In this document: positions 1-54,329 of the stretch, piece by piece
How the letters are laid out: every line of letters begins with the position of its first letter
Position numbering within the stretch: the first letter of the stretch is position 1
Virus record (IMG/VR): IMGVR_UViG_3300020042_003373
Location: 1-54,329 of that record
Length of the DNA stretch: 54,329 nt
DNA from: a virus
Lineage: Duplodnaviria > Caudoviricetes
Strand: one strand, 5' to 3'
Made by a program: the position numbers and the translations under genes
The notes under the pieces: model-generated
Seen by the model: only the letters and a program-made list of their open reading frames with translations
Database searches by the model: none
Told to the model about the DNA's origin: nothing

Positions 1-1
1 G

Positions 2-1093
2 GTTAAGCTCCAGTCGGATTCCAAGGCTGCTGGTCGGTGGAACACCTCCAAAGGGGGCGCTTACTTCGCGGTAGGCGTTGGAGGTGCTATCGCCGGTAAG
101 GGCGCTGACCTGTTCATCATCGATGATCCTCACACCGAGCAGGAGGCTATCGCCGCGCTAGGCGATGCTTCTGTGTATGATAAGGTGTTTGATTGGTACA
201 CATCCGGGCCGCGTCAGCGTTTGCAGCCCGATGCTCGTATCGTCATCGTCATGACTCGTTGGGCAAAGAGAGACTTAACGGGCAGACTGATCCAAAGCTC
301 CATGGAGCGGGATGGGACATCTGAATGGGAGGTTATTGAACTCCCCGCTCTACTTCCTTCGGGCAACCCTATCTGGCCTGGGTACTGGAGCAAAGAGGCG
401 CTTGAAGCCCTTAAGTCTGAATTGCCCGCGTCTAAATGGAATGCTCAGTACCAGCAGCAGCCCACCAATGAGGAAGGAGCAATCCTTAAGAGAGAATGGT
501 GGAGGCGCTGGCAGAAGGACAGCCCACCTTCCTGCGAGTATGTTATCATCACTGCCGACACGGCGTTTACAAAGAATAACCGTTCTGACTATAGCGCGTT
601 TAATGTCTGGGGAATCTTCGACAAGGAAGATGATACTGGCATAGCAAAGAGCAATATCATCCTGCTTGATGCTTTCAAGGAGCGCATGGAGTTCCCCGCG
701 CTGAAAGCTAGGGCAAAAGAGTTATATGATGAATGGCAGCCCGACACGTTCTTGATCGAGGGCAAAGCTTCTGGCTTGCCTTTGGTGCATGAACTCAGGC
801 AAATGGATATCCCAGTATCTGAATTTACCCCGACGCGGGCGTCTGGCGACAAGATCATGCGGGCAAACAGCATCACTGACATGTTCGCCTCCGGTATGGT
901 GTGGTGCCCAGAAACACGTTGGGCTGATGAAGTTGTTGAAGAATGCGCTTCATTTCCGAATGGCGCACATGACGACTTTGTTGATACAGTGATTATGGCT
1001 CTGATGAGATATAGGCAAGGTGGCTTTGTTCGTTTACCATCGGACTACGATGAAGATGAGAAAGTTACCCGCCACCGCGCGGATTATTATTGA
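2..1093 (+). CDS. terL: Terminase large subunit, 5'-truncated by the window edge
   Basis: Frame is open from position 2 (VKLQSDSKAAGRW...GVGGAIAGKGADLFIIDDPH, Walker B region). IVIVMTRW coupling motif; C-terminal RNase H-like nuclease with DTA...DYSA and FPNGAHDDFVD. Confidence 0.93.
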   Translation, partial: VKLQSDSKAAGRWNTSKGGAYFAVGVGGAIAGKGADLFIIDDPHTEQEAIAALGDASVYDKVFDWYTSGPRQRLQPDARIVIVMTRWAKRDLTGRLIQSSMERDGTSEWEVIELPALLPSGNPIWPGYWSKEALEALKSELPASKWNAQYQQQPTNEEGAILKREWWRRWQKDSPPSCEYVIITADTAFTKNNRSDYSAFNVWGIFDKEDDTGIAKSNIILLDAFKERMEFPALKARAKELYDEWQPDTFLIEGKASGLPLVHELRQMDIPVSEFTPTRASGDKIMRANSITDMFASGMVWCPETRWADEVVEECASFPNGAHDDFVDTVIMALMRYRQGGFVRLPSDYDEDEKVTRHRADYY

Positions 1094-1104
1094 AAGGTCG
1101 AATC

Positions 1105-3543
1105 GTGGCTGTTGACAAGGCTATTGACGCAATTGGTGAATCTACCGGCCCTGGGCTGGAGATTGAAATCGTCAATCCAGACGCTGTGTCGTTTGCCACC
1201 GAGGACGGCGGAGCCATTGTCATCCTTGGCCCTGAACTCTCTGAGATGATGGAGCCAGACTTCGACGACAATCTCGCAGAGCATATGGATGAACGTGATC
1301 TGGGTGAGCTTGGACGTGATCTGCTGGATGACTTTGAGTCTGATAACAACTCGCGGAATGACTGGGAGCAGACCTACAAGAAGGGCCTGGACCTTCTTGG
1401 GTTGAAGATTGAGGACCGCTCAAGCCCCTGGCCTGGGGCGTGCGGCGTGTTCCATCCCATTCTCTCTGAAGCCGCTGTGCGCTTTCAGTCGCAGGCCATC
1501 ATGGAGACATTCCCCGCTGGCGGGCCTGTCCGCACCAAGATCGTTGGCCGCACATCTCCCGAGCGCGAGCGTCAGGCGCTGCGCGTCAGGGATGACCTAA
1601 ACTACTTCCTCACCGAAAGGATGTCTGAGTATCGCGGCGAGCATGAGCGTATGCTGTTCGCTTTGCCCCTGTCGGGTGCGGCGTTCAAGAAGGTCTACTT
1701 CGATCCGACCCTTGGTCGTCCTGCTGCCGTCTATGTGCCTGCTGAAGACTTCGTTGTCTCCTATGGCGCGTCTGATCTCCAGACCGCCAACCGCTATACG
1801 CAGATCATGCGGAAGCACCCCAACGAAATCCGCAAGCTGCAAGTCATGGGTTTCTACCGTGACGTTGATCTTTCCTCTCCCGTGCCTGACCGCAACGAAA
1901 TCCAGAGAATCAAAGACAAACTCTCTGGTGAAGAGCTAACGGATACAGATGACCGCCATGTCCTCCTTGAAATGCACGTTGACCTGGATTTGCCTGGGTA
2001 TGAAGATTTGGGCAAGGACGGGGAACCAACCGGAATTGCTCTGCCGTACGTTGTCACGGTTGAAAAATCCACCGGCAAAGTTCTCTCCGTCTACCGCAAC
2101 TGGAAGCAAGACGACGAGCTGAAACTGAAGCGCCAACACTTCGTTCAGTATGACTACATCCCTGGGTTTGGCTTCTATTCGTTTGGCTTGATCCATCTGG
2201 TTGGTGGTATCGCCAAATCCGCCACGTCCATCTTGCGCCAGCTTGTTGATGCTGGCACGCTGTCTAACCTACCGGCTGGCCTTAAGGCGCGCGGCCTGCG
2301 TATCAAGGGCGACAGCACGCCGCTGATGCCCGGCGAGTTCCGCGACGTGGACGTTCCTTCAGGGGCAATCAAGGATTCGATCACATTCCTGCCTTACAAG
2401 GAGCCGTCGCAAGTCCTCGCGTCTTTGCTGGGCAACCTCGTCGAGGAAGGCCGTAGGTTCGCCTCCATCGCCGACCTCCAGATTGGTGATGCCAACCAAC
2501 AGGCTCCAGTAGGAACCACCCTAGCCCTCATGGAGAGGGCAATGAAGGTCATGTCTGCGGTGCAGGCCCGGCTTCATGCCTCCATGAAGAAGGAGCTAGA
2601 CCTTCTTGTGGATATCATCGAAACCCACATGGAAGGCGAGTACGACTACGAGACTGAACCTGGGGCAACCCGGACCAAGGACTATGATGGTCGGATCGAT
2701 GTAATTCCGGTCACAGACCCGAATGCGGCGTCTCTGTCTCAACGTGTGGTACAATATCAAGCGGCGCTCCAGCTAGCCCAGCAAGCGCCGCAGATGTACG
2801 ATCTGCCAGAGCTTCACCGGCAGATGCTTGTTGTGCTGGGTATCCAAGACCCTGGGAAGATCATTCCCTCTGACAAGGATAAGAAACCCGTTGACCCAGT
2901 CTCTGAGAACATGGCTATCCTTAACGGCAAGCCGGTTAAAGCGTTCCTTTATCAGGACCATGAAGCCCATATCAGAGTTCATATGGCAGCCATGCAAGAT
3001 CCTAAAATCATGCAGCTTGTTGGGCAATCGCCTCAAGCGGGGGCTATGCAGGCTGCGGCAGCGGCTCATATCGCTGAGCATATCGGCTTCCAATATCGTA
3101 GGGAGATTGAGAAGCAGCTTGGTGTTGAGCTTCCGCCCCCTGACGAACATCTGCCGGAAGATATCGAGGTTGCCCTCTCTAAGCTTATTGCTGATGCGGC
3201 GGAGCGTCTTCTTCAGAAGGATCAATCTGAAGCCCAACAGCAGCAGAACAAGCAAAAGATGGAAGACCCTGTAGTCCAGGCGCAGATGATGGACATGCAG
3301 AATAAGCAGGCTGAGGTGCAGCGCAAGCAGGCCAAGGATCAGGCCGATGTGCAGCTTCGTCAGCAGCAACAGCAGATCGAAGTGGAGCGTATTGCATCTC
3401 AGGAGCGGATTGCTGGGATGAATGCTGGCATTAAAGCTTCGTCGCAAAAACAAGTTAATGACCAAAACCTTGACATAAGCAACGCTAAGATTCACCTTGA
3501 AGCTATGAGAACTGGCGCAGATTTGTTGAAGGGTCGTTCATGA
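1105..3543 (+). CDS. Portal protein (podovirus type)
   Basis: ~810 aa directly after terL. PWPGACGVFHPILSEAAVRFQ and GSAFKKVYFD-like segments, Gln-rich C-terminal coiled coil. GTG start at 1105 (MAVDKA) preferred over TTG at 1090. Confidence 0.88.
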   Translation: MAVDKAIDAIGESTGPGLEIEIVNPDAVSFATEDGGAIVILGPELSEMMEPDFDDNLAEHMDERDLGELGRDLLDDFESDNNSRNDWEQTYKKGLDLLGLKIEDRSSPWPGACGVFHPILSEAAVRFQSQAIMETFPAGGPVRTKIVGRTSPERERQALRVRDDLNYFLTERMSEYRGEHERMLFALPLSGAAFKKVYFDPTLGRPAAVYVPAEDFVVSYGASDLQTANRYTQIMRKHPNEIRKLQVMGFYRDVDLSSPVPDRNEIQRIKDKLSGEELTDTDDRHVLLEMHVDLDLPGYEDLGKDGEPTGIALPYVVTVEKSTGKVLSVYRNWKQDDELKLKRQHFVQYDYIPGFGFYSFGLIHLVGGIAKSATSILRQLVDAGTLSNLPAGLKARGLRIKGDSTPLMPGEFRDVDVPSGAIKDSITFLPYKEPSQVLASLLGNLVEEGRRFASIADLQIGDANQQAPVGTTLALMERAMKVMSAVQARLHASMKKELDLLVDIIETHMEGEYDYETEPGATRTKDYDGRIDVIPVTDPNAASLSQRVVQYQAALQLAQQAPQMYDLPELHRQMLVVLGIQDPGKIIPSDKDKKPVDPVSENMAILNGKPVKAFLYQDHEAHIRVHMAAMQDPKIMQLVGQSPQAGAMQAAAAAHIAEHIGFQYRREIEKQLGVELPPPDEHLPEDIEVALSKLIADAAERLLQKDQSEAQQQQNKQKMEDPVVQAQMMDMQNKQAEVQRKQAKDQADVQLRQQQQQIEVERIASQERIAGMNAGIKASSQKQVNDQNLDISNAKIHLEAMRTGADLLKGRS

Positions 3544-3740
3544 AGCCCGTTACCGACAACTCGTTTGATTATCTGCGTAAGAAGTTCCGTGATATTATGA
3601 ACGAACACGCCGACCATGTTGCTGGTGGCGGCGCATCAGACTGGGCCGATTACAAATACCACACTGGTATCATTGAGGGGTTGGCCAAGGCTGAAAGGGA
3701 ATTACTCGATCTTGCTGAAAAGCTGAGCGAGGAAGACTGA
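3540..3740 (+). CDS. Small conserved phage protein
   Basis: ATGA overlap with the portal stop; helical 66 aa protein (YKYHTGIIEGL) between portal and GroES-like gene. Confidence 0.7.
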   Translation: MKPVTDNSFDYLRKKFRDIMNEHADHVAGGGASDWADYKYHTGIIEGLAKAERELLDLAEKLSEED

Positions 3741-3797
3741 TCGCCCATAGTGGGTGCCGGGTATCACACGACCCAGACAGTGTGCCAAAGGACTAAG

Positions 3798-4175
3798 ATG
3801 CTAAACGTAGATATCAAAATGCCGGATGAAGAAGTGACGGGAGCAACGCAGCTTCCTGATCCTTCTGGCTTTAAGTTGTTGATTGCCCTTCCCGAGCTTG
3901 AAGAGAAAACAGACGGCGGCGTTTATCTGCCGGAACAAGTTCGTAATAACGAAACCCTTGCAACCGTTGTGGGTTTTGTTCTAAAGGCCGGACCTATGGC
4001 TTACGGGGACGAGAAGAAGTTTCCGACTGGCCCTTGGTGTAAGGTTGGAGATTGGGTTGTGTTTCGCGCTTACAGCGGCACTCGCGTCAAGATTCATGGT
4101 CGGGAGTTCCGGCTGATCAACGACGACACGGTTGAAGCTGTGGTTGACGATCCTCGTGGAGTTGCGCGCGCATGA
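3798..4175 (+). CDS. GroES/Cpn10-like co-chaperonin
   Basis: PSGFKLLI...EEKTDGGVYLP...GFVLKAGP...CKVGDWVVF...YSGTRVKIHGREFRLINDDTVEAVV matches the Cpn10 pattern; ATG at 3798 follows AAGG. Confidence 0.85.
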   Translation: MLNVDIKMPDEEVTGATQLPDPSGFKLLIALPELEEKTDGGVYLPEQVRNNETLATVVGFVLKAGPMAYGDEKKFPTGPWCKVGDWVVFRAYSGTRVKIHGREFRLINDDTVEAVVDDPRGVARA

Positions 4176-5107
4176 CCGACAAAGAGAAAGATGATGATAT
4201 CGATTTTGAAATCGAGATTGTCGATGACACTCCAGAGGCTGATCGCGGCAGGCCGGTTGCCCCCGAGTTCACAGCCAACGACGACGACATCAATGTCGCC
4301 GATTCAGAGATTTCTCGCTATAGCGATGACGTAAAGAAGCGGATTAAGGAACTATCCTTTAAGACGCATTCCGAGCGCCGCGCTAAGGAAGCTGCGGCTA
4401 AGGAGCGGGACGAAGCTCTTCGTCTTGCCAACATGCTGGCGGATGAGAATAAGAAGTACCGGCAGCTTGCTGGCAGCAATGAGCAGTTCGCTGTCAGCCA
4501 AGCGAAGAACCGGGCAGAGACTGACATCAGCGCCACCAAGCGTTCGATGAAGGAAGCCTGGGAGGCTGGCGAGACTGACAAGTTCATTGAAGAGCAAGAG
4601 CGCCTTCAGCGCCTTGTCAATGAGCATGATCGGTATGCCAACTACCAGCCTGCCGCTTTGCCCGAGCCTGAGTACAACATTCCTCAACCGAAGCCGAAGC
4701 CTGACGCAAAGGTTGTTGACTGGGCAAACAAGAACCCTTGGTTCGAAGGTGGCTCAGAGCTTGAGAAAGAAATGACGGGTTATGCTTATGCGGTCAGCGA
4801 TGTGCTGATCCGTGATAATAAGATTGACCCGACAAGTGATAAGTATTTTGATGAGCTGAACAAGCGCGTGCAGCGCCGGTTCTCGGAATACTTTACTCCA
4901 TCTGACCCGGAACCAGTTGCGACCGGTCGGACAACGGAGGCTGCGCCCCGGCGTCAGCCTTCTACGGTGGTTGCCCCCGTCACGCGGACGGCACAGAACA
5001 CCCGCAAAGTGCAGCTAACCCCATCCCAGGTTACCCTGGCGCGCCGCTTCGGCTTAACTCCCGAGCAATACGTTGCTCAGTATTTGAAGGATTACGGTCA
5101 TGGATGA
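4172..5107 (+). CDS. Putative capsid scaffolding protein
   Basis: Acidic N-terminus, long coiled coil, C-terminal LTPSQVTLARRFGLTPEQY; located upstream of the capsid genes. Confidence 0.65.
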   Translation: MTDKEKDDDIDFEIEIVDDTPEADRGRPVAPEFTANDDDINVADSEISRYSDDVKKRIKELSFKTHSERRAKEAAAKERDEALRLANMLADENKKYRQLAGSNEQFAVSQAKNRAETDISATKRSMKEAWEAGETDKFIEEQERLQRLVNEHDRYANYQPAALPEPEYNIPQPKPKPDAKVVDWANKNPWFEGGSELEKEMTGYAYAVSDVLIRDNKIDPTSDKYFDELNKRVQRRFSEYFTPSDPEPVATGRTTEAAPRRQPSTVVAPVTRTAQNTRKVQLTPSQVTLARRFGLTPEQYVAQYLKDYGHG

Positions 5108-5555
5108 CCGCACACCCCGTGAACTTGAGACGCGCGAACACGAAATTCGCCCCACCTCCTGGGCACCTCCTTCAATCCTCCCTGATCCGAAGCCGGAACC
5201 GGGGTATGTCTATCGCTGGATTCGCACATCCATGATGAATGCTGCGGATAACACCAATGTCAGCAGACAGTTCCGCGAGGGCTATGTGCCTTGTCGCGCA
5301 GAGGATCATCCTGAACTGATGCTGGTGGCCGACTCCAACAGTCGCTTCAAGGGCAATGTTGAAGTTGGTGGTCTTCTTCTCTGCAAGATTCCCGAAGAGA
5401 CGGTGCGTCAGCGCGCCGCCTATTACGCGAATATGGCGCAGCAGCAGATGGAGAGCGTGGACAATAACCTTATGCGCGAGAGTGATCCTCGTATGCCCGT
5501 TCTGCGCCCAGAGCGGTCTTCGCGGACAACATTTGGCCGTGGTCCTCGGGAATAA
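5100..5555 (+). CDS. Conserved head-module protein
   Basis: WAPPSILP...GYVYRWIR...REGY...VGGLLLCKIP; coupled to the scaffold gene. Confidence 0.65.
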   Translation: MDDRTPRELETREHEIRPTSWAPPSILPDPKPEPGYVYRWIRTSMMNAADNTNVSRQFREGYVPCRAEDHPELMLVADSNSRFKGNVEVGGLLLCKIPEETVRQRAAYYANMAQQQMESVDNNLMRESDPRMPVLRPERSSRTTFGRGPRE

Positions 5556-5601
5556 TCCTGTGGACCTTCATCAAAACATTCAGATTGAAAGGTAACGGAA
5601 G

Positions 5602-6219
5602 ATGGCTTCGACCAATTCTCCGTATGGGCTTCGCCCCATCAACCTGCTGGGTGGTCAAAGTTTTGCAGGCTCGACTCGCCTGTATGCAATGCCCAGCGGC
5701 TACTCTGTTTCTATCCAGTATGGCGACCCGGTGATTGTTGCTGCTGGCGCTTCCGGCACTGGCGGTCTTATCAATCGCTTCGCCGCAATCGCTGTCACAA
5801 CCGCAACCAACAGCGTCACCTTGCTTGGTGTTTTTGTTGGCTGCTCCTACACCGACCCGGTCTACGGCAAGGTGTTCCGTCAGAACTACCCCGGCAGCAT
5901 CACTGCTTCGGACCTCCAGGCTTATGTCGTGGATGACCCGGACACGCTGTTCCAGGCTCAGTTCAATGGTTCTGCAACTCAGAACTATCTAGGCGCAAAT
6001 TGCGGCCTTATCCAGACCGTTGCCGGTAGCTCGTCTGCCAACATTAACTCTGGCGTAAGCCTCAACACCAGCGGCGTTGCTGGTACCGCCACCCTTCCTA
6101 TCCGCGTCGTGGATTTCGTGAACTCGACCACAAGCACTGTGGGCGATTCTTTCACGGACGTTATTGTGCGTATCAATACGCACTTTATGCGTACCACCAC
6201 CGGCAACGCAATTAGTTAA
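5602..6219 (+). CDS. Minor capsid / head decoration protein
   Basis: MAS.NSPYGLRP start, GVFVGCSYTDP, AYVVDDPD; beta-rich; immediately before the major capsid gene. Confidence 0.7.
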   Translation: MASTNSPYGLRPINLLGGQSFAGSTRLYAMPSGYSVSIQYGDPVIVAAGASGTGGLINRFAAIAVTTATNSVTLLGVFVGCSYTDPVYGKVFRQNYPGSITASDLQAYVVDDPDTLFQAQFNGSATQNYLGANCGLIQTVAGSSSANINSGVSLNTSGVAGTATLPIRVVDFVNSTTSTVGDSFTDVIVRINTHFMRTTTGNAIS

Positions 6220-6233
6220 GGAGGTTGTGAACC

Positions 6234-7142
6234 ATGGCTATTAGTCGCGCACAACTTCTCAAAGAACTGCTTCCGGGCCTGAACGCTCTGTTCGGTCTGG
6301 AATACAAGCGGTACGCTGAGGAGCATAAGGAAATCTACGAGACTGAAAACTCGGAGCGTTCCTTTGAAGAAGAAGTCAAGCTGTCTGGTTTCGCTGCTGC
6401 CCCCGTGAAGAACGAAGGTCAGGCGATTGCATATGACAACGGCCAGGAAGCCTGGACCGCTCGTTATACGCATGAAACCATCGCGTATGGCTTCTCCATC
6501 ACCGAAGAGGCGATGGAAGATAACCTGTATGACAGCCTGTCGGCTCGTTATACCAAGGCGCTCGCTCGCTCCATGGCATACACGAAGCAGATCAAGGCTG
6601 CCTTCCCGCTGAACAACGGCTTCTCCAGCTATAACTCTGGTGACGGCGTGACTCTGTTTAGCACCGCCCACCCGCTGGTTTCTGGCGGCACCAACAGTAA
6701 CCGCCCGGCCACTGGCGCTGACCTGAATGAAACCTCCCTTGAGGCGGCAGTCATTCAGATCGCGGCATGGACGGATGAGCGCGGTCTGCTGATCGCCGCC
6801 CGTCCGAGCAAGCTGATTGTTCCGCCGAGCCTGATGTTCGTTGCTACTCGCCTGCTGGAAACGGAACTCCGTACCGGCACGACTGACAACGACATCAACG
6901 CTATCAAGAGCAACGGCTCCATCCCTGGTGGCTACACGGTCAACCACTTCCTGACCGACACCAACGGCTGGTTCCTGACGACCGATGTGCCCAACGGCAT
7001 GAAGCACTTTGTGCGTTCGCCGCTGGCCACCTCGATGGACGGCGACTTCGACACGGGCAACGCGCGCTACAAGGCTCGTGAGCGTTACTCGTTCGGCGTC
7101 TCTGATCCGCTGGGCATCTTCGGTTCGCCCGGTTCCACCTGA
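6234..7142 (+). CDS. Major capsid protein (Mu gpT-like / HK97 fold)
   Basis: MAISRAQLLKELLPGLNALFGLEY...YKARERYSFGVSDPLG; strong RBS (AAGGAGG); followed by a terminator. Confidence 0.88.
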   Translation: MAISRAQLLKELLPGLNALFGLEYKRYAEEHKEIYETENSERSFEEEVKLSGFAAAPVKNEGQAIAYDNGQEAWTARYTHETIAYGFSITEEAMEDNLYDSLSARYTKALARSMAYTKQIKAAFPLNNGFSSYNSGDGVTLFSTAHPLVSGGTNSNRPATGADLNETSLEAAVIQIAAWTDERGLLIAARPSKLIVPPSLMFVATRLLETELRTGTTDNDINAIKSNGSIPGGYTVNHFLTDTNGWFLTTDVPNGMKHFVRSPLATSMDGDFDTGNARYKARERYSFGVSDPLGIFGSPGST

Positions 7143-7156
7143 TAAGGTGAGATGAG

Positions 7157-7185
7157 CAGGGGGGAGAAATCCCCCCTGTTTTTTT
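7157..7185 (+). terminator. Rho-independent terminator after the capsid gene
   Basis: CAGGGGGGA-GAAA-TCCCCCCTG stem followed by T7. Confidence 0.9.
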
Positions 7186-7228
7186 ATGCCCAAGTCAATC
7201 AGTTGCAATCGCAAAAGGAGAGACGGCG

Positions 7229-8239
7229 ATGGCACAGAAAGCATACACTTGGAAAGATATAGAGGGTTTGTATAACGCGGTAGCCATGTGTGGCAATTTA
7301 CCGCAAGCTGCCAAGAGCTTTAACCCGCCAATACCCGTTCCCACTGCCACTAACATGTATTCTGCTGCGATGTATCGGTTTAACAAAACTGATGTCCGCA
7401 GAAGAAACTCTTTAGAGGCTGTACCTTACGATCCTGATTCTCCACCAGAATGCGCGCTGACCGAGAAGATCACGTTCTTGAATGCGACGGCGGTGGCGTT
7501 TGGTGATTGCCACTGGACCAGCATAGATCAGCCTCGCAGCTTGGCTCACGAAGCTTTGCTCAAAGCAATCCCAACCATCAAGCCAGACATTTTGATGTGC
7601 ATGGGTGACGCGGTTGATATGGGCGAGCCTAGCAAGCACGACCCACTAGGCTGGAATAAAAGGATTAGAGTCAAAGACGAACTCGACGCCGCGAAGAAGC
7701 ACCTTGATGATATCATGGGCCTAGCCCCAAGAGCATTGAGATTGTGGCAGCGAGGCAATCACGACGACAGATTCGATAAATACTTGGCGCTAAATGCCTC
7801 AATGTTTGAGGGCATCGAAGGCTTTGATTTCGCTGGGCAATTTCCAGATTGGAGAATGTGCCATCGCCTAGACATCAATGACTCCGTGGCTATGCACCGC
7901 TACCATGGCGGCATTCATGCTGGCTGGAATAATGCAGTAAAAGCTGGCGTCAACTTTATCTCAGGAGACACTCATTCTCTTGAAGTTAAGCCGATGGTTG
8001 ACATGCGCGGGCGGCGCTACGGCGTGCAGACGGGAATGCTTGCCGATCCTGCGTGGGCGTGCTTTGCCTACACGCAAGGCAACACTCGGCTTTGGACGCC
8101 GGGGTTTGCCGTTTTGACTTGGCGTAATGGCATCTTAATGCCGCCAGAGCTTTGCGAGGTTGTAAACAACATCGCTTGGTTTAGGGGCAAAGAGATTGCC
8201 GGTAAGCTGAGAATCCGCATTCAAGCAGGACGGTCTTAA
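7229..8239 (+). CDS. Calcineurin-like metallophosphoesterase with N-terminal extension
   Basis: Motifs GDCH, GDAVD, GNHD, and later H..H / GDTH. Confidence 0.82.
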   Translation: MAQKAYTWKDIEGLYNAVAMCGNLPQAAKSFNPPIPVPTATNMYSAAMYRFNKTDVRRRNSLEAVPYDPDSPPECALTEKITFLNATAVAFGDCHWTSIDQPRSLAHEALLKAIPTIKPDILMCMGDAVDMGEPSKHDPLGWNKRIRVKDELDAAKKHLDDIMGLAPRALRLWQRGNHDDRFDKYLALNASMFEGIEGFDFAGQFPDWRMCHRLDINDSVAMHRYHGGIHAGWNNAVKAGVNFISGDTHSLEVKPMVDMRGRRYGVQTGMLADPAWACFAYTQGNTRLWTPGFAVLTWRNGILMPPELCEVVNNIAWFRGKEIAGKLRIRIQAGRS

Positions 8240-8472
8240 TGAAAACCCAGAAAACCGATGCAGTCAGAATTGACCCTGATGAATGCCGCATGGCTGAGGC
8301 AGCAAGGGATGCGCTCGACGATGTGCTATCCCGTGATCCGGTCTGCATGCTGATCATGTACGAAACCAATGGCCAGTTTGGTTATGCTAGCGTACCGGCT
8401 TCCTCGTCCGTGGTTCACGGTCTGTACATTCACCTAGGCAATATGATCATGCCCGAGCTAACAGAAGACTAA
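8239..8472 (+). CDS. Hypothetical protein
   Basis: TAATG coupling with the phosphoesterase gene; 77 aa. Confidence 0.6.
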   Translation: MKTQKTDAVRIDPDECRMAEAARDALDDVLSRDPVCMLIMYETNGQFGYASVPASSSVVHGLYIHLGNMIMPELTED

Positions 8473-8486
8473 CCTGACGATTTTAC

Positions 8487-8516
8487 TTGCTGCCCAGCGT
8501 GAGCTGCATATATGTT
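8487..8516 (+). promoter_or_regulatory. Putative sigma70-type promoter
   Basis: TTGCTG at 8487, then CATATATGTT 16-18 nt later; the predicted start falls at the 5' edge of the structured RNA. Confidence 0.45.
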
Positions 8517-8523
8517 GGATTAA

Positions 8524-8590
8524 CCGGGATAGACCGGCCCTATTGACTGCCCCGGCAGATCAGCACAAACAATAGGGCTATATTGTGCAA
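8524..8590 (+). ncRNA. Structured RNA with two potential pseudoknots (possibly the Mu-gpT-DE motif)
   Basis: GCCCTATTG(8537-45)/CAATAGGGC(8570-78); CTGC/GCAG hairpin whose CCCG loop complements CGGG(8525-28); GCACAA(8563-68)/TTGTGC(8583-88). Confidence 0.6.
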
Positions 8591-8601
8591 GGATTTTCCA
8601 G

Positions 8602-9072
8602 ATGGGTTTCTCGACATTCTCTGGCCCGATTCGTTCGGGCACCGTGCGCGAAGGCGCTCTCGCCAATGACGGCCTTGTCACGCTCGTCCAGTCTTACGAC
8701 ACGGGCGTTGTGAGCAGCGCTGCGGGCAACTATGATTTCTTGCTGGGCTATGTCCCGCAGGGTTCTCAGATCGTTGATGTCACTGTCGATCAGGTTGTTG
8801 TGCCGGGCGGCACCTCCACATCTGCGGTTTCCGTGGGCAATGCTTCTGGTGGCGCTCAGCTTATGGCTTCCGTGACTACCACGACTGGCGGTCGTTTCCG
8901 TGGCACGTCCACCGCAACTACCCAGCTTGCTTGGCAGACCTCCACGACCGCTGATACTCCGGTCTATGTCCGCTATGTCGTTGGCACTGCCGCTGGTGTT
9001 GGCCGTGCTATCATCACCGTCAGCTACGTTCAGCGCGCTCCGAACGGTGCCCAAGCCCCCGCCAGCGCCTAA
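8602..9072 (+). CDS. Putative virion (head-associated) protein
   Basis: MGFSTFSGPIRSG start; beta-rich; within the structural arm. Confidence 0.65.
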   Translation: MGFSTFSGPIRSGTVREGALANDGLVTLVQSYDTGVVSSAAGNYDFLLGYVPQGSQIVDVTVDQVVVPGGTSTSAVSVGNASGGAQLMASVTTTTGGRFRGTSTATTQLAWQTSTTADTPVYVRYVVGTAAGVGRAIITVSYVQRAPNGAQAPASA

Positions 9073-9090
9073 TAATCAGGAGCTAGTAAG

Positions 9091-9378
9091 ATGATGCAGA
9101 CAGATGTCAAGGCTACGCATCTAAACGCTTCTGGTGTTGTGGTTGCTGGTCGGGCGCGCATCAAGGGCTTTGTGATGTGCGCCACAGCCAGCACTGCTGG
9201 CACGTTGTTGCTAAAGAACGGCGGTTCGGGTGGCACTACGGTTATCGAGATTGATATCCCAGCCAACTCAAACCCAAACTCCTTTTCCGTGCTTGTGCCT
9301 GGAGAAGGTGTTCTTTGCTCCACTAGCGTGTACGCAGCCATCACTGGCCTTGCCAGCGTGACGGTGTTCTATGGCTAA
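9091..9378 (+). CDS. Small beta-rich putative virion protein
   Basis: TDVKA...ARIKG...PGEGVL...VTVFYG; AGGAG RBS. Confidence 0.65.
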   Translation: MMQTDVKATHLNASGVVVAGRARIKGFVMCATASTAGTLLLKNGGSGGTTVIEIDIPANSNPNSFSVLVPGEGVLCSTSVYAAITGLASVTVFYG

Positions 9379-9625
9379 GACACCGGCATGGACGCGTAAG
9401 GAAGGCAAGTCCGAAGCGGGCGGCCTGAACGCAAAAGGCCGGGCGTCTTATAACCGCGACAACCCAGGGAAACCTGGGTTGAAAGCGCCGCAACCCGAAG
9501 GCGGTTCTCGCAAGACAAGCTTCTGTGCCAGGATGTCTGGTATGAAAAAGAAGCTGACATCTGCGAAGACAGCCAATGATCCAAACAGCAGGATAAACAA
9601 ATCCTTGCGAGCATGGAAGTGCTGA
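9371..9625 (+). CDS. Small basic conserved phage protein
   Basis: AWTRKEGK..GGLNAKGRAS...SFCARM...SLRAWKC. Confidence 0.65.
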   Translation: MAKTPAWTRKEGKSEAGGLNAKGRASYNRDNPGKPGLKAPQPEGGSRKTSFCARMSGMKKKLTSAKTANDPNSRINKSLRAWKC

Positions 9626-9626
9626 C

Positions 9627-9827
9627 ATGGTAGACACATCAGAATCAACCAAACATGTGGTTGACGTTTTATCATTTGGGACAGTGGTTGGAACAATGGC
9701 TGGCGTGCTTCCAAGTGTCGCGGCCATCTTCACCATAGTGTGGACGGCGATACGCATCTACGAAACCGAGACATTTCGTAAGATGTTTGGGATTAAGCCC
9801 GTTAAGCTGAAGTCGAAAGGTGACTAA
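9627..9827 (+). CDS. Small membrane protein, putative holin/antiholin
   Basis: Hydrophobic segment (LPSVAAIFTIVWTAIRIYE) and basic tail; first gene of the lysis cluster. Confidence 0.55.
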   Translation: MVDTSESTKHVVDVLSFGTVVGTMAGVLPSVAAIFTIVWTAIRIYETETFRKMFGIKPVKLKSKGD

Positions 9828-10345
9828 TGGACCAGCTTCTAAACCTTGTTCGCACGGTCGCTCCAACCATCGCTACAGCCCTTGGCGGGCCTTTGGCTGG
9901 CATGGCTACCAGGGCAATCTCGGAAGCCCTCCTGGGCAAGCCTGATGGCTCTGAACAGGAGCTTCTCGCGGCAGGAACTTCAGCGACCCCAGACCAACTC
10001 CTTGCCCTCAAAAAAGCTGATCATGACTTCGCCATTCACATGCGTGAATTGGAGATTGATCTAGAGCGGATCAGCAACGAAGATCGTGATTCGGCCCGTA
10101 ACAGGGAAATCAAAACCAAGGATTGGACGCCAAGGCTTCTCGCGGCCAGCATCACCTTTGGCTACTTCGGCGTTCTCTTCTACATGCTGACCCACGGCCT
10201 TCCCACTACCGGCGGCTCTGAAGCCATGCTGGTTATGCTTGGCACCCTAGGCACCGCGTGGGGCGGTGTTGTCGCCTACTACTTTGGTTCGTCCGCTGGC
10301 TCCAAGGAGAAGACGGATACAATCAACAGGATGACCCGCAAATGA
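9827..10345 (+). CDS. Putative holin (3-TM, GTA-release-holin-like)
   Basis: VAPTIATALGGPLAG N-terminus, DRDSARNRE, two C-terminal TM helices ending YYFGSS; precedes the endolysin. Confidence 0.7.
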   Translation: MDQLLNLVRTVAPTIATALGGPLAGMATRAISEALLGKPDGSEQELLAAGTSATPDQLLALKKADHDFAIHMRELEIDLERISNEDRDSARNREIKTKDWTPRLLAASITFGYFGVLFYMLTHGLPTTGGSEAMLVMLGTLGTAWGGVVAYYFGSSAGSKEKTDTINRMTRK

Positions 10346-10860
10346 ATGGCAACTTTGAGCGCTGCTTGAAGTTTGTCCTAGACCACGAGGGCGGCTGGTC
10401 TGACGATCCGCATGACCCTGGCGGCGCGACCATGAAGGGCGTCACGCTCCTCACCTACAAAGCTTATCTTATGCGCCTTCCGACAAAGGAAGAGCTTCGC
10501 AATATTCCTGGGGAACATCTAATTGACTTGTATAAAACACGCTACTGGGATAATGCCGGATGCGATGATCTCGACATCGGTGTCGATTTGGTAGTGTTTG
10601 ATATGGCTGTTAATTCTGGCGTCGGACGTTCATCTAGAATCCTCCAGCGTTGTGTTGGGGCAAATGCTGATGGCGCTATTGGCCCGAAGACTGTTGCCCT
10701 GACCAAAGGCATTCTGCCGCGTGATCTCGTTATTCGCTTCTCTACAGAGAGGCGCAACTTCTACAAGACGCTAGAAACATTCGATCGTTTTGGTAGAGGC
10801 TGGATGCGCCGTACTGATGAATGCGAAGCCGAGGCATTTGAAATGATTGGAGATAAGTGA
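10342..10860 (+). CDS. Endolysin, glycoside hydrolase family 108 with peptidoglycan-binding C-terminus
   Basis: HEGGWSDDPHDPGGATMKGVT, YKTRYW, FDMAVNSG, DGAIGPKT, FGRGWMRR; ATG at 10342 overlaps the holin stop. Confidence 0.88.
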   Translation: MNGNFERCLKFVLDHEGGWSDDPHDPGGATMKGVTLLTYKAYLMRLPTKEELRNIPGEHLIDLYKTRYWDNAGCDDLDIGVDLVVFDMAVNSGVGRSSRILQRCVGANADGAIGPKTVALTKGILPRDLVIRFSTERRNFYKTLETFDRFGRGWMRRTDECEAEAFEMIGDK

Positions 10861-11648
10861 TGGATATGAAGAAGCCCAAGGGCATGAAGATGCCTTCCAA
10901 GATGACGCCAGAGATGCCGTCTGCCAGCGCCGGTATGCCGCGCTTCGGCGCTCGCGCCCTGCGCCCCGGCGGCATGGCCAAGGGTGGCGATGTTCATCCT
11001 GATGCCGCCATGGATCGCAAGCTTATCCGCAAGGAAATGGCTCGCGCCGAGAAGATGGAAGACAAGAAAGAATCCAAAGGCATGAAGAAGGGCGGCAACG
11101 TCATGCCCGCCAAAGGTTCTCCCCTCAAGAACCTGATGGCCATGAAGGGTTCTTCGAAGGGCAGCAAGATGGCTGCCGGTGGTGGCGTTGAAACCAAAGG
11201 AGCAGAGGAAGATAGAGCTCCTCGTCGCGGCTCCTTGCGTCTCCCCGCCTCCGAGAGAAGCTCACGCGGGCGCAACGAAGGCATTGAAAAAAAACAGAGC
11301 GCCGCAGAAGAAACCGCTCGCGGCGAGCGCGCCTCCGGGATGCGTTATCGCGCCCCGCAGCCTCCGACTCGCGTTACAACGCCAGGGCTTTCTTCAAATG
11401 AAGAAGCTGGCGACCCCCGCGCAATGATGCGCTATGAGTCTATTGTTGGTCCTATTGGAGGCGAATCTACAACTCGCGCCAGAAGCAACGCGTATTCTCG
11501 TGCAGACCGCGATGCAATGGACAGTGATGTTCGCCGTATGACTGGCGCTGATGAAGAGCGCGCCTATAAAAAAGGCGGCTTCGTCAAAAAGATGGCCAAG
11601 GGTGGTGGCGTTGAAACCAAGGGCAAGACCAAAGGGAAGTTCATCTGA
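10860..11648 (+). CDS. Lys/Met-rich low-complexity protein with repeated MxKGG motifs
   Basis: MAKGG, MKKGG, MAAGG, YKKGG; C-terminus GKTKGKFI; TGATG coupling on both sides. Confidence 0.65.
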   Translation: MDMKKPKGMKMPSKMTPEMPSASAGMPRFGARALRPGGMAKGGDVHPDAAMDRKLIRKEMARAEKMEDKKESKGMKKGGNVMPAKGSPLKNLMAMKGSSKGSKMAAGGGVETKGAEEDRAPRRGSLRLPASERSSRGRNEGIEKKQSAAEETARGERASGMRYRAPQPPTRVTTPGLSSNEEAGDPRAMMRYESIVGPIGGESTTRARSNAYSRADRDAMDSDVRRMTGADEERAYKKGGFVKKMAKGGGVETKGKTKGKFI

Positions 11649-12523
11649 TGACCGAAGAAGAACGCGCCGCCCGCGCTGCCAGAGCCGCTCAGCGCGCCGC
11701 CGAAGCCCCGTCTCGTGAAGGTGCTGAACGCGCCCAGCAGCGCGCGTCTCGCCGTCCAACTGCCGCGCAAGCCAGCGCAAACCAAGCAGCAGGCGGCAAC
11801 TATGCCGACCGCCGTAATTTATTGATTAACCAAGGGCAGGACGAATACAATCGTGCCGTCACCCGAGACGCAACAAAAATCCCTCGCGCTCCTGGCGGTC
11901 AGCGTACTGGCTATGGTTCTCCTGGCGTGCCGCCGCCTCCGTCTCCGTTCGGCGCAGCAGCTAATGCCGCTGGAACAGCAGCGGCCACTGGGGCGCGCAC
12001 TGTAGCTAGAGGTGTTGTTGGTCGCGTTCCTGTCGTTGGAGATTTGGCCAATTCAAGGTCTGCTGGTAGCGGCTCTTCTTTGACCAGCAACGCTGAGGGC
12101 GCTGCGGCTGTCCAACAGCAGGCGGCTGAGCGGGAAGCTAGACTTACTATGTCTGATCCTAACTACGCAGAAACGGCTGATGCCGCTGCTGCAACCTTGC
12201 GCGCCCGTACTCAGGCTCGTCAAACTACGCGCCCTACCACGCGCATGTCTCCACGCGAAATGTCGCCAGATGAACTGCACAATATCTACAGCCTTACAAA
12301 TGATCCTGAATCCAGCATTGCGGAAATGCGCGGTCCTCACGGTCAGGCCGCGCGGAATATCATTGCCCGCCGCACCGAGCTTGCGCGCGAAGCTGAACTT
12401 GAAGGCATGAAGCGTGGCGGCCCGGTCAAGAAGATGGCTAAGGGTGGCGTGGTGAAGTCTTCTGCCTCTGGCCGTAGCGATGGCTGCGCTGTCAAGGGCA
12501 AGACCAAAGGGCGTATGGTATAA
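11648..12523 (+). CDS. Ala/Arg-rich protein with C-terminal MKRGG/MAKGG...GKTKGRMV module
   Basis: Translationally coupled; shares its C-terminal module with neighbouring genes. Confidence 0.65.
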   Translation: MTEEERAARAARAAQRAAEAPSREGAERAQQRASRRPTAAQASANQAAGGNYADRRNLLINQGQDEYNRAVTRDATKIPRAPGGQRTGYGSPGVPPPPSPFGAAANAAGTAAATGARTVARGVVGRVPVVGDLANSRSAGSGSSLTSNAEGAAAVQQQAAEREARLTMSDPNYAETADAAAATLRARTQARQTTRPTTRMSPREMSPDELHNIYSLTNDPESSIAEMRGPHGQAARNIIARRTELAREAELEGMKRGGPVKKMAKGGVVKSSASGRSDGCAVKGKTKGRMV

Positions 12524-12816
12524 TGGCGGATCGGAGAAGCCCAATCCCTCGGGGATACGTTGCTGACGGCCCTCCGATGCGCGAAGAGGATATTGTCCCT
12601 CGTTACCGGGGCAATCTCCATGGCGGCCCTAGCATGAACAATGATCCTGCCGATCTTGTTCGCGGCTTAGAGATGAGCCGTGAGAACAGAATGGGCGAAA
12701 ACATGGATAACGTCCGTGAGCGGCTGCGGGTGTTGCCCAGGCGCTTGAAGGAAGGCGGCAAGATTCGCGGTGGCGGGATTGAATCCAAAGGCAAAACTAA
12801 AGGAAGGTTCGTTTGA
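12523..12816 (+). CDS. Small protein ending LKEGG...GKTKGRFV
   Basis: TAATG/TGATG coupling; shared C-terminal motif. Confidence 0.62.
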   Translation: MADRRSPIPRGYVADGPPMREEDIVPRYRGNLHGGPSMNNDPADLVRGLEMSRENRMGENMDNVRERLRVLPRRLKEGGKIRGGGIESKGKTKGRFV

Positions 12817-13178
12817 TGGCTATGATGAAGGCTCGTAAGCCCAAGCGTTATGCCGAAGGTGGCGACGTAAAAACCCCAATGAAGCTGGTTATGCCTTCGG
12901 CTGGCTACATGCCCGGCAAAAGCGCAGAGCATATGTACTTCCAGCCCGACACCGCGAAGATCGAAGCCGCCGCCACAGCCGCTGCCGACGCCGCTGCTGC
13001 CGCTCCAACGGCTTCTACTGAAGCAAACGCCAACACCAGCGCCGCCGGCAACGAAAACCCTGGCAACGCCAAGGGCGGCCTTATCAAGATGAAGAAGATG
13101 GCCAAGGGCGGCGCTGTTAAGTCCAGCCGTGGCGATGGTTGCGCCATGAAGGGCAGGACCAAGGGACGTATGGTCTGA
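12816..13178 (+). CDS. Small protein MAMMKARKPKRYAEGG...GRTKGRMV
   Basis: TGATG coupling; shared N- and C-terminal motifs. Confidence 0.62.
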   Translation: MAMMKARKPKRYAEGGDVKTPMKLVMPSAGYMPGKSAEHMYFQPDTAKIEAAATAAADAAAAAPTASTEANANTSAAGNENPGNAKGGLIKMKKMAKGGAVKSSRGDGCAMKGRTKGRMV

Positions 13179-13786
13179 TGGCTATGATGAAGGCTCGCAA
13201 ACCTAAGCGGTATGCTGGTGGCGGCAGTATTGACCGAGCCAATGATGCGACAATGGTGAAAGACCCCCATGGAATTTTCAGGGGTATTGAAAAAGCAACA
13301 GACATGGTTGTGCCTGGAGGCTTTAGCAGAGTCTTTAGAATGACCACATACAAAGATGAGGACGCCGTGAAGAGGGAGGCGGAAGCTGCTGCAATGCTAA
13401 CTCCTGAAGCCGCAGCCAAGCCGCAGGGGAACATGAAGCGCGGCGGTCCAGTTAAAGAAGTGAAGTCTGGCAACAAGGTTAAGAAGCCTCAGAAGATCGA
13501 GAAGGTTATGAAGGAGTTTAAGGAAGGCTCCCTCAAATCCTCCAGCGGCGACAAGGTGAAGAACCGCAAGCAGGCCGTGGCTATTGCCCTGTCTGAAGCA
13601 TCGCGTATGAGCGAAGGCGGTAAGGTCAAGCCTCAGAACCCTGAGCTTTGGTCTTCTGTTAAGAGTCAAGCCAAGTCTAAGTTTGATGTGTATCCTTCTG
13701 CATACGCGAACGCCTGGGCTTCAAAGGAATACAAGAAGAAGGGTGGTAGCTGGAAAGGTCCAGACAATAGGGTGTCCAAGAAATGA
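13178..13786 (+). CDS. Basic composite protein with xxGG-separated modules
   Basis: Same N-terminus as the previous gene; contains KVMKEFKEGSLKSSSG..RKQAVAIALSEA and KSKFDVYPSAYANAW modules. Confidence 0.65.
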   Translation: MAMMKARKPKRYAGGGSIDRANDATMVKDPHGIFRGIEKATDMVVPGGFSRVFRMTTYKDEDAVKREAEAAAMLTPEAAAKPQGNMKRGGPVKEVKSGNKVKKPQKIEKVMKEFKEGSLKSSSGDKVKNRKQAVAIALSEASRMSEGGKVKPQNPELWSSVKSQAKSKFDVYPSAYANAWASKEYKKKGGSWKGPDNRVSKK

Positions 13787-14010
13787 AGGGCGGTCTTGGC
13801 AAATGGTTTGGTGAGAAGTGGGTTGATATCAAGACCGGGGAGGATTGTGGCCGAAGCGGTTCTGAGAAATCAAAGCGCGGATATCCCGCCTGCCGCCCAG
13901 CCGCTGCCGCAAAGAAGATGTCGTCGAGCGAAAAGAAGTCTATGTCTCAGCAGAAGACTGGTCCTGCCAGAAAAAGCTGGCCGGTAACACCGAGTGGAAG
14001 AAAGAAGTAA
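13783..14010 (+). CDS. Small basic conserved phage protein
   Basis: GLGKWFGEKWVDIKTG..CGR...YPACRP; ATGA overlap. Confidence 0.62.
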   Translation: MKGGLGKWFGEKWVDIKTGEDCGRSGSEKSKRGYPACRPAAAAKKMSSSEKKSMSQQKTGPARKSWPVTPSGRKK

Positions 14011-14685
14011 ATGGCAACCTCTGGCACTGCGGTCTGGAATCTGGACATTGCCGACCTCATTGAGGAGGCATATGAGCGTGCTGGCCTTGAGGCTCGCACT
14101 GGCTATGACTACCGCACTGCCCGTCGCTCTCTGAACATCATGTCTGCCGAGTGGTCGAACAGAGGATTGAATCTCTGGACCGTTCAAGAGAACAGCTTGG
14201 TCCTGACGCCCGGCACCAAGACCTATAACCTCCCAGCCGACACCATCGATATCATCGAGACGATCATTCGCGTGAATAGCAGCGGATCGGCCTTGGACTA
14301 TACGGTATCGCGTATTGGTGTTGGTGATTACGCCACGTTGCCCAACAAGAACACCACAGGCCGTCCTCTCCAAATCTATGTGAACCGCCAGAACAATCCA
14401 AACTACACGCTCTGGCCTGTTCCCGATCTGCCCTACACCATCATCTACTGGACGATGAGGCGCATTCAGGACGCCACCAACGCGACCGACACGATGGATA
14501 TGCCCGTCAGGTTCGTCCCTGCCCTGGCTGCCGGTCTAGCCTTCCAACTGGCCATGAAGCGTCCAGAAGCCGCTGCACGCGCTCCTGCGTTGAAGGCAGA
14601 GTACATGGAGCAGTTCCAGCTAGCCGCCGATGAAGACCGTGGTAGAGAGTCTGCTCGCTTCGTGCCTTGGATGTCCTACCCGTGA
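14011..14685 (+). CDS. Putative head-tail adaptor protein
   Basis: MATSGT..NLDIADLIEEAYERAG...ARRSLN...WSNRG.NLW...LWPVPD; position and size fit podovirus adaptors. Confidence 0.7.
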   Translation: MATSGTAVWNLDIADLIEEAYERAGLEARTGYDYRTARRSLNIMSAEWSNRGLNLWTVQENSLVLTPGTKTYNLPADTIDIIETIIRVNSSGSALDYTVSRIGVGDYATLPNKNTTGRPLQIYVNRQNNPNYTLWPVPDLPYTIIYWTMRRIQDATNATDTMDMPVRFVPALAAGLAFQLAMKRPEAAARAPALKAEYMEQFQLAADEDRGRESARFVPWMSYP

Positions 14686-14996
14686 CAGCTAAGTTTGCAC
14701 GAGGCAATAAGGCTTATGCCTTCTGCGACAGATGTTACCAGAGGTATGACCTTAGTGAACTGACTTATCAGGTCGTTAACCAGAAGCCGACCGGGCTTAA
14801 GGTTTGCGATGAATGCAATGATGTAGACCATCCTCAGTATCAGTTGGGCAAGACGCCGATCAATGATCCTGTTGCCCTGCTTGAACCAAGGCCGGATATC
14901 AACCCTGGCCGCAGCCTTCCTGGCTGGAATCCTGTTGGTAATTCTGCTACCACCATGAATGGCAATGCTGGTATTATTAACGTATATACCCCATAG
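14682..14996 (+). CDS. Small Zn-finger (CxxC...CxxC) protein
   Basis: AYAFCDRC...KVCDEC..DHPQ...EPRPD; GTGA overlap start. Confidence 0.65.
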   Translation: MTAKFARGNKAYAFCDRCYQRYDLSELTYQVVNQKPTGLKVCDECNDVDHPQYQLGKTPINDPVALLEPRPDINPGRSLPGWNPVGNSATTMNGNAGIINVYTP

Positions 14997-15005
14997 GAGA
15001 TTTAG

Positions 15006-15272
15006 ATGAGCAGCCCCACCAGCGAAAGCATGCGGAAGTACGGTCGGAACATGGCTCGCGCCATGAACCAGAAGTCTGCGCGCAAAGCCACCAAAGGCTT
15101 TTCGTTCCCGGCTGGTGAATACAACGCGCCGGAACCGAAGCAAATGCCGCATGACCAGAAGGCTGAAACCGAAGCTCTCGTTCCGCCGGATGGCTCGCCC
15201 CGCAAGGCAACCAAGATTCGCGGCACAGGCGCGGCCACCAAGGGGACTATGGCTCGCGGTCCTATGGGCTGA
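15006..15272 (+). CDS. Small basic protein
   Basis: AGGAG RBS; C-terminal IRGTGAATKG resembles the GxxTKG tails at 10860-13178. Confidence 0.6.
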   Translation: MSSPTSESMRKYGRNMARAMNQKSARKATKGFSFPAGEYNAPEPKQMPHDQKAETEALVPPDGSPRKATKIRGTGAATKGTMARGPMG

Positions 15273-15285
15273 GGAGTAATTGGCA

Positions 15286-15921
15286 ATGAACTACACGACG
15301 CTATTAGCTCTGCTTCAAGACTACACGCAGAACTCATCGACTGATTTCGTTGCCGCTATTCCAAACATTGTTCGTTTGGCTGAAGATCGCATATATCAAA
15401 CAGTGCAGTTCCCTGCGCTGAAGAAGAATGCGACATCAAACTTCAACCCAAGCAACAAATATCTTGCAACTCCCGACGACTTTCTTTCCTCATATTCTAT
15501 GGCCGTAAAAAGCGCCTCTGGTGTGTATGACTACATGTTGGAGAAAGAAGTTGGATATATCAACGAGGCGTTTCCAAACCCGGCAGTGACTGGCGTGCCG
15601 CGCTATTATGCTTTGTTTAACAACGCATCCTTTGTTGTGTCTCCAACTCCAAACGCCTTGTATGAAGTTGAGCTTCATTATTTCTATGAGCCGCCTAGCA
15701 TTGTGGACGCTGGCACGTCCTGGCTCGGCACCAATGTTGAAAGCCCGCTGTTCTATGGGTGTTTGGTTGAAGCCTACACCTACATGAAGGGCGACTCTGA
15801 TCTTGCTGCATTGTACCGCGCAAGGTACGACGAGGCTATGGGTCGGCTTAAAGTTCTTGGTGAAGGCTATGATAAGCGTGATAACTTTAGGCTCGATCTG
15901 CCTAGAATCGCGCCGACCTAA
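15286..15921 (+). CDS. Putative head-tail connector / tail tubular protein
   Basis: MNYTTL...AEDRI...G.PRYYA...PTP...ELHYFY.P...LFYGCLVEAY; GAGGAG RBS. Confidence 0.7.
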   Translation: MNYTTLLALLQDYTQNSSTDFVAAIPNIVRLAEDRIYQTVQFPALKKNATSNFNPSNKYLATPDDFLSSYSMAVKSASGVYDYMLEKEVGYINEAFPNPAVTGVPRYYALFNNASFVVSPTPNALYEVELHYFYEPPSIVDAGTSWLGTNVESPLFYGCLVEAYTYMKGDSDLAALYRARYDEAMGRLKVLGEGYDKRDNFRLDLPRIAPT

Positions 15922-15930
15922 GAGGTATAA

Positions 15931-16368
15931 ATGGCAATCGTTCAAGCCTTCTGCACGAGCTTCAAGCAGCAGCTTCTAGAAGGCGCTCATGATTTCCGCA
16001 CGTCGGGTGGAGATGTGTTTAAGGTTGCCCTCTACACAGAGGACGCCAACCTGAACTCCACCACGACCGCGTATACATCGACGGGCGAAATTGTCGTTGC
16101 TGGCTACACCGCTGGAGGATTGGTCCTAACCAACATCACGCCCAGCCAATATAACCTAGCTGGAGTGTGTTCGTTCCAGAGCGTCACATGGTCAGGGGCA
16201 ATCTCTGCTCGCGGCGCGTTGATCTACAACACAACCCCAGCGCACACATATACCAATCCCGCTTGTATCGTTCTGGATTTTGGCGTAACCAGATACGCAT
16301 CTAACGGCACATTCACCCTGAACTTCCCGCAGATCACTGACCTTAGTGCTATCGTGAGGATCAATTAA
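15931..16368 (+). CDS. Conserved virion/tail protein
   Basis: MAIVQAFCTSFKQQLLEGAHDF...FKVALYT...GYTAGG..L...ARGALIYN...VLDFG. Confidence 0.7.
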   Translation: MAIVQAFCTSFKQQLLEGAHDFRTSGGDVFKVALYTEDANLNSTTTAYTSTGEIVVAGYTAGGLVLTNITPSQYNLAGVCSFQSVTWSGAISARGALIYNTTPAHTYTNPACIVLDFGVTRYASNGTFTLNFPQITDLSAIVRIN

Positions 16369-17619
16369 ATGGCGTTCATTGTCGCTGATCGCGTTCAGGA
16401 AACATCAACCACGACCGGCACTGGCAGCTTCACCTTGGATGGGGCTGCTACTGGCTTTCAGACGTTTGCCTCGGTCCTGTCCAGCGCAGACACGACCTAC
16501 TACACGATTGCAGACCAGGGCGGGGCTAACTGGGAAGTTGGGCTAGCCACATTCACCTCACCCTCGACACTGGCTCGTACGACCATCCTGTCGTCCAGCA
16601 ACGCCGGTTCTGCGGTAAACTTCGCGGCTGGCACGAAGAACGTCTTCATTACCTACCCGGCTGGCAGATCGGTTCTGTCCAACTCCTCTGGCGTTGTTCC
16701 GGTTAATGTTGGCGGCACAGGCGCTTCGGCGCTGACTGCCAACAATGTAATTCTAGGTAACGGCACAAGCGCCGTGCAGTTTGTTGCCCCTGGCACAAAT
16801 GGGAATGTTCTGACATCGAACGGAACGACCTGGGCGTCAACAACTCCAGCGGCTGGTCCAGCGACCTACGTCCGCACCGCGTTCACTGCAACCGGAGGGC
16901 AAACCACGTTCACCGTTGCCTACACGGTCGGCGCTGTTGAGGTGTTTGTAAACGGCATCCTACTGAACTCAGCAGACTACACCGCATCAAACGGCACCAG
17001 TGTTGTGCTGGCGTCGGCATGTCTGGTTGGTGATATCGTTGAGTTCATTGCCATCTCAAATGGCAGCTTGTCCTTAAGCGCCGTCACAGTTGGCAGCACA
17101 GCTATATCTGGCGGCACCTCAGCGCGATTGCTGTATGACAACGCGGCGGTGGTGGGCGAAACCAGCGGCATCACCACAAACGGCACGACGCTGACGTTGG
17201 CAGGGACGACTGCGGCGTTGGCATCTGTGCTTACGAATGCTGCTGAAGTCGCCACGGTGAGTGCAACCGCTGCCACCGGCACCATCAACTTCGACATCAC
17301 GACACAGAGCGTTCTGTATTACACCAGCAACGCCTCCGCTAACTGGACGGTGAATTTCCGGGCTTCAAGCGGCATCAGCCTAAACACCGTTTTAGCAACC
17401 GGTCAATCGGTCACGGCAGCGTTCCTCGTCACGCAGGGCGCTACCGCCTATTACAACAACGTGCTTCAGATTGACGGCTCGACCGTCACACCTAAGTACC
17501 AAGGCGGAACGGCTCCTACTGCGGGTAACGCGAGCAGCATTGATGTGTATGTTTACACAATCATCAAAACCGCATCCGCGACCTTCACCGTGCTCGCCAG
17601 CCAGACCCGGTTCGCTTGA
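16369..17619 (+). CDS. Tail fibre protein (anchor/adaptor of module 1)
   Basis: ADRVQETSTTTGTG...WEVG N-terminus; T/G/S-rich fibre repeats; C-terminal QGATAY...GGTAPTAGNASSIDVY domain. Confidence 0.72.
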   Translation: MAFIVADRVQETSTTTGTGSFTLDGAATGFQTFASVLSSADTTYYTIADQGGANWEVGLATFTSPSTLARTTILSSSNAGSAVNFAAGTKNVFITYPAGRSVLSNSSGVVPVNVGGTGASALTANNVILGNGTSAVQFVAPGTNGNVLTSNGTTWASTTPAAGPATYVRTAFTATGGQTTFTVAYTVGAVEVFVNGILLNSADYTASNGTSVVLASACLVGDIVEFIAISNGSLSLSAVTVGSTAISGGTSARLLYDNAAVVGETSGITTNGTTLTLAGTTAALASVLTNAAEVATVSATAATGTINFDITTQSVLYYTSNASANWTVNFRASSGISLNTVLATGQSVTAAFLVTQGATAYYNNVLQIDGSTVTPKYQGGTAPTAGNASSIDVYVYTIIKTASATFTVLASQTRFA

Positions 17620-17628
17620 GGAAACACC

Positions 17629-19593
17629 ATGCCCGTTCTTGAAACCAAGGGTGCTTCGTCGGCTCAAGGGTTTGGTCTGACCACCCCTGTTCAGCAACTG
17701 AACTACATCGAGGACGTGTTCTCGACGTGGCTTTATACGGGCACGGGCGCAGTACAGACGATCACAAATGGGATTGATCTAGCTGGAAAGGGTGGGCTGG
17801 TTTGGACAAAGGTTCGAAGCGTTAGCGACAGCCATAATTTGCAAGACACGGCTCGCGGCGCTACCTTAAAACTAAGCACAGACTTGGTTAACGGCCAGTT
17901 AACGCAGGCTAATTCTTTGACGTCCTTCAGCAGCAACGGATATTCACTTGGCTCTGATACAAATGCTCAGGTAAACGGGAACACCAAAACTTACGTTTCC
18001 TGGACCTTCCGCGAGCAGCCTAAGTTTTTTGACATCGTGACCTACACTGGTGATGGCGCAAATCGCACCATTACTCATAATCTCGGCTCTGTTCCCGGCT
18101 GCATTATTGTTAAAAGAACAGATACATCAGGCAATTGGCAAGTTTACCACCGCAGCCTTGCCAACACGCAGTATATGGTGCTGAACAGCACGGCGGCAGT
18201 AGCAACTGGCGCAACGCGCTGGAACAGCACAACGCCGACCAGCACTGTGTTCAGCGTTGGCACAGACGCCACGGTAAACGCTAGCGGCGGGACATATGTG
18301 GCTTATATCTTCGCCCACGATGCGGGTGGGTTTGGCAATGCTGGCACGGATAATGTGATTAGTTGTGGGTCGTTCACAACTGATGGTTCTGGTATTGCGA
18401 CTGTGACGCTGGGCTATGAGCCTCAATGGGTTTTGTCAAAAAAAACAAACGGGATTAGTGACTGGATAATTGTTGATTCAATGCGAGGGAATCCTACGCC
18501 GTACCCGCAAATCGCAAACCAACAAATTTTGCGCGCAAACACATCTGGCGCGGAAGGAGCAACATATGGATACCCGCAGCCAACTGCGACAGGCTTTATA
18601 ACAACATCTTTGGATCTAAGTAGTACCTACATCTACATCGCCATCCGTCGCGGCCCGATGAAAACGCCGACTGTTGGGACGAGTGTGTTTGGTCTTAATG
18701 CCCGCACTGGTACTGGAGCCAACGCCACCGTCACAGGCGGGCAAACAGATGATGCGGTGCTGATTAAAAATCGTGGTGGGACTGATACTAGCGTTTTATC
18801 TACAAGGCTCACCGGCACTGGTCTTCTTTATCCATATGGCACAGAAGCAGAATCGGCGGCACCCCCAGATATCTTGCAAGCAAATCCTTGGGATGTAATG
18901 AATGGCGTTAAAGTTGGTACGACATCCAGTCTTACCAACGCATCAGCAAATACGTTCATTAACTACCTGTTCCGCCGCGCACCCGGCTTCTTTGATGTGG
19001 TGTGCTATACAGGGACTGGAGTTGTAAGGACGGTGAACCACAATTTGGGCGTTGCGCCTGAATTAATAATTGTTAAATGTAGAAGCGAACCTTTCCAATG
19101 GCCGGTTTATAGTTCTAGTTTGGGCGCAACAGACTTTGTTAGTTTAGATATGTCAAGTGCAACAGCCGCTAACTCTCAGATATGGAACAATACACAGCCA
19201 ACAGCAAATGTTTTTACTACTGGGGTTAATGCGGTATTAAATGGCATAGGCCGAACTTACGTCGCCTATCTCTTCGCCACCGTTGCCGGTGTCAGCAAAG
19301 TCGGCTCCTACACCGGCACAGCCGCCACCCTGACCGTCAACTGTGGCTTCACCACAGGTGCGCGGTTTGTCCTCATCAAGCGCACAGACAGCACCGGCGA
19401 CTGGTATGTGTGGGATAGCGCACGCGGCATCACTGCTGGTAATGATCCGTATTGGCGGTTGAATGCCCTTGCAGCAGAGGTGACGACAACTGACTGGGTG
19501 GACACAGCCGCATCGGGCTTTGAATTGAGCAACTCTGCTGGCAATTTGGCGAACGTCGTTGGCGGCACTTACATCTTCTTGGCAATCGCGTAG
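17629..19593 (+). CDS. Tail-fibre-associated receptor-binding protein with internal repeats
   Basis: Repeated FFD(I/V)V.YTG.G..RT..HNLG..P..IIVK.R and YVAY(I/L)FA units; ends YIFLAIA. Confidence 0.7.
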   Translation: MPVLETKGASSAQGFGLTTPVQQLNYIEDVFSTWLYTGTGAVQTITNGIDLAGKGGLVWTKVRSVSDSHNLQDTARGATLKLSTDLVNGQLTQANSLTSFSSNGYSLGSDTNAQVNGNTKTYVSWTFREQPKFFDIVTYTGDGANRTITHNLGSVPGCIIVKRTDTSGNWQVYHRSLANTQYMVLNSTAAVATGATRWNSTTPTSTVFSVGTDATVNASGGTYVAYIFAHDAGGFGNAGTDNVISCGSFTTDGSGIATVTLGYEPQWVLSKKTNGISDWIIVDSMRGNPTPYPQIANQQILRANTSGAEGATYGYPQPTATGFITTSLDLSSTYIYIAIRRGPMKTPTVGTSVFGLNARTGTGANATVTGGQTDDAVLIKNRGGTDTSVLSTRLTGTGLLYPYGTEAESAAPPDILQANPWDVMNGVKVGTTSSLTNASANTFINYLFRRAPGFFDVVCYTGTGVVRTVNHNLGVAPELIIVKCRSEPFQWPVYSSSLGATDFVSLDMSSATAANSQIWNNTQPTANVFTTGVNAVLNGIGRTYVAYLFATVAGVSKVGSYTGTAATLTVNCGFTTGARFVLIKRTDSTGDWYVWDSARGITAGNDPYWRLNALAAEVTTTDWVDTAASGFELSNSAGNLANVVGGTYIFLAIA

Positions 19594-19605
19594 AGAGGGC
19601 ACAAA

Positions 19606-20106
19606 ATGGCTGAATATCGTATCCGCGACACGGGCCAAACCATGCTGGAGATTGAGCTTCGCCAGTGGGCGCGCTCCACTTCCGGGGCATCTTGGAACCA
19701 GACGACCGAGGAAGTCCTTGAGGCTATCGGCGCTGATTTGGTGTTTGAAGGACCACAAGCGGCTACGACACCGCCCTATGAATACTCCACGCGGCAAGGC
19801 ATCGAGCAGGTCGAAGGCAAGTGGTACACGAAATACGTCGCAGGTCCGATCTTCACCGACACGCCGGAAGCAACCGCCGCCGAGCAGGAAACGGCCTACA
19901 AAGCGCGCATGGATGACCAACAGGCAACTTCGGTTCGCGCAGATCGGAATGCCCGTCTTGCCGCCACAGACTGGATGGTCGTCAAGACGCTTGAAGCTGG
20001 GCAACTCCAAGACTTCCCCGTGGCGGCGTATCGTCAAGCCTTGCGTGATATCCCTTCCCAACCCGGCTTTCCCTGGGATATTATTTGGCCGGAGGCACCG
20101 CAATGA
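19606..20106 (+). CDS. Tail fibre assembly chaperone
   Basis: VRADRNARLAATDW...YRQALRDIPSQPGFPWDIIWP signature. Confidence 0.8.
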   Translation: MAEYRIRDTGQTMLEIELRQWARSTSGASWNQTTEEVLEAIGADLVFEGPQAATTPPYEYSTRQGIEQVEGKWYTKYVAGPIFTDTPEATAAEQETAYKARMDDQQATSVRADRNARLAATDWMVVKTLEAGQLQDFPVAAYRQALRDIPSQPGFPWDIIWPEAPQ

Positions 20107-20612
20107 CCATCCCACGCAATCTATCCAACCTCGCCCCTGGCGCTAACACTGGCGGCGTTTTGAGCGCGAGCTATGGTGGTACGGGGCTTATTTCTCCTGG
20201 CACAAGCGGCAACGTCTTGGCCAGCAACGGAACGGCGTGGACTAGCACCAACACAATAACTAGCCCCATTCTTGTCACGCCTACCATCAATGACGGCTAC
20301 ATCGAAGAGACGGTTACCGCTAATACCAGCACAGCCTACACGATCTCGCTGACAGGTGGGTCATTCCAAATCCTAACGCTGACCGGCAATTGCACGTTCA
20401 CCTTCCCGACCGCCACTGCTGGGCAATCCTTCATGATGTTCCTCAAGCAAGACGCGACTGGTTCCAGAACTGTGACGTGGCCTGCTGTGGTGAAGTGGCC
20501 ATCCTCAACAGCGCCGACGATCACGGCGACAGCCAGTAAGGGGGATAAGTTTGTGTTCACTGCAGATGGCACAAATTGGCTTGGCTCCGTTGCTGGGCAG
20601 AATTACCTGTAA
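20103..20612 (+). CDS. Short fibre adaptor protein (module 2)
   Basis: Fibre GGTG repeat; LTLTGNCTFTFP...LKQDATGSRTVTWP..VKWP...D.F.F..DGTNW domain. Confidence 0.68.
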   Translation: MTIPRNLSNLAPGANTGGVLSASYGGTGLISPGTSGNVLASNGTAWTSTNTITSPILVTPTINDGYIEETVTANTSTAYTISLTGGSFQILTLTGNCTFTFPTATAGQSFMMFLKQDATGSRTVTWPAVVKWPSSTAPTITATASKGDKFVFTADGTNWLGSVAGQNYL

Positions 20613-22645
20613 TGTTTAGCGCGAATACAACTCAGGTTGCGGCGGCAACAGCGTCTCGGGCAATTGCTGTCGCTCACAGCGTATTTCCATTCATAACAGC
20701 TTATCCATGGTCAGTTTCCGGCTTCGGCACTAAATATGCCAATCCAGCAACCTTACCTGATGGTGTTGGCCGAGGCGTTGCATTCAGTACTGACGGCTCT
20801 GCAATAGCTGTCGCTCAAGACGATCCTCCCTACATATTAGCGTATCCGTGGTCAGGTTTTGGCTTTGGTACTAAATATGCCAATCCAGCAACCTTACCCA
20901 CTGGAGAGGGAAATGGCGTTGCATTCAGTACTAACGGCTCTGCTATTGCAGTGGCGCACAACACATCGCCATTTGTCTCAGCATATCCGTGGTCAGGTTC
21001 TGGGTTTGGCACAAAGTATGCTAACCCAACAACCCTACCTACCGCTATTGGCCGAGGCGTTGCATTTAGTCCTGACAGCTCTGCTATTGCTATTGCTCAT
21101 CAAACAGCACCATGTGTATCGGCCTATCCATGGTCAGGTTCTGGCTTTGGTACCAAGTACGCTAATCCCGCAACCCTCCCTACCGGCACTGGATTCGGCG
21201 TTGCATTCAGTAATAACGGCTCTGCAATTGCTGTCGCACACAGCTCAATTCCAGTCATATCAGCGTATCCATGGTCAGTTTCCGGTTTCGGAACTAAGTA
21301 CACCAATCCTGCAACCCCACCTACTGGCGATGCATACGGCGTTGCATTTAGTCCTGACAACTCTGCTATTGCTATTGCTCACGAAACATCTCTATTCATA
21401 TCAGCGTATCCATGGTCAGTTTCCGGCTTCGGCACTAAATATGCTAATCCAGCAACCTTACCTACTGGTATAGGATTAGGCGTTGCATTCAGTACTAACG
21501 GCTCTGCTATTGCTGTCGCTCACTCTACAACACCATTTGTATCGGCTTATCCTTGGTCAGGTTCCGGCTTCGGTACCAAGTACACCAATCCCGCAACCCT
21601 ACCTACTGGTAATGGAAACGGCGTCGCCTTCACTTCCGGCGGGTTTCCGGTTCAGCAGATTGCTGTTGGTCACGCTACAACACCGTTTGTTTCGGCGTAT
21701 CCGTGGTCTTCCAGTGGGTTCGGGACTAAGTATGCTAATCCAGCGACATTGCCCGTTAGTACAGGAAATGGCGTAGCTTTTAGTCCCAATGGTTCTGCTA
21801 TTGCTGTTGCCCATTCAACAACGCCATTTGTCTCAGCATATCCTTGGTTTTCAAGTGGGTTTGGAACTAAGTATGCTAATCCAGCAACATTGCCAACAGG
21901 AAACGGGTTCAGTGTTGCCTTTAGCCCTGACGGAACAGCAATTGCTGTCGGTCATTCCTCACCGCCTTTTGTGTCAGCATATCCGTGGTCAGTTTCTGGT
22001 TTTGGAACAAAATATGTTGATTCACCTACCTTTCCGACCAGCACGGGGCGCGGGGTAGCATTTAGTCCTTCTGGAACTGCAATAGCTGTCGCGCACGGTT
22101 TCATACCCTACATATCAGCATACTCATGGTCAGGTTCTGGTTTTGGGTCAAAGTATTCTAATCCAACTACCCTTCCAACAAGCGATGGCAGGAGCGTCTC
22201 ATTCAGTCCTGGCAGCACAGAAATTGCTGTCGCGCACGATTCCAGCCCCTACATAGCAGCATACTCATGGTCAGGTTCTGGGTTTGGAACTAAGTATGCT
22301 GATCCATCCACGTTGCCGACAGGAAACGGGTTAAGTGTTGCATTCAGCCCCGCTGGCACAGAGATTGCCATTGCTCATGCTGTAACGCCGTTTGTGTCGG
22401 CATACCCATGGACAACAGCTAGCGGCTTTGGAACTAAATATACAAACCCAGCCACACTGCCAGCAGCGCAAGGCAATGGCGTTGCGTTCAGCCGTGACGG
22501 CGCAACCCTTGCCGTTGCTCATACCACAACTCCGTTCATTACGGCGTACCCATGGTCAAGCTCCGGGTTCGGAACTAAATACACCAACCCAACCACATTG
22601 CCTGCCAGCACAGGAAATGGCGTTGCTTTCAACACAATCACCTAA
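20612..22645 (+). CDS. Double 7-bladed beta-propeller protein (putative receptor-binding protein)
   Basis: 14 copies of a ~47-aa repeat (IAVAH..PFVSAYPWS.SGFGTKY.NP.TLP...G.GVAFS), arranged 7+7; ATG overlaps the previous stop (TAATG). Confidence 0.78.
   Translation: MFSANTTQVAAATASRAIAVAHSVFPFITAYPWSVSGFGTKYANPATLPDGVGRGVAFSTDGSAIAVAQDDPPYILAYPWSGFGFGTKYANPATLPTGEGNGVAFSTNGSAIAVAHNTSPFVSAYPWSGSGFGTKYANPTTLPTAIGRGVAFSPDSSAIAIAHQTAPCVSAYPWSGSGFGTKYANPATLPTGTGFGVAFSNNGSAIAVAHSSIPVISAYPWSVSGFGTKYTNPATPPTGDAYGVAFSPDNSAIAIAHETSLFISAYPWSVSGFGTKYANPATLPTGIGLGVAFSTNGSAIAVAHSTTPFVSAYPWSGSGFGTKYTNPATLPTGNGNGVAFTSGGFPVQQIAVGHATTPFVSAYPWSSSGFGTKYANPATLPVSTGNGVAFSPNGSAIAVAHSTTPFVSAYPWFSSGFGTKYANPATLPTGNGFSVAFSPDGTAIAVGHSSPPFVSAYPWSVSGFGTKYVDSPTFPTSTGRGVAFSPSGTAIAVAHGFIPYISAYSWSGSGFGSKYSNPTTLPTSDGRSVSFSPGSTEIAVAHDSSPYIAAYSWSGSGFGTKYADPSTLPTGNGLSVAFSPAGTEIAIAHAVTPFVSAYPWTTASGFGTKYTNPATLPAAQGNGVAFSRDGATLAVAHTTTPFITAYPWSSSGFGTKYTNPTTLPASTGNGVAFNTIT
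20660..22630 (+). repeat. ~141-bp coding tandem repeat, 14 copies
   Basis: For example GGCTTCGGCACTAAATATGCC at 20720 and GGCTTTGGTACTAAATATGCC at 20861. Confidence 0.88.
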
Positions 22646-22657
22646 GAGAAAGAAAAA

Positions 22658-22927
22658 ATGACCGAAACCACCAAAGAAACCCCGAAGACCCGCGAGGAAA
22701 TCCTCGCCGTAAACCTTGAAGCCCGCGAGCAAGAGGTGATGCACTACCAGATCAACATCGACAACTACACGCTGGCGCTTGATAACATCGCCTCCATGAA
22801 CAGCCTCGACCGTGCTGAACTGTCTGGCTTTGTCGATCAGTTGACTGGCCTTCTCGCCTCTGAGCGGCTAGAGCAGAAGAAGGCCAAGGTGATGCTGGCG
22901 GTGCTGAAGCGGCAACTGGGAGACTGA
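22658..22927 (+). CDS. Small coiled-coil protein
   Basis: AREQEVMHYQINIDNY...ERLEQKKAKVML; lies between the propeller gene and the chaperone. Confidence 0.65.
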   Translation: MTETTKETPKTREEILAVNLEAREQEVMHYQINIDNYTLALDNIASMNSLDRAELSGFVDQLTGLLASERLEQKKAKVMLAVLKRQLGD

Positions 22928-22928
22928 T

Positions 22929-23402
22929 ATGCTCTACGTCAAAGCCATCGACAATCAGATTGTCGCGTATCCTTACACGCAGACTGATCTGATGCGGGAA
23001 ACCCCTTCGACCAGTTTTCCGAATGGCATCCTGTCGCCTGCCAGTCTGGCCGAATGGAACGTGTTCCCGGTCCATTACTCGGATCAACCGGTTGTTGACG
23101 TTTTAACGCAGCGCATGGTTGAGATTGCCCCGTTGTATGATGGGCAATCTTGGATTCAGCAGTGGGCTGTTGAGCCTCTCCCGCAGGAGGAGATCGACGC
23201 CCGCAATGCCCAACAAGCATCTTCAGTGCGCGCAGATCGGAATGCCCGTCTCGCCGCCACTGACTGGCGCGTGACCAAGGCGCTGGAGGATGGCAATGGT
23301 CTTGACTTCGACCTTGTCGCTTACCGGCAGGCGCTGCGTGATATCCCTTCCCAACCTGGGTTTCCTTGGGATATTGTCTGGCCGACAGTAGCTTCGACCT
23401 AG
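22929..23402 (+). CDS. Tail fibre assembly chaperone (second copy)
   Basis: YPY...SFP...; VRADRNARLAATDW...YRQALRDIPSQPGFPWDIVWP. Confidence 0.8.
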   Translation: MLYVKAIDNQIVAYPYTQTDLMRETPSTSFPNGILSPASLAEWNVFPVHYSDQPVVDVLTQRMVEIAPLYDGQSWIQQWAVEPLPQEEIDARNAQQASSVRADRNARLAATDWRVTKALEDGNGLDFDLVAYRQALRDIPSQPGFPWDIVWPTVAST

Positions 23403-23418
23403 GTATAAAAGCTAGACA

Positions 23419-24378
23419 ATGTTTGGCTTCTTCCCATTCTCTGCCGCGCCGTTTAGTGATCAGGGCAAGACCTCCATTCAGGGGATTGCGTCCGACGCAC
23501 TAACACTGAGCGACAGCACGACGAATGTGGCAAGCCTAGTTGGGCTAGCGTCTGATTCTATTGCCCTAACAGAATCCACCACAAGCGTCCTCAGCGCCCC
23601 TGTGGACGCCTCTGATACCGTCGCGCTGTCTGACACCAGCTCTGCCGCGATAAGCGCCTCCAGCGACGCCTCTGATACTTTGACACTGTCTGATGTTTCT
23701 GGTGGCGGCACGGCCTATTCGCTAGATTCTTCCGACTCCATCACCTTGGTAGACGCAACGGACTTTATAGCTTCTGTTGGCCTTAGCGCGTCCGACACAC
23801 TGACGCTGACCGATAGCTCGGTGAGTGTGGCGTCCTTCCTAAACAATGCTTCCGACTCCATAACATTCACCGAATCTACAGCAACCAAACTAGATGCGGT
23901 GGCCAGCGGCTCCGATAGCCTGTCTCTGGTTGATGTTAGCGCCGCAATTGCCAGCTTCATTAGCGCTGCGTCCGATACGCTAACCCTACTTGACCTCACG
24001 ACACCTGGGTCTGGGTATTTGGTCAGCGGCTCAGATTCTTTAACTTTATCTGATATCTCTGTTCCTGGCATTCTCTACGCAAGAAGCGCGTCCGATAGCT
24101 TGTCGTTGTCAGATTCTGTGACAGGCGGGCGCGTCGCGGTAGTTAGCGCGTCTGATACCCTTGTCATTTCCGACTCTTCTAGTGGCAAGATATCCGCACA
24201 GCCATCTGCGGTTGATTCAATTGCCATTAGTGACATAGCCACAAATGGCGCTAGTATCCTCATATCGGCTTCGGATACAATATCCTTGACAGATGTCACA
24301 GAAAAGTATGGTGGGTGGCAGACTATACCAAACCCAACACAGGTTTGGACGCCTGTCCTCACAACTATTACAACATAA
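23419..24378 (+). CDS. Ser/Asp-rich repetitive putative virion protein
   Basis: MFGFFPFSAAPFS start; recurrent ASD(T/S)(L/I)xLxD units; W-containing C-terminus. Confidence 0.65.
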   Translation: MFGFFPFSAAPFSDQGKTSIQGIASDALTLSDSTTNVASLVGLASDSIALTESTTSVLSAPVDASDTVALSDTSSAAISASSDASDTLTLSDVSGGGTAYSLDSSDSITLVDATDFIASVGLSASDTLTLTDSSVSVASFLNNASDSITFTESTATKLDAVASGSDSLSLVDVSAAIASFISAASDTLTLLDLTTPGSGYLVSGSDSLTLSDISVPGILYARSASDSLSLSDSVTGGRVAVVSASDTLVISDSSSGKISAQPSAVDSIAISDIATNGASILISASDTISLTDVTEKYGGWQTIPNPTQVWTPVLTTITT

Positions 24379-24397
24379 CCGCAAAAGGAATAATTAA

Positions 24398-24949
24398 ATG
24401 AACAACAATGACTCTATCATTCTAGGAGACGCTGCTGGCTCTGGCCTTGTTGCCCGCCATGAGGTCAATGACTTCGTTGGTGTGGCTGGCAAGTTCATCG
24501 TCACATGCCGTGATGCCGAGGGCAACATCCGCTGGGAAGATGGCTTTCCCAATCTGGTTGTGACCACGGGCAAGAACGATCTGCTGAATAAGTACTTCCT
24601 TGGTTCGGCCTATACCGCCACGTTCTTCGTTGGCTTGAAGGGCGCCGGCACCATTGCCGCTGGCGACACCATGGCTTCTCATGCTGGCTGGACGGACATC
24701 ACCGGCTACTCAAACGCCACGCGCCCGGCCTTCAGCCCCGCATCTTCGACCGCTGGCTCCAGCACCAACTCGGCTTCGCCTGCGGTGTTCAACATCAACG
24801 CCTCCAACACCATTGCCGGTTGCTTCATCACAACCAGCAGCACGGTGGGCGGCACGGCTGGCATCCTGTTCTCTGCGGCTGACTTCGCCTCCTCTCGCGC
24901 GGTGCTGAGCGGCGACACGCTGACCGTCACTTACACCGTCTCCTGCTAA
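24398..24949 (+). CDS. Conserved virion/tail protein
   Basis: W...PNLVVTTGKN...DTMASHAGW...GILFSAADF...SGDTLTVTY. Confidence 0.68.
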   Translation: MNNNDSIILGDAAGSGLVARHEVNDFVGVAGKFIVTCRDAEGNIRWEDGFPNLVVTTGKNDLLNKYFLGSAYTATFFVGLKGAGTIAAGDTMASHAGWTDITGYSNATRPAFSPASSTAGSSTNSASPAVFNINASNTIAGCFITTSSTVGGTAGILFSAADFASSRAVLSGDTLTVTYTVSC

Positions 24950-24970
24950 ACCTCATAGCAAGGTAAGAAG

Positions 24971-26893
24971 ATGCCCAGTACATACAGCACGTCCCTTGGT
25001 ATTGAGCTTATCGGCAACGGTGAGCAGGCTTCCAACTGGGGCACCACGACTAACAACAACCTGGGCACTCTTCTTGAGCAGGCCATCGCTGGCGTTGGCG
25101 ACGTCGATATGTCCGCTGGGACTAACGTCACCATAGTTACGGGCACCGGCGTTGTTGGCGCGGCGCGGAATGCGGTTTTGGTTCTTACAGGAAGTCTTGG
25201 CGCGTCCTGTAATTTGACCGTGCCCACGGTCAAAAAGTTCTACGCCATCCGCAACGCCACGACTGGCGGTCAGAATGTTGTCGTCAAAACATCAGCCCAA
25301 GCTACGGGTGTAACGCTAGCCAATGGCTACACCCAGCTCATGTACTGCGACGGCACCAATGTTGTTTCCGCCACTCAGCCGTTTGATTCTGTGAACGGCA
25401 ATGTCCTGATTAACGGCAACGTCACCATCAGCAAGGCTTCTCCGGTCTTGGCTTTATCGAAGGCCGCCTCCGGCCAAAGCAACGTGATTACTGGGCAAAC
25501 CGGAGGCTCTGCGAGATGGGCTATTGCCCCAGGCAACTCGACGGCTGAATCCGCGGGTAATGTTGGCAGTGACTTCACGATAAGTAGCTACACGGATGGC
25601 GGGACTTTTATTGAGAATCCACTCACCATCACGCGCAGTAGCGGAGCAACCGCGCTGAAGTCCCTTAGCGTTGTTGGAGACATAACAACTACAGGGCAGA
25701 CCGTTCGTATTGGAAATGGCGAGGTCAATTCCAAATCCCTCAACATGATTAGTTCTAACGGAACTAACGCGCGGAATGTTTCTTACTATCTGAACACAAA
25801 CGGCAATTCTGGGCTGATTGACAATTCAACCAGAACAACAATTGTCCAGTCAAATCCGTTTTCCACCACCTCAGGTTTAGCTACCGTCCTTGTGACGATT
25901 CCGGCTTATGGCGCTTCCGTCAATGATTTTGTGACGTTCTCTGGCGCTAGTGCCGTTGGCGGATTGACGCTAAACGGCACATATCAAATTGTCAGCACGC
26001 CATCGTCTTCTACCTTCACGATCACTGCCGCATCAAACGCAACATCAACGGTGTTGCAGCCGCCCGGTGGCGGCGGCACGGTCACTGCTGCGTTCCAAGT
26101 CACGCCATTCTCGCGCTTCTACACCGATGCGTCTGGCAACTTTACCGCTTATCGTGATTTGCTTGGTGGCGGCACGATAGCGACCACCAGCAATCTGCTG
26201 CGCGTTGGTTCTGGCGCGGCCACAAACATACTGCTCCAGCAATGGAATAGCGCTGTTAATGGCAATTATTATCTAAACACTGACGGCACTGCTGGATTTA
26301 ACGACACAACAAATCTCAAGATTCGCTTTTCTTCAGATACATCTGGCAACTTCTTTACTTACAGCAACATCACTATGCAAACCGCAACTTTGCTTGATGG
26401 TGTTTACTACAGCCCTGGTCTAATTTCGTCCCCAGATTCGTACCAAACAATATTGCGTTATTTTCATCAGCCAACCGTGAAGGCTGGCGCTCAGTTTCTT
26501 ATCGGTGGCGTTACTCTTTTTGAATTTCAAAACAACGGTAACGGCTATGCGCCCAACACTTGGATATCGCTTTCAGATAAGAGGGTTAAGGAAGACCAAA
26601 AAACCATCGATGGTGCTTTGGGCAAGCTGGCTCAACTGAATGGCGTTACTTACAAAAGAAACGACATCTCAAAGATTGATGGCTCATCAATTGTTAGCGT
26701 TGGCCTTCTTGCCCAAGACGTTGCCGCCGTGTTGCCTGAAGCCGTGGAGGTTACAGGACAGGCACCAGCAAACGACCCTGATGGCCCTGGTCTGATGTCG
26801 CTTAACTACAACGGGGTTATTGCCCTGCTGGTTAATGCTGTCAAAGAATTGAGCGCGAAGGTTGATGCGCTTGAGAAGAAGGCTGCTGGCTAA
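24971..26893 (+). CDS. Tail fibre/spike with C-terminal intramolecular chaperone (peptidase S74-like)
   Basis: MPSTYS..LGIELIGNGEQ..WGTTTN.N N-terminus; SDKRVKED...GLLAQDV..V.PEAV...LNYNGVIALLVNAVKEL C-terminus. Confidence 0.75.
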   Translation: MPSTYSTSLGIELIGNGEQASNWGTTTNNNLGTLLEQAIAGVGDVDMSAGTNVTIVTGTGVVGAARNAVLVLTGSLGASCNLTVPTVKKFYAIRNATTGGQNVVVKTSAQATGVTLANGYTQLMYCDGTNVVSATQPFDSVNGNVLINGNVTISKASPVLALSKAASGQSNVITGQTGGSARWAIAPGNSTAESAGNVGSDFTISSYTDGGTFIENPLTITRSSGATALKSLSVVGDITTTGQTVRIGNGEVNSKSLNMISSNGTNARNVSYYLNTNGNSGLIDNSTRTTIVQSNPFSTTSGLATVLVTIPAYGASVNDFVTFSGASAVGGLTLNGTYQIVSTPSSSTFTITAASNATSTVLQPPGGGGTVTAAFQVTPFSRFYTDASGNFTAYRDLLGGGTIATTSNLLRVGSGAATNILLQQWNSAVNGNYYLNTDGTAGFNDTTNLKIRFSSDTSGNFFTYSNITMQTATLLDGVYYSPGLISSPDSYQTILRYFHQPTVKAGAQFLIGGVTLFEFQNNGNGYAPNTWISLSDKRVKEDQKTIDGALGKLAQLNGVTYKRNDISKIDGSSIVSVGLLAQDVAAVLPEAVEVTGQAPANDPDGPGLMSLNYNGVIALLVNAVKELSAKVDALEKKAAG

Positions 26894-26894
26894 C

Positions 26895-29042
26895 ATGCCT
26901 CTCCAGAAGCTCCAATTCACTCCCGGCGTGCAGCATGATGGATCGAGATACTCCTCGTCGGGTTCTTGGTCTGAAGCCGATAAGGTTCGGTTCCGTAGTG
27001 GTGCGCCGGAAAAAATTGGAGGCTGGCAGCGGGCTACATTGATGCAGTTCTTAGGAACATGCCGTCAACTATTCCCATTCTCTGATTTGGAAGGAAGCTT
27101 CTATCTCGGTATCGGCACTAGCTTTAAGTATTACATTGAGCGTGGCGGGTCTATGTATGACATTACTCCGCTTAGAGTAACAAAAACCCAAAGCAATCCG
27201 TTCACAACAACTAACGGTAGTAATGTTGTTAAAGTATTAATACCTGATCATGGCGCGACAAATGGGGATTTTGTTACATTTTCTGGCGCTAGTGCTGTTG
27301 GCGGTTTGACACTTAATGGTGAATACCAAATCACTTCTGTTGAAACATCGTCTGTGTTTTATATTGCTGCCGCGTCAAACGCGACATCAACCGCAACAGG
27401 TGGCGGCACGGTCACTGCCGTCTTCCAAATCAACACAGGCACCAATAGCACACTCTACGCCAATGGCTGGGGTGCTGGCACTTGGGGCGGCATCATTGCC
27501 GCAAACAGCGTTTCGTTTACTGGAGCTATAAACAACGGCAGTACTCTTGCTGGCACAACTCTAACAGTATCAGCAATCCCAGCAGGGACAATCGCTCTGA
27601 TCAATGCTGGTGATTTGGTTACCGGCAGCGGCGTGTCGGTCAGTCCTCCAGGCTCTTCAGCAACTTATATACTCAACCAGCTTACAGGCACGACTGGTGG
27701 GCTGGGCACATACACCGTCAGCATATCTCAACTTGTTCCCTCAACCGCCACCATGAGCGCTTTGGAAGGCACTGGCTGGGGCGTTGCCGCTGACACTGAG
27801 GTATCCAGTACGCGCCTTCGCCTGTGGTCTAATGATAACTATGGGCAAGACTTGGTTATCAACCCACGCGATGCAGCAATCTATTATTGGCTTAACTCCG
27901 GCGGACTTGGAGTAAGGGCTGTCAGGCTTGATAGCTTGGCTGGCGCTTCTGGTGTTCCTGCTGTTGCCCGCCAAATCATGGTGTCATCGCTCGACCGCAA
28001 GGTGTTGGCGTTTGGCTGCACCGACATCGTAACCGGAGTTCAGGATCGTCTATTGATTCGTTGGTCAGACAATGAAGTCCCAACTCAATGGACGCCGCTT
28101 GAAGACAATGCTGCTGGCGGCCTTCGCATTCCAACCGGCTCCGAGTTCATGTCGGCAATCAAAACTAAACAAGAGGTTCTTGTTTGGACCGAGAGCGCGG
28201 TTCATGCGCTAAAGTACATTGGTGCCCCGTTTGAATACACCATCAGTCGCCTGGGCATGACGACCCTAGTCGGGCCAAATGCCATAGCATCATCGAACGA
28301 TGTGGTCTTTTGGATGGGGGCAAACGGCTTCTTCCAATATGATGGTCGCGTCTATGGTTTGCCCTGCTCAGTCAAGGATTATGTATTCAACGATCTAAAC
28401 TGGAACCAAGCTGAGAAGATTTGCGGCGGCAGCAACATGTCGTTTAATGAGGTTTGGTGGTTCTACCCAAGCCTGAACTCAGAAGAGAATGATCGTTATG
28501 TAGTTTACAACTACAACGAGAAGGTCTGGACCGTAGGTACGATTGTTAGAACAGCGTGGATTGACAGAGGGATTGAAGATTATCCTCGCTCTGCTGGCGC
28601 TGACGGTTATGTTTATTTTCATGAGATTGGTCAGGACGATGGTTCAGCTAGTCCAACATTGCCCATTGTAGCTTATATTGAAAGCACACCGATTGAGATT
28701 GGCTCTGGCGAAACCTTTGGGTTTGCCTGGAGAATGATTCCTGACTTAACATTCAGGAACAGCAGCGCGGCCAATCCTGTCGTGAACTTTGTTTTGAAAG
28801 CGCAAGATTACTCAGGCTCTGCATTTAGCCAGACTAGCGACAATAACGCCACGCGTATCTCGAATACAACCACCTCTGGCGGCATAACAACCGTCACGTT
28901 CCCGGTTGAGCAGTTCACTAGCCAAACATACTTTCGCCTGCGTGGCCGCATGATGTCACTGCGCGTGCAGAGTGATGGACTTGGCGTGGCGTGGCGTCTT
29001 GGTGTACCCCGTGTTGATATTCGTCAGGATGGACGCAGATGA
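26895..29042 (+). CDS. Tail hub / head-closure (stabilisation) protein
   Basis: MPLQKLQF.PG...DKVRFR.G.PEKIGGW; LLIRWSD, EVWWFYPS, DRYVVYNY; ends WRLG..RVDIRQDGRR. Confidence 0.72.
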   Translation: MPLQKLQFTPGVQHDGSRYSSSGSWSEADKVRFRSGAPEKIGGWQRATLMQFLGTCRQLFPFSDLEGSFYLGIGTSFKYYIERGGSMYDITPLRVTKTQSNPFTTTNGSNVVKVLIPDHGATNGDFVTFSGASAVGGLTLNGEYQITSVETSSVFYIAAASNATSTATGGGTVTAVFQINTGTNSTLYANGWGAGTWGGIIAANSVSFTGAINNGSTLAGTTLTVSAIPAGTIALINAGDLVTGSGVSVSPPGSSATYILNQLTGTTGGLGTYTVSISQLVPSTATMSALEGTGWGVAADTEVSSTRLRLWSNDNYGQDLVINPRDAAIYYWLNSGGLGVRAVRLDSLAGASGVPAVARQIMVSSLDRKVLAFGCTDIVTGVQDRLLIRWSDNEVPTQWTPLEDNAAGGLRIPTGSEFMSAIKTKQEVLVWTESAVHALKYIGAPFEYTISRLGMTTLVGPNAIASSNDVVFWMGANGFFQYDGRVYGLPCSVKDYVFNDLNWNQAEKICGGSNMSFNEVWWFYPSLNSEENDRYVVYNYNEKVWTVGTIVRTAWIDRGIEDYPRSAGADGYVYFHEIGQDDGSASPTLPIVAYIESTPIEIGSGETFGFAWRMIPDLTFRNSSAANPVVNFVLKAQDYSGSAFSQTSDNNATRISNTTTSGGITTVTFPVEQFTSQTYFRLRGRMMSLRVQSDGLGVAWRLGVPRVDIRQDGRR

Positions 29043-32000
29043 GCCAAGGCCGCACAAGACTTCCTCTCGCGACTGATGATTGGGAACGGGTCTGGGGCGA
29101 CCAGCTTATTCGGGCAATCGACGATAACCTTGACGCTGCCTTTGCCAACGTGGCGGCTACGCCTACCGGCTCTGGAACTGTTACTAGCGTGGCCGTGTCT
29201 GGCGGCACGACAGGCATAACTACGTCTGGCGGCCCTATTACCACCTCTGGCACTATAACCCTTGGCGGCACCCTTAAAATTTCCAATGGTGGCACTGGCG
29301 CAACAACAGCGGGTACGGCGCTGACCGCCCTGGGGGCAGCGCCATTAGCTAGCCCGACCTTCACGGGAACTGTGACAATACCAGCGGGAGCAAGCATTTC
29401 TGGCTATGCGACTAGCGGCGCTAACAGCAGCATCACTAGCCTTAGCGGCCTAACCACTCCGTTAAGTTTGACTCAGGGCGGCACAGGCGCAACGAACGCC
29501 GCAGACGCCAGAACCAATCTTGGAATTACTGGCGGCGGCTCAGTGATTAGCGTGGATGTTTCTGGCGGAACAACTGGGCTGACCACAACTGGCGGCCCAA
29601 TTACAAATTCCGGCACCATCACCATTGGCGGAACGCTGGCTATTGCTAGCGGCGGCACTGGCGCAACAACGGCAGGAACTGCGCTGACTGCTCTTGGAGC
29701 AGCACCCTTGGCCAGCCCAGCCCTAACAGGAACGCCAACCTCAACCACGGCTGCGGTTGATACATCAACAACGCAAATTGCCACAACCGCATTTGTTACT
29801 GGGCAAGCTGCCAGTGTTGCCCCTCTAATTAACGGAACGGCTGCAACCGGAACCAGTCTTCGCTATGCGCGTCAGGACCACGTTCACCCTACCGATACGA
29901 CGCGCGCTCCTTTGGCCAGCCCGACATTCACTGGCACGGTAACCATCCCCGCAGGCGCGAGCATTGCTGGCTACGCCACAAGCGGCGCGAACTCTAACAT
30001 CACAAGCTTAACCGGACTGACCACGCCGCTAAGCATCTCGCAAGGCGGCACAGGCGCTACAAACGCGACTGATGCTAGGACCAACCTCGGCATCACTGGT
30101 GGTGGTTCAGTTACCAGCGTGGCCGTGTCTGGCGGCACGACAGGTCTGACCACCTCTGGTGGGCCAATCACCACCTCGGGCACCATAACTCTCGCAGGCA
30201 CCCTGGCCGCTTCCAATGGCGGGACAGGCGCGTCTACTCTGACTGCCAACAACGTCTTGCTGGGTAATGGCACAAGTGCTGTTCAGTTTGTTGCCCCTGG
30301 CACAACCGGCAACGTGCTGACATCTAACGGCACGACCTGGACATCAGCGGCTTCCGCAGCGCCCACTACCGGCACCGCTGGTTACGCCTTCACCGGAAAC
30401 GGGGCTTCGCCTGCCACCTTCCAGGGATTCTTGCAGTCCGGAACGGGAGCGACCACCCGCACTTGGCAGAATAAGGCGGCTGATTTTGTTAGCGTGAAGG
30501 ACTTTGGTGCGGTTGGTGATGGCACCACAAATGACAGAGCCGCTATTCAGGCTGCGTTGAACACGGGGAAGAACGTCTATCTGCCGCCGGGCAACTATCG
30601 CATTGCGTCTGGCTTGTCGATGGTTGCTAGCGGCCAGCGGATGTATGGGGAAGGCGGCTCTGGTTGGTTAACAGTCATTGAGTGGGATGGCGCTAGCGGA
30701 ACCAATGTCATTACCATTTCTGGTTTGCAGCACTGCATTATTGATTCAATCAACATCCGGCGCAAGCCCGGATCAACTACCGTAACAAGTGGTCACGCTG
30801 TTTCCTTTCAAGATAATGCTTATTTTTGCGAAGTTAGAAATTGCAAAATAACGCAAACTGGTAACGGCGTTTTAGTGGCTGGGACTGGCAATCAAGTTAC
30901 TAACTGCGAATTGCGTGAGTTTTCTGGTAATTATGGTATTAAATATTATGGAGAAACTTCTATTCTTCAAAGTTTTAGATGTGTAATTCAGCGCGTCGTT
31001 ATAGATAACGGTTTGTTTATTTCTGCAATTTCCAATGCTTCTTCGGCTGTCGTTACAACAATATTTAATCACGGGCTAACAACCGGCAACACTGTTTTAA
31101 TTGAAATCCCGCCTGCTGGGGGCATGCCTGGAGCCAATGGCACCTGGGCAATAACAGTTCTTAGTAGCACGACTTTTAGTATTCCTTATAACTCAACAAG
31201 TTCTTCTGCTTATACAGGAGGTGGTGTTGTAACCTCAACTGCAATTAGCTTTACTCATCTTATTTATGAGTCATACGCCCACAGTTTAATAGTTGAGTCT
31301 TCCGCATTTTTATGGGGAGGCACTGCTGTGCTTATGAACGACAGTGTTGGAGCGACCTATACCCAGGCGAACCATTCATTTCCAACATGGCTTCATGCTT
31401 TTGATTTAGAATGTGATCATCAATCAAATGATGCGATTCGTCTTTATGGTGGTGAAGGCTGCTTTATTACTACAAGCTGGATTGGTTCCAGTTACAATGC
31501 TAACGGTATTGTTACGGATGTTAATTGGCGCAGCGAACTTTTAGTCACCAATAGCCGCATTTACGCAAATGGTCAGTTTGGTATTTTGTTAAATATTGGT
31601 TTTGGTTCTTTTATAAATAACAACATTATTGCTTATAATTCTGTAAAATCTATAGGAAGTTATGCTGGGATTGGTGTTGGCTCTAATGTTTCTAAATTTT
31701 CTATTACAGGAAATAATATTACCAATGATACTTCGTTTATAAAGCCAGGAGGCGGCAGCAATCCGTTAGACCCAACCCAGGGTTGGGGAATTTTTATTGT
31801 TGGCGGCACAACAGATTATTATCAAATTGTTGGCAATGTAATAAACAATAATATTACAGCTAACATTTATGATGGAGCCACAAGCGCAACCAACAAAATA
31901 GTCCAAGACTACACTGTGAATGGCGGCGGCTTGAAGATGACCGGCAATTTGATTTCAGCAAGCATCGCCCCTTTGGCTGACAATATCTACCAGCTTGGCG

Positions 32001-32488
32001 CTAGCGGTGGGCGGTGGACGGCTGTTTGGGCAGTCAACGGAACCATTCAGACATCTGACCCTTCCCTCAAGACCAACATCTCCCCGCTGCCTTCGGCATT
32101 GCCCATCATCCAAGACATTGATCCTGTTACCTTCAAGTGGATATCAGGCGGTCTTGTGCCGGAGAAGAGGATCACCAGAAAGCAGTTGCCAATCCTGGGC
32201 ACCGAAGACTTCACTGAAGAAGATGTTGAAGAGACGGTCTACGTCGATAGACCCGGCAAGCGCACGCACTGGGGCTTCTTGGCGTCTGATGTGAAGGCCG
32301 CCTTCGACAAGACTGGCCTTGATTTCGGTGGGTATGTTAAGGACGAAGAAGGCACGGAACATCTTCGCCCAGACCAACTGATACCTGTGCTATGGAAGGC
32401 CGTCCAAGAACTTAAGTCAGAGTTTGACAGCTACAGAAAAGAGCATCCAGAAGCATCTCCTGTTGCTACAACGGAAGCGAAAATCTAA
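29039..32488 (+). CDS. Tailspike: fibre repeats + pectate-lyase-like beta-helix + S74-like chaperone
   Basis: SVKDFGAVGDG.T.DRAAIQAA...VYLPPGNY motif; Asn/Ile-rich beta-helix; TSDPSLKTNI...WGFLASDV...LIPVLWKAVQEL. Confidence 0.8.
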   Translation: MSQGRTRLPLATDDWERVWGDQLIRAIDDNLDAAFANVAATPTGSGTVTSVAVSGGTTGITTSGGPITTSGTITLGGTLKISNGGTGATTAGTALTALGAAPLASPTFTGTVTIPAGASISGYATSGANSSITSLSGLTTPLSLTQGGTGATNAADARTNLGITGGGSVISVDVSGGTTGLTTTGGPITNSGTITIGGTLAIASGGTGATTAGTALTALGAAPLASPALTGTPTSTTAAVDTSTTQIATTAFVTGQAASVAPLINGTAATGTSLRYARQDHVHPTDTTRAPLASPTFTGTVTIPAGASIAGYATSGANSNITSLTGLTTPLSISQGGTGATNATDARTNLGITGGGSVTSVAVSGGTTGLTTSGGPITTSGTITLAGTLAASNGGTGASTLTANNVLLGNGTSAVQFVAPGTTGNVLTSNGTTWTSAASAAPTTGTAGYAFTGNGASPATFQGFLQSGTGATTRTWQNKAADFVSVKDFGAVGDGTTNDRAAIQAALNTGKNVYLPPGNYRIASGLSMVASGQRMYGEGGSGWLTVIEWDGASGTNVITISGLQHCIIDSINIRRKPGSTTVTSGHAVSFQDNAYFCEVRNCKITQTGNGVLVAGTGNQVTNCELREFSGNYGIKYYGETSILQSFRCVIQRVVIDNGLFISAISNASSAVVTTIFNHGLTTGNTVLIEIPPAGGMPGANGTWAITVLSSTTFSIPYNSTSSSAYTGGGVVTSTAISFTHLIYESYAHSLIVESSAFLWGGTAVLMNDSVGATYTQANHSFPTWLHAFDLECDHQSNDAIRLYGGEGCFITTSWIGSSYNANGIVTDVNWRSELLVTNSRIYANGQFGILLNIGFGSFINNNIIAYNSVKSIGSYAGIGVGSNVSKFSITGNNITNDTSFIKPGGGSNPLDPTQGWGIFIVGGTTDYYQIVGNVINNNITANIYDGATSATNKIVQDYTVNGGGLKMTGNLISASIAPLADNIYQLGASGGRWTAVWAVNGTIQTSDPSLKTNISPLPSALPIIQDIDPVTFKWISGGLVPEKRITRKQLPILGTEDFTEEDVEETVYVDRPGKRTHWGFLASDVKAAFDKTGLDFGGYVKDEEGTEHLRPDQLIPVLWKAVQELKSEFDSYRKEHPEASPVATTEAKI

Positions 32489-32497
32489 GGAAACCCC

Positions 32498-33817
32498 ATG
32501 GACCGCGCAGTAAGACATCTAGCAAGCTATGGTCGCCATGGAGACGATACCCTCCTCCATGTGAGCCGCGCTGAGCTTGCTGGTATTCGCCAGCTAACCG
32601 GCAAGGGCTTCACCACAAACCCAGATACAGGGTTGCCCGAAGCTTTCAACTGGGCAAAGGCCATCCTGCCAGCTATCGCTGGTATCGGCATCACAGCCCT
32701 CACAGGCGGCCTTGGAGCGCCTGCCGCGCTGGCCGCTGCCGCTGGTGCCGCTGGCTCTGGTGCTGCCTCCTTCGGCATTGGCAAGGCCCAGGGCGAGTCT
32801 ACAAACCAAGCTTTGATGGGCGGCCTTATCTCTGGCGCGACTAGCTTTGCTGGTGGGCAATTGCTAAGCGGCGTTGGTGGGGCTGCTTCTGGCGCTGCCG
32901 GCGATGCTATTGGGCAAGGGACGACTGAGCTAGGCAAGGGCGCTTTGGATAACTTGACTCAAACCGGCGTTTCTATGGCTAAAGAGGCGGGGTCTATTGG
33001 CACTCCCACCGCAGCTCTATTTTCTGGCGCTCCAGGCTCTCTTGCCCCAGGCATAACGGATGCGGCGGCAGCAGCCGCGTCTCCCGCAACCGATCTTGCG
33101 TCAGGCGTTGGCCAAAGCTTTTCAAAGCTTGGCGATAGGTTCTCCAGCGCAGTGTCTAATCCAGGGACGACGATATCCCAGATCGGCACTAACATTCAAA
33201 AAAACCCCATGTCTGCGCTGATCACTGGCGCTGGCCTGTATAGCAGCGGAGCCACGCCAACCAGCCAGCCCAGAATTCCAAGGGAAGCGCCATACGACCC
33301 CAGCAAATACCCGGAAAGATTTCCGGCGCAGCAGCCGCGCTATACGCCAGACCCCGCTGGGTATGTCCCTGGCATCAGCCCTGAGCGCAATTACAACTTC
33401 GCCAAGGGCGGTCTTGCCTCTCTCCGTGGCGAGGAGGGCATGACGGCCAACATCGTGAATGAGGCTAAGGCAGCCCTGCTCAACGAACACCCCCGCCCCA
33501 AAGAAGCTCTGGCGCGGTTTGAAGGCATGTTCGGCGCTGATGCCCTCGGCATGCTGCGGGACAGGATAGCTGGCGGTCGCACCACTGGTCCTGGCAGCGG
33601 GATGGATGATCTTATCCCCGGCACCATTGAAGGGCGTCAGAAGGTGAGGCTGGCAGACGGCGAGTTCGTGGTGCCTGCCGATGTGGTTTCTGGCCTGGGC
33701 GACGGCTCTACAGATCACGGCGTTCGCCGCTTGCATGAGATGATGAACTCCGTCAGGAAGCAGAGGACGGGCAAGGAAACCCAGCCCAAATCCATCGGCG
33801 GAAAGATTACTCTGTGA
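32498..33817 (+). CDS. Putative internal virion / ejection protein
   Basis: GRHGDDTLLHVS...NPDTGLPEAF N-terminus, Gly/Ala hydrophobic stretch, FAKGG, and GPGSGMDD.IP...RLADGEFVVPADVV. Confidence 0.65.
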   Translation: MDRAVRHLASYGRHGDDTLLHVSRAELAGIRQLTGKGFTTNPDTGLPEAFNWAKAILPAIAGIGITALTGGLGAPAALAAAAGAAGSGAASFGIGKAQGESTNQALMGGLISGATSFAGGQLLSGVGGAASGAAGDAIGQGTTELGKGALDNLTQTGVSMAKEAGSIGTPTAALFSGAPGSLAPGITDAAAAAASPATDLASGVGQSFSKLGDRFSSAVSNPGTTISQIGTNIQKNPMSALITGAGLYSSGATPTSQPRIPREAPYDPSKYPERFPAQQPRYTPDPAGYVPGISPERNYNFAKGGLASLRGEEGMTANIVNEAKAALLNEHPRPKEALARFEGMFGADALGMLRDRIAGGRTTGPGSGMDDLIPGTIEGRQKVRLADGEFVVPADVVSGLGDGSTDHGVRRLHEMMNSVRKQRTGKETQPKSIGGKITL

Positions 33818-34227
33818 ACATCAGCTTCGTTCCTCCCAACCACATCAATGATGTCTGGGAGGCAGTCGAAGGATTTCTTGCCCCTGCCGTTAAGGTGACG
33901 AACGGCAGATACATGGTGGAAGACATTCACGCAGCAACGCGCAAAGGCGAGATGCAGCTTTGGATTGCTTTTACTGACGAAAAAGATATTATCGGCTGTG
34001 AAGTTACGGCAATCAGCGAGTATCCATCGCGCCGCTTTCTCACATCTTTGTTTACCGGGGGCAATGAACTGCGCTCCTGGCGTGATAAAATGATGCAAAT
34101 CCTTATGCGCTGGGCTGAAGATAACCAATGCAGCGGGATTGAGGGTTATGGTAGGGAGGGCTGGATCAAGATGCTCGAACCTTATGGTGTTAAGCGCGGT
34201 CTAGTCATGTTCGAGAAGGATTTGTAA
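33814..34227 (+). CDS. Putative GNAT-like protein of the ejection module
   Basis: MQLWIA...VT.I..YP....L...GG.....W...WA....C..IE..GR.GW..L; typical position before pilot proteins. Confidence 0.55.
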   Translation: MNISFVPPNHINDVWEAVEGFLAPAVKVTNGRYMVEDIHAATRKGEMQLWIAFTDEKDIIGCEVTAISEYPSRRFLTSLFTGGNELRSWRDKMMQILMRWAEDNQCSGIEGYGREGWIKMLEPYGVKRGLVMFEKDL

Positions 34228-34228
34228 G

Positions 34229-35200
34229 ATGGGCGGTAGCAGCGGCGGCGGCAGCGCGCCAACAACCTCAACGACCAACACGTCGAACCTTCCTGAATAC
34301 GCACGGCCATACTTCGAGCGGATGATGGGCCGCGCCGAAGAGGAAAGCAACAAACAGTACACGCCGTATCAAGGCCAGAGATTGGCCAATACCGCAGGTG
34401 ACACTGAGGCTGGGTACCAGAAGCTTCGTGATACAGCTGCGTATGGGGTACCAGAACTCTCAAGCGTCCAGGCCATCGCGAACCGCGCTCAAGGCGTTGG
34501 CTTTGATGCTGGTGGCTATAAGTCAAATGCCATTCAGCAAGACGCTTTCGGCCAGCAGCAGGCTGATCAATACATGTCTCCGTACATGGAGAATGTTATC
34601 GGTAGGCAGAAAGAAGCTGCGCTGCGAGACTACAATGAAGGTCGTCCTAGCCGCGACGCGCAGGCCATTCAGTCTGGGGCGTTTGGTGGATACCGAGACG
34701 CAATCCAGCGGGGTGTTGCCCAGCGTGGTCTAGCCAATCGCATGAACGACATCGATGCGTCTGGCAGGCAGCAGGCATACAACAATGCCCAGCAGCAATT
34801 CAACGCAGACAGACAAGCTTCAATGGGGGCGCAGACCACCTCGGAACAGCAGCGCCTTCAGGCCGCTCAGTACGGTCTGTCTGGTGCTGGCTTGGCCTTG
34901 CAGGCCGGTAAGGACATTGGCGCTTCCGGTATGCAGCGTCAGGGCAGCGAGCTTCAAATGGCCAATGCCCTACAGCAGCAAGGCTTGGCCCAACAGGGCT
35001 ACGCGCAGAAAGGTCTTGATATCGGCTACGAAGATTTCAACAGACAGATGGGCTTTGATAAAAATCAAATTGGCTATTTGTCTAGCATTCTTCGTGGCGT
35101 TCCAGTTCAGGCGTCTACAACCACAAGCAATTACTCCAATCCAAATCCCCTAGCCCAGCTTGGTGGACTTGGGATTGCTGGCTACAGTTTGCTGCGGTAG
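34229..35200 (+). CDS. Putative DNA ejection (pilot) protein
   Basis: MGGSSGGG..TT..LPEYA.PY, YMSPY..NV, GAFGG.R, Gln-rich coiled coil, GLG C-terminus. Confidence 0.65.
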   Translation: MGGSSGGGSAPTTSTTNTSNLPEYARPYFERMMGRAEEESNKQYTPYQGQRLANTAGDTEAGYQKLRDTAAYGVPELSSVQAIANRAQGVGFDAGGYKSNAIQQDAFGQQQADQYMSPYMENVIGRQKEAALRDYNEGRPSRDAQAIQSGAFGGYRDAIQRGVAQRGLANRMNDIDASGRQQAYNNAQQQFNADRQASMGAQTTSEQQRLQAAQYGLSGAGLALQAGKDIGASGMQRQGSELQMANALQQQGLAQQGYAQKGLDIGYEDFNRQMGFDKNQIGYLSSILRGVPVQASTTTSNYSNPNPLAQLGGLGIAGYSLLR

Positions 35201-35216
35201 TTGATAGGACAGACAG

Positions 35217-36722
35217 ATGAATCTCCTCAGCATCCAAGACGCTCTTAAGAACGCATCTGACCAGCAGCTAGTGCAGTTGATGCGGGCACCGGACAGCACA
35301 ACTCCGTCCTACTTGGTGGTGTCGGAACTCAACCGCCGCAAGCAGATGAGGATGAAGCAGGCTGAGCCGCCGAGCGGGACTGTTGCTGAAGACCTGACTA
35401 GCGAAGAAAACATGCAAGCCCCTATGGGGATTCGCAGCCTTCAGACGCCCGAGCCTGGGGATGAGGAGTATCGTCCAGAAGACGAAGCTGGCATTGAAGC
35501 CATGCGCGAGGGTGGCATTGTTCGGATGCAGGCTGGTGGACCGCCGCCTTCTGGTGAGCGGCTTCCTATGTTCCGTTCATTCAGCCCGCCACCAATGGCA
35601 GAGGCTGACAATTCCAGCCTTATGTCTACGGCGGAACAAGAGCTTCAGCGTTTGTACAGGTCCGACCCGTCAGCGCGCAGAAACCAAGCCCTCATTGATC
35701 AGACCGCCTCCACATACGGAGTTTCGGCAGATGCGCTGCGTGAGAGGCTTGGGATTGCGGCTCCAGTTACGCCTCCTCCCGCCACCACTCCTGCGGCTCC
35801 TCCTACCGCTGCCGCTACCACCACTCCTGCAACCACCGAAGGCAGGCCAACCCCAACCTCCGCTCAAACATTACCGCTCCCTCCAGAGCCTCCCCGTGGC
35901 GGCCCTCCCGCTAGCGGCGTCAGGACGCTAACACCCAGCGCGGCACCCGCCGCAGCCACTCCTGATGGATTGCCCACTCTCCAACAGAACATGGAGAGAA
36001 ACCTTGGAATGTTCCCTGGCATTCCCCAGGAACTGATGGACCGCATACGGGATTCCCGTACTAACGAAGGCGACCGCCGTAGAGAAGCGCAGAACATGGC
36101 GTTGCTTGAGGCTGGTCTTCGTATTGCTGGCTCCAACAATCCCAACTTCCTTGGGGCAATTGGTGAAGGCGCTACGCCCGCTGCTCAGACCTATGCCCAG
36201 CAGCTTGGCCAGATTCGTCAAGACCGACGCGCTGACATTCAGACCGATCTGGCGGTTGCCCAAGCTGATCTCCAGCGCCGTTACATGGCGGGTCAAATCA
36301 GTGCCGCTGAGTTGCAGCGTCAGACTCAAATGCTGATGTCAAGAGAAGAGCGTGCCGCTCGTCTTGAGGCGGCGCGTATTTCGGCAGGTAGTTCGGCAAA
36401 CGCCAATGAAATGGCAAACAGACGCCTTGACTTGACAGAACGCAATGCATTGGCGGCTCGGCAGCACACTGCCCGCATGAACGCCGTTAGAGATGTAAAC
36501 AAAGAAGTTGGCGACGTAATGAGCGACCCCATGCGCCGCGAAGCAATCAGGTCATCCTTGAGGCAGCCCGGTCAGCCAGCCCCCACAGACAATCAGATCA
36601 TGGCCGCCCTAAGGCGCGATGCTATGAACCGCATATTCCCTAGTTATGATCTTGAAATTCCAGCCCAAATAAGTGACACCGCTAGACCGGGAGCAACCGT
36701 ACAGTCGGGAGTTCCTCGCTAA
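35217..36722 (+). CDS. Putative DNA ejection protein
   Basis: ELNRRKQMR, MREGGIVRMQAGG, Pro/Thr linker, ALLEAGLRIAG..NFLGAIGEG. Confidence 0.6.
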   Translation: MNLLSIQDALKNASDQQLVQLMRAPDSTTPSYLVVSELNRRKQMRMKQAEPPSGTVAEDLTSEENMQAPMGIRSLQTPEPGDEEYRPEDEAGIEAMREGGIVRMQAGGPPPSGERLPMFRSFSPPPMAEADNSSLMSTAEQELQRLYRSDPSARRNQALIDQTASTYGVSADALRERLGIAAPVTPPPATTPAAPPTAAATTTPATTEGRPTPTSAQTLPLPPEPPRGGPPASGVRTLTPSAAPAAATPDGLPTLQQNMERNLGMFPGIPQELMDRIRDSRTNEGDRRREAQNMALLEAGLRIAGSNNPNFLGAIGEGATPAAQTYAQQLGQIRQDRRADIQTDLAVAQADLQRRYMAGQISAAELQRQTQMLMSREERAARLEAARISAGSSANANEMANRRLDLTERNALAARQHTARMNAVRDVNKEVGDVMSDPMRREAIRSSLRQPGQPAPTDNQIMAALRRDAMNRIFPSYDLEIPAQISDTARPGATVQSGVPR

Positions 36723-39700
36723 TGCCCTACTACGTTCGGCTGCCAGATAACAGGGACATTGAGTTTCCTGACAATTACCCGCGCGATGATGCCGTTCGTA
36801 TCGCTAGAGATATATTTCGGCAACCAATTGAACAGCCAGCCGTAGCAGCGCCTCCCGAAGAAAGGTCTTTGCTGGGTGGCGCTATAAGCCGTGGGTACAA
36901 CACACTTCAAAGCAACCTTGGCTCTGCCGCTGAAGGTGCTGGCAGCGTCCTTGGCATTGAGAGCTTACGCAACTACGGCGCTGAATCTCGTAGGAGAAAC
37001 CAGCAGGAAGCTGAACAGGCTCAACCAGCAGATCGTCGCGCCACCTTTGAGGATGCCAACTCCTTCGGTGGTTATGCTAGGGCAACAGGACAGGCGGTAG
37101 CAGAATCCCTCCCAGCTACCGGCCTTGGCCTTGCCGGTGGTGTTGCTGGTGGCATTGCTGGCGGTGCGCTTGGCAGCTTTCTTGGACCAGTTGGAACTGT
37201 CGCTGGCGCAACGGGAGGCAGAACTCTAGGCGCTTTCCTTGGTTCGTCATTGGCTTCTTTGCCCACGTTCTATGGCAGCAACCGTCAGCGTCAGATTGAA
37301 GAAAGCACACCAAGAGACGCGCAAGGCAGACCGACCGGCGAAGGCACAGTCAGCAGCGAAGCCGCCGCCTTTGGCGCTGCTGTACCCCAGGCGGCAATGG
37401 AGGGCGTCACCGACGTTCTCCTTGCTGGTCTTGGTAGGTTCTTCCGTGGCGGCGTTGAAGAGGTAGGCAAAGCATTCTTGCCGCGCGTTGCTCAAGGCAT
37501 TGGCGTTGGTGCTGCAAGTGAAGTTCCCACTGAGGTTCTTCAGCAGGCGCTAGAGCGCGCGCAGGCTGGCCTGGACCTTCAGTCCCCTGAAGCCTACCGG
37601 GAATACCGTGAAGCCACCATCGCGGCTATTGCTGCTGGTGGTACAATGGGTGGTGCCGTCAGCGGCGCGCTGGGCAGACGCCCTGCCCCAGCCACTGCGC
37701 GCGAACGGGAAGAAGAAGCTCCTCCCCAGCCCGGTCAAACGCCAGCGCCTGAAGCAGTGGCAGAGGGAGCGCCCGTCGAAGCTCCCGTGGTCCAGCCGTC
37801 AGAAGCCGCAGTTCCCAATGGTAATGAGGTGCCAACAGGCGGCGGCATTACGCCCGAGGCTGCCACCCCAATCACCGCGCCAGCACCCGTTCAGATGCCT
37901 GAGCAAGCCGCCCCCGAGATTGTTGAGGGGCAACCCCAGGCTCAGACCGCAGAGCCGTCAGCCGCGCCCGTAGCGCCTCCTGTTGCCCCTGTTGAACCCG
38001 CTCCGATTACTGGGTTCACAACCGCGCTAGGCAGCACATACGAGATTAATGAAGAGGGGCAAACAAGCCGCACCAAGAACTCTCCCGGTCGCGGCCAAGG
38101 CAAAACCTATGAACCGCACAATGTTCTCTTTGTTGACCCGGACGAAGCGCTAAACATTTTAGAAGATATGCGTGGCGGCGGTAACTATCGTTTTGTTGTA
38201 GATGATCCTGCCGGACCTCGCCCTATTGGGGTAGGTGAATCTATATCTGGTAAGCGCGTCGCTCTTGCGGTGTTCAACCAAGACGGAACATTTGATCGTT
38301 ATGTTCCGGCAAAGACTCAGCCTGCCGTTGGATTGTCACCTGTTGAACTTCGTTACGACACCAATGAAGCTGGCGAGGTTATGTCGAACCGCCACATTGG
38401 CAACGTCATCACTGAGGTTAGAGGAGCAGCGCCCGCTGAGCAATCCGCCCCAGTCCAGCCTGAGCCTGCCGCATCTGCCCAGCCTATGGCTGTTGCAGAA
38501 GGGGAAACTCGCAAGGCCATCTGGAATGGCCCAGACTACGACATGCCCGTCGATGTCTATCCTGATCCGCCAGAAGCAGCGCCGGACGGCACGCTATATT
38601 CTCGCGTGTCTTACGGTGGGCAAGATACTTATCTCCCAACCAACGACCTGAAGTTTAGCGAACCCGCGCCTGTTGAGGAGACAAGCAAGAAGCCCGCCGC
38701 CACAAGCCAGCCCATCTCTGTTTACTCAGAGGTGAAGAGGGGCAAGGACATCTTCCCGCCTGGGAATAAGCCAGTTAAAGCAGGCGCTCCCAAAGCAAAG
38801 ACAAAGTCCGCTGCCGCAAAGGGCGCGACTGGAGGTCTGCCTCCTATCGGTCAGCGCGTCCCGCCCGTAACGCAGATCATGGCTGACGGCACTGAGCTAC
38901 AGATCGAATACAATGTTGTAGCTAAGGCACTAAGCAAAAGATTTGGTCAGCTAGGCTGGAAGATTCAGCCATCCAAGATCGAACGGTTCTTCACGGTCTT
39001 TCAAGACCACATGTTGCCGGTCGCCAGGATGGTAGACAGCATCAAAGCCGCTGGCGGCAACGTCTTGCAGGCAATGAACACCTATGTTCAACAGGACTTG
39101 CTAAGCGGCAGAACTGCCGACATGCTAAAGCAGCGCAATGAAGGCATGTACCAAAGGCTGATCAACGGCATTGCTAACTCTAAGGTTGGCATGACCGACT
39201 TTGAGAACTACCTCTACGCTCGCCACGCTGAAGAGCGGAATAACTACATCGCCACCATCAATCCAGAAATGCCTGATGGCGGTTCCGGCATGAGCAATGC
39301 AAGGGCGAAAGAAGTCTTGGATGAGTTTGCTGGCGCAGGAAAAATTCCTGAGCTTGAGAAGCTTGCTGTAATGTTTGACGCAATCATTGCTGACACTAAC
39401 AAGCTGCGTTCCGAGTATGGCCTTACCCCAGACTTCTCAACAATGACTGTTGATTCTGAGGGCAAGCTTCTTCCAAACTATCAGAACTACGCCCCGCTCA
39501 AAGGCTTTGCTGATGAGAGCGTGGATGCAGATGAACCCATCAATGAGTTCCGCCCGAAGGGTAGCCGCATGCTTGGCGCTAAGGGGCGCGAAGACATGCA
39601 GGCCATGGGCCGCAAGCGCATGGCGGGCGATATCGTTGCCCATGCCATGATGCAGAACACCCAGGCCGTGGTGCGCTCTCAAAAGAATGCGGTGGGCCAA

Positions 39701-41635
39701 TCCTTCCTTGAGATGCTGAGGGCAAACCCAGAGCAGACAAAGGACATCGCTCAAATCCTTAGCCGCCCAATGACCAGAACCGCCATTGTGAATGGCGTGG
39801 TCAAGGTTGTGCCCGACATCATGTACAAGGGTAGACCAGATATCCTTGTGGTCAAGGAAGGCGGTAAAGAAACCGTTGTTCAGATTAAGGACGAAGCAAT
39901 CGCTCGGTCCATGATTGGTGCGACATCTAGCTCGCCAACAACAAACAACGCATTGATCAAGGGCATGATTGCCCTCAACAGCTACTTGGCTAAGATCAAT
40001 ACTGCGTACAACCCTGAGTTCATGATCACTAACTTCCTCCGTGATCTTCAAACCTTCGGCGTGAACGTCGAGCAATTTGATGTTGACGGCCTTCGCTCTG
40101 ACTCGATCAGGGATGTCAGGGCCGCCATGTCCGGTATCCGCGACGTGGTGCGCGGCACCGACAATAACCCGGAGATGGCTGGCTACTACAACCGCCTCAA
40201 GGAACTAGGCGGAACCAACGAAGCCTATGGTTTTGCCGATCTCGACACTCGCATCAATGAGATCAACGAAACGATGGCGAAGACTGGCACGAACGCCAAG
40301 TCTTGGAAGGATATGGCCAAAGTCATTGCCCCGGTCGGTAAGTTCATTGAAGACTACAACACCATTGTTGAGAACGGTATCCGCACATCCGTGTTTAAGA
40401 ATATGGTGGAGCGTGGCATCAACGAACAGCAGGCTGCGTATATTGCCAAAAACGTGACGGTCAACTTCACGAAGGGCGGCGAGAACCGCGTCTTTATGAA
40501 CGCCATGTATCTGTTCTACAACGCATCCCTCCAAGGCACGATGGCTATGGTCAATGCCATGGGCCGCTCCAAGAAGGTGAGGAGGATCGTTGCTGGCATT
40601 ATGGTCGCTGGCCTGATGCAGGACGCCTTGAACAGCATGCTGTCTGGCGAGGATGAGGATGGCGAGAAGGTCTATGATAAAATCCCGGATCATATTCTGA
40701 AGCGTAGCTTCATTATGATGGATCCTTTTGGCCTTACCGAGCGCGGTTATCTCAGCTTCCCAATGCCCTATGGCTTCAATGCCTTCTTCAATATGGGCAG
40801 AGAGATGGGCAAGGTTGCGCGTGGTGCGTCCACCCCAATGGATGGTGCGGGCAATATCCTTGGCACATTCCGCGATGCCTTCAACCCAGTGGGTGGGGGC
40901 GAGAGCTTCTTGAATTTTGTTGCCCCAACAATAGCCGATCCTCTCGTAGACATTGCCAGGAACAGAGACTTCGCTGACAGGCCCATCGTGCCAGAGCGTG
41001 GTGGCTTCGGCGTCCAGCCGCCAGAGAGCCAGAAGTATTGGAACAACACTTTCGCTCCGTTCGTTGGTATCTCTAGTTTCTTGAACGAACTTACGGGCGG
41101 GACAACAGTCATCCCAGGCGCGGTCGATATCAGCCCGAACATGATCAACTACTTGTTCAACTTTGCGACTGGTGCCGCAGGCAAGTTCGTTGAGCGCAGC
41201 TTCACCACCGCCACAACAACCATCCCGTCCATGTTGGCCGGTGATTTCTCAGAAGTCGAGGCGCGTGAGATTCCTCTGGCTCGTTCCCTGATTGGGAACG
41301 TCACATCGCGCAACGACATGGAACGCTACATGCAGCGCACACAGGAGGTTCTGCAAATCCGCCAGGAGATCAGGGCAGCCAATGAAGCCGGGGATTCCGA
41401 GCGGGTTGCTGCGGCTTTTGAGAGATACCCTGGCCAGATCGAGATCATGGACAGCATCAACAAGCTGTCCAGAGATAGAAGTAAGCTGACCCGCGATATC
41501 AACTCTATCAGTAGAAATGAGAACATCCCTGAAGATGTTAAACGTGATCTGATCAAGCAGCTTCGTGATCAGCAGAACCAACTGGTTGGTCTAGCCAATA
41601 GGCTTTACAACCAGCGGGTCACTAACAGGGACTAG
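36722..41635 (+). CDS. Large internal virion/ejection protein with LPD38-like C-terminus
   Basis: 1637 aa and last gene of the arm; TVNFTKGG...YLFYNASLQG...YDKIPD...PMPYGFN...NRDF..RPIVP. Confidence 0.7.
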   Translation: MPYYVRLPDNRDIEFPDNYPRDDAVRIARDIFRQPIEQPAVAAPPEERSLLGGAISRGYNTLQSNLGSAAEGAGSVLGIESLRNYGAESRRRNQQEAEQAQPADRRATFEDANSFGGYARATGQAVAESLPATGLGLAGGVAGGIAGGALGSFLGPVGTVAGATGGRTLGAFLGSSLASLPTFYGSNRQRQIEESTPRDAQGRPTGEGTVSSEAAAFGAAVPQAAMEGVTDVLLAGLGRFFRGGVEEVGKAFLPRVAQGIGVGAASEVPTEVLQQALERAQAGLDLQSPEAYREYREATIAAIAAGGTMGGAVSGALGRRPAPATAREREEEAPPQPGQTPAPEAVAEGAPVEAPVVQPSEAAVPNGNEVPTGGGITPEAATPITAPAPVQMPEQAAPEIVEGQPQAQTAEPSAAPVAPPVAPVEPAPITGFTTALGSTYEINEEGQTSRTKNSPGRGQGKTYEPHNVLFVDPDEALNILEDMRGGGNYRFVVDDPAGPRPIGVGESISGKRVALAVFNQDGTFDRYVPAKTQPAVGLSPVELRYDTNEAGEVMSNRHIGNVITEVRGAAPAEQSAPVQPEPAASAQPMAVAEGETRKAIWNGPDYDMPVDVYPDPPEAAPDGTLYSRVSYGGQDTYLPTNDLKFSEPAPVEETSKKPAATSQPISVYSEVKRGKDIFPPGNKPVKAGAPKAKTKSAAAKGATGGLPPIGQRVPPVTQIMADGTELQIEYNVVAKALSKRFGQLGWKIQPSKIERFFTVFQDHMLPVARMVDSIKAAGGNVLQAMNTYVQQDLLSGRTADMLKQRNEGMYQRLINGIANSKVGMTDFENYLYARHAEERNNYIATINPEMPDGGSGMSNARAKEVLDEFAGAGKIPELEKLAVMFDAIIADTNKLRSEYGLTPDFSTMTVDSEGKLLPNYQNYAPLKGFADESVDADEPINEFRPKGSRMLGAKGREDMQAMGRKRMAGDIVAHAMMQNTQAVVRSQKNAVGQSFLEMLRANPEQTKDIAQILSRPMTRTAIVNGVVKVVPDIMYKGRPDILVVKEGGKETVVQIKDEAIARSMIGATSSSPTTNNALIKGMIALNSYLAKINTAYNPEFMITNFLRDLQTFGVNVEQFDVDGLRSDSIRDVRAAMSGIRDVVRGTDNNPEMAGYYNRLKELGGTNEAYGFADLDTRINEINETMAKTGTNAKSWKDMAKVIAPVGKFIEDYNTIVENGIRTSVFKNMVERGINEQQAAYIAKNVTVNFTKGGENRVFMNAMYLFYNASLQGTMAMVNAMGRSKKVRRIVAGIMVAGLMQDALNSMLSGEDEDGEKVYDKIPDHILKRSFIMMDPFGLTERGYLSFPMPYGFNAFFNMGREMGKVARGASTPMDGAGNILGTFRDAFNPVGGGESFLNFVAPTIADPLVDIARNRDFADRPIVPERGGFGVQPPESQKYWNNTFAPFVGISSFLNELTGGTTVIPGAVDISPNMINYLFNFATGAAGKFVERSFTTATTTIPSMLAGDFSEVEAREIPLARSLIGNVTSRNDMERYMQRTQEVLQIRQEIRAANEAGDSERVAAAFERYPGQIEIMDSINKLSRDRSKLTRDINSISRNENIPEDVKRDLIKQLRDQQNQLVGLANRLYNQRVTNRD

Positions 41636-41946
41636 GCGTTGCCCTTTTGACCGTGGGTCATCTTCTCGGCCCACTCTATTTCCTTGATCCTTCTCCGCGC
41701 TTCTTCAGCGGAGCTGGCCATGAACTTCATGGCGTTGTCGATGTTCGACGACGCCGCGCGTGGCGAAGAAATAAACATCAAGTAAGTCCAGAACGCGGAG
41801 CCGAGGGCGGCCAGCATTGTGGACGGCTCGATATCACGCTCTCCAACGAACTCAATGGCAGAATTGACGGCGACCAATGCGAACTCTTCGCCCATCTCCC
41901 TCTCTTCTGGAGTCATGTCTTCAGTGGATACGATCTTATCAGTCAT
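41632..41946 (-). CDS. Hypothetical protein
   Basis: Last gene of the leftward arm; its stop overlaps the stop of the large virion gene. Confidence 0.55.
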   Translation of the reverse strand: MTDKIVSTEDMTPEEREMGEEFALVAVNSAIEFVGERDIEPSTMLAALGSAFWTYLMFISSPRAASSNIDNAMKFMASSAEEARRRIKEIEWAEKMTHGQKGNA

Positions 41947-42250
41947 TGACAATCTCCTCCATGACTGAAGCGTAACCAGCGATGTCGATGTGGCAGTCTT
42001 GATGGCCTGGGCTATGCATCAACCGGGCAACCTTAACCAGCAGCATCATCATTGCCACGTCATACGGGGTGATTTGAAAATCCATATCCTTGTATTCGCA
42101 GTCAGTCTTCCACGTCGCGGTGCGCTCTTGCAGCCACATCGTCCAGAGCTTTGCGATACGCATGTGGTTTACATACTTATCGCCGTAGTCTTCAGCTCTT
42201 TGCCCACCAACCAAATTGGCTGCGGCACTTAGCATCTCTTCTGATTTCAT
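41939..42250 (-). CDS. Conserved phage protein (DUF6378-like)
   Basis: A..LVGGQRAEDYG....H.RIA.LW...ITPYDVAMMMLLVKVAR......HQD..IDIAGYA. Confidence 0.72.
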   Translation of the reverse strand: MKSEEMLSAAANLVGGQRAEDYGDKYVNHMRIAKLWTMWLQERTATWKTDCEYKDMDFQITPYDVAMMMLLVKVARLMHSPGHQDCHIDIAGYASVMEEIVND

Positions 42251-42360
42251 TTCTTGTCCCTTTTGAAACAGCTTATGACTGAGGGCACAATGCCTCCCAG
42301 GAAACCAGCCGCCAGTACGGCAACGAAGTACACCAGTGCCAGGATCACATCGAACACCAT
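42247..42360 (-). CDS. 37-aa membrane peptide (not in the ORF track)
   Basis: MVFDVILALVYFVAVLAAGFLGGIVPSVISCFKRDKK; fills the gap exactly, with TGATG and ATGA overlaps. Confidence 0.6.
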   Translation of the reverse strand: MVFDVILALVYFVAVLAAGFLGGIVPSVISCFKRDKK

Positions 42361-42578
42361 CACTTCTTAGGCGTCAGCTTGCCCAGCATGATCTCCCCAA
42401 AAGGCTTGAGAAGCTTTGTCTCGACGCTGAGAACGTGGTCGGGGAGCAGATCATCAAGGTTCTGCATCTCGCTATAGGGCAAGCTGAATGACCAGCGGTC
42501 ACCCTCACGCATAGCAAACCGCTTGAACTCTGTCTCGTTGAAGTCAGCCACCTTGGTGGCCAAGGGCACATCTTCCAT
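42360..42578 (-). CDS. Hypothetical protein
   Basis: AGGAGAG RBS; coupled to the downstream peptide. Confidence 0.55.
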   Translation of the reverse strand: MEDVPLATKVADFNETEFKRFAMREGDRWSFSLPYSEMQNLDDLLPDHVLSVETKLLKPFGEIMLGKLTPKK

Positions 42579-42586
42579 TGTCTCTC

Positions 42587-43021
42587 CTAGATATCCAAGA
42601 AGTTGTTCTCAAACCGCTCTCTTAGGGCAAAGAATCTTTCCCGCGCATCGCGGCTGGTCTTGAGTTCCGCCCTGCTTTCGATCTTGCAGTAAGCCCTGAC
42701 ACCATCAGTGCAGGCTTCCTCAGAGGCAAAGACTGCAAGCTGAACCCGAACCATCCATTGCTGAAACTTGGGGTTGCGGCAGAGCATGGCTGCGCTCTGC
42801 ACAGCCCTGTCTCCCTCCTCCATATCCCGGCCCTTAACGGGCTGGTCATGGTCATCCAGCAGGACCATGGCGATCTGATAGCGACAGCCCACAGGCTGCG
42901 CCAGGAGGTCCACAGGGACATCTCCGGGGTGGATGGAGAGGGTGATGTAGGTACCCTTCCCATCCTGCCTCACAGATATCTTCTTGCCCTCAAAGGACAT
43001 CGCGGCGTCTCTGATCCTCAT
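42587..43021 (-). CDS. Conserved phage protein
   Basis: FEGKK...G.YITLSIHP.DVP.DL...VG.RY...A.MLCRNPKFQQW...C.I.SRAEL. Confidence 0.62.
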   Translation of the reverse strand: MRIRDAAMSFEGKKISVRQDGKGTYITLSIHPGDVPVDLLAQPVGCRYQIAMVLLDDHDQPVKGRDMEEGDRAVQSAAMLCRNPKFQQWMVRVQLAVFASEEACTDGVRAYCKIESRAELKTSRDARERFFALRERFENNFLDI

Positions 43022-43033
43022 GAGGGCAATCCT

Positions 43034-43285
43034 TTACTCAGCGCGCCAGATGCGGATGCCGCCCACCTCATCAGCCGAGCGGAACTTCTTGTCGAGGCGT
43101 TTGCCCTCGCGGCTGAGGAAGACATACAAGGTGTTCTTGGCGAACGAACCAAGCACCTTGATGCTGTCGCCGACTTCCATAACGTCGAGCAAGTTGCGCG
43201 CATCATGGCCGATCACAGGCGGGCGACCGGCATTGACGCCGATAGTGCGTTCTGGAATCGGGTGACCCTTCTCAATCTCAATCAT
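43034..43285 (-). CDS. Small putative DNA-binding protein
   Basis: IEIEKGHPIP...MEVGDSI...GIRIWR pattern. Confidence 0.6.
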   Translation of the reverse strand: MIEIEKGHPIPERTIGVNAGRPPVIGHDARNLLDVMEVGDSIKVLGSFAKNTLYVFLSREGKRLDKKFRSADEVGGIRIWRAE

Positions 43286-43463
43286 CTACAATCTCCTTGA
43301 TTGTTGCGTATACGTTGGCTTCTCCCCGCTCTCGCCAGGATGATCCATGCAGTCCGATCTCATCACCGATCTGCCATTTGTTCCCATCTTCACGGGGCAA
43401 TAAATCCACGATGCGGATTATCAACCCATTGAAGTGCGGATTTTCTGCGAATACTCGCACCAT
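43278..43463 (-). CDS. Hypothetical protein
   Basis: Fills the gap between neighbours; start uncertain. Confidence 0.4.
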   Translation of the reverse strand: MVRVFAENPHFNGLIIRIVDLLPREDGNKWQIGDEIGLHGSSWRERGEANVYATIKEIVDD

Positions 43464-43690
43464 GTCAATGGGTCTACGCCCTTCAAATCCCACCATGTCT
43501 TTTCATCTCCATAGTTATGCAATTCCATGTGGTGTTCTGGACACAGTGGTACCGCCCAGTCGTCACCAGATTTCTTGCTCATTGCTGAGGGTTCCGCGAA
43601 CATCAAGTGATGTGCGTGAGCATGGCGTTTACAAATCAAGCAGCCATTCGTCCTCACCCACGCAAGGTGCTTGCTCGACCTTAACCGCAT
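43421..43690 (-). CDS. DUF968-like His/Cys metal-binding (HNH-like) protein
   Basis: RSSKHLAWVR..GCLIC....AHH......K.GDDWAVPLC.EHH.ELH; start at MRLRS. Confidence 0.7.
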   Translation of the reverse strand: MRLRSSKHLAWVRTNGCLICKRHAHAHHLMFAEPSAMSKKSGDDWAVPLCPEHHMELHNYGDEKTWWDLKGVDPLTWCEYSQKIRTSMG

Positions 43691-44141
43691 TGATGTTCTC
43701 CAATTCAGATTGGGGCACCATCCAGCAGCGCCCCTTTTCAGATTTGAATATCCAGTCATTCCGTAGCTTAGCTTTGCCAGCAAACATCCAGCCAACCAGC
43801 AGGAAGTTTGGAGGGTCGCATGTCACAAGGACAACGCGCTGATCGTCCTTGTCTTTCTCTCCGATAATCAGGGAGCCGTCCGATCTGGTGGTTGATCTCA
43901 CCTCCAGATATCCGCCAACATCTGGGCAATTGATCCCCTCGACGCCGGACCAGTACATGTTCAATCCCTTGGCGGTCGCCATCTCTGCCATGCAAGACAT
44001 GATGTCAATCGAATCCCGGACATGGGACATATCCAAGACCGAGTGCTGCTTGGCATTGCGCCCTAGGGCAGAGATGTATCTCTCTGCCCCGTGACTGCTA
44101 GCCACTCTCATTTCGTTAGGAGAGAGGACAACCCTTTTCAT
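43629..44141 (-). CDS. Conserved phage protein, possible PD-(D/E)XK fold
   Basis: AEMATAK.LN.YW...PDVG..LEVRST...GW.....K...W.VPQSEL. Confidence 0.6.
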   Translation of the reverse strand: MKRVVLSPNEMRVASSHGAERYISALGRNAKQHSVLDMSHVRDSIDIMSCMAEMATAKGLNMYWSGVEGINCPDVGGYLEVRSTTRSDGSLIIGEKDKDDQRVVLVTCDPPNFLLVGWMFAGKAKLRNDWIFKSEKGRCWMVPQSELENINAVKVEQAPCVGEDEWLLDL

Positions 44142-44416
44142 TAGAAGGGAATGTCGTCGTCAACGGGAGCGGGCTTCTGCTCAGCCTTCTTGTAAGGTTT
44201 GTCAGCCTTAAGCGAGAGGAAGGTGGAGCCAGACTTGCTGGTCTTCTTCCAGCCAGCGAGGTCCATGTTAATCTTCTCGCCAGCCTTGGCCTGCTCAACC
44301 ATGATCTTTAGCAGATCACGATCAATCTCAAGGTTGCCCCTGTAGTCAGGGTGCTTGTCGCTGGTCTTGCGCTCGTTGGTGAACAACGCGCCGCCAGGAG
44401 GATATGATCCACTCAT
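44141..44416 (-). CDS. Putative single-stranded DNA-binding protein
   Basis: GALF.N..K...HPDYRG...AGW..TSKSG..FLSL; acidic DDDIPF tail typical of SSBs. Confidence 0.7.
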   Translation of the reverse strand: MSGSYPPGGALFTNERKTSDKHPDYRGNLEIDRDLLKIMVEQAKAGEKINMDLAGWKKTSKSGSTFLSLKADKPYKKAEQKPAPVDDDIPF

Positions 44417-44420
44417 CGTC

Positions 44421-45119
44421 TTAGCCTTTCAGTTCTTTTGCGCGGACTTTGAAAGCCTCGACCACGCGCGCGTATTGGTCAGGGCTGCCTGCCTTGAGAT
44501 GGTTCAAGGCGTTGGTGTTGCTGTCGGCATTCCAGAACTCTTTGAGTTCATCGTAGGTCTTGGCCGTGGGAATGAACTGGATGAAGATTTGCTCCACCAT
44601 ATTCCAGTCACCTTCCTCGCCGGGCAGATCGATGGGCTTCTCAACAGGCTTAGCCACCGGCTTGGGCGCTGGCTTAGGCGGGTCAAGATCGAATGCGCCA
44701 GGGTTTGTGGCGTCGGCGTCGATGTCCTTCTCGCCGCTAGCAACCGCAAACGTCTGCCGCATGAACACCTTGTCCACATAGGACATGGCAGAGCCGACAG
44801 TCTGCGCGCCCTGAAAGGGATGAACGATACTAAGGGTTGAGAAACCTTCGATAACATCACCGCTCTCATGGTAGAGATCGATTATGTACTTAGACTGGAC
44901 GCCAAGCTTGGGCGTGGCGGTGGTAAACGCGATCTCCTCCTCGCGAATAACCCACATCAATCCGTTCTTCGATGCGGCGTCAGCCACCGTCTCGTAGTAC
45001 CGATCAATGCTCACATACTTATAGTTGCCATGGGGGTTGAGCGTGTTTTTGCCCAACGTGCCAACGTCCTGGCGGGTTTTGACAACCGCCTTGACGATGT
45101 TTGCGCTAGTCGTATCCAT
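44421..45119 (-). CDS. ERF-like single-strand annealing recombinase
   Basis: K...NPHGNYKYVSID...HESG...AQTVGSAMSY..K...F..GEKD.DA; lies between the SSB and the nuclease. Confidence 0.72.
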   Translation of the reverse strand: MDTTSANIVKAVVKTRQDVGTLGKNTLNPHGNYKYVSIDRYYETVADAASKNGLMWVIREEEIAFTTATPKLGVQSKYIIDLYHESGDVIEGFSTLSIVHPFQGAQTVGSAMSYVDKVFMRQTFAVASGEKDIDADATNPGAFDLDPPKPAPKPVAKPVEKPIDLPGEEGDWNMVEQIFIQFIPTAKTYDELKEFWNADSNTNALNHLKAGSPDQYARVVEAFKVRAKELKG

Positions 45120-46012
45120 CACTGTTCTTCTCCTTTAAGTTTCTTAAACTGCTCGCACCATTGCGATACTGAACAAAAACTCTCACAGCGAGTGTTAAGA
45201 CCGGGCCGCTCTTCAAGCTCTGCCTTGTTGGCTTTGGCAAACTCTTCAGCGTCATCCCGCTCATTCCACTCGAAGACCTTGAGCGCGCGCTTACCGCCCG
45301 GCTTCACTACACCCAACTTGCCGGGGCGATACCACCGCTCGTCATCACTGCACTCTGGAAGCGATTCTCCCCACTCCTGAAGGCGCTGCGCCTCTTGGTG
45401 TAGGGCAACCCTACCCTCAAGGTATGACAGCCTCTCAGCCTCATCCCAGAGGCGCTGAGGAACCATGGAGATAGGTGCCTTAGGGTAGCCTTCCTTATAA
45501 CCAGCCTCATGCCTATTCCAATCACGGCACACGGCAATGATCTGAAGACCGGTGACCTTATAGTTCTTGGTCCTCTCGACCAGATGGGCATAGAGGTTAA
45601 GCTGCCTTTCCCAGTCAGCCTTGTTGTTCATGATTGCCCATGCTGAAGTGAGCTTGTAGTCGGAGATGATAACCTCATGATCACCCGCGCCGTTGATGCC
45701 CAGGCTTTGAAGATCAACGCCGCCAGAGATTGTCCACCCGTTAACATCTAGGAATAGGCGTTCTTCAGGAAGATGCTCGCTATCAGCGCCCTGCTCGACC
45801 ACATGATGAAAGGCTTGGCCCATCAGCGGCCAGACCATCTCACTCACGTCGGTCGTGATCTCATCCTCGTGCTTCTCCCGGAGGACGCGCACACGCGGAC
45901 TGTCAATGATCTGCGTGACCGACAGCCGGGACTTGCCCCTGGAGTATCGGTCGCGCCTCGCCAGATTGACTAGCGTCTGAGGCAAGCCCAGGTTATTGGT
46001 TATCTTTGCCAA
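45119..46012 (-). CDS. PD-(D/E)XK exonuclease (RecB/Cas4-like)
   Basis: SVTQII, G.AFH..VE, E.RL, SGGVD, ISDYK, QLNLYA; C-terminal C...RC..FC.V.QWC. Confidence 0.78.
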   Translation of the reverse strand: MAKITNNLGLPQTLVNLARRDRYSRGKSRLSVTQIIDSPRVRVLREKHEDEITTDVSEMVWPLMGQAFHHVVEQGADSEHLPEERLFLDVNGWTISGGVDLQSLGINGAGDHEVIISDYKLTSAWAIMNNKADWERQLNLYAHLVERTKNYKVTGLQIIAVCRDWNRHEAGYKEGYPKAPISMVPQRLWDEAERLSYLEGRVALHQEAQRLQEWGESLPECSDDERWYRPGKLGVVKPGGKRALKVFEWNERDDAEEFAKANKAELEERPGLNTRCESFCSVSQWCEQFKKLKGEEQ

Positions 46013-46121
46013 TGAGTTTCTCTCTCGTGGTTATGGGCGTTTATCCCATACCAATAAGCGACGGTCAACACGTCAACCAGAAAAAAAGTAGAATTTTTTG
46101 GCAACATGAAAGGGAATTAAT

Positions 46122-46487
46122 GTGGAGGTTTATCTGGTTGTCAAGGGTGAGCCAGCCAGTAAGGCCAATAGCCGGAGGCTAGTCACCATTGGTGGGAAGC
46201 CCCGCTCTATCAAGTCAGCGAAGGCGCTGAGCTATGCTGACGCCTTCAACCTTCAGGTCCAACCAGTCGAACCTCTCCTTGAGGGAGAGCTAGCTGTGAC
46301 CATGCACATTCATTACGCAAGCCAGCGCCCCGATCTGGATGAGAGCCTCATCCTCGATTTGCTTCAGGGCAAACTGTATGCGAACGACCGGCAAGTGAGA
46401 GAGAGGCATGTCTATCATTTCATAGACAAACTCAATCCCCGCACCGAGATATGGATCAGACCTAGGTCTAGTTGCCCAGCAATCTGA
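46122..46487 (+). CDS. rusA: RusA-like Holliday junction resolvase
   Basis: GEPASKANSRR...RPDLD..LILD.LQG..Y.NDRQV...D..NPR.EI. Confidence 0.75.
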   Translation: MEVYLVVKGEPASKANSRRLVTIGGKPRSIKSAKALSYADAFNLQVQPVEPLLEGELAVTMHIHYASQRPDLDESLILDLLQGKLYANDRQVRERHVYHFIDKLNPRTEIWIRPRSSCPAI

Positions 46488-46815
46488 GACGGACATGACC
46501 AATGCCGGTGATGCCCAGAACCTCAGCCGCCCCGCGCGACAGGTCCAGTATCCGGCTCGACACATACGGGCCACGATCATTGATGCGGATAATCACCACA
46601 CGGCCGCGGTGCCTCACCTCAACGATAGAGCCAAGCCTCAAACACCTCGATGCGGCGGTTAGATGTGCACTCCTGAAAGCCTCACCAGAGGCGGTAGGGC
46701 GGCCCTCATGACGAGGGCCATACCATGAAGCTGTCCCTGACATCTGGCACCGCGCTCCCCATGCTGGGCTAGACGCCAGGGCCAGGACTGTCATGGGCAG
46801 CCCCATCCACCTCAT
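46468..46815 (-). CDS. RlpA-like (DPBB) lytic transglycosylase with signal peptide
   Basis: GTASWYG....GRPTASGE.F....LTAA...L.LGS.V.V....V..RINDRGPY...RILDLS.GAA..LG; N-terminus MRWMGLPMTVLALASSPAWG. Confidence 0.85.
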   Translation of the reverse strand: MRWMGLPMTVLALASSPAWGARCQMSGTASWYGPRHEGRPTASGEAFRSAHLTAASRCLRLGSIVEVRHRGRVVIIRINDRGPYVSSRILDLSRGAAEVLGITGIGHVRLRLLGN

Positions 46816-47018
46816 GGTGGAGCCTCCGAAGTCCGGCCAATCGTGATGTTGCTTTGGGCGCGGATGTCTTGGTTGCGCCAGGACCAGCATTGCCCGTCAT
46901 CATCTTGGAACACCACCCAGATCAGATCGTGTTCAATGCCATCATCAATAACCAGATGAGCTAAACCCTTGCCGTGCGGCGTGACGATAGGGATAGGCGG
47001 ATTGAGTTGTAGAATCAT
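46812..47018 (-). CDS. Conserved phage hypothetical protein
   Basis: LQLNPPIP..TP.G.G.A..VID.G.E.D..WVVF....G.CW...N..IR...N.T.GR; ATGA overlaps. Confidence 0.65.
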   Translation of the reverse strand: MILQLNPPIPIVTPHGKGLAHLVIDDGIEHDLIWVVFQDDDGQCWSWRNQDIRAQSNITIGRTSEAPP

Positions 47019-47278
47019 TGTGTCCTCTCCAACACCAGCTTCTCAAGTTGCTCTAGCTCTGCGAGAAGTTGTGTGATGCGTTGTTGTCTGAATAAGTCGA
47101 AGGCTTCCTGCACAACGTCTGTTGGGATTTTTGAGCCAGGAGTTTCTCCTCCGTCTATCTTGCGGCATGTATCCCAGGCAACGCCAAGCTCTTGCCCCGC
47201 AAAGGCATAGCCGAGCTTCTTGCTGCCATGCACGCTGATGGCTAGCTCAATAACCCTGCGTGGGCTGATGTCGCTCAT
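47015..47278 (-). CDS. Putative HTH DNA-binding protein
   Basis: FAGQELGVAWDTCRKI..GE HTH-like segment; GGAGG RBS. Confidence 0.5.
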   Translation of the reverse strand: MSDISPRRVIELAISVHGSKKLGYAFAGQELGVAWDTCRKIDGGETPGSKIPTDVVQEAFDLFRQQRITQLLAELEQLEKLVLERTQ

Positions 47279-47766
47279 GGCTTCACCTCCAGGGCTGCGC
47301 GTGCGGCCACCCATTCAGGCGGGTCTTTCCACTCTGTTTTTCCGCCCATATCATCCGCCCACTTGGCTCCGCAGCAGTCGCAAATTTCCCAGAGAAACCC
47401 GCCACGGTGCGTTTCTTTGTGCTGGCATGTGTAGCGTTCGTCGCGGTCGAGTAGGTTCTTTAAAGCCTCCCGCAGCCGCGCGTTCTCGGCGCGGAGAGTG
47501 TCCGCCTCGGATGGGGTTAAGACTGGGCTAAGGTATACCCAGCCCGTGCTTTCCAACATGTACGGCGTTTTAATGCCGCTTGCTCCATACCGCTGGGCAT
47601 CGTGATACCTCCAACCGCCAGGAGCGCGGCCATCTCCAAACGGACAAGTTTCAGCATCCCACTCCAAAGCGCGAGGCTCGCCGCCCTGCCAAGACAGCCA
47701 ATGCCACCCATCCCGCTCAGGGTTCAGTGGCCAGCCGGGCATGTTTGGGTTGGGCCATCTAATCAT
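47275..47766 (-). CDS. Hypothetical protein with C-terminal Cys motif
   Basis: PLNPERDGWHWL; coiled coil; C.HKETHRGG..WEICDCCG. Confidence 0.58.
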   Translation of the reverse strand: MIRWPNPNMPGWPLNPERDGWHWLSWQGGEPRALEWDAETCPFGDGRAPGGWRYHDAQRYGASGIKTPYMLESTGWVYLSPVLTPSEADTLRAENARLREALKNLLDRDERYTCQHKETHRGGFLWEICDCCGAKWADDMGGKTEWKDPPEWVAARAALEVKP

Positions 47767-48191
47767 TGGTCGCTCTCCTTCATTGCCTCGTCGCGCGCTA
47801 CCACAGCCTCTACATAAGTGCTGAAGGTCCGGGTCTGGTAATCCAGAACGGTGCCATCCTCGTTGAGCGCGGTCGGCAGAACAACAGCCCAGACCGGGGA
47901 GATATCCATAGAACGGTTCATCTTCATGATGTCGCCGTAGTCAACCCAATCAGCCTCATCAAAGAACTCCTCAACGGAATCCCAAAGATGGTTGATGGTG
48001 GTGCCCGCCGAAGCAATGGTGTCGGTGCAATCAACAGGTGAATACCAAATCTTTGCGGGAGGGAAGTTGGTCCGCATCTGGTAAACAGATTCCCGAAGGA
48101 ACTTAACTGCCTTAGGCTTTACGCCAGCAGCAGCAAGCTCATCTGCCAGACCATCAAGGTCAGCGAGGATCGTGAAGATTTGTAGAATCAT
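47763..48191 (-). CDS. Hypothetical protein
   Basis: AGGAAAG RBS; ATGA coupling. Confidence 0.55.
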   Translation of the reverse strand: MILQIFTILADLDGLADELAAAGVKPKAVKFLRESVYQMRTNFPPAKIWYSPVDCTDTIASAGTTINHLWDSVEEFFDEADWVDYGDIMKMNRSMDISPVWAVVLPTALNEDGTVLDYQTRTFSTYVEAVVARDEAMKESDQ

Positions 48192-48200
48192 TGTTCTTTC

Positions 48201-48746
48201 CTATGGTTTGCGGTTTTTGTTGTAGTAAGCGATTGCCCAGGACCTAGCCATATCTTCTTTGTGGCCTTGATCCCGGAGAGATTTGATCATTCTCTGCACA
48301 CTGTCCGGCAGCTCAGCCACCGGCTTAGGCTTTGGCTTTGGCTTCGGTATATTCTCTGAAGCGGCGAGCACTTCCATAACCATCCTCTGCCTTTCCTCTT
48401 TTCTGCGAGCGACCGATGAGTTGCCACCCATGGTGGAGCCTACGCCCTTGAGTTCACGCGGTGAGTACCTCGTCACGCTGGTCACGCTGACCCCCACGAT
48501 CCGAGATATCTCCGCGATATGAACGCCCTCCTTTCTGAGTTGAGCTATCTCTGCGATCTGCTTGGTTGTGATTTGCCCCTTGCCTAGGTTGTGCCTGGAA
48601 CGCATACCGACGCAGGCATTCTCAACCGATCTGGTGGAGCAATAGAAAGCCTTGGAAATTTCCAAGAGACTTTCGCCAGCCTGAAACCGATCACGCATCT
48701 CCTGGCGCTCCGCTTCAGAGATCGGGGAGCGCGGCTTCTTTGCCAT
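48201..48746 (-). CDS. Tandem HTH DNA-binding protein
   Basis: G.S..EISKAF.CS.RSV and G..IAEISRIVGVS..SV.RY. Confidence 0.65.
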   Translation of the reverse strand: MAKKPRSPISEAERQEMRDRFQAGESLLEISKAFYCSTRSVENACVGMRSRHNLGKGQITTKQIAEIAQLRKEGVHIAEISRIVGVSVTSVTRYSPRELKGVGSTMGGNSSVARRKEERQRMVMEVLAASENIPKPKPKPKPVAELPDSVQRMIKSLRDQGHKEDMARSWAIAYYNKNRKP

Positions 48747-48748
48747 GA

Positions 48749-49135
48749 TCAGTCCAAGAAATCAGAGATGCGGATAAGACGGGCGAGTTCTTCTTGCGGT
48801 GCTTCCCAACCCTCGGGCTTGAGGATCTTGCCATCCGCCCGGCGACGAACGCGGCCCGTCTCAGGATCAACCTTCGCCATGTTGGAGCGGATGACAGTCT
48901 CCCAACCAGCGGACATGGGGAAACCAGCAGAGTGCCCAGCACCAATGCACACAACGATCAAGTCGAGGATGGCATCGAACATCTCAACCTTATTGTCTTG
49001 GGCAACAGCATCAAGGAGTTCTGTCGCTTCCTCACGGATCAGACGGAGGTAGAGATCGAACTGCTCGCCATCCCATTCGCCAACCCTCTGCCCGCAAGCG
49101 CGCATGAATTTAGCTTGATCATTAAACGGATTCAT
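48749..49135 (-). CDS. MazG-like NTP pyrophosphohydrolase
   Basis: LIREEATEL.DA......E.FDA..D..VV..G...V.RSNMAK.......RR.DGKILKPEGW. Confidence 0.8.
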   Translation of the reverse strand: MNPFNDQAKFMRACGQRVGEWDGEQFDLYLRLIREEATELLDAVAQDNKVEMFDAILDLIVVCIGAGHSAGFPMSAGWETVIRSNMAKVDPETGRVRRRADGKILKPEGWEAPQEELARLIRISDFLD

Positions 49136-49247
49136 TATGATGTTCCTTTCGACTGGTGGATTGTGCCAGCATTTATCACCGAGCGCAAGCGCCCTCTGCC
49201 CTGAAAAGAGAGTTGCCTTCCAGATTTTAATGTGGGATAGAGATGGT

Positions 49248-49277
49248 GAAGGGGCGGCCCGCCAAGGCCGCCCCTTC
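49248..49277. other. Perfect 12-bp GC-rich hairpin
   Basis: GAAGGGGCGGCC-cgccaa-GGCCGCCCCTTC; no clear U-tract on either side. Confidence 0.7.
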
Positions 49278-49697
49278 GAATCCCTTGGTGCAGAAGGGAT
49301 GGGATACAGAATCCCTGTCGGGATTTATGGATCACATTCTCCTCCAAATCAAGGGACGACTACGGGCCAATGACGAATGTCATTGTCTGGGGTTTCCTAC
49401 CGTTGCGTCCTCCCCGCCCAAGCAAGATGGAACTCACGGTTCGCGGCTCTTCCGTAAAGAGCCGAATAAATCCGGGTTCAGGTCACCCCTTCCTTCCCGG
49501 AGCCTATACGGTCGGCGAGCAGAACTCGCAGTGAGGTACGGAACTAGTTAGCTGTCCACCAGGGAATGACCCCCCTGACTGAAGCTAGCTAGGGGAGACG
49601 CCTTAGAATGTCCCCGGCGGGGTCAGGTTGGCATCCTGGCTATAAGGCAACGGAGTACGCAGGCTGGTTAACCCCATCCTCCCCTTGGTCAGGGGCT
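49248..49697 (-). ncRNA. Candidate long structured non-coding RNA (or replication origin)
   Basis: No convincing ORF; many stems; TAGAAT -10-like box on the - strand at 49701-49706. Confidence 0.35.
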
Positions 49698-49821
49698 TCC
49701 ATTCTACCCCCGATGGTAGACCGGAAGGCGGAAAGGGGTGAACTATGTCCAGAATTTAGAGGGTGGAATGAATCCTTTAATCCTCATAATATATGAAGGT
49801 GTTTTACCCAGCCTATCGGTG

Positions 49822-49850
49822 TTGCGTTGTCATTACCTTTATGCCATCAT
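49822..49850 (+). promoter_or_regulatory. Putative promoter for a leaderless primase-helicase mRNA
   Basis: TTGCGT-N17-CATCAT, with ATG 49857 seven nt downstream and no SD sequence. Confidence 0.4.
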
Positions 49851-49856
49851 CCTTGG

Positions 49857-51563
49857 ATGAGCATTGACCCAGCTTACATAATGGCCAAGGCAAAAGGCCA
49901 ACAGGTCAGGGTCGCGTGCCCGGCATGCGAGCCGACACGCAAGACGCGCAATGATCCAAGTCTGTCCATCCACACAAACCCTGAAGGGGTTTTGGTCTGG
50001 CAGTGCTGGCATTGCGGAGAGACAGGAAGAACAACAGGGGCAAAGCCCCCAGGAGAGAAGAGTATGGCGATAACGCCGATGAGAAAGATTGAGAGCGACA
50101 GCCTGTCGCTTGATGCGCTGGTGTATCTTCAGGGTAGGTGTATCTCGCAAGCTACAGCCGAGAACCTTGGCGTCGTTTCTGGCAATCGCTGGTTCAAGAA
50201 GCTGTCCGCAGAACGCCCTGCCTTGGGCTTTGTGTATGGCCAGAACGGCAATGCCTATGCCGCGAAGTGGCGGTCACTTGAGGGCAAGGACTTCACCGCC
50301 GAGGGTGCTGCCGTCACGCTTTATCTGGCTGATCGGTTGACAGATACGTCCAGGGTGGTGATCACCGAGGGTGAGATGGATGCCCTCTCGTACTGGGAAG
50401 CGGGCATAGAAGCCGTTTCAATCCCCTCTGGAGCCATTGCCAGCGGCACTGCGGATGATGCTGCCCGGCTGCGCTGGATAGCCGCTCACGATGATCTGCT
50501 TGCGAATGCCAAGGAGATTTATCTGGCTGTCGATATGGATGACCCCGGTCAGATCACAGCACAAGAGCTGGCTCGTCGCCTAGGCAAACTCAAATGCTAC
50601 AAAGTGGAGTTCCCGTCAGGAACTAAAGACGCGAACGATGTTCTCGTTAAGAACGGCGCTGATGCACTGAGGGAAACAATCAAGAACGCCCAGCCCTGGC
50701 CCATCGAAGGCGTTGCTCAGCCTGTTGATTTCCATTCCAAGGTCATGGACTTGTACCAGAATGGTTTGCCCCCAGGCAATTCCACTGGTTGGTCCAGTGT
50801 GGACGATGTGTATACGCTTTGCCCAGGCAATCTAGTTGTTGTCACTGGCATCCCTGGTCACGGCAAGTCCACGTTCATCGATGCCATGCTGGTCAATGCG
50901 ATGCAGCAGCACAACTGGTCAGTGGCTTATGCCAGCTTTGAGAACCCGCCAGAGATTCATCTCTCAAAGCTGATTGCTCTGAAGCAGGGCAAACCCTTTG
51001 GCTATGGACCGACACCCCGCCTGAACAACACAGAGCTGGACGAGGGCATGGCCTGGGTGCAGGAGCATGTCACGTTCCTGACCCATGATGGTGTCATGCC
51101 CACGGTCGAGAGCCTAATAGAAAGGTTTGAGACTGCGGTGCGGCGCAATGGTGTTAAGGCTTGCGTCGTCGATCCGTTTAACTTCATCAAGTTGAATGGG
51201 AAAGATGGCGGAGTAGACACTGAAGCCATCAATGAAATGCTCAGTAAGTTCAAGATGTTTGCCCAGCGTAGTGAGGTTGTTTTCTTCATCATTGCTCATC
51301 CGGCGAAGCCAATGAACGCCGGTAGTGACTGGGTACCTACGGGTTACTCCATCAGTGGGTCTGCCCACTGGTATAACCGGGCCGACTTTGGTTTAACCAT
51401 GCACAGGAATGAAAGAATGTCATCCTTGCATGTTTGGAAATGCCGCTTCTCTCATCAAGGAAAGACCGGCAAGGTTGAGCTGTCATATGACAGGCCGACC
51501 GGGGGGTTCAGCGAACCGGGTTTGCCGCTGCCGGGCGATGATAGTTGGATGGACGACATCTAA
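49857..51563 (+). CDS. Primase-helicase (T7 gp4/Twinkle-like)
   Basis: Zn finger CPAC...CWHC; TOPRIM ITEGEMDALS and DMDDPG, KDAND; SF4 Walker A GIPGHGKS, VVDPFN, IAHP.K, ISGSA. Confidence 0.92.
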   Translation: MSIDPAYIMAKAKGQQVRVACPACEPTRKTRNDPSLSIHTNPEGVLVWQCWHCGETGRTTGAKPPGEKSMAITPMRKIESDSLSLDALVYLQGRCISQATAENLGVVSGNRWFKKLSAERPALGFVYGQNGNAYAAKWRSLEGKDFTAEGAAVTLYLADRLTDTSRVVITEGEMDALSYWEAGIEAVSIPSGAIASGTADDAARLRWIAAHDDLLANAKEIYLAVDMDDPGQITAQELARRLGKLKCYKVEFPSGTKDANDVLVKNGADALRETIKNAQPWPIEGVAQPVDFHSKVMDLYQNGLPPGNSTGWSSVDDVYTLCPGNLVVVTGIPGHGKSTFIDAMLVNAMQQHNWSVAYASFENPPEIHLSKLIALKQGKPFGYGPTPRLNNTELDEGMAWVQEHVTFLTHDGVMPTVESLIERFETAVRRNGVKACVVDPFNFIKLNGKDGGVDTEAINEMLSKFKMFAQRSEVVFFIIAHPAKPMNAGSDWVPTGYSISGSAHWYNRADFGLTMHRNERMSSLHVWKCRFSHQGKTGKVELSYDRPTGGFSEPGLPLPGDDSWMDDI

Positions 51564-51596
51564 AAGAAAAGAGGCTGGCAAATTAATGCCAGCCTC
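51562..51596 (-). terminator. Rho-independent terminator of the leftward RAMP-locus transcript
   Basis: GAGGCTGGCA-N6-TGCCAGCCTC stem (51571-51596); on the - strand it is followed by TTTTCTTTT. Confidence 0.75.
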
Positions 51597-51600
51597 CTAT

Positions 51601-51674
51601 GCGCCCTTAGCTCAGTTGGATAGAGCAGAAGCCTTCTAAGCTTCAGGCCGCTGGTTCGAATCCAGCAGGGCGCG
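51601..51674 (+). tRNA. tRNA-Arg(TCT), no encoded CCA
   Basis: Acceptor GCGCCCT/AGGGCGC+G; D arm GCTC-AGTTGGATA-GAGC; anticodon arm GAAGC-CTTCTAA-GCTTC; T arm GCTGG-TTCGAAT-CCAGC. Confidence 0.95.
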
Positions 51675-51683
51675 TATCCTCCA

Positions 51684-52136
51684 TCATGCCAGCGCCTCCC
51701 CTTCTTCGACGGCTTCCATCTGAGCCAGCGCCGCATCGATGTGAGGCACAAGCTCCGCGTACCGGCGATAGCGGGCGGTCACCCGGTGTACCTCGGCACG
51801 CATCTGCCTCAGCAAAGCCTCAGCCCTAACATCATCCTGCACCACCGCCTGGGTGAGGGCGTAGGCCGCCTTGGTCTGGTCATAGACATAAGCCCTAACC
51901 GGAATCAGCGCACCGTCAGGACGGGGCAACATGGTGACTGCGATTCTGATTGTTTCACCGGCTTGCTGTAACCGATATTTCCGAGCGGCTTCAGTGTCAT
52001 CCCATGTGAAGGCAGAATGAAGCGCTGTGTTATTTGACCGGGCAAAATCCACCACATCATCGGGCTTCAGTTCGCCACCGGCCTGAACCCGGAGCATCTC
52101 CAGCTCATGAAGCTGGTCTTTGTTTAGTGTTCTCAT
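51684..52136 (-). CDS. Conserved phage protein, companion of the RAMP/array locus
   Basis: AAGGAGAG RBS; G.L.P.DVVD.AR....LH..FTWDD..AA..YRL.QA...IR motif. Confidence 0.75.
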   Translation of the reverse strand: MRTLNKDQLHELEMLRVQAGGELKPDDVVDFARSNNTALHSAFTWDDTEAARKYRLQQAGETIRIAVTMLPRPDGALIPVRAYVYDQTKAAYALTQAVVQDDVRAEALLRQMRAEVHRVTARYRRYAELVPHIDAALAQMEAVEEGEALA

Positions 52137-52185
52137 TGTTCTCTCCTTAATCATCCACCGCACGATTGCTGCGGATGTTTAGGTA

Positions 52186-52818
52186 GCCGTGCCTGCGGTG
52201 CGGTGCCTATCCTTGCCCCGCCACGCCGCGCCAGTCCTTGCCTGCCGTGCCCTGCCTCACCAGTCCCCGCCCAGCCCCGCCACTCCTGTCCGGGCCTGCC
52301 ATGCCTTGCCGATCCCGGCCATACCGTTCCGGGCCGCGCCTTGCCTGCCGTGCCGGGCCGGGCCATACCTCGCCTGACCATGCCTCGCCTGACCATGTCT
52401 GCCGTGCCGTTCCTGGCCGTGCCCAGCCTTTCCTTGCCTTGCCTGCCGTGCCAATCCCCGCCATGCCAGTCCGGGCCAAGCCACGCCTTGCCTGCCGCGC
52501 CTTGCCATTCCGGGCCAGTCCAAGCCCCGCCTCGCCGCCCGCGCCACGCCTAGCCTAGCCTCGCCTGCCGTGCCCTGCCTCACCATCCCCGCCCAGCCCC
52601 GCCACTCCTGTCCACGCCTGCCGTGCCAGTCTTCGCCCTGCCCGTCCCCGCCGAACCCAACCATGCCTGCCGCGCCAATCCCCGCCAATCCCCGCCGGCC
52701 CTAGCCTCGCCATGCCTGCCGTGCCAATCCCAGCCGTGCCCTGCCAGTCCACTCCTAGCCTTGCCTGCCGCGCCAGTCCGCGCCCCGCTATGCCCTGCCA
52801 CGCCATACCTGCCATGCC
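52186..52818 (-). repeat. Array 1: GG(C/A/T)-NN pentamer array of ~12-13 units delimited by GGCAGGC
   Basis: Delimiters (+ strand GCCTGCC or variant) at 52191, 52240, 52294, 52343, 52397, 52441, 52490, 52563, 52616, 52665, 52714, 52763, 52807. Confidence 0.9.
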
Positions 52819-52820
52819 AA

Positions 52821-52848
52821 CTGCGCCCCGCCCGAAGGCAGGGCGCAG
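52821..52848 (-). other. cUUCGg tetraloop hairpin at the 5' end of array 1
   Basis: - strand CTGCGCCCTGCC-TTCG-GGCGGGGCGCAG (12 bp, one G-U), 6 nt after the RAMP stop codon. Confidence 0.8.
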
Positions 52849-52854
52849 CATGTA

Positions 52855-53502
52855 TTACTGCTGGCTGTTGTCGATTTCGAAGTGACCCCAGCCCATGCCA
52901 GTGCTGGCCTTCGAATCAGCGCGGCCTTCACCGACGCCAACCTGAGCGCCAACACGGGCAACAAGAGCGGCAACATCCCCCTGTGTGAACTGCTCACTGT
53001 CGAACCGGATACGCAGATCGGCAGCCCAGTCACGCCACATCGGGCGGGTACGGATATCAATAACGCCGGTAGCGTTACGGACATGCATGTCGGTGCGCTC
53101 CGGCTCGCCGGCAATGATCCGCACCAGCGGGGTGCCATCGATAACATCCAGACCATCAGCCTCCACAAACAGGGAGAGCTTAGCCAGGGTCATCTTAAAA
53201 CCGACCAAGCGGCATGCCGAGATCAGGCCGTTGCGGAATGCGCCAGCGTGAATGCCATCCCACCCCTCAGAGGACAGGTGGCGTGCGCCTTGGAAGACTT
53301 CATCGAAGTCTTTCGGGTCACGCTTCGCGCCCTTCTTGGCAGTCGAGCCAGCCGCCATCTTTTCCATCATCGCCTGCTGCGCCTTGGCAGGAAAGCGATT
53401 GATCACCAGCGGTGCGGTGCCAACGATACGCAACACCATCCGCTGCATCGCGGGCGGCTTGATGTTAATGCTGGTCGTCGGAATCTTCGAAACTTCAGTC
53501 AT
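52855..53502 (-). CDS. Stand-alone RAMP (Cas7/Csm3-like) protein
   Basis: First strand LRIVGTAPLVI, IHAGAFRNGLISAC helix (compare the RAMP ipgssiKG.lR motif), and C-terminal Gly-rich loop GAQVGVGEGR....GMGWGHFEI; AAGGAGAG RBS. Confidence 0.7.
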   Translation of the reverse strand: MTEVSKIPTTSINIKPPAMQRMVLRIVGTAPLVINRFPAKAQQAMMEKMAAGSTAKKGAKRDPKDFDEVFQGARHLSSEGWDGIHAGAFRNGLISACRLVGFKMTLAKLSLFVEADGLDVIDGTPLVRIIAGEPERTDMHVRNATGVIDIRTRPMWRDWAADLRIRFDSEQFTQGDVAALVARVGAQVGVGEGRADSKASTGMGWGHFEIDNSQQ

Positions 53503-53580
53503 GATTATTCTCTCCTTGTTTAACCCACACCGTTATCAATGTGGGGTAGTCAACTAAAGGACCATTCCTTCAGTTGTTAT

Positions 53581-53867
53581 TCCTGCGGTGCTTTGCCTTG
53601 CCCCGCCACACCAATCCAAGCCGTGCCCCACCTGACCCGGCCACGCCTAGCCTGCCGTGCCTTGCCAATCCAGGCCGCGCCGATCCTTGCCTTGCCTGCC
53701 GTACCTCGCCAGTCCGCGCCACGCCATGCCGGGCCACGCCTGTCCACGCCAGTCCACGCCTGCCGTGCCGTTCCTGACCGTGCCTGTCCTGGCCAAGCCC
53801 TGCCTTGCCTGCCTTACCCTACCAGTCCCCGCCAAGCCCCGCCTGGCCAATCCACGCCTGCCTTGCC
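53581..53867 (-). repeat. Array 2: GG(C/A/T)-NN pentamer array of 5 units
   Basis: Delimiters at 53581, 53650, 53694, 53758, 53807, 53856 (spacings 69, 44, 64, 49, 49, all 5n+4). Confidence 0.9.
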
Positions 53868-54095
53868 TTAGCGTCCGCCCTCAGCCTCCACCCTGCGGGC
53901 GCTCTTGAGGTAAGCTTTAGCCAGCATCAGCCGACCGAAGGCCAGATTTTCCGCGGCCCTGGACCGCAGCATGAGAGCAGTGAACCGCGTCATGGTTTCC
54001 GGCTCACTCACCTCCAGCTTTTCCCTCATATCCATGAGGATCTGCTGAGCTTCAGCATGCAGCAGCCTCGACCGAACGAATACCCGCTCATTCAT
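53868..54095 (-). CDS. Hypothetical helical protein
   Basis: AAGGAGAG RBS before MNERVF; its stop abuts array 2. Confidence 0.6.
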   Translation of the reverse strand: MNERVFVRSRLLHAEAQQILMDMREKLEVSEPETMTRFTALMLRSRAAENLAFGRLMLAKAYLKSARRVEAEGGR

Positions 54096-54097
54096 TG

Positions 54098-54283
54098 TCA
54101 CTCTCCTTTTTCTTCTTCGCATTTATGTTCTGTTTCTACTGGGCCGTCAACTCCCGGCGTACCTTTCTTGCATTTCCCCATACATTCATTGCACCTCCCA
54201 AAAATACAATGCCAGCGGCTGTACTCATGGTCGAGCAGTCCCATCCAATCATTCATTGCGTCTTTTGCTGTGACCCACGACAT
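54098..54283 (-). CDS. Small Cys-rich hypothetical protein
   Basis: HC..GRC.EC...C; in line with the leftward operon. Confidence 0.45.
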   Translation of the reverse strand: MSWVTAKDAMNDWMGLLDHEYSRWHCIFGRCNECMGKCKKGTPGVDGPVETEHKCEEEKGE

Positions 54284-54329
54284 CCCAGAAAAGAAATCTG
54301 GGTGAAGGTAGACCTCCCCCTCTCCTGCA

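Follow-up and report, generated by a model that had tools for sequence, protein, structure and literature searches.

The closest described counterparts of the locus studied here are the VIPR (Viral Interference Programmable Repeat) systems, which joined the known RNA-guided systems only very recently. They consist of a RAMP protein, Vipr, and vrRNAs built from GGY/NN repeats, with one protomer per repeat; they recognize DNA by a 1-nt-skip rule and silence the transcription of rival mobile elements (bioRxiv 10.64898/2026.04.26.720920, 10.64898/2026.04.26.720927). According to the same two preprints, the only characterized Vipr relatives bind dsDNA, with targets reported on both strands, and the biochemistry has so far been confined to type II systems, those of Escherichia phage SUSP1 and a Pseudomonas fulva prophage. 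In SUSP1 Vipr the GGY bases are held by H17, R138, D177, W178 and R179; R138 and D177 are essential by mutation, and W178 stacks on the second G (bioRxiv 10.64898/2026.04.26.720920, 10.64898/2026.04.26.720927).

We have analyzed a viral contig of 54,329 nucleotides (the window), which is recognizable as a phage by its terminase, portal, tail fibers, Erf and primase/helicase, and is about 89% complete. When a 4.9-kb structural gene was compared by megablast with 50,697 phage records, no match was obtained. Among the early and replication genes, adjoining the primase/helicase, lies a locus (51684-53866) that we identify, with a probability of roughly 0.87, as the VIPR system of a freshwater tailed phage. 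It combines a RAMP fold, a match to SUSP1 Vipr, arrays on the gene strand, a viral context and an absence of cas genes. The preliminary description of this DNA had suggested a link to VIPR, and the literature agrees (bioRxiv 10.64898/2026.04.26.720920, 10.64898/2026.04.26.720927). VIPR as a class is already published in those 2026 preprints, and the phage locus is a further example, not a new type of system. Features in common with the characterized type II systems are a small RAMP protein of about 20 kDa, 5-nt units of GG, a mostly pyrimidine base and two variable bases that flank the gene on either side and lie on its strand, a small downstream accessory gene, and carriage by a phage in the absence of cas genes.

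The vipr gene (52855-53502, minus strand) is present as predicted, as an open reading frame for a Cas7-like RAMP protein of 215 aa. The structural comparison with Cas7 and Csm3 that had been proposed as a check was made using Foldseek, giving 58 matches at E ≤ 1e-3, of which the top matches listed are Csm3/Cas7-type chains. The nearest structural neighbors are the Csm3 subunits of RNA-targeting type III, VII and III-E complexes, with sequence identities of 8-14%. Searches of Pfam, NCBIfam and PADLOC returned nothing meaningful for Vipr. The protein does match PDB 36pp_D ('SUSP1 Vipr protein'), with phmmer E = 4.9e-4 and profile E = 4.7e-5. This match is local and modest, extending over 46 residues (150-196) of the thumb-to-G-loop stretch, and at E values of about 1e-4 to 1e-5 the two proteins are distant relatives. 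Within it the equivalents of R138, D177 and R179 are conserved, aligning with R153, E192 and R194 of the phage protein, all three of which are invariant in 28 homologs. In contrast, W178 aligns with G193, an invariant glycine. H17 aligns with N35 in a weak N-terminal alignment only.

Two non-coding arrays flanking the RAMP gene had been described, and both were found, on the minus strand, i.e., that of vipr. The upstream array (53596-53866) contains 56 GG anchors, separated by 50 steps of 5 nt and five of 4 nt, and its start coincides with the stop codon of an 84-aa ORF. In the downstream array (52206-52832) the 125 anchors are separated by 107 steps of 5 nt, 13 of 4 nt, three of 10 nt and one of 9 nt. 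Taken together, 157 steps of 5 nt occur among 181 anchors. The downstream array has 114 GG-to-GG pairs at a distance of 5, where 1000 shuffles gave a mean of 39.8 (sd 6.2, max 59), and the upstream array has 49 (shuffles 14.9, sd 3.9, max 29), a periodicity far above chance. Across the whole window, in-phase NNNGG runs of at least four units occur 20 times on the minus strand, each time inside one of the two arrays, and never on the plus strand; by this measure there are no array-like repeats elsewhere in the contig on either strand. Tandem Repeats Finder reported periods of 10, 15, 20, 25, 44 and 49 in the array region. The arrays thus have the form used to recognize VIPR, that of tandem YNNGG repeats of at least four units in non-coding DNA beside vipr. 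DNA sequencing runs show array variants at the position of the downstream array.

In the 15 clean modules the base following GG is C in 92 units, A in 28, T in 12 and G in one (n = 133; 78% pyrimidine), and all 16 dinucleotides are used at the NN positions, so that the earlier unit formula of GG(C/A/T) followed by NN was accurate. The 28 units with A (21%) set the phage apart from SUSP1, whose Vipr excludes purines at the Y position. The description of the arrays as pentamers needs one amendment, in that they are punctuated by CAGG units that are one base short. These divide the arrays into about 18 modules, mostly of 8-13 units.

All modules are read on the minus strand. The five staggered modules of the upstream array are U1 (53861-53812), U2 (53812-53763), U3 (53763-53699), U4 (53699-53655) and U5 (53655-53596), and each opens with a CAGG that shares one G with the module before it. 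The downstream array provides approximately 13 more, some of them degenerate: D6 (52812-52768), D7 (52768-52719), D8 (52719-52670), D9 (52670-52621), D10/11 (52621-52568), D12 (52568-52539), D13 (52539-52495), D14 (52495-52446), D15a (52446-52402), D15b (52402-52348), D16 (52348-52299), D17 (52299-52245) and D18 (52245-52206). D10/11 duplicates D17 except for the loss of 1 nt.

The VIPR preprint describes, in the legend of its Fig. S18, a 'staggered vrRNA' layout, in which successive vrRNAs overlap by 1 nt, the end of one marking the start of the next. The phage arrays have the layout so described, with the same register slip at every CAGG. Small-RNA sequencing in the preprint confirmed only the ribozyme-interspersed and single-vrRNA architectures, the staggered one not being among them, and the phage locus offers a clean natural example of it. 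SUSP1 differs in having four vrRNAs, each with a pseudoknot tail of about 40 nt, whereas the guides of the phage abut with their 1-nt overlap at CAGG. Across the homolog loci CAGG accounts for 916 of the 1263 units of 4 nt, and the commonest module size is 8-11 units.

The association of arrays with vipr homologs, another check that had been suggested, is general. Using a stricter score, arrays lie on the vipr strand in 178 of 208 loci and on the other strand in none; a simpler count of runs of at least five units finds them on the vipr strand in 73 of 81 viral loci and on the other strand in eight. The phage has 931 array bases where the median is 337, and so ranks fifth of 209 loci, and one of the four above it is the same phage. 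Locus L149, the same phage from another sample, differs at a single position, which is an NN position. The more informative comparison is with a close relative, L150, whose Vipr protein is identical. At the DNA level its vipr coding sequence has 95.2% identity, and as all 31 of the nucleotide differences are synonymous, the substitution pattern indicates that Vipr is under strong purifying selection. The arrays of the two phages are only about 70% identical, the downstream array being 290 nt in L150 vs 627 nt here, and only two of the 18 modules are common to both. Compared in this way, guide content is evidently replaced at a far higher rate than the genes change, in line with what a guide store in an arms race should show.

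These observations bear upon the possibility that what accompanies the gene is simply a DNA-level or decayed element, be it a set of G-rich repeats, a series of protein binding sites or an inactive remnant. G-rich structures could arise from a GG recurring every 5 nt, and several modules, including D10/11 and D15b, are degenerate or duplicated. However, in all 178 of the loci with arrays these share the coding strand of vipr, Vipr is evidently constrained by selection, and the spacing of GG is kept despite the variation at NN. Moreover, an exact RNA-library contig of 160 nt (53650-53809, 0 mismatches) falls inside the upstream array, although it provides weak evidence as it carries no strand. 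We consider this the least probable of the alternatives weighed here. In all, two metatranscriptome libraries gave exact contigs, this one and another in vipr, with neither strand nor ends defined; such contigs may be DNA carry-over, and stretches left uncovered are not evidence of silence.

The RAMP gene had been called a lone one. This proved incorrect, since a gene like that at 51684-52136 (minus strand), which lies within the coordinates given by the preliminary description itself, occurs downstream in 159 of 208 homolog loci. We take it to be a candidate vap (VIPR accessory protein) gene, of 150 aa. The predicted structure has an N-terminal winged-helix-like domain and a C-terminal helix of 48 residues, and on this model the candidate Vap looks like a winged-helix DNA binder. 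Neither it nor the 84-aa ORF has a meaningful match in Pfam, NCBIfam or PADLOC; Pfam applied to 34 Vap homologs gave one match, which is the level expected by chance, and in the ESM Atlas Vap falls only into unnamed viral clusters. The 84-aa and 61-aa ORFs upstream were considered as parts of the system and rejected, being absent from all of 147 loci and present in two of 208, both of the same phage lineage.

The reported absence of cas genes and of a classical repeat-spacer array was upheld. PADLOC applied to the 49 ORFs of the window at E ≤ 1e-5 gave a sole match, a primase-like one to the primase/helicase; at E ≤ 1e-3 the three locus proteins had no match. Apart from the 5-nt-based arrays, the only repeat picked up by repeat finders was a coding one of 141 nt. 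The locus contains no nuclease partner. The phage therefore differs from class 1 CRISPR systems with Csm3/Cas7 (III-A, VII, III-E) in having no repeat-spacer array and no Cas1, Cas2, Cas6 or Cas10, and with neither such an array nor a multi-gene cas operon the locus is not class 1 CRISPR-Cas. The geometry of the guide also differs. The class 1 backbones have a period of 6 nt with one base flipped, whereas VIPR RNA has a period of 5 nt with three bases sequestered.

By analogy with the published type II systems we would expect the locus to function as follows. A minus-strand operon in the order upstream array, vipr, downstream array, vap would be transcribed, and Vipr would bind the GG-rich array RNA with one protomer per 5-nt unit, sequestering GG and the next base and presenting the two variable bases. 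That arrangement, proposed for this locus from the outset as GGN held and NN presented, matches what has been shown for SUSP1 Vipr, and is extended to the phage protein by homology. Because CAGG would break the 5-nt register every 8-13 units or so, the two arrays would yield about 18 staggered guides of roughly 45-65 nt. Following the NN-skip-one rule, each guide would recognize dsDNA belonging to a rival, be it a phage, a satellite or a prophage, and transcription would be silenced with the winged-helix-like Vap assisting. The phage locus leaves the known VIPR mechanism unchanged.

We have searched for targets of the modules in the available DNA. The 15 clean modules were compared with 147 loci (803 kb), where those with at least 18 NN positions had no match at two or fewer mismatches. 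When 221 unique modules were compared with 1.07 Mb of local DNA, the skip-1 rule gave 0, 0 and 22 matches at 0, 1 and 2 mismatches, respectively. This is no excess over the control skips of 0, 2 and 3, with 28, 19 (plus three at one mismatch) and 23 matches at two mismatches. The lack of a DNA target in these local scans (~1.07 Mb) could suggest a VIPR-like RNP acting on RNA in the manner of the type III Csm3/Cas7 backbones, binding or cleaving rival transcripts rather than engaging dsDNA. Such an action would fit the best structural neighbors of Vipr, which come from RNA-targeting complexes, and the change of some GGY-contact residues (W178 to G193). We nevertheless regard it as very unlikely, given that the only characterized relatives bind dsDNA with targets on both strands, that the candidate Vap has the predicted look of a DNA binder, and that no nuclease accompanies Vipr in the locus.

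The phage's own genes were also considered as targets, the system then acting as a developmental switch and not in attack on rivals. The position of the locus among early and replication genes beside the primase/helicase, and the high conservation of the leader (see below), would be in keeping with such a role. Yet within the 54-kb window the best self-matches were 12-17 of 16-26 positions under skip rules 0-3 alike, so no module fits the phage's own DNA better by 1-nt-skip than by the control rules, and the rapid replacement of modules between near-identical phages is more readily explained by conflict than by housekeeping. As the contig is about 89% complete, a self-target could lie in the missing part. 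Overall we judge regulation of the phage's own genes to be extremely improbable, and return to silencing of rivals as the preferred reading.

The guide store is unusually large, and a close relative combines an identical effector with almost entirely different guides. These two properties make the locus a good substrate for asking what sets the limits of a staggered guide, by which steps modules come and go, and against what freshwater phages direct their guides. A more speculative proposal, which we think doubtful but conceivable, is that in this large Vipr clade CAGG is the only guide punctuation, interrupting the 5-nt register of the Vipr filament, a long transcript giving rise to some 18 guides by a route that uses no ribozyme, per-guide tail or Cas6-like nuclease, and that this short conserved junction also serves as the point of crossover for whole modules between co-infecting phages, perhaps by means of the phage's own Erf/exonuclease pair. 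If true, this would amount to a spacer-like turnover that dispenses with Cas1-Cas2.

Lastly we examined the RNA elements around the arrays. Hairpins are predicted after both arrays, with no tails between modules, and the array RNA itself is no more structured than shuffled sequences (z = -0.82). The leader or tail between the upstream array and vipr (53503-53595, minus strand) is predicted to form two hairpins followed by a Shine-Dalgarno-like AAGGAG, with MFE = -27.7 kcal/mol and z = -3.97. It is 97.7% identical to that of L150, above the identity of the vipr coding sequence. Hairpin 2 is predicted in seven of seven relatives with differing stem sequences, and hairpin 1 in six of seven; a consensus fold of 24 leaders, which aligned poorly, gave no structure. 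After the downstream array, the tail (52137-52205, minus strand) has a predicted hairpin, possibly a small pseudoknot, followed by AAGGAG and the start of vap, with MFE = -21 and a z of -1.31 that is not significant. A scan for a pseudoknot pattern gave 38 matches, one of them in 52137-52205, vs 37 in reverse-complement controls, from which nothing is inferred because the pattern is symmetric and the control consequently invalid. Between 51500 and 54329 no sigma-70-like promoter was found, and Rfam identified a tRNA only, with no hammerhead or other family. This is tRNA-Arg(TCT), at 51600-51675 on the plus strand, and beyond it, downstream of the operon, lies a terminator-like minus-strand hairpin of 12 pairs with a T run (51569-51598).

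The two arrays that flank the 215-aa RAMP-like gene have been analyzed on the minus strand, where GG recurs every 5 nt in both. The upstream array (53866-53596, minus strand) contains 56 GG anchors separated by 50 steps of 5 nt and five of 4 nt, and the downstream array (52832-52206, minus strand) contains 125, with 107 steps of 5 nt, 13 of 4 nt, three of 10 nt and one of 9 nt. The number of GG pairs 5 nt apart is 49 in the upstream array compared with a shuffle mean of 14.9 (maximum 29), and 114 in the downstream array compared with 39.8 (maximum 59 in 1000 shuffles). Outside both arrays, no in-phase run of four or more units was found on either strand of the whole window. In 15 clean modules the base 3′ of GG is C in 92 of 133 units, A in 28, T in 12 and G in one, and all 16 NN dinucleotides are represented. 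The arrays are genuine, and the preliminary description of a RAMP gene placed between two arrays of GG(C/A/T) plus NN units is confirmed by the anchors, shuffle controls and base counts.

The 4-nt steps correspond in nearly all cases to a CAGG unit. Each CAGG displaces the register by 1 nt, and the arrays are thereby divided into five modules upstream and about 13 downstream. Most modules comprise 8-13 units with a commonest spacing of 49 nt, and adjacent modules overlap by 1 nt when the shared G is counted; the periods returned by TRF are 44, 49 and multiples of 5. Some modules are degenerate or duplicated: in the downstream array D10/11 is a copy of D17 less 1 nt, and D15b starts with a mutated CAGG.

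The locus occupies the right end of the window, which is classed as linear and about 89% complete in the IMG/VR record of 54,329 bases. PHROG matches give the gene set of a tailed phage, including a terminase large subunit truncated at the left end, portal, virion and tail-fibre proteins, an endolysin, an Erf/exonuclease pair, a MazG-like pyrophosphatase and a primase/helicase (49827-51563). In minus-strand order an 84-aa ORF (54122-53868) comes first, with the upstream array beginning at its stop codon, followed by a 93-nt leader, the RAMP-like gene vipr (53502-52855), the downstream array, a 69-nt tail and a 150-aa ORF (52136-51684) that is a candidate accessory gene, vap. Between the primase/helicase and this operon lies a plus-strand tRNA-Arg(TCT) (51600-51675), flanked by a two-way terminator-like hairpin (51598-51569). 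A near-identical ribosome-binding stretch (AAGGAGAGAA) precedes both vipr (53523-53510) and vap (52155-52140) on the minus strand, in each case immediately 3′ of an array-trailing hairpin.

PADLOC identified no cas gene, and the Erf/exonuclease pair is the phage's own recombination module. The exonuclease (45119-46012, minus strand), which adjoins the Erf-like annealing protein (44421-45122, minus strand), matches PHROG 2139 and, weakly, a second PHROG labelled 'CRISPR/Cas system associated', i.e., Cas4/RecB-like. Elsewhere in the window, a plus-strand ORF of 689 aa (20576-22645; PHROG 19311) contains a 141-nt (47-codon) tandem repeat at 20663-22368, with about seven copies 70-78% alike and further diverged ones; its product is probably a structural or fibre protein built from these repeats.

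Searches of Pfam, NCBIfam and PADLOC with the 215-aa protein gave no meaningful match, and in PHROG it matches family 4652, of unknown function (E = 1.2e-13). The sole real match among PDB sequences is 36pp_D, the Vipr protein of Escherichia phage SUSP1, over residues 150-196 (E = 4.9e-4 with the single sequence, 4.7e-5 with a 28-sequence profile). In the SUSP1 protein R138 is described as forming a salt bridge with the second G of the repeat, D177 as hydrogen bonding to the first G and R179 as holding the pyrimidine, with R138 and D177 essential on mutation (10.64898/2026.04.26.720927). These three residues align with R153, E192 and R194, all invariant in 28 of 28 homologues, and SUSP1 W178 aligns with an invariant glycine. 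An AlphaFold2 model (pLDDT 80.2) shows an RRM core, with residues 135-156 forming a β-hairpin thumb, and a flexible loop rich in G at the C terminus. The proposed Cas7-like character is borne out by Foldseek, which gave 58 matches at E ≤ 1e-3, the top-listed ones all being Csm3/Cas7 chains. Its best matches in BFVD are with an uncharacterised viral protein (E = 6.7e-14) and with a siphovirus protein labelled 'Cas system-associated RAMP'.

The Vipr family is large, with 4687 of 5078 candidate proteins matching at E ≤ 1e-3, and every named one is 'hypothetical'. We fetched 208 loci, comprising Cyanophage Cy-LDV1, 80 from IMG/VR, 66 from bacterial genomes or MAGs and 61 from metagenomes. By a simple count, 73 of the first 81 have runs of at least five NNNGG units on the vipr strand; eight have such a run on the opposite strand, in each case a single one of five units. 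Using a chain score, arrays are present on the vipr strand in 178 of the 208 loci and on the other strand in none, so that the suggested co-occurrence of homologue and array is found; the 30 array-less loci include several that are short or cut near vipr. CAGG accounts for 916 of the 1263 4-nt units in this set, and the commonest module size is 8-11 units. At some 600 CAGG junctions the adjacent units are variable, with conservation confined to the GG scaffold and the C following GG. Thus the staggered, CAGG-punctuated layout is the norm for the clade.

The 66 bacterial-genome and MAG loci come from many phyla, with Vipr identities of 40-67%. Their labels include Proteobacteria, Planctomycetota, Verrucomicrobiota, Cyanobacteria, Bacteroidota, Acidobacteria, Gemmatimonadota, Chloroflexi and candidate Peregrinibacteria, and for a phage gene such conservation between phyla is unusually high. 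Homologues of 28-30% identity, annotated 'hypothetical protein', are also encoded in 28 phage records, 25 of them Mycobacterium and three Gordonia.

The RAMP gene had been called 'lone'. It is without a cas partner, but 119 of 147 loci, and 159 of the full 208, encode a homologue of the 150-aa ORF, which nearly always lies downstream of vipr in the same orientation. Writing V for vipr, A for array and P for this homologue, the gene orders among the 208 are VAP 53, VPA 43, VA 27, VAPA 16, V 16, VP 15, AVAPA 11, AVP 7, AVAP 6 (the order in the window), AVPA 6, AV 4, AVA 2, PAV 1 and PAVA 1.

As described in four preprints (10.64898/2026.04.26.720920; 10.64898/2026.04.26.720927; 10.64898/2026.10.15.759431; 10.64898/2026.10.21.760802), VIPR (Viral Interference Programmable Repeat) combines a Vipr RAMP with guide vrRNAs, made up of 9-16 YNNGG repeats and a structured 3′ tail, and generally a single vap gene; the systems are mostly phage-borne and of seven types. 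Vipr protomers assemble into a helical filament, one on each repeat, and dsDNA is targeted with a 1-nt skip, leading to transcriptional silencing of rival satellites and prophages. The locus fits this published description, its function being assigned here by homology, and the link to VIPR made in the preliminary description is supported by these accounts and the 36pp_D match. Compared with the type II systems studied so far, its Vipr is distant in sequence and has glycine at the W178 position, its units tolerate A after GG, its guides are without a per-guide tail, and it holds many more of them. The conclusion that emerges is that the locus is a VIPR, of a kind described very recently and not new in kind. 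The locus is of value as a naturally occurring case of the staggered layout, as yet unvalidated, and of rapid turnover of guides.

This turnover is seen on comparison with related loci. The same phage in another sample (L149) is 99.97% identical across 3171 nt, with a single change, at an NN position. A second locus, L150, encodes a Vipr 100% identical to that of the window. The coding sequences are 95.2% identical, and since the proteins are identical all 31 differences are synonymous. Identity is 97.7% in the leader, 90.2% in the 84-aa ORF and 90.1% in the tail plus vap, and 70-72% in the arrays, the level reached by any two such arrays. The downstream array of L150 is 290 nt long, compared with 627 nt in the window, and only two of the 18 modules are common to both (U4, 100%; D7, 94%). 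The others lie at a background of 72-84%, except the 30-nt D12, which reaches 0.90 in three loci. Array variants also occur in DNA contigs from two metagenomes of freshwater or related origin; one jumps over 108 nt, and several are loose ends that keep the 5-nt grammar.

Contigs from two DNA metagenome runs (X3 and X4) join 51709 to 53896, leaving out 2186 nt that hold the whole cassette (vipr, both arrays and most of vap), and this join is deeper than the cassette-bearing form (82.6 versus about 37 in X3). Just 26 nt fit one side of the join and there are 5 mismatches in 53 in the joined part, so it may come from a related phage without the VIPR cassette, or with a different one.

In the target scans the NN of each unit was matched to two bases of the target, with one further base skipped, following the preprint descriptions (10.64898/2026.04.26.720920; 10.64898/2026.04.26.720927). 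Within the window, with arrays masked, the best self-target scores were equal for skips of 0-3, in agreement with the published report of no self-targeting. No targets were found in 147 loci, and 221 unique modules from all loci gave no excess for a skip of 1 against 1.07 Mb.

Two metatranscriptome libraries from different studies each contain one exactly matching contig, of 185 nt within vipr (52967-53151) and of 160 nt within the upstream array (53650-53809, roughly U2-U4). These are assembled contigs, strandless and lacking end information, with DNA carry-over possible, and are therefore counted as a weak hint of transcription.

The predicted structure of the array RNA is on a par with shuffles (z = −0.82). 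Two hairpins are predicted in the leader following the upstream array (z = −3.97). Hairpin 1 forms in six of seven relatives; hairpin 2 forms in all seven with quite different stems, 3′ of a conserved ACTACC box. A pair count on a sequence-based alignment gave 63.5% paired, no better than with a one-column slide. The element may act as a 3′ tail to the array, as the vipr 5′ UTR, or in both roles. In other loci (L012, L023, L031, L039, L049/L050, L088, L089 and L090) a motif recurs 6-15 nt 3′ of the upstream array that is compatible with a small H-type pseudoknot whose loop is AGCAA(T). Judged by eye, its stems vary in sequence while complementarity is kept, and the motif is similar to the tail pseudoknot that SUSP1 vrRNAs are reported to carry.

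What the first reader, a model, noticed from the sequence alone, without database searches (positions are those of the whole stretch)
52186..52818. Array 1 has a strict grammar: 5n+4 units with all information in the dinucleotides
Units are 44/49/54 nt between GGCAGGC delimiters (a 4-nt register slip). The exceptions are one 53-nt unit and one 73-nt stretch that has a degenerate internal delimiter near 52534. NN strings read on the - strand differ per unit: 52763-52807 AT GT AG AT GG GC CT GC; 52714-52763 AA TA GT CT AG AC TG TT AC; 52441-52490 AA GT TT CC CT AT GG TT AC; 52343-52397 AT CA GA AT CA GA AT CC CC AC. The last NN before a delimiter is AC, GC or AT in these units, so the true boundary is about GGC-RY-GGCAGGC. 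Slippage microsatellites homogenise; here the scaffold is conserved while NN is diverse, which is what a library of roughly 12 guides with 16-20 informative nt each would look like.
Basis: partly seen in the sequence, partly recalled or inferred. Interest (0 to 1): 0.9.

Follow-up and report, generated by a model that had tools for sequence, protein, structure and literature searches.

The report
Phage VIPR guide-RNA arrays (staggered type)
The odd five-base repeat is a phage's library of about 18 short guide RNAs for a recently described CRISPR-like system called VIPR, in which only two bases of every five carry the address of the DNA to be silenced.

Summary
On the minus strand, 52193-52818 (13 units) and 53583-53867 (5 units) are runs of GG-(C>A>T)-NN pentamers. 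Each unit has 9-13 pentamers and ends in GGC-RY-GGCAG, whose last G is the first G of the next unit; this gives the 5n+4 spacing.

The arrays flank a 215-aa gene (52855-53502, minus). Its family profile matches the solved SUSP1 Vipr protein (PDB 36pp_D, E 4.8e-5; hhalign 95%, E 3.8e-8).

Same-strand GG-pentamer arrays lie downstream of homologues of this gene in 21 of 23 loci. They also occur in cluster-F mycobacteriophages and Cy-LDV1.

Three 2026 bioRxiv preprints describe this system as VIPR: one Vipr protomer binds each GGY, and the NN bases pair with dsDNA while skipping every third target base. They also mention "staggered arrays" with a 1-nt overlap.

Not shown here: transcription, processing and targets. 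All target searches were null or at chance level, but most were exact-match scans with low power.

Differences from characterised SUSP1:
- no 3' tail;
- A at repeat position 3 in 19% of pentamers;
- an E-G-R G-loop instead of D-W-R;
- an unrelated accessory gene.

The parts
52193..52818 (-). vrRNA array 1: a leader GGCAT-GGCAG, then 13 staggered units, then a degenerate terminal CGCAC-CGCAG
52765..52809 (-). unit u1, 9 pentamers; NN = AT GT AG AT GG GC CT | GC; one off-pattern pentamer, AGCGG
52716..52765 (-). unit u2, 10 pentamers; NN = AA TA GT CT AG AC TG TT | AC; conserved in relative G001, where 19 of 20 NN bases match while two position-3 bases differ
52667..52716 (-). unit u3; NN = AT GA TA CC GG TT GG TT | GC
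52618..52667 (-). unit u4; NN = AT TG TC GG CG AG GA CT | AC; one off-pattern pentamer, AGACT
52565..52618 (-). unit u5, the 53-nt spacing; a near-copy of u12 with a 1-nt deletion, probably a decayed guide
52536..52565 (-). unit u6, short (6 pentamers), with a degenerate junction; part of the 73-nt stretch
52492..52536 (-). unit u7, 9 pentamers; NN = GA GG TT CT CC AT AA | GC
52443..52492 (-). unit u8; NN = AA GT TT CC CT AT GG TT | AC
52399..52443 (-). unit u9; NN = AA AA AA TG AC CA AC | AC
52345..52399 (-). unit u10, whose first pentamer is degenerate (GACAT); NN = AT CA GA AT CA GA AT CC CC | AC
52296..52345 (-). unit u11; NN = AA GC CC AC AT CG TC AA | AT
52242..52296 (-). unit u12, 11 pentamers; NN = CC CA GT GG TG GG CT GA AG | AC
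52193..52242 (-). unit u13, terminal; NN = AA CT GC GT GG AA TA AC; ends in the degenerate delimiter CGCAC-CGCAG
53583..53867 (-). vrRNA array 2: a leader GGCAA-GGCAG directly after the stop codon of the upstream 84-aa ORF, then 5 staggered units, then a degenerate terminal AGCAC-CGCAG
53809..53858 (-). unit v1; NN = GT TT CA GG TT GG CT AG | AA
53760..53809 (-). unit v2; NN = AA AG TT CA CA AC CA AC | AC
53696..53760 (-). unit v3, 13 pentamers; NN = GT CT GT CA GT CC AT GT GC CT GA | AC
53652..53696 (-). unit v4; NN = AA AA TC GC CT TT AA | AC; identical in relative G001
53583..53652 (-). unit v5, terminal; NN = TA GT CG CA GG AC TT TT GT GG AA AA
52855..53502 (-). vipr, 215 aa, PHROG 4652, no Pfam family above its cut-off (one MelC1 match at 17.3 bits, cut-off 27). 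Invariant across 36 homologues: R153-P154, which aligns with the SUSP1 thumb R138-P, and the G-loop E192-G193-R194, which aligns with SUSP1 D177-W178-R179
51684..52136 (-). Candidate accessory (vap-like) gene, 150 aa from the ATG that follows AAGGAGA; PHROG 15946. A homologue lies next to vipr in 17 of 25 loci, including a mycobacteriophage. Function unknown; not similar to SUSP1 vap1
52822..52849 (-). 13-bp hairpin between the vipr stop and array 1 (centroid -29 kcal/mol, z -3.8); no T run follows it
53552..53577 (-). 11-bp hairpin between the end of array 2 and the vipr ribosome-binding site (z -2.5)
53868..54122 (-). 84-aa ORF upstream of array 2. It is 95% conserved in relative L005 and has no family match; whether it belongs to the system is unknown
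51569..51598 (-). Terminator-like hairpin plus T run on the minus strand, downstream of the operon and beyond the plus-strand tRNA-Arg

Best explanation
This is a VIPR (Viral Interference Programmable Repeat) locus of a tailed phage.

The minus-strand operon reads: 84-aa ORF, array 2, vipr, array 1, 150-aa accessory gene.

The two arrays encode about 18 vrRNAs. Each is a run of 9-13 GG(C/T/A)-NN pentamers.

Inferred by homology with SUSP1 VIPR:
- Vipr protomers polymerise along each vrRNA, one per pentamer.
- They clamp the GGY bases and present the NN dinucleotides.
- The NN bases pair with a double-stranded DNA target while skipping every third target base (NNxNNx...).
- This silences genes of competing phages, prophages or satellites.

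The array is of the tail-less 'staggered' kind. Each unit ends in the near-constant GGC-RY-GGCAG, and the last G doubles as the first G of the next unit.

My own inference, untested: this 4-nt step breaks the 5-nt register of the Vipr filament. It would so mark the boundary where units are separated, and the constant 3' pentamers would serve as a handle rather than as guide.

Shown here: the grammar, the Vipr homology, the gene-array linkage across phyla, and the fast turnover of units between near-identical phages.

Inferred: transcription, processing, RNP formation, the 1-nt skip rule for this clade, and the biological targets.
For: (1) Grammar. There are 18 same-register GGxNN runs, all on the strand of the genes. 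They occur nowhere else in the 54-kb genome.

(2) Protein. A profile of 36 homologues hits PDB 36pp_D 'SUSP1 Vipr protein' at E 4.8e-5 as the only hit below 0.1. hhalign against the SUSP1 gene product gives 95% probability, E 3.8e-8, over 54 columns. The aligned stretch holds the residues that the structure preprint says read the GG: thumb R138, G-loop D177 and R179. In this family they are invariant as R153, E192 and R194.

(3) Linkage.
- 21 of 23 loci with a homologue have GG-pentamer arrays downstream on the gene's strand, and none has them on the other strand.
- In 6 of 6 whole phage records, runs of 6 or more pentamers occur only beside vipr.
- The 31 phage records with the protein (25 Mycobacterium, 5 Gordonia, 1 Cy-LDV1) include the Mycobacterium, Gordonia and Cy-LDV1 phages listed among the best array DNA matches.
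- DRBy19 gp52 is 30% identical (E 3e-20). It sits just downstream of an array with the same GGCRT-GGCAG|GC grammar.

(4) Guide-like evolution.
- Relative G001/L005 has a 99.5% identical Vipr, but it has 10 runs against 18. Only 3 run pairs reach NN identity of 0.7 or more: one identical, one with 19 of 20 NN bases kept while 2 position-3 bases changed, and one weak pair of 6 pentamers at 0.75.
- Six cluster-F phages with Vipr at least 99% identical differ by whole units.

(5) Not coding. Every sense frame has stops: 2, 2 and 4 in array 1, and 1, 1 and 1 in array 2.

(6) Literature. GGY/NN vrRNAs of 9-16 repeats, phage-borne vipr flanked by long intergenic arrays, and staggered arrays with a 1-nt overlap are all described in 10.64898/2026.04.26.720920 (sections and legends read).
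Against: No target was found. The best matches in the phage's own genome equal the shuffled nulls at skips 0-3. For 38 guides against six related phage genomes, 0, 0, 0 and 1 guides beat 30 shuffles at skips 0, 1, 2 and 3. The exact 1-nt-skip scans of the viral, genome and metagenome collections gave nothing or chance-level hits.

There is no direct evidence of transcription or of unit-length RNAs.

The homology to SUSP1 Vipr covers only the C-terminal third. SUSP1 H17 and W178 are not conserved here; they align with N35 and G193.

Position 3 is a purine in 37 of 168 pentamers. The SUSP1 pocket is said to exclude purines.

There is no 3' tail or pseudoknot.

The neighbouring gene is not similar to vap1.

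The preprint states that sRNA-seq confirmed the hammerhead and single-vrRNA architectures. It does not say so for staggered arrays.
Confidence: 0.88

Rival explanations
1. The arrays are a VIPR-derived RNA that does not guide silencing of foreign DNA. It might instead be a decoy or sponge that titrates a competitor's Vipr, or a regulator of the phage's own operon.
For: The third preprint's abstract reports satellite-borne solo vrRNAs that redirect a phage's VIPR to decoy sites. No foreign target was found here. Some units are decayed: u5 and u6.
Against: The arrays sit beside an intact, strongly conserved vipr. No self-match beats the shuffled background. Unit content turns over quickly between near-identical phages, as expected for guides under arms-race selection.
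Confidence: 0.05
2. The G-rich pentamer tracts act in cis as nucleic-acid structure rather than as guides. Options are G-quadruplexes, R-loops that prime replication next to the primase-helicase gene, or a C-rich antisense strand that acts as a one-way Rho-dependent terminator.
For: The sense strand is 48-50% G and the antisense strand is C-rich. GG-N3-GG spacing fits two-tier quadruplexes (my own knowledge). The arrays lie about 0.6 kb from a primase/helicase gene that converges on them.
Against: None of these needs a strict 5-nt register, a fixed GGC-RY-GGCAG punctuation every 9-13 pentamers, or free NN. The arrays track the vipr gene rather than replication genes, across proteobacterial phages and actinophages. 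A single unit does not fold better than shuffles (z -1.2).
Confidence: 0.04
3. It is a neutral slippage microsatellite or minisatellite with no function.
For: Tandem Repeats Finder reports period-5, -10, -15, -20, -25 and -49 arrays here. Metagenome contigs show joints inside the arrays. Those joints are unreliable at the likeness I used.
Against: Slippage homogenises repeats. Here GG is fixed while NN uses all 16 dinucleotides. The same grammar and the same delimiter recur beside homologous genes in phages of different phyla.
Confidence: 0.02
4. The arrays are translated into Gly/Ala/Arg-rich repeat peptides. Mycobacteriophage records annotate such ORFs.
For: Open frames of up to 147 codons exist because GGCNN rarely makes stop codons. 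DRBy19 gene 51, BobaPhett gene 51 and Donkeykong gene 48 are annotated inside arrays.
Against: All three sense frames contain stops. Unit lengths of 5n-1 shift the frame. Array lengths differ freely between phages with identical neighbouring genes. No ribosome-binding site was seen by eye.
Confidence: 0.01

Closest known systems
VIPR system of Escherichia phage SUSP1 (type II; bioRxiv 10.64898/2026.04.26.720920 and 10.64898/2026.04.26.720927; PDB 36pp)
   Same: Both are phage-borne. Both have a Vipr protein of about 200 aa, homologous in the thumb and G-loop region. Both have vrRNAs made of GG-Y-NN pentamers, 9-16 per RNA, lying in the intergenic DNA on both sides of vipr. Both have a small accessory gene directly after vipr.
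   Different: SUSP1 vrRNAs are separate GGT-rich RNAs of about 100 nt, each with a ~40-nt 3' tail and pseudoknot. Here the units are GGC-rich, tail-less and abut with a 1-nt overlap. Position 3 is A in 19% of pentamers here. The G-loop is E-G-R here, against D-W-R in SUSP1. The accessory proteins are unrelated (hhalign probability 0.2%).
'Staggered vrRNA arrays' mentioned in the VIPR discovery preprint (legend of fig. S18)
   Same: The legend says that individual vrRNAs derive from 1-nt-overlapping positions, so that the end of one marks the start of the next. That is exactly the GGCAG|GC junction seen here.
   Different: I could read only the legend. The figure and the supplementary tables (type assignment, list of loci) were not available. 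I therefore cannot say which of the seven types this is, or whether this clade is the one shown. The text names sRNA-seq confirmation for other architectures only.
Arrays beside gp52-like genes of cluster-F mycobacteriophages (DRBy19, Saal, BobaPhett, Quico, Donkeykong, Brocalys), some Gordonia phages and 'Cyanophage' Cy-LDV1
   Same: The Vipr homologue is the same (30% identity for DRBy19 gp52, 62% for Cy-LDV1 g34). The staggered grammar with a GGC-RY-GGCAG delimiter is the same. A homologue of the 150-aa accessory gene follows vipr.
   Different: In the mycobacteriophages the array lies upstream of vipr only. Position 3 is C in 292 of 298 pentamers, and DRBy19 gp52 (at least 99% identical in the other five) has the SUSP1-like G-V-G-D-W-R-P loop. 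GenBank annotates hypothetical genes inside some of these arrays.
Class 1 CRISPR-Cas (Cas7-type RAMP backbone on crRNA)
   Same: According to the preprints, a RAMP-type protein oligomerises along a guide RNA with thumb-induced periodic base flipping, and guides are stored in arrays.
   Different: There is no repeat-spacer architecture, and no cas1, cas2 or other cas genes were seen among the window ORFs I scanned. The guide is non-contiguous: 2 of every 5 RNA bases pair with 2 of every 3 DNA bases. No CRISPR family matched in Rfam.
TRAP binding to (G/U)AG-NN repeats in the Bacillus trp leader (recalled, not tested)
   Same: A triplet plus a 2-3-nt spacer is read by an oligomeric protein, one subunit per repeat.
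   Different: The protein is unrelated, the RNA is a regulatory leader, and the spacers carry no addressing information. This was only an early lead and I dropped it.

Membership tests
VIPR system | A Vipr protein (minimal RAMP homologue) is encoded next to the repeat RNA | tested here: met
   The profile of 36 homologues hits PDB 36pp_D 'SUSP1 Vipr protein' at E 4.8e-5. hhalign gives 95%, E 3.8e-8. The match covers the C-terminal 45-54 residues only.
VIPR system | RAMP architecture: RRM core, thumb and glycine-rich loop | tested here: inconclusive
   The thumb Arg-Pro and the G-loop G-x-G-(D/E)-x-R-P align and are invariant. The Atlas holds a confident model (pTM 0.80), but its structural neighbours are unnamed viral clusters.
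VIPR system | vrRNA made of tandem pentamers with conserved GG and hypervariable NN, 9-16 repeats per RNA (at least 4 to call one) | tested here: met
   There are 18 units, 16 of them with 9-13 pentamers (u5 and u6 are irregular). All 16 dinucleotides occur at NN.
VIPR system | Pyrimidine at repeat position 3 (GGY) | tested here: inconclusive
   C plus T make up 131 of 168, A 32 and G 5. The preprints allow 'a related consensus' and non-canonical motifs.
VIPR system | Invariable structured 3' tail after the repeat tract (type II) | tested here: not met
   No tail lies between units. Only the constant GGC-RY-GGCAG is there. This fits the tail-less 'staggered' architecture that the preprint lists as a variant, so it argues against type II and not against VIPR.
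VIPR system | Accessory vap gene in a two-gene operon with vipr | tested here: inconclusive
   A conserved 150-aa neighbour is found in 17 of 25 loci. It has no similarity to SUSP1 vap1 and no Pfam or PDB match. vap2-6 could not be compared.
VIPR system | Mostly carried by phages or proviruses | tested here: met
   The window is a 54-kb phage genome with portal, tail fibre, Erf-like annealing protein and primase-helicase genes. Relatives are IMG/VR contigs and cultured phages.
VIPR system | vrRNAs are expressed, processed and bound by Vipr | not testable with these tools
   Only assembled contigs of public runs were available. A 160-nt contig from an RNA library matches 53650-53809 exactly, but the tool warns that this does not show transcription.
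VIPR system | Natural DNA targets match the NN string under the 1-nt skip rule | tested here: inconclusive
   No match beat chance. The collection scans took exact matches only, and the host is unknown.
CRISPR-Cas | Direct repeats of 23-50 nt alternating with spacers, with cas genes nearby | tested here: not met
   The repeat finders show only the 5-nt-based periods. Rfam finds only the tRNA. No cas family turned up among the ORFs scanned. An exonuclease elsewhere in the genome has a weak 'CRISPR/Cas system associated' PHROG hit, which is a PD-(D/E)XK-type similarity.

The most novel reading that the evidence does not exclude
The tail-less staggered architecture works by a different maturation logic from SUSP1. 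The single 4-nt step (GGC-A-GGC) would break the register of the Vipr filament, so that the protein itself measures and delimits each guide without a structured handle.

This clade's E-G-R G-loop, which lacks the stacking Trp, would tolerate A at repeat position 3. That would be a relaxed scaffold code.

The conserved 150-aa neighbour, shared from proteobacterial phages to mycobacteriophages, would be a new accessory class that acts after target binding.
Probability: 0.25. Interest if true: 0.6.

Novelty: new member of a known kind. Interest (0 to 1): 0.42.

Why it matters
VIPR is a very recent discovery (preprints of April-October 2026). It is a phage-borne, RNA-guided DNA-silencing system with a non-contiguous code, proposed to predate CRISPR.

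This window adds a rich natural example: 18 guides in two arrays around one vipr gene. It is of the staggered, tail-less architecture, for which the preprint text I could read reports no experimental confirmation.

It also shows that the same architecture, the same delimiter and the same accessory gene are shared by freshwater proteobacterial-type phages and by well-studied cluster-F mycobacteriophages. In the latter it sits in the early lytic operon after cro and the antirepressor, and is partly mis-annotated as protein-coding. That gives a tractable laboratory system (M. smegmatis phages) for testing how staggered arrays are processed and what they target.

For the scan itself, it is a useful positive control: a reader with no tools inferred the code correctly from sequence alone.

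Tried and rejected
Early leads dropped:
- TRAP-like or CsrA-like protein-binding repeats, G-quadruplex or R-loop origins, Rho-dependent antisense terminators and pentapeptide-type coding were all considered before the literature search. They were set aside because the arrays track the vipr gene and because all frames carry stops.

Target hunting, all null or at chance level:
- Own genome with arrays masked, skips 0-3. The best scores equal the shuffled means.
- 38 guides of six phages against those six genomes (532,490 nt, both strands). 0, 0, 0 and 1 guides beat the maximum of 30 shuffles at skips 0, 1, 2 and 3. The single case was at skip 3.
- Exact 1-nt-skip patterns in viral contigs. v3 (11 NN): 0 hits. 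u2 (8 NN): 40 hits, mostly AT-rich contigs, and only 1 of 40 extends to the ninth NN. v5 (9 NN): 0. u12 (9 NN): 0.
- Genome contigs. v3: 0. u12: 1 hit. u10: 17 hits, in unrelated ORFs and in all frames.
- Metagenome contigs. v3: 0. v5 (10 NN): 2 hits. One matches 22 of 24 NN bases but lies in what looks like a fungal F-box gene.
- Convergence test: all guides scanned locally against every fetched hit locus. Nothing beyond the seeded guide appeared.
- Mycobacteriophage guides. Viral contigs: 0, 0, 0. Genome contigs: 59 hits, none in a Mycobacterium record.
- Power was low. Collection scans accept exact matches only, and 16-18 specified bases give 1 to about 50 chance hits. The preprint instead used mismatch-tolerant searches of host pangenomes.

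Finding a cultured host group carrying this clade: 0 of 17 genomes (genus) and 0 of 401 genomes (family) around a Pseudomonas handle have a homologue at E <= 1e-10. I abandoned this.

Sequencing runs:
- Only assembled contigs were available.
- The two RNA libraries laid gave one exact 185-nt contig inside vipr (52967-53151) and one exact 160-nt contig over units v2-v4 (53650-53809). The second begins on a unit boundary and ends 2 nt past another.
- The tool states that this does not show transcription, and depth was 3-5, so I count it as no more than a hint.
- Bins without cover in the RNA runs mean nothing.
- Joints inside the arrays in DNA runs X4 and X5 may be unit gain or loss, or may be assembly or repeat artefacts. 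I laid at likeness 88, below the tool's reliable range.

Accessory gene: no Pfam family, no PDB relative (best E 0.47), only unnamed viral clusters in the Atlas, and no similarity to SUSP1 vap1.

Supplementary tables and figures of the preprints were not seen. They may hold the type assignment, the list of 664 loci and the staggered-array example, and so bear on whether this very clade is already listed.
Full report
WHAT IS THERE

The window is a complete or nearly complete 54,329-bp phage contig; the 'genome' held for it is the window itself. It encodes a portal protein, a tail fibre, an Erf-like annealing protein, an exonuclease, a MazG-like enzyme and a primase-helicase.

Near its right end a minus-strand operon reads as follows:
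- an 84-aa ORF (53868-54122);
- array 2 (53583-53867);
- a 215-aa gene (52855-53502);
- array 1 (52193-52818);
- a 150-aa gene (51684-52136).

A plus-strand tRNA-Arg(TCT) follows.

THE OBSERVATION

On the minus strand both arrays are runs of pentamers GG-x-NN. GGCAGGC recurs at 49,49,49,53,73,49,98,49,54 nt in array 1 and at 49,49,64,44 nt in array 2.

When I follow a fixed 5-nt register, the DNA resolves into 18 runs.

Array 1 has 13 units and array 2 has 5. Complete units hold 9-13 pentamers. That means 7-12 variable dinucleotides plus a nearly constant RY (mostly AC) and AG.

The irregular spacings have simple causes:
- the 53-nt unit is a copy of another unit with one base lost;
- the 73-nt stretch has a degenerate junction;
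- the 98-nt stretch has a degenerate delimiter, GGCAGAC.

The pattern is not chance. Windows with at least 7 of 10 in-phase GG occur only in these two places and only on this strand, and 20 shuffles of the genome reach at most 5-7.

Position 3 is C 116, A 32, T 15, G 5 of 168. All 16 dinucleotides occur at NN.

No frame is open through either array. Sense-frame stops number 2, 2 and 4 in array 1, and 1, 1 and 1 in array 2.

Both arrays begin with a delimiter-like leader (GGCAT-GGCAG and GGCAA-GGCAG). Both end with a degenerate delimiter (CGCAG preceded by CGCAC or AGCAC).

A strong 13-bp hairpin lies between the vipr stop and array 1. An 11-bp hairpin lies between array 2 and the vipr start. 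A single unit is not significantly structured.

No sigma-70-like promoter was found in 51500-54329. I therefore infer that the arrays are co-transcribed with the operon.

RELATED SEQUENCES

A sensitive blastn of the region against cultured phages hit the arrays of 'Cyanophage' Cy-LDV1 and many cluster-F mycobacteriophages. Those regions show the same pentamers and the same GGCAGGC punctuation.

The 215-aa protein has more than 4,600 relatives in metagenomes and prophages. None of the 120 listed has a Pfam domain.

Among cultured phages, 31 records hold the protein (25 Mycobacterium, 5 Gordonia, Cy-LDV1). They include the Mycobacterium, Gordonia and Cy-LDV1 phages listed among the best array matches. 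DRBy19 gp52 is 30% identical (E 3e-20).

In 23 loci fetched through the protein, 21 have GG-pentamer arrays downstream on the gene's strand, and none has them on the other strand. The two exceptions are a contig cut 139 nt after the gene and one with decayed remnants.

In six whole phage records, runs of 6 or more pentamers occur only beside this gene.

A homologue of the 150-aa gene follows the 215-aa gene in 17 of 25 loci, including DRBy19. The order is either gene-array-accessory or gene-accessory-array.

WHAT IT IS

A full-text search for 'pentanucleotide repeat' with 'bacteriophage' and 'intergenic' found bioRxiv 10.64898/2026.04.26.720920. I read its Results, its Discussion, four Methods sections and several supplementary legends.

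It describes VIPR systems as follows:
- a phage-borne minimal RAMP protein, Vipr;
- usually one accessory gene, vap;
- vrRNAs of 9-16 YNNGG repeats, in which GGY is conserved and NN is hypervariable;
- NN bases that pair with dsDNA under a '1-nt skip' rule and need no PAM;
- natural targets in satellites, prophage regulators and rival VIPR loci.

It lists seven types. Its array variants include 'staggered arrays with overlapping vrRNAs', where units overlap by 1 nt.

The structural companion, 10.64898/2026.04.26.720927 (abstract and two Results sections read), shows one protomer per repeat. G1 is read by H17 and D177, G2 by R138 and W178, and Y3 sits in a pocket that includes R179.

A third preprint, 10.64898/2026.10.15.759431 (abstract and one Methods section), shows phage-satellite competition. 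A fourth, 10.64898/2026.10.21.760802 (passages only), recovers VIPR arrays by their 5-nt entropy periodicity and reports non-canonical motifs.

MEMBERSHIP

A profile of 36 homologues of the 215-aa protein (A1) finds one significant PDB chain, 36pp_D 'SUSP1 Vipr protein' (E 4.8e-5).

I fetched the SUSP1 locus from GenBank record KT454805.2. hhalign of A1 against its Vipr gives 95% probability, E 3.8e-8, over 54 C-terminal columns.

In that alignment:
- SUSP1 R138-P corresponds to the invariant R153-P154;
- SUSP1 G-V-G-D177-W178-R179-P corresponds to G-V/I-G-E192-G193-R194;
- H17 corresponds to N35 here, and to H in DRBy19 gp52.

The SUSP1 arrays are GGT-rich RNAs with long tails. Here the units are GGC-rich, tail-less and staggered.

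The 150-aa neighbour is unrelated to SUSP1 vap1 and has no known family.

I therefore file the locus as a VIPR system of the staggered architecture, type undetermined.

EVOLUTION OF THE GUIDES

The IMG/VR relative G001/L005 has a 99.5% identical Vipr and about 86-88% identical flanking DNA. It has 10 runs where the window has 18.

Only three run pairs reach NN identity of 0.7 or more:
- one is identical;
- one keeps 19 of 20 NN bases while two position-3 bases differ;
- one is a weak match of 6 pentamers.

Six cluster-F mycobacteriophages with Vipr at least 99% identical differ by whole units.

This cassette-like turnover on a fixed scaffold is what guides under conflict would show. It is the opposite of slippage homogenisation.

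In the mycobacteriophages position 3 is C in 292 of 298 pentamers, and the G-loop keeps the Trp. In the window's clade the Trp is Gly and position 3 is A in 19% of pentamers. That is a correlation worth testing and no more.

HOW IT MOST LIKELY WORKS

Shown here: the grammar, the homology, the linkage and the turnover.

Inferred from the SUSP1 work:
- the operon transcript is cut into 45-65-nt vrRNAs;
- Vipr protomers coat each one, holding the GGY bases and exposing NN;
- the filament invades dsDNA whose sequence reads NNxNNx...;
- it blocks transcription of a competitor's gene.

My own inference: the 4-nt step GGC-A-GGC interrupts the 5-nt register and so defines unit boundaries. The constant last two pentamers would act as a handle. 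Because every unit is flanked by a delimiter on both sides, I cannot tell whether the constant part is a 3' or a 5' handle.

TARGETS AND EXPRESSION

None of my target searches rose above background. Details and call numbers are in Tried and rejected. The absence of self-targets agrees with the preprint's report for its own systems.

Exact-match scans with 16-22 specified bases in very large collections, and local scans of six related phages, have little power. I treat the result as uninformative, not as refutation.

Public runs gave only assembled contigs. Two exact short contigs from RNA libraries lie in vipr and in array 2, but by the tool's own warning they do not show transcription.

VERDICT

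The locus is a new member of a known kind.

What remains open, and modestly interesting:
- the untested staggered maturation;
- the relaxed position 3 and the altered G-loop;
- the conserved unknown accessory gene;
- the targets.

Noticed in passing
window 20576-22645 (+), repeats 20663-22368: A 689-aa ORF (PHROG 19311, unknown function) is built from about 14 diverged copies of a 141-nt (47-aa) tandem repeat (TRF score up to 1091). It lies next to a tail-fibre-like gene, so it is probably a repeat-domain fibre or decoration protein.
   Followed up: partly
L002 4041-4205 (DRBy19 gene 51); L102 741-905 (BobaPhett gene 51); L104 679-1065 (Donkeykong gene 48): GenBank annotates hypothetical protein genes that lie inside the pentamer arrays of cluster-F mycobacteriophages. 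Given the array grammar, these are probably not genes.
   Followed up: partly
L002 (DRBy19 36.6-38.1 kb) and L101-L105: In cluster-F mycobacteriophages the VIPR locus sits in the early rightward operon, just after cro and the antirepressor and before excise. That placement suits early expression on infection or induction. These phages are a culturable system for the staggered type.
   Followed up: no
L001 (BK059895.1 'Cyanophage Cy-LDV1' 30.5-32.1 kb): This record carries the same vipr, array, accessory gene, array layout. The stretches read looked GC-rich, and its Vipr is 62% identical to that of the window.
   Followed up: no
window 51600-51675 (+) and 51569-51598: A tRNA-Arg(TCT) lies between the convergent primase-helicase gene and the VIPR operon, with a terminator-like hairpin beside it. 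RNA and DNA runs hold many unrelated contigs matching only the tRNA.
   Followed up: no
window 52354-53836, seen in runs X4 and X5: Metagenome contigs join different points of the two arrays, for example skips of 108 and 244 nt within array 1 and joins between arrays 1 and 2. These could be population variants in unit number or repeat-induced assembly artefacts. I laid at likeness 88, where the tool calls joints unreliable.
   Followed up: partly
L016/G005 13117-13754 and the 3' ends of both window arrays: Some relatives use YGCAG instead of GGCAG as the delimiter (for example GGATT-CGCAG|GC). The window's two arrays end with this variant. The conserved core of the boundary is therefore GCAG|GC.
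   Followed up: partly
window 36722-41635 (+): A 1637-aa protein matches very large virion-associated proteins, with a weak DarB-like antirestriction hit (PHROG 10089, E 7e-12). It may be an injected anti-defence protein.
   Followed up: no

Follow-up and report, generated by a model that had tools for sequence, protein, structure and literature searches.

Results

Organisation of the locus

The window, by which we mean the whole stretch of 54,329 nt that was analysed, is a phage contig carrying terminase, Erf, exonuclease, MazG-like and primase-helicase genes. Near its end the minus strand presents, in this order, a small ORF, a run of GGNNN pentamers (array 2), the gene of a minimal RAMP protein (vipr), a further run of pentamers (array 1), a vap-like gene and a terminator-like hairpin. 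The gene names are those of the VIPR (Viral Interference Programmable Repeat) systems, which are described as consisting of a small ancestral RAMP protein, Vipr, with accessory vap genes and as residing mostly in phages (10.64898/2026.04.26.720920).

The vipr gene (52855..53502, minus strand) encodes a Cas7/Csm3-like protein of 215 aa and is flanked by array 2 (53584..53867, minus strand) on one side and by array 1 (52199..52818, minus strand) on the other. Array 2 is directly abutted by the stop codon TAA (53870-53868) of the upstream ORF (53868..54122, minus strand), which is 84 aa long from its first ATG and 75 aa from the ATG at 54095 that follows a GGAGAG ribosome-binding site. This ORF belongs to no Pfam, PHROG or NCBIfam family, and a homolog was found in one of the 25 related loci considered below, namely L005, in which Vipr is 100% identical to that of the window and the flanks are nearly identical. 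Judging by sequence comparison, the ORF probably lies outside the conserved VIPR module.

Two stem-loops are predicted on the minus strand (53524..53576; 53576-53551 and 53545-53524) after array 2 has ended and ahead of the ribosome-binding site of vipr (AAGGAGAG, 53518-53511, minus strand), with a folding energy of −27.7 kcal/mol and a z of −3.97 relative to shuffles; this flank is nearly identical in L005, where the single change falls in a loop. A GC-rich stem-loop (52813..52852, minus strand) is predicted between the vipr stop codon and the array 1 leader (−30.6 kcal/mol, z −3.87, none of 200 shuffles as stable) and recurs in L005, where it carries a single change. Its role could be that of an attenuator, a site for processing or a stabiliser. 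Array 1 itself opens with the leader GGCAT-GGCA, comprises 13 units (a1–a13) and ends in GGCAC-CGCA followed by CCGCA-GGCAC-GGCTA. One of its units, a5 (52618-52566), is a copy of a12 (52296-52243) minus one base (GGACT to GGAT), and this 1-nt deletion disrupts the pentamer phase in the middle of the unit; the pair is an internal duplication in which decay has begun.

The vap-like gene (51684..52136, minus strand) encodes 150 aa from the ATG after its own copy of AAGGAGAG, or 159 aa from an upstream GTG. Beyond it a 12-pair stem with a T-run (51569..51598, minus strand), identified as terminator-like by consensus match only, could end the minus-strand operon and perhaps both converging transcripts. 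A tRNA-Arg(TCT) gene (51600-51675, plus strand) separates the end of the operon from the primase-helicase gene and runs antisense. A consensus scan of 51500-54329 revealed no sigma-70-like promoter, and the arrays contain no Rfam family or ribozyme. Elsewhere in the window, about 12 tandem units of 141 nt (47 aa; 70–78% identity) occupy 20663-22368 within the plus-strand ORF 20576-22645, whose 689-aa product, encoded in the structural region, resembles a tail or fibre protein built of repeats.

Pentamers and junctions of array 2

Read along the minus strand, array 2 consists of the leader GGCAA-GGCA (53867-53859) and five vrRNA-like units. The first two, u1 (53858-53810) and u2 (53809-53761), are 49 nt long with 9 pentamers each; u3 (53760-53697) has 64 nt and 12 pentamers, and u4 (53696-53653) has 44 nt and 8 pentamers. 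Each of these four units closes in a 4-nt hitch, GGCA, and the last unit, u5 (53652-53584; 69 nt, 13 pentamers), closes in AGCAC-CGCA. On the plus strand the delimiters start at 53582, 53651, 53695, 53759, 53808 and 53857, with spacings of 69, 44, 64, 49 and 49, and all four internal junctions of the array shift the pentamer register by +4, which equals −1. The earlier reading of this DNA, made from the sequence only, had described five units of exactly these lengths under a 5n+4 rule and had let them begin immediately behind the stop codon of the gene upstream; the delimiter spacings bear out the rule, which is common to array 1, and TAA at 53870-53868 indeed adjoins position 53867.

Counted over the five units, GG stands at the start of 50 of the 51 pentamers; position 3 is C in 34 of them, A in 10, T in 7 and G in none, and positions 4 and 5 are variable. 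The tract, with 70% G+C and 48% G on one strand, holds 50 GG..GG pairs at a lag of 5, compared with 15.2 ± 3.2 (maximum 26) in 1000 dinucleotide-preserving shuffles, and a density of at least 10 such pairs per 100 nt is reached at only two places in the whole 54-kb window, arrays 1 and 2, both on the minus strand. A 2291-nt contig from an independent DNA run (X4) spans 51684-53949 with one letter different, so the arrays are no assembly artefact.

The RAMP protein and the vap-like protein

The product of vipr falls into no Pfam or NCBIfam family and is a member of phrog_4652, with relatives amounting to 2085 representatives at E ≤ 1e-3. Its AF2 model (pLDDT 93) has Csm3 as the best Foldseek match in the PDB (E 1.8e-5). 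In the VIA-align comparison Csm3 was aligned over 149 residues with a Z of 11.4 and an rmsd of 3.6, and ranks 1–34 were all CRISPR RAMPs. The proposal that array 2 is a second guide-like array linked to a RAMP gene is thus upheld by the fold of the protein between the arrays.

At the sequence level Vipr matches PDB 36pp_D, the 'SUSP1 Vipr protein', with E 4.9e-4 for the single sequence and 3.6e-6 for the profile (alignment A1), the confident alignment being limited to about 56 C-terminal residues, the thumb and G-loop region. Here R138 and R179 of SUSP1, two residues singled out in the structural study (10.64898/2026.04.26.720927), align to R153, which is nearly invariant in A1, and to the invariant R194, and the D177-W178-R179 of the SUSP1 G-loop is aligned to E192-G193-R194. 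The C-terminal motif of the present protein reads GVGEGR...GMGWGHF, and its G185, G193, R194 and G206 are invariant in 39 sequences.

In 17 of the 25 related loci vipr is followed on its own strand by a homolog of the vap-like gene. The protein is a member of phrog_15946, has no NCBIfam or Pfam family, and its AF2 model (pLDDT 93) gave no Foldseek match at E ≤ 1e-3; in the Atlas it falls into viral 'hypothetical protein' clusters only. The N-terminal domain of the model is weakly winged-helix-like (VIA Z 5.7–6.7, within the common range) and is followed by a long C-terminal helix, an architecture that would be compatible with the 'predicted DNA-binding' vap genes of the published systems.

Related loci and the junction rule

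Vipr and its arrays recur in the cyanophage Cy-LDV1 (62% identity). Homologs of Vipr and their arrays were further found in 25 Mycobacterium and 5 Gordonia phage records (27–30% identity), including Cluster F mycobacteriophages, in 21 IMG/VR contigs and in two MAG contigs, one from a cyanobacterial and one from a Rhodobacteraceae MAG (59–60%). In Saal and Cy-LDV1 the VIPR module is part of the early region, with genes for a repressor, an antirepressor or an excisionase nearby.

The window and 25 relatives (26 loci) were parsed with phase tracking, and arrays of at least 50 nt were counted. There are 32 such arrays in 23 of the loci, every one of them on the strand of vipr; none was found by this parse in L008, L012 and L022, the last of which has almost no downstream DNA. 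The register shifts by +4 at 150 of the 157 junctions. The commonest unit lengths are 49 nt (31 units) and 44 nt (23 units), with a main range of 44–69 nt and a maximum of 74 nt, and the internal hitch conforms to NGCA (GGCA at 60, CGCA at 40 and TGCA at 14 of 135 junctions). Among 834 pentamers of the family G occupies position 1 in 97.5% and position 2 in 92%, position 3 is C in 74%, A in 13%, T in 11% and G in 1.4%, and positions 4 and 5 are variable. The NN codes are hypervariable: 8 of 89 are shared, all of them between near-identical pairs. Arrays upstream of vipr occur in three loci only, those of the window, L005 and Saal (L002).

In mycobacteriophage Saal this upstream pentamer array occupies 3570-3830 of L002 and has equivalents in other Cluster F records; the tract lies under a 'hypothetical protein' CDS in DRBy19 (gene 51), Gorge (gene 53) and BobaPhett (gene 51) and is unannotated in others. 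If such annotations under the array match were taken at face value, array 2 might be regarded as protein-coding, the more so as ORFs of 55–110 aa overlap 53539-53908 in several frames. The period of the tract, however, is 5 and not 3, and every unit shifts the frame by −1, so that none of the reading frames stays in step with the repeat; moreover, a sequence of 70% G+C without stop-prone triplets is expected to be open on both strands. We find a coding role for array 2 scarcely credible, and the 'hypothetical protein' calls over the mycobacteriophage arrays are probably wrong.

The terminal variant and the turnover of units

Both arrays of the window end in the same delimiter variant, CCTGCGGTGC, which is found at 53582 in array 2 and again at 52192 at the end of array 1. 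Of the 25 arrays of the family (out of 32) whose last hitch is readable, 17 have CGCA there and 8 have GGCA, as compared with CGCA at 40 of the 135 internal hitches; Fisher's test gives p 4.5e-4 for this enrichment and 7e-4 when the duplicate locus L020 is left out, values that overstate independence because the loci are related. One of the 17 arrays (that of L007) sits at a contig end. Many arrays finish in ...CGCA-GGCAC, after which unrelated sequence follows. The CGCA-rich last junction is a family trait. In several loci, among them L003, L011 and L017, CGCA is also the usual hitch inside the array, and in L005 the upstream array has CGCA at its leader, at one internal junction and at its end, the downstream array ending in GGCA. 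The degenerate terminal delimiter that had been claimed for both arrays is therefore real as a shared and terminally enriched variant and mistaken as to degeneracy, since elsewhere the same hitch serves regularly inside arrays.

Comparison of the window with L005 shows how the units are exchanged. The unit u4 is present letter for letter in L005, is the penultimate one in both arrays and is the only unit exactly shared, and the units on either side of it differ. In array 1 one unit is a close variant, another is partly shared and all others differ. From these sequences guide turnover looks like cassette replacement between conserved flanks and not like addition at one end. In the DNA runs X4 and X5 contigs over 52211-52784 and 53636-53848 have other unit orders or sets, with loose ends of other pentamer runs; in one example a joint from 52310 to 52778 skips 467 nt inside array 1. 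The other unit orders indicate that several array versions coexist in nature.

The sequence-only reading had likened the terminal variant to the degenerate last repeat of a CRISPR array and had taken it to suggest polarity. An adaptive array of that kind would have the delimiters as repeats and the pentamer runs as spacers added at one end, the degenerate repeat marking the old end, and both the variant common to the ends of the two arrays and the terminal enrichment of CGCA across the family would suit it. The 'spacers' are, however, strictly phased GGNNN and not captured foreign DNA, and the conserved junction is about 10–14 nt long, as against the identical direct repeats of 20–50 nt that alternate with unrelated spacers in a CRISPR array. 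Growth at one end was not seen between the window and L005, whose units differ to either side of the one in common, and CGCA is common as an internal hitch elsewhere. The locus holds nothing like adaptation genes: no Cas1/Cas2-like match was obtained among the 15 neighbouring proteins scanned against family libraries, and the tandem-repeat scan of the window gave no CRISPR-like repeat array. The proposed polarity was thus not borne out, and we regard a CRISPR-like adaptive array as very unlikely.

Transcription, targets and the NN code

In the RNA-library (metatranscriptome) run X24 a 160-nt contig is 100% identical to 53650-53809, over u2–u4, and in the run X23 a contig lies over vipr (52967-53151), DNA carry-over being possible in both cases; the matches are contigs with no strand or end information, and each run covers 3 of 30 bins. 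An exact contig from an RNA library bears on the question of whether the arrays might act as DNA. A GG every 5 nt is compatible with a two-quartet G4 motif and the tract has 48% G on one strand, so that one may think of a structural or protein-binding element, either a lattice of phased GG that is bound in its double-stranded form or (GGNNN)n folded into two-tetrad G-quadruplexes in replication or transcription. Besides the X24 contig, the orientation of all 32 arrays with vipr, the hypervariable positions 4–5 next to a fixed GG and the homology of Vipr to a protein whose structure is reported with RNA of this kind speak against such an element, which we consider highly improbable.

Targets were sought with several sets of units. 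The 17 units of the window, under skip rules 0–3, gave nothing above the shuffled-guide maxima in the window and the 25 loci (227 kb) except the guides themselves at skip 3, and 73 distinct units from all loci, compared with all loci at skip 1 with up to 2 mismatches, gave 0 matches versus 4 for shuffled guides. The exact 1-nt-skip pattern of u3 has no match in viral contigs and none in metagenome contigs, and those of a12 and u5 (10 NN) have none in viral contigs. With 11 NN, u5 has a single metagenome match (L026 1345-1376, Ga0307511_10036670), which is probably due to chance, the next two NN being mismatched; this contig has no phage hallmark in its ORF list, and the match runs antisense to an ORF of 485 aa, whose first codon positions coincide with the skipped bases. 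For u4 (16 fixed bases) 31 viral matches were obtained, roughly the chance number, in unrelated contigs of 28–58% G+C and with no convergence. Several of the DNA runs that hold the phage are labelled as fungus metagenomes.

The usage of NN in 567 internal pentamers (77 distinct units) tracks codon positions 1–2 of the phage ORFs (rho 0.73, p 0.0014), as opposed to a rho of −0.01 for positions 2–3 and of −0.50 for positions 3–1 across the family. In the window only (119 internal pentamers) the correlation with positions 1–2 is not significant (rho 0.44, p 0.09). The family-wide correlation is an indirect hint at a skip-the-wobble rule.

It may be asked whether array 2, even if it is of the VIPR type, holds five working guides. 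Instead it might be a duplicate in decay, or might yield one long transcript by which Vipr is titrated or regulated, just upstream of the vipr gene. In keeping with this are the rarity of upstream arrays (3 of 26 loci), the lack of a target in the searched loci and collections, the eroded pentamers AGCAC-CGCA at the end of the last unit and the decayed copy a5 in array 1. Array 2 nevertheless keeps GG in 50 of 51 pentamers and a canonical GGCA at 4 of 4 internal hitches, and its unit sizes fall within the main 44–69 nt range of the family. That u4 is unchanged in L005 among neighbours that have been replaced suggests that selection acts on individual units. According to the published description SUSP1 also has an expressed upstream vrRNA. 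We think an array without five working guides unlikely.

Discussion

Array 2 as a probable set of vrRNAs

Seven VIPR types have been distinguished, and the vrRNAs are described as runs of 9–16 YNNGG repeats, with alternative NNNGG repeats and 'a related consensus' being allowed; in SUSP1 vrRNAs lie upstream and downstream of the genes, and the upstream one is expressed (10.64898/2026.04.26.720920). The array forms include, according to the legend of fig. S18, 'staggered arrays' of overlapping vrRNAs with 1-nt overlaps, and the sRNA-seq confirmation given in the text concerns ribozyme arrays and single-vrRNA systems and not staggered arrays (10.64898/2026.04.26.720920). In the structural account one Vipr protomer binds each pentamer, GGY is clamped and NN exposed, and purines are described as being kept out of the Y pocket in the solved SUSP1 complex (10.64898/2026.04.26.720927). 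The NN dinucleotides are reported to read double-stranded DNA with a one-base skip and to silence transcription, competing prophages and satellites being the natural targets. Further preprints on VIPR appeared in 2026 (10.64898/2026.10.15.759431, 10.64898/2026.10.21.760802).

The features described above correspond closely to these systems. The protein is a small (~20 kDa) single-RRM RAMP with a thumb and a glycine-rich loop, is homologous in sequence to a characterised Vipr (36pp_D) and has an accessory gene adjoining its own; the guides are built of pentamers on the vipr strand, 8–13 in each (9–14 if the overlapping GGCA+G is counted), with the deviation that position 3 is A in 10 of 51; and the location is viral, with neither cas genes (15 proteins scanned) nor a CRISPR array. 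The register shift of −1 at successive junctions is that of the staggered form, and the structured 3′ tail that type II systems have on each unit is absent, the units being joined by 4-nt hitches with hairpins at the array ends only. We conclude that 51684-53867 on the minus strand is very probably a VIPR locus of an uncultivated freshwater phage and that array 2 is probably transcribed with the operon, most likely to give five vrRNAs. The locus is a further example of the already published VIPR, apparently in its staggered-array form. By analogy with the published figure legend, the 5n+4 rule, which equals 5(n+1)−1, appears to be the 'staggered' 1-nt overlap (...GGCA[G]GCAA...), in which a single G ends one register and begins the following one.

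On this interpretation, transcription of array 2 with the operon would yield five vrRNAs made of GG(C/A/T)-NN pentamers. As in the published systems, each Vipr protomer would bind one pentamer, clamp its GGY and leave NN exposed, and the resulting helical filament would read double-stranded DNA in steps of two bases, passing over one base between them, and would silence transcription of competing mobile elements; we infer that this branch uses the same NN code. The 4-nt hitch NGCA, by shifting the pentamer register by −1, would delimit successive vrRNAs, and the length of the unit, 8–13 pentamers (9–14 with the overlapping GGCA+G), would set the length of the filament and of the target. The suggestion, drawn earlier from the variable unit length, that RNP filaments of variable length are formed agrees by analogy with the one protomer per pentamer of the published complex (10.64898/2026.04.26.720927). 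The last junction, made up of CGCA, one further GG pentamer and hairpins in that order, would mark the 3′ end of the array and would not be a relic of polarised growth.

The junction may have a more specific role, which we put forward tentatively and as somewhat doubtful. In this tail-less staggered branch the sequence of pentamer, NGCA and GGC-pentamer might serve as the maturation and phasing signal, with the guide ends set either by Vipr, a RAMP akin to Cas6, or by hitch phasing, and a dedicated CGCA last junction might stop assembly. The same proposal has the clamp accept A at position 3 in a pocket unlike the solved one. Given that the Y pocket is described as excluding purines, the presence of A at this position suggests that the clamp differs in this clade.

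Significance

The logic of array 2 was recovered from raw sequence alone, for a system published only in 2026. The locus offers a clean natural example of the staggered, tail-less form, which the papers describe, as far as their published text goes, only in a supplementary figure, and together with its relatives (26 loci) it adds the NGCA junction consensus and the CGCA-rich last junction. The array also reveals tolerance of A at the 'Y' position, and the pair of phages with identical Vipr and one guide in common gives a sharp picture of guide turnover. If the junction is in fact a processing signal, it would permit very compact multiplexed guide arrays, with 44–69 nt per guide and no tail.

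Comparison with known systems

The nearest counterpart is the staggered VIPR, which, as outlined in the paper, likewise has a lone small RAMP gene and an accessory gene in a phage, GG-anchored pentamers on the strand of the gene, and neighbouring units that, if the 5n+4 rule here is so read, overlap by 1 nt with no ribozyme and no long tail between them. The present arrays differ from it in that position 3 is C, A or T (A in 13–20%) and not Y, and the present analysis adds the family-wide NGCA hitch consensus and a last junction rich in CGCA, for which we know of no counterpart in the paper.

Escherichia phage SUSP1, whose type II VIPR is represented by PDB 36pp, resembles our phage in its homologous Vipr, in having vrRNAs on both sides of the genes and in a small accessory protein predicted to bind DNA, although the gene here is termed vap-like and need not be vap1 among the published vap1–6. 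A SUSP1 guide is reported to have 10–12 pentamers, as against 8–13 here (9–14 with the overlapping pentamer), and its vrRNA of ~100 nt to carry a conserved pseudoknot tail of ~40 nt, whereas the units here abut through a 4-nt hitch.

With the backbone of Class 1 CRISPR systems, Cas7/Csm3 on crRNA, VIPR shares the RAMP fold, the binding of one protomer per fixed guide step and the flipped bases. The system described here has no repeat-spacer units, no Cas6/Cas5 caps and no cas1/cas2, is borne by a phage and varies its guide length within one array; the step of VIPR is 5 nt with 2 reading bases, in contrast to 6 nt with 5 reading bases in Class 1 CRISPR.
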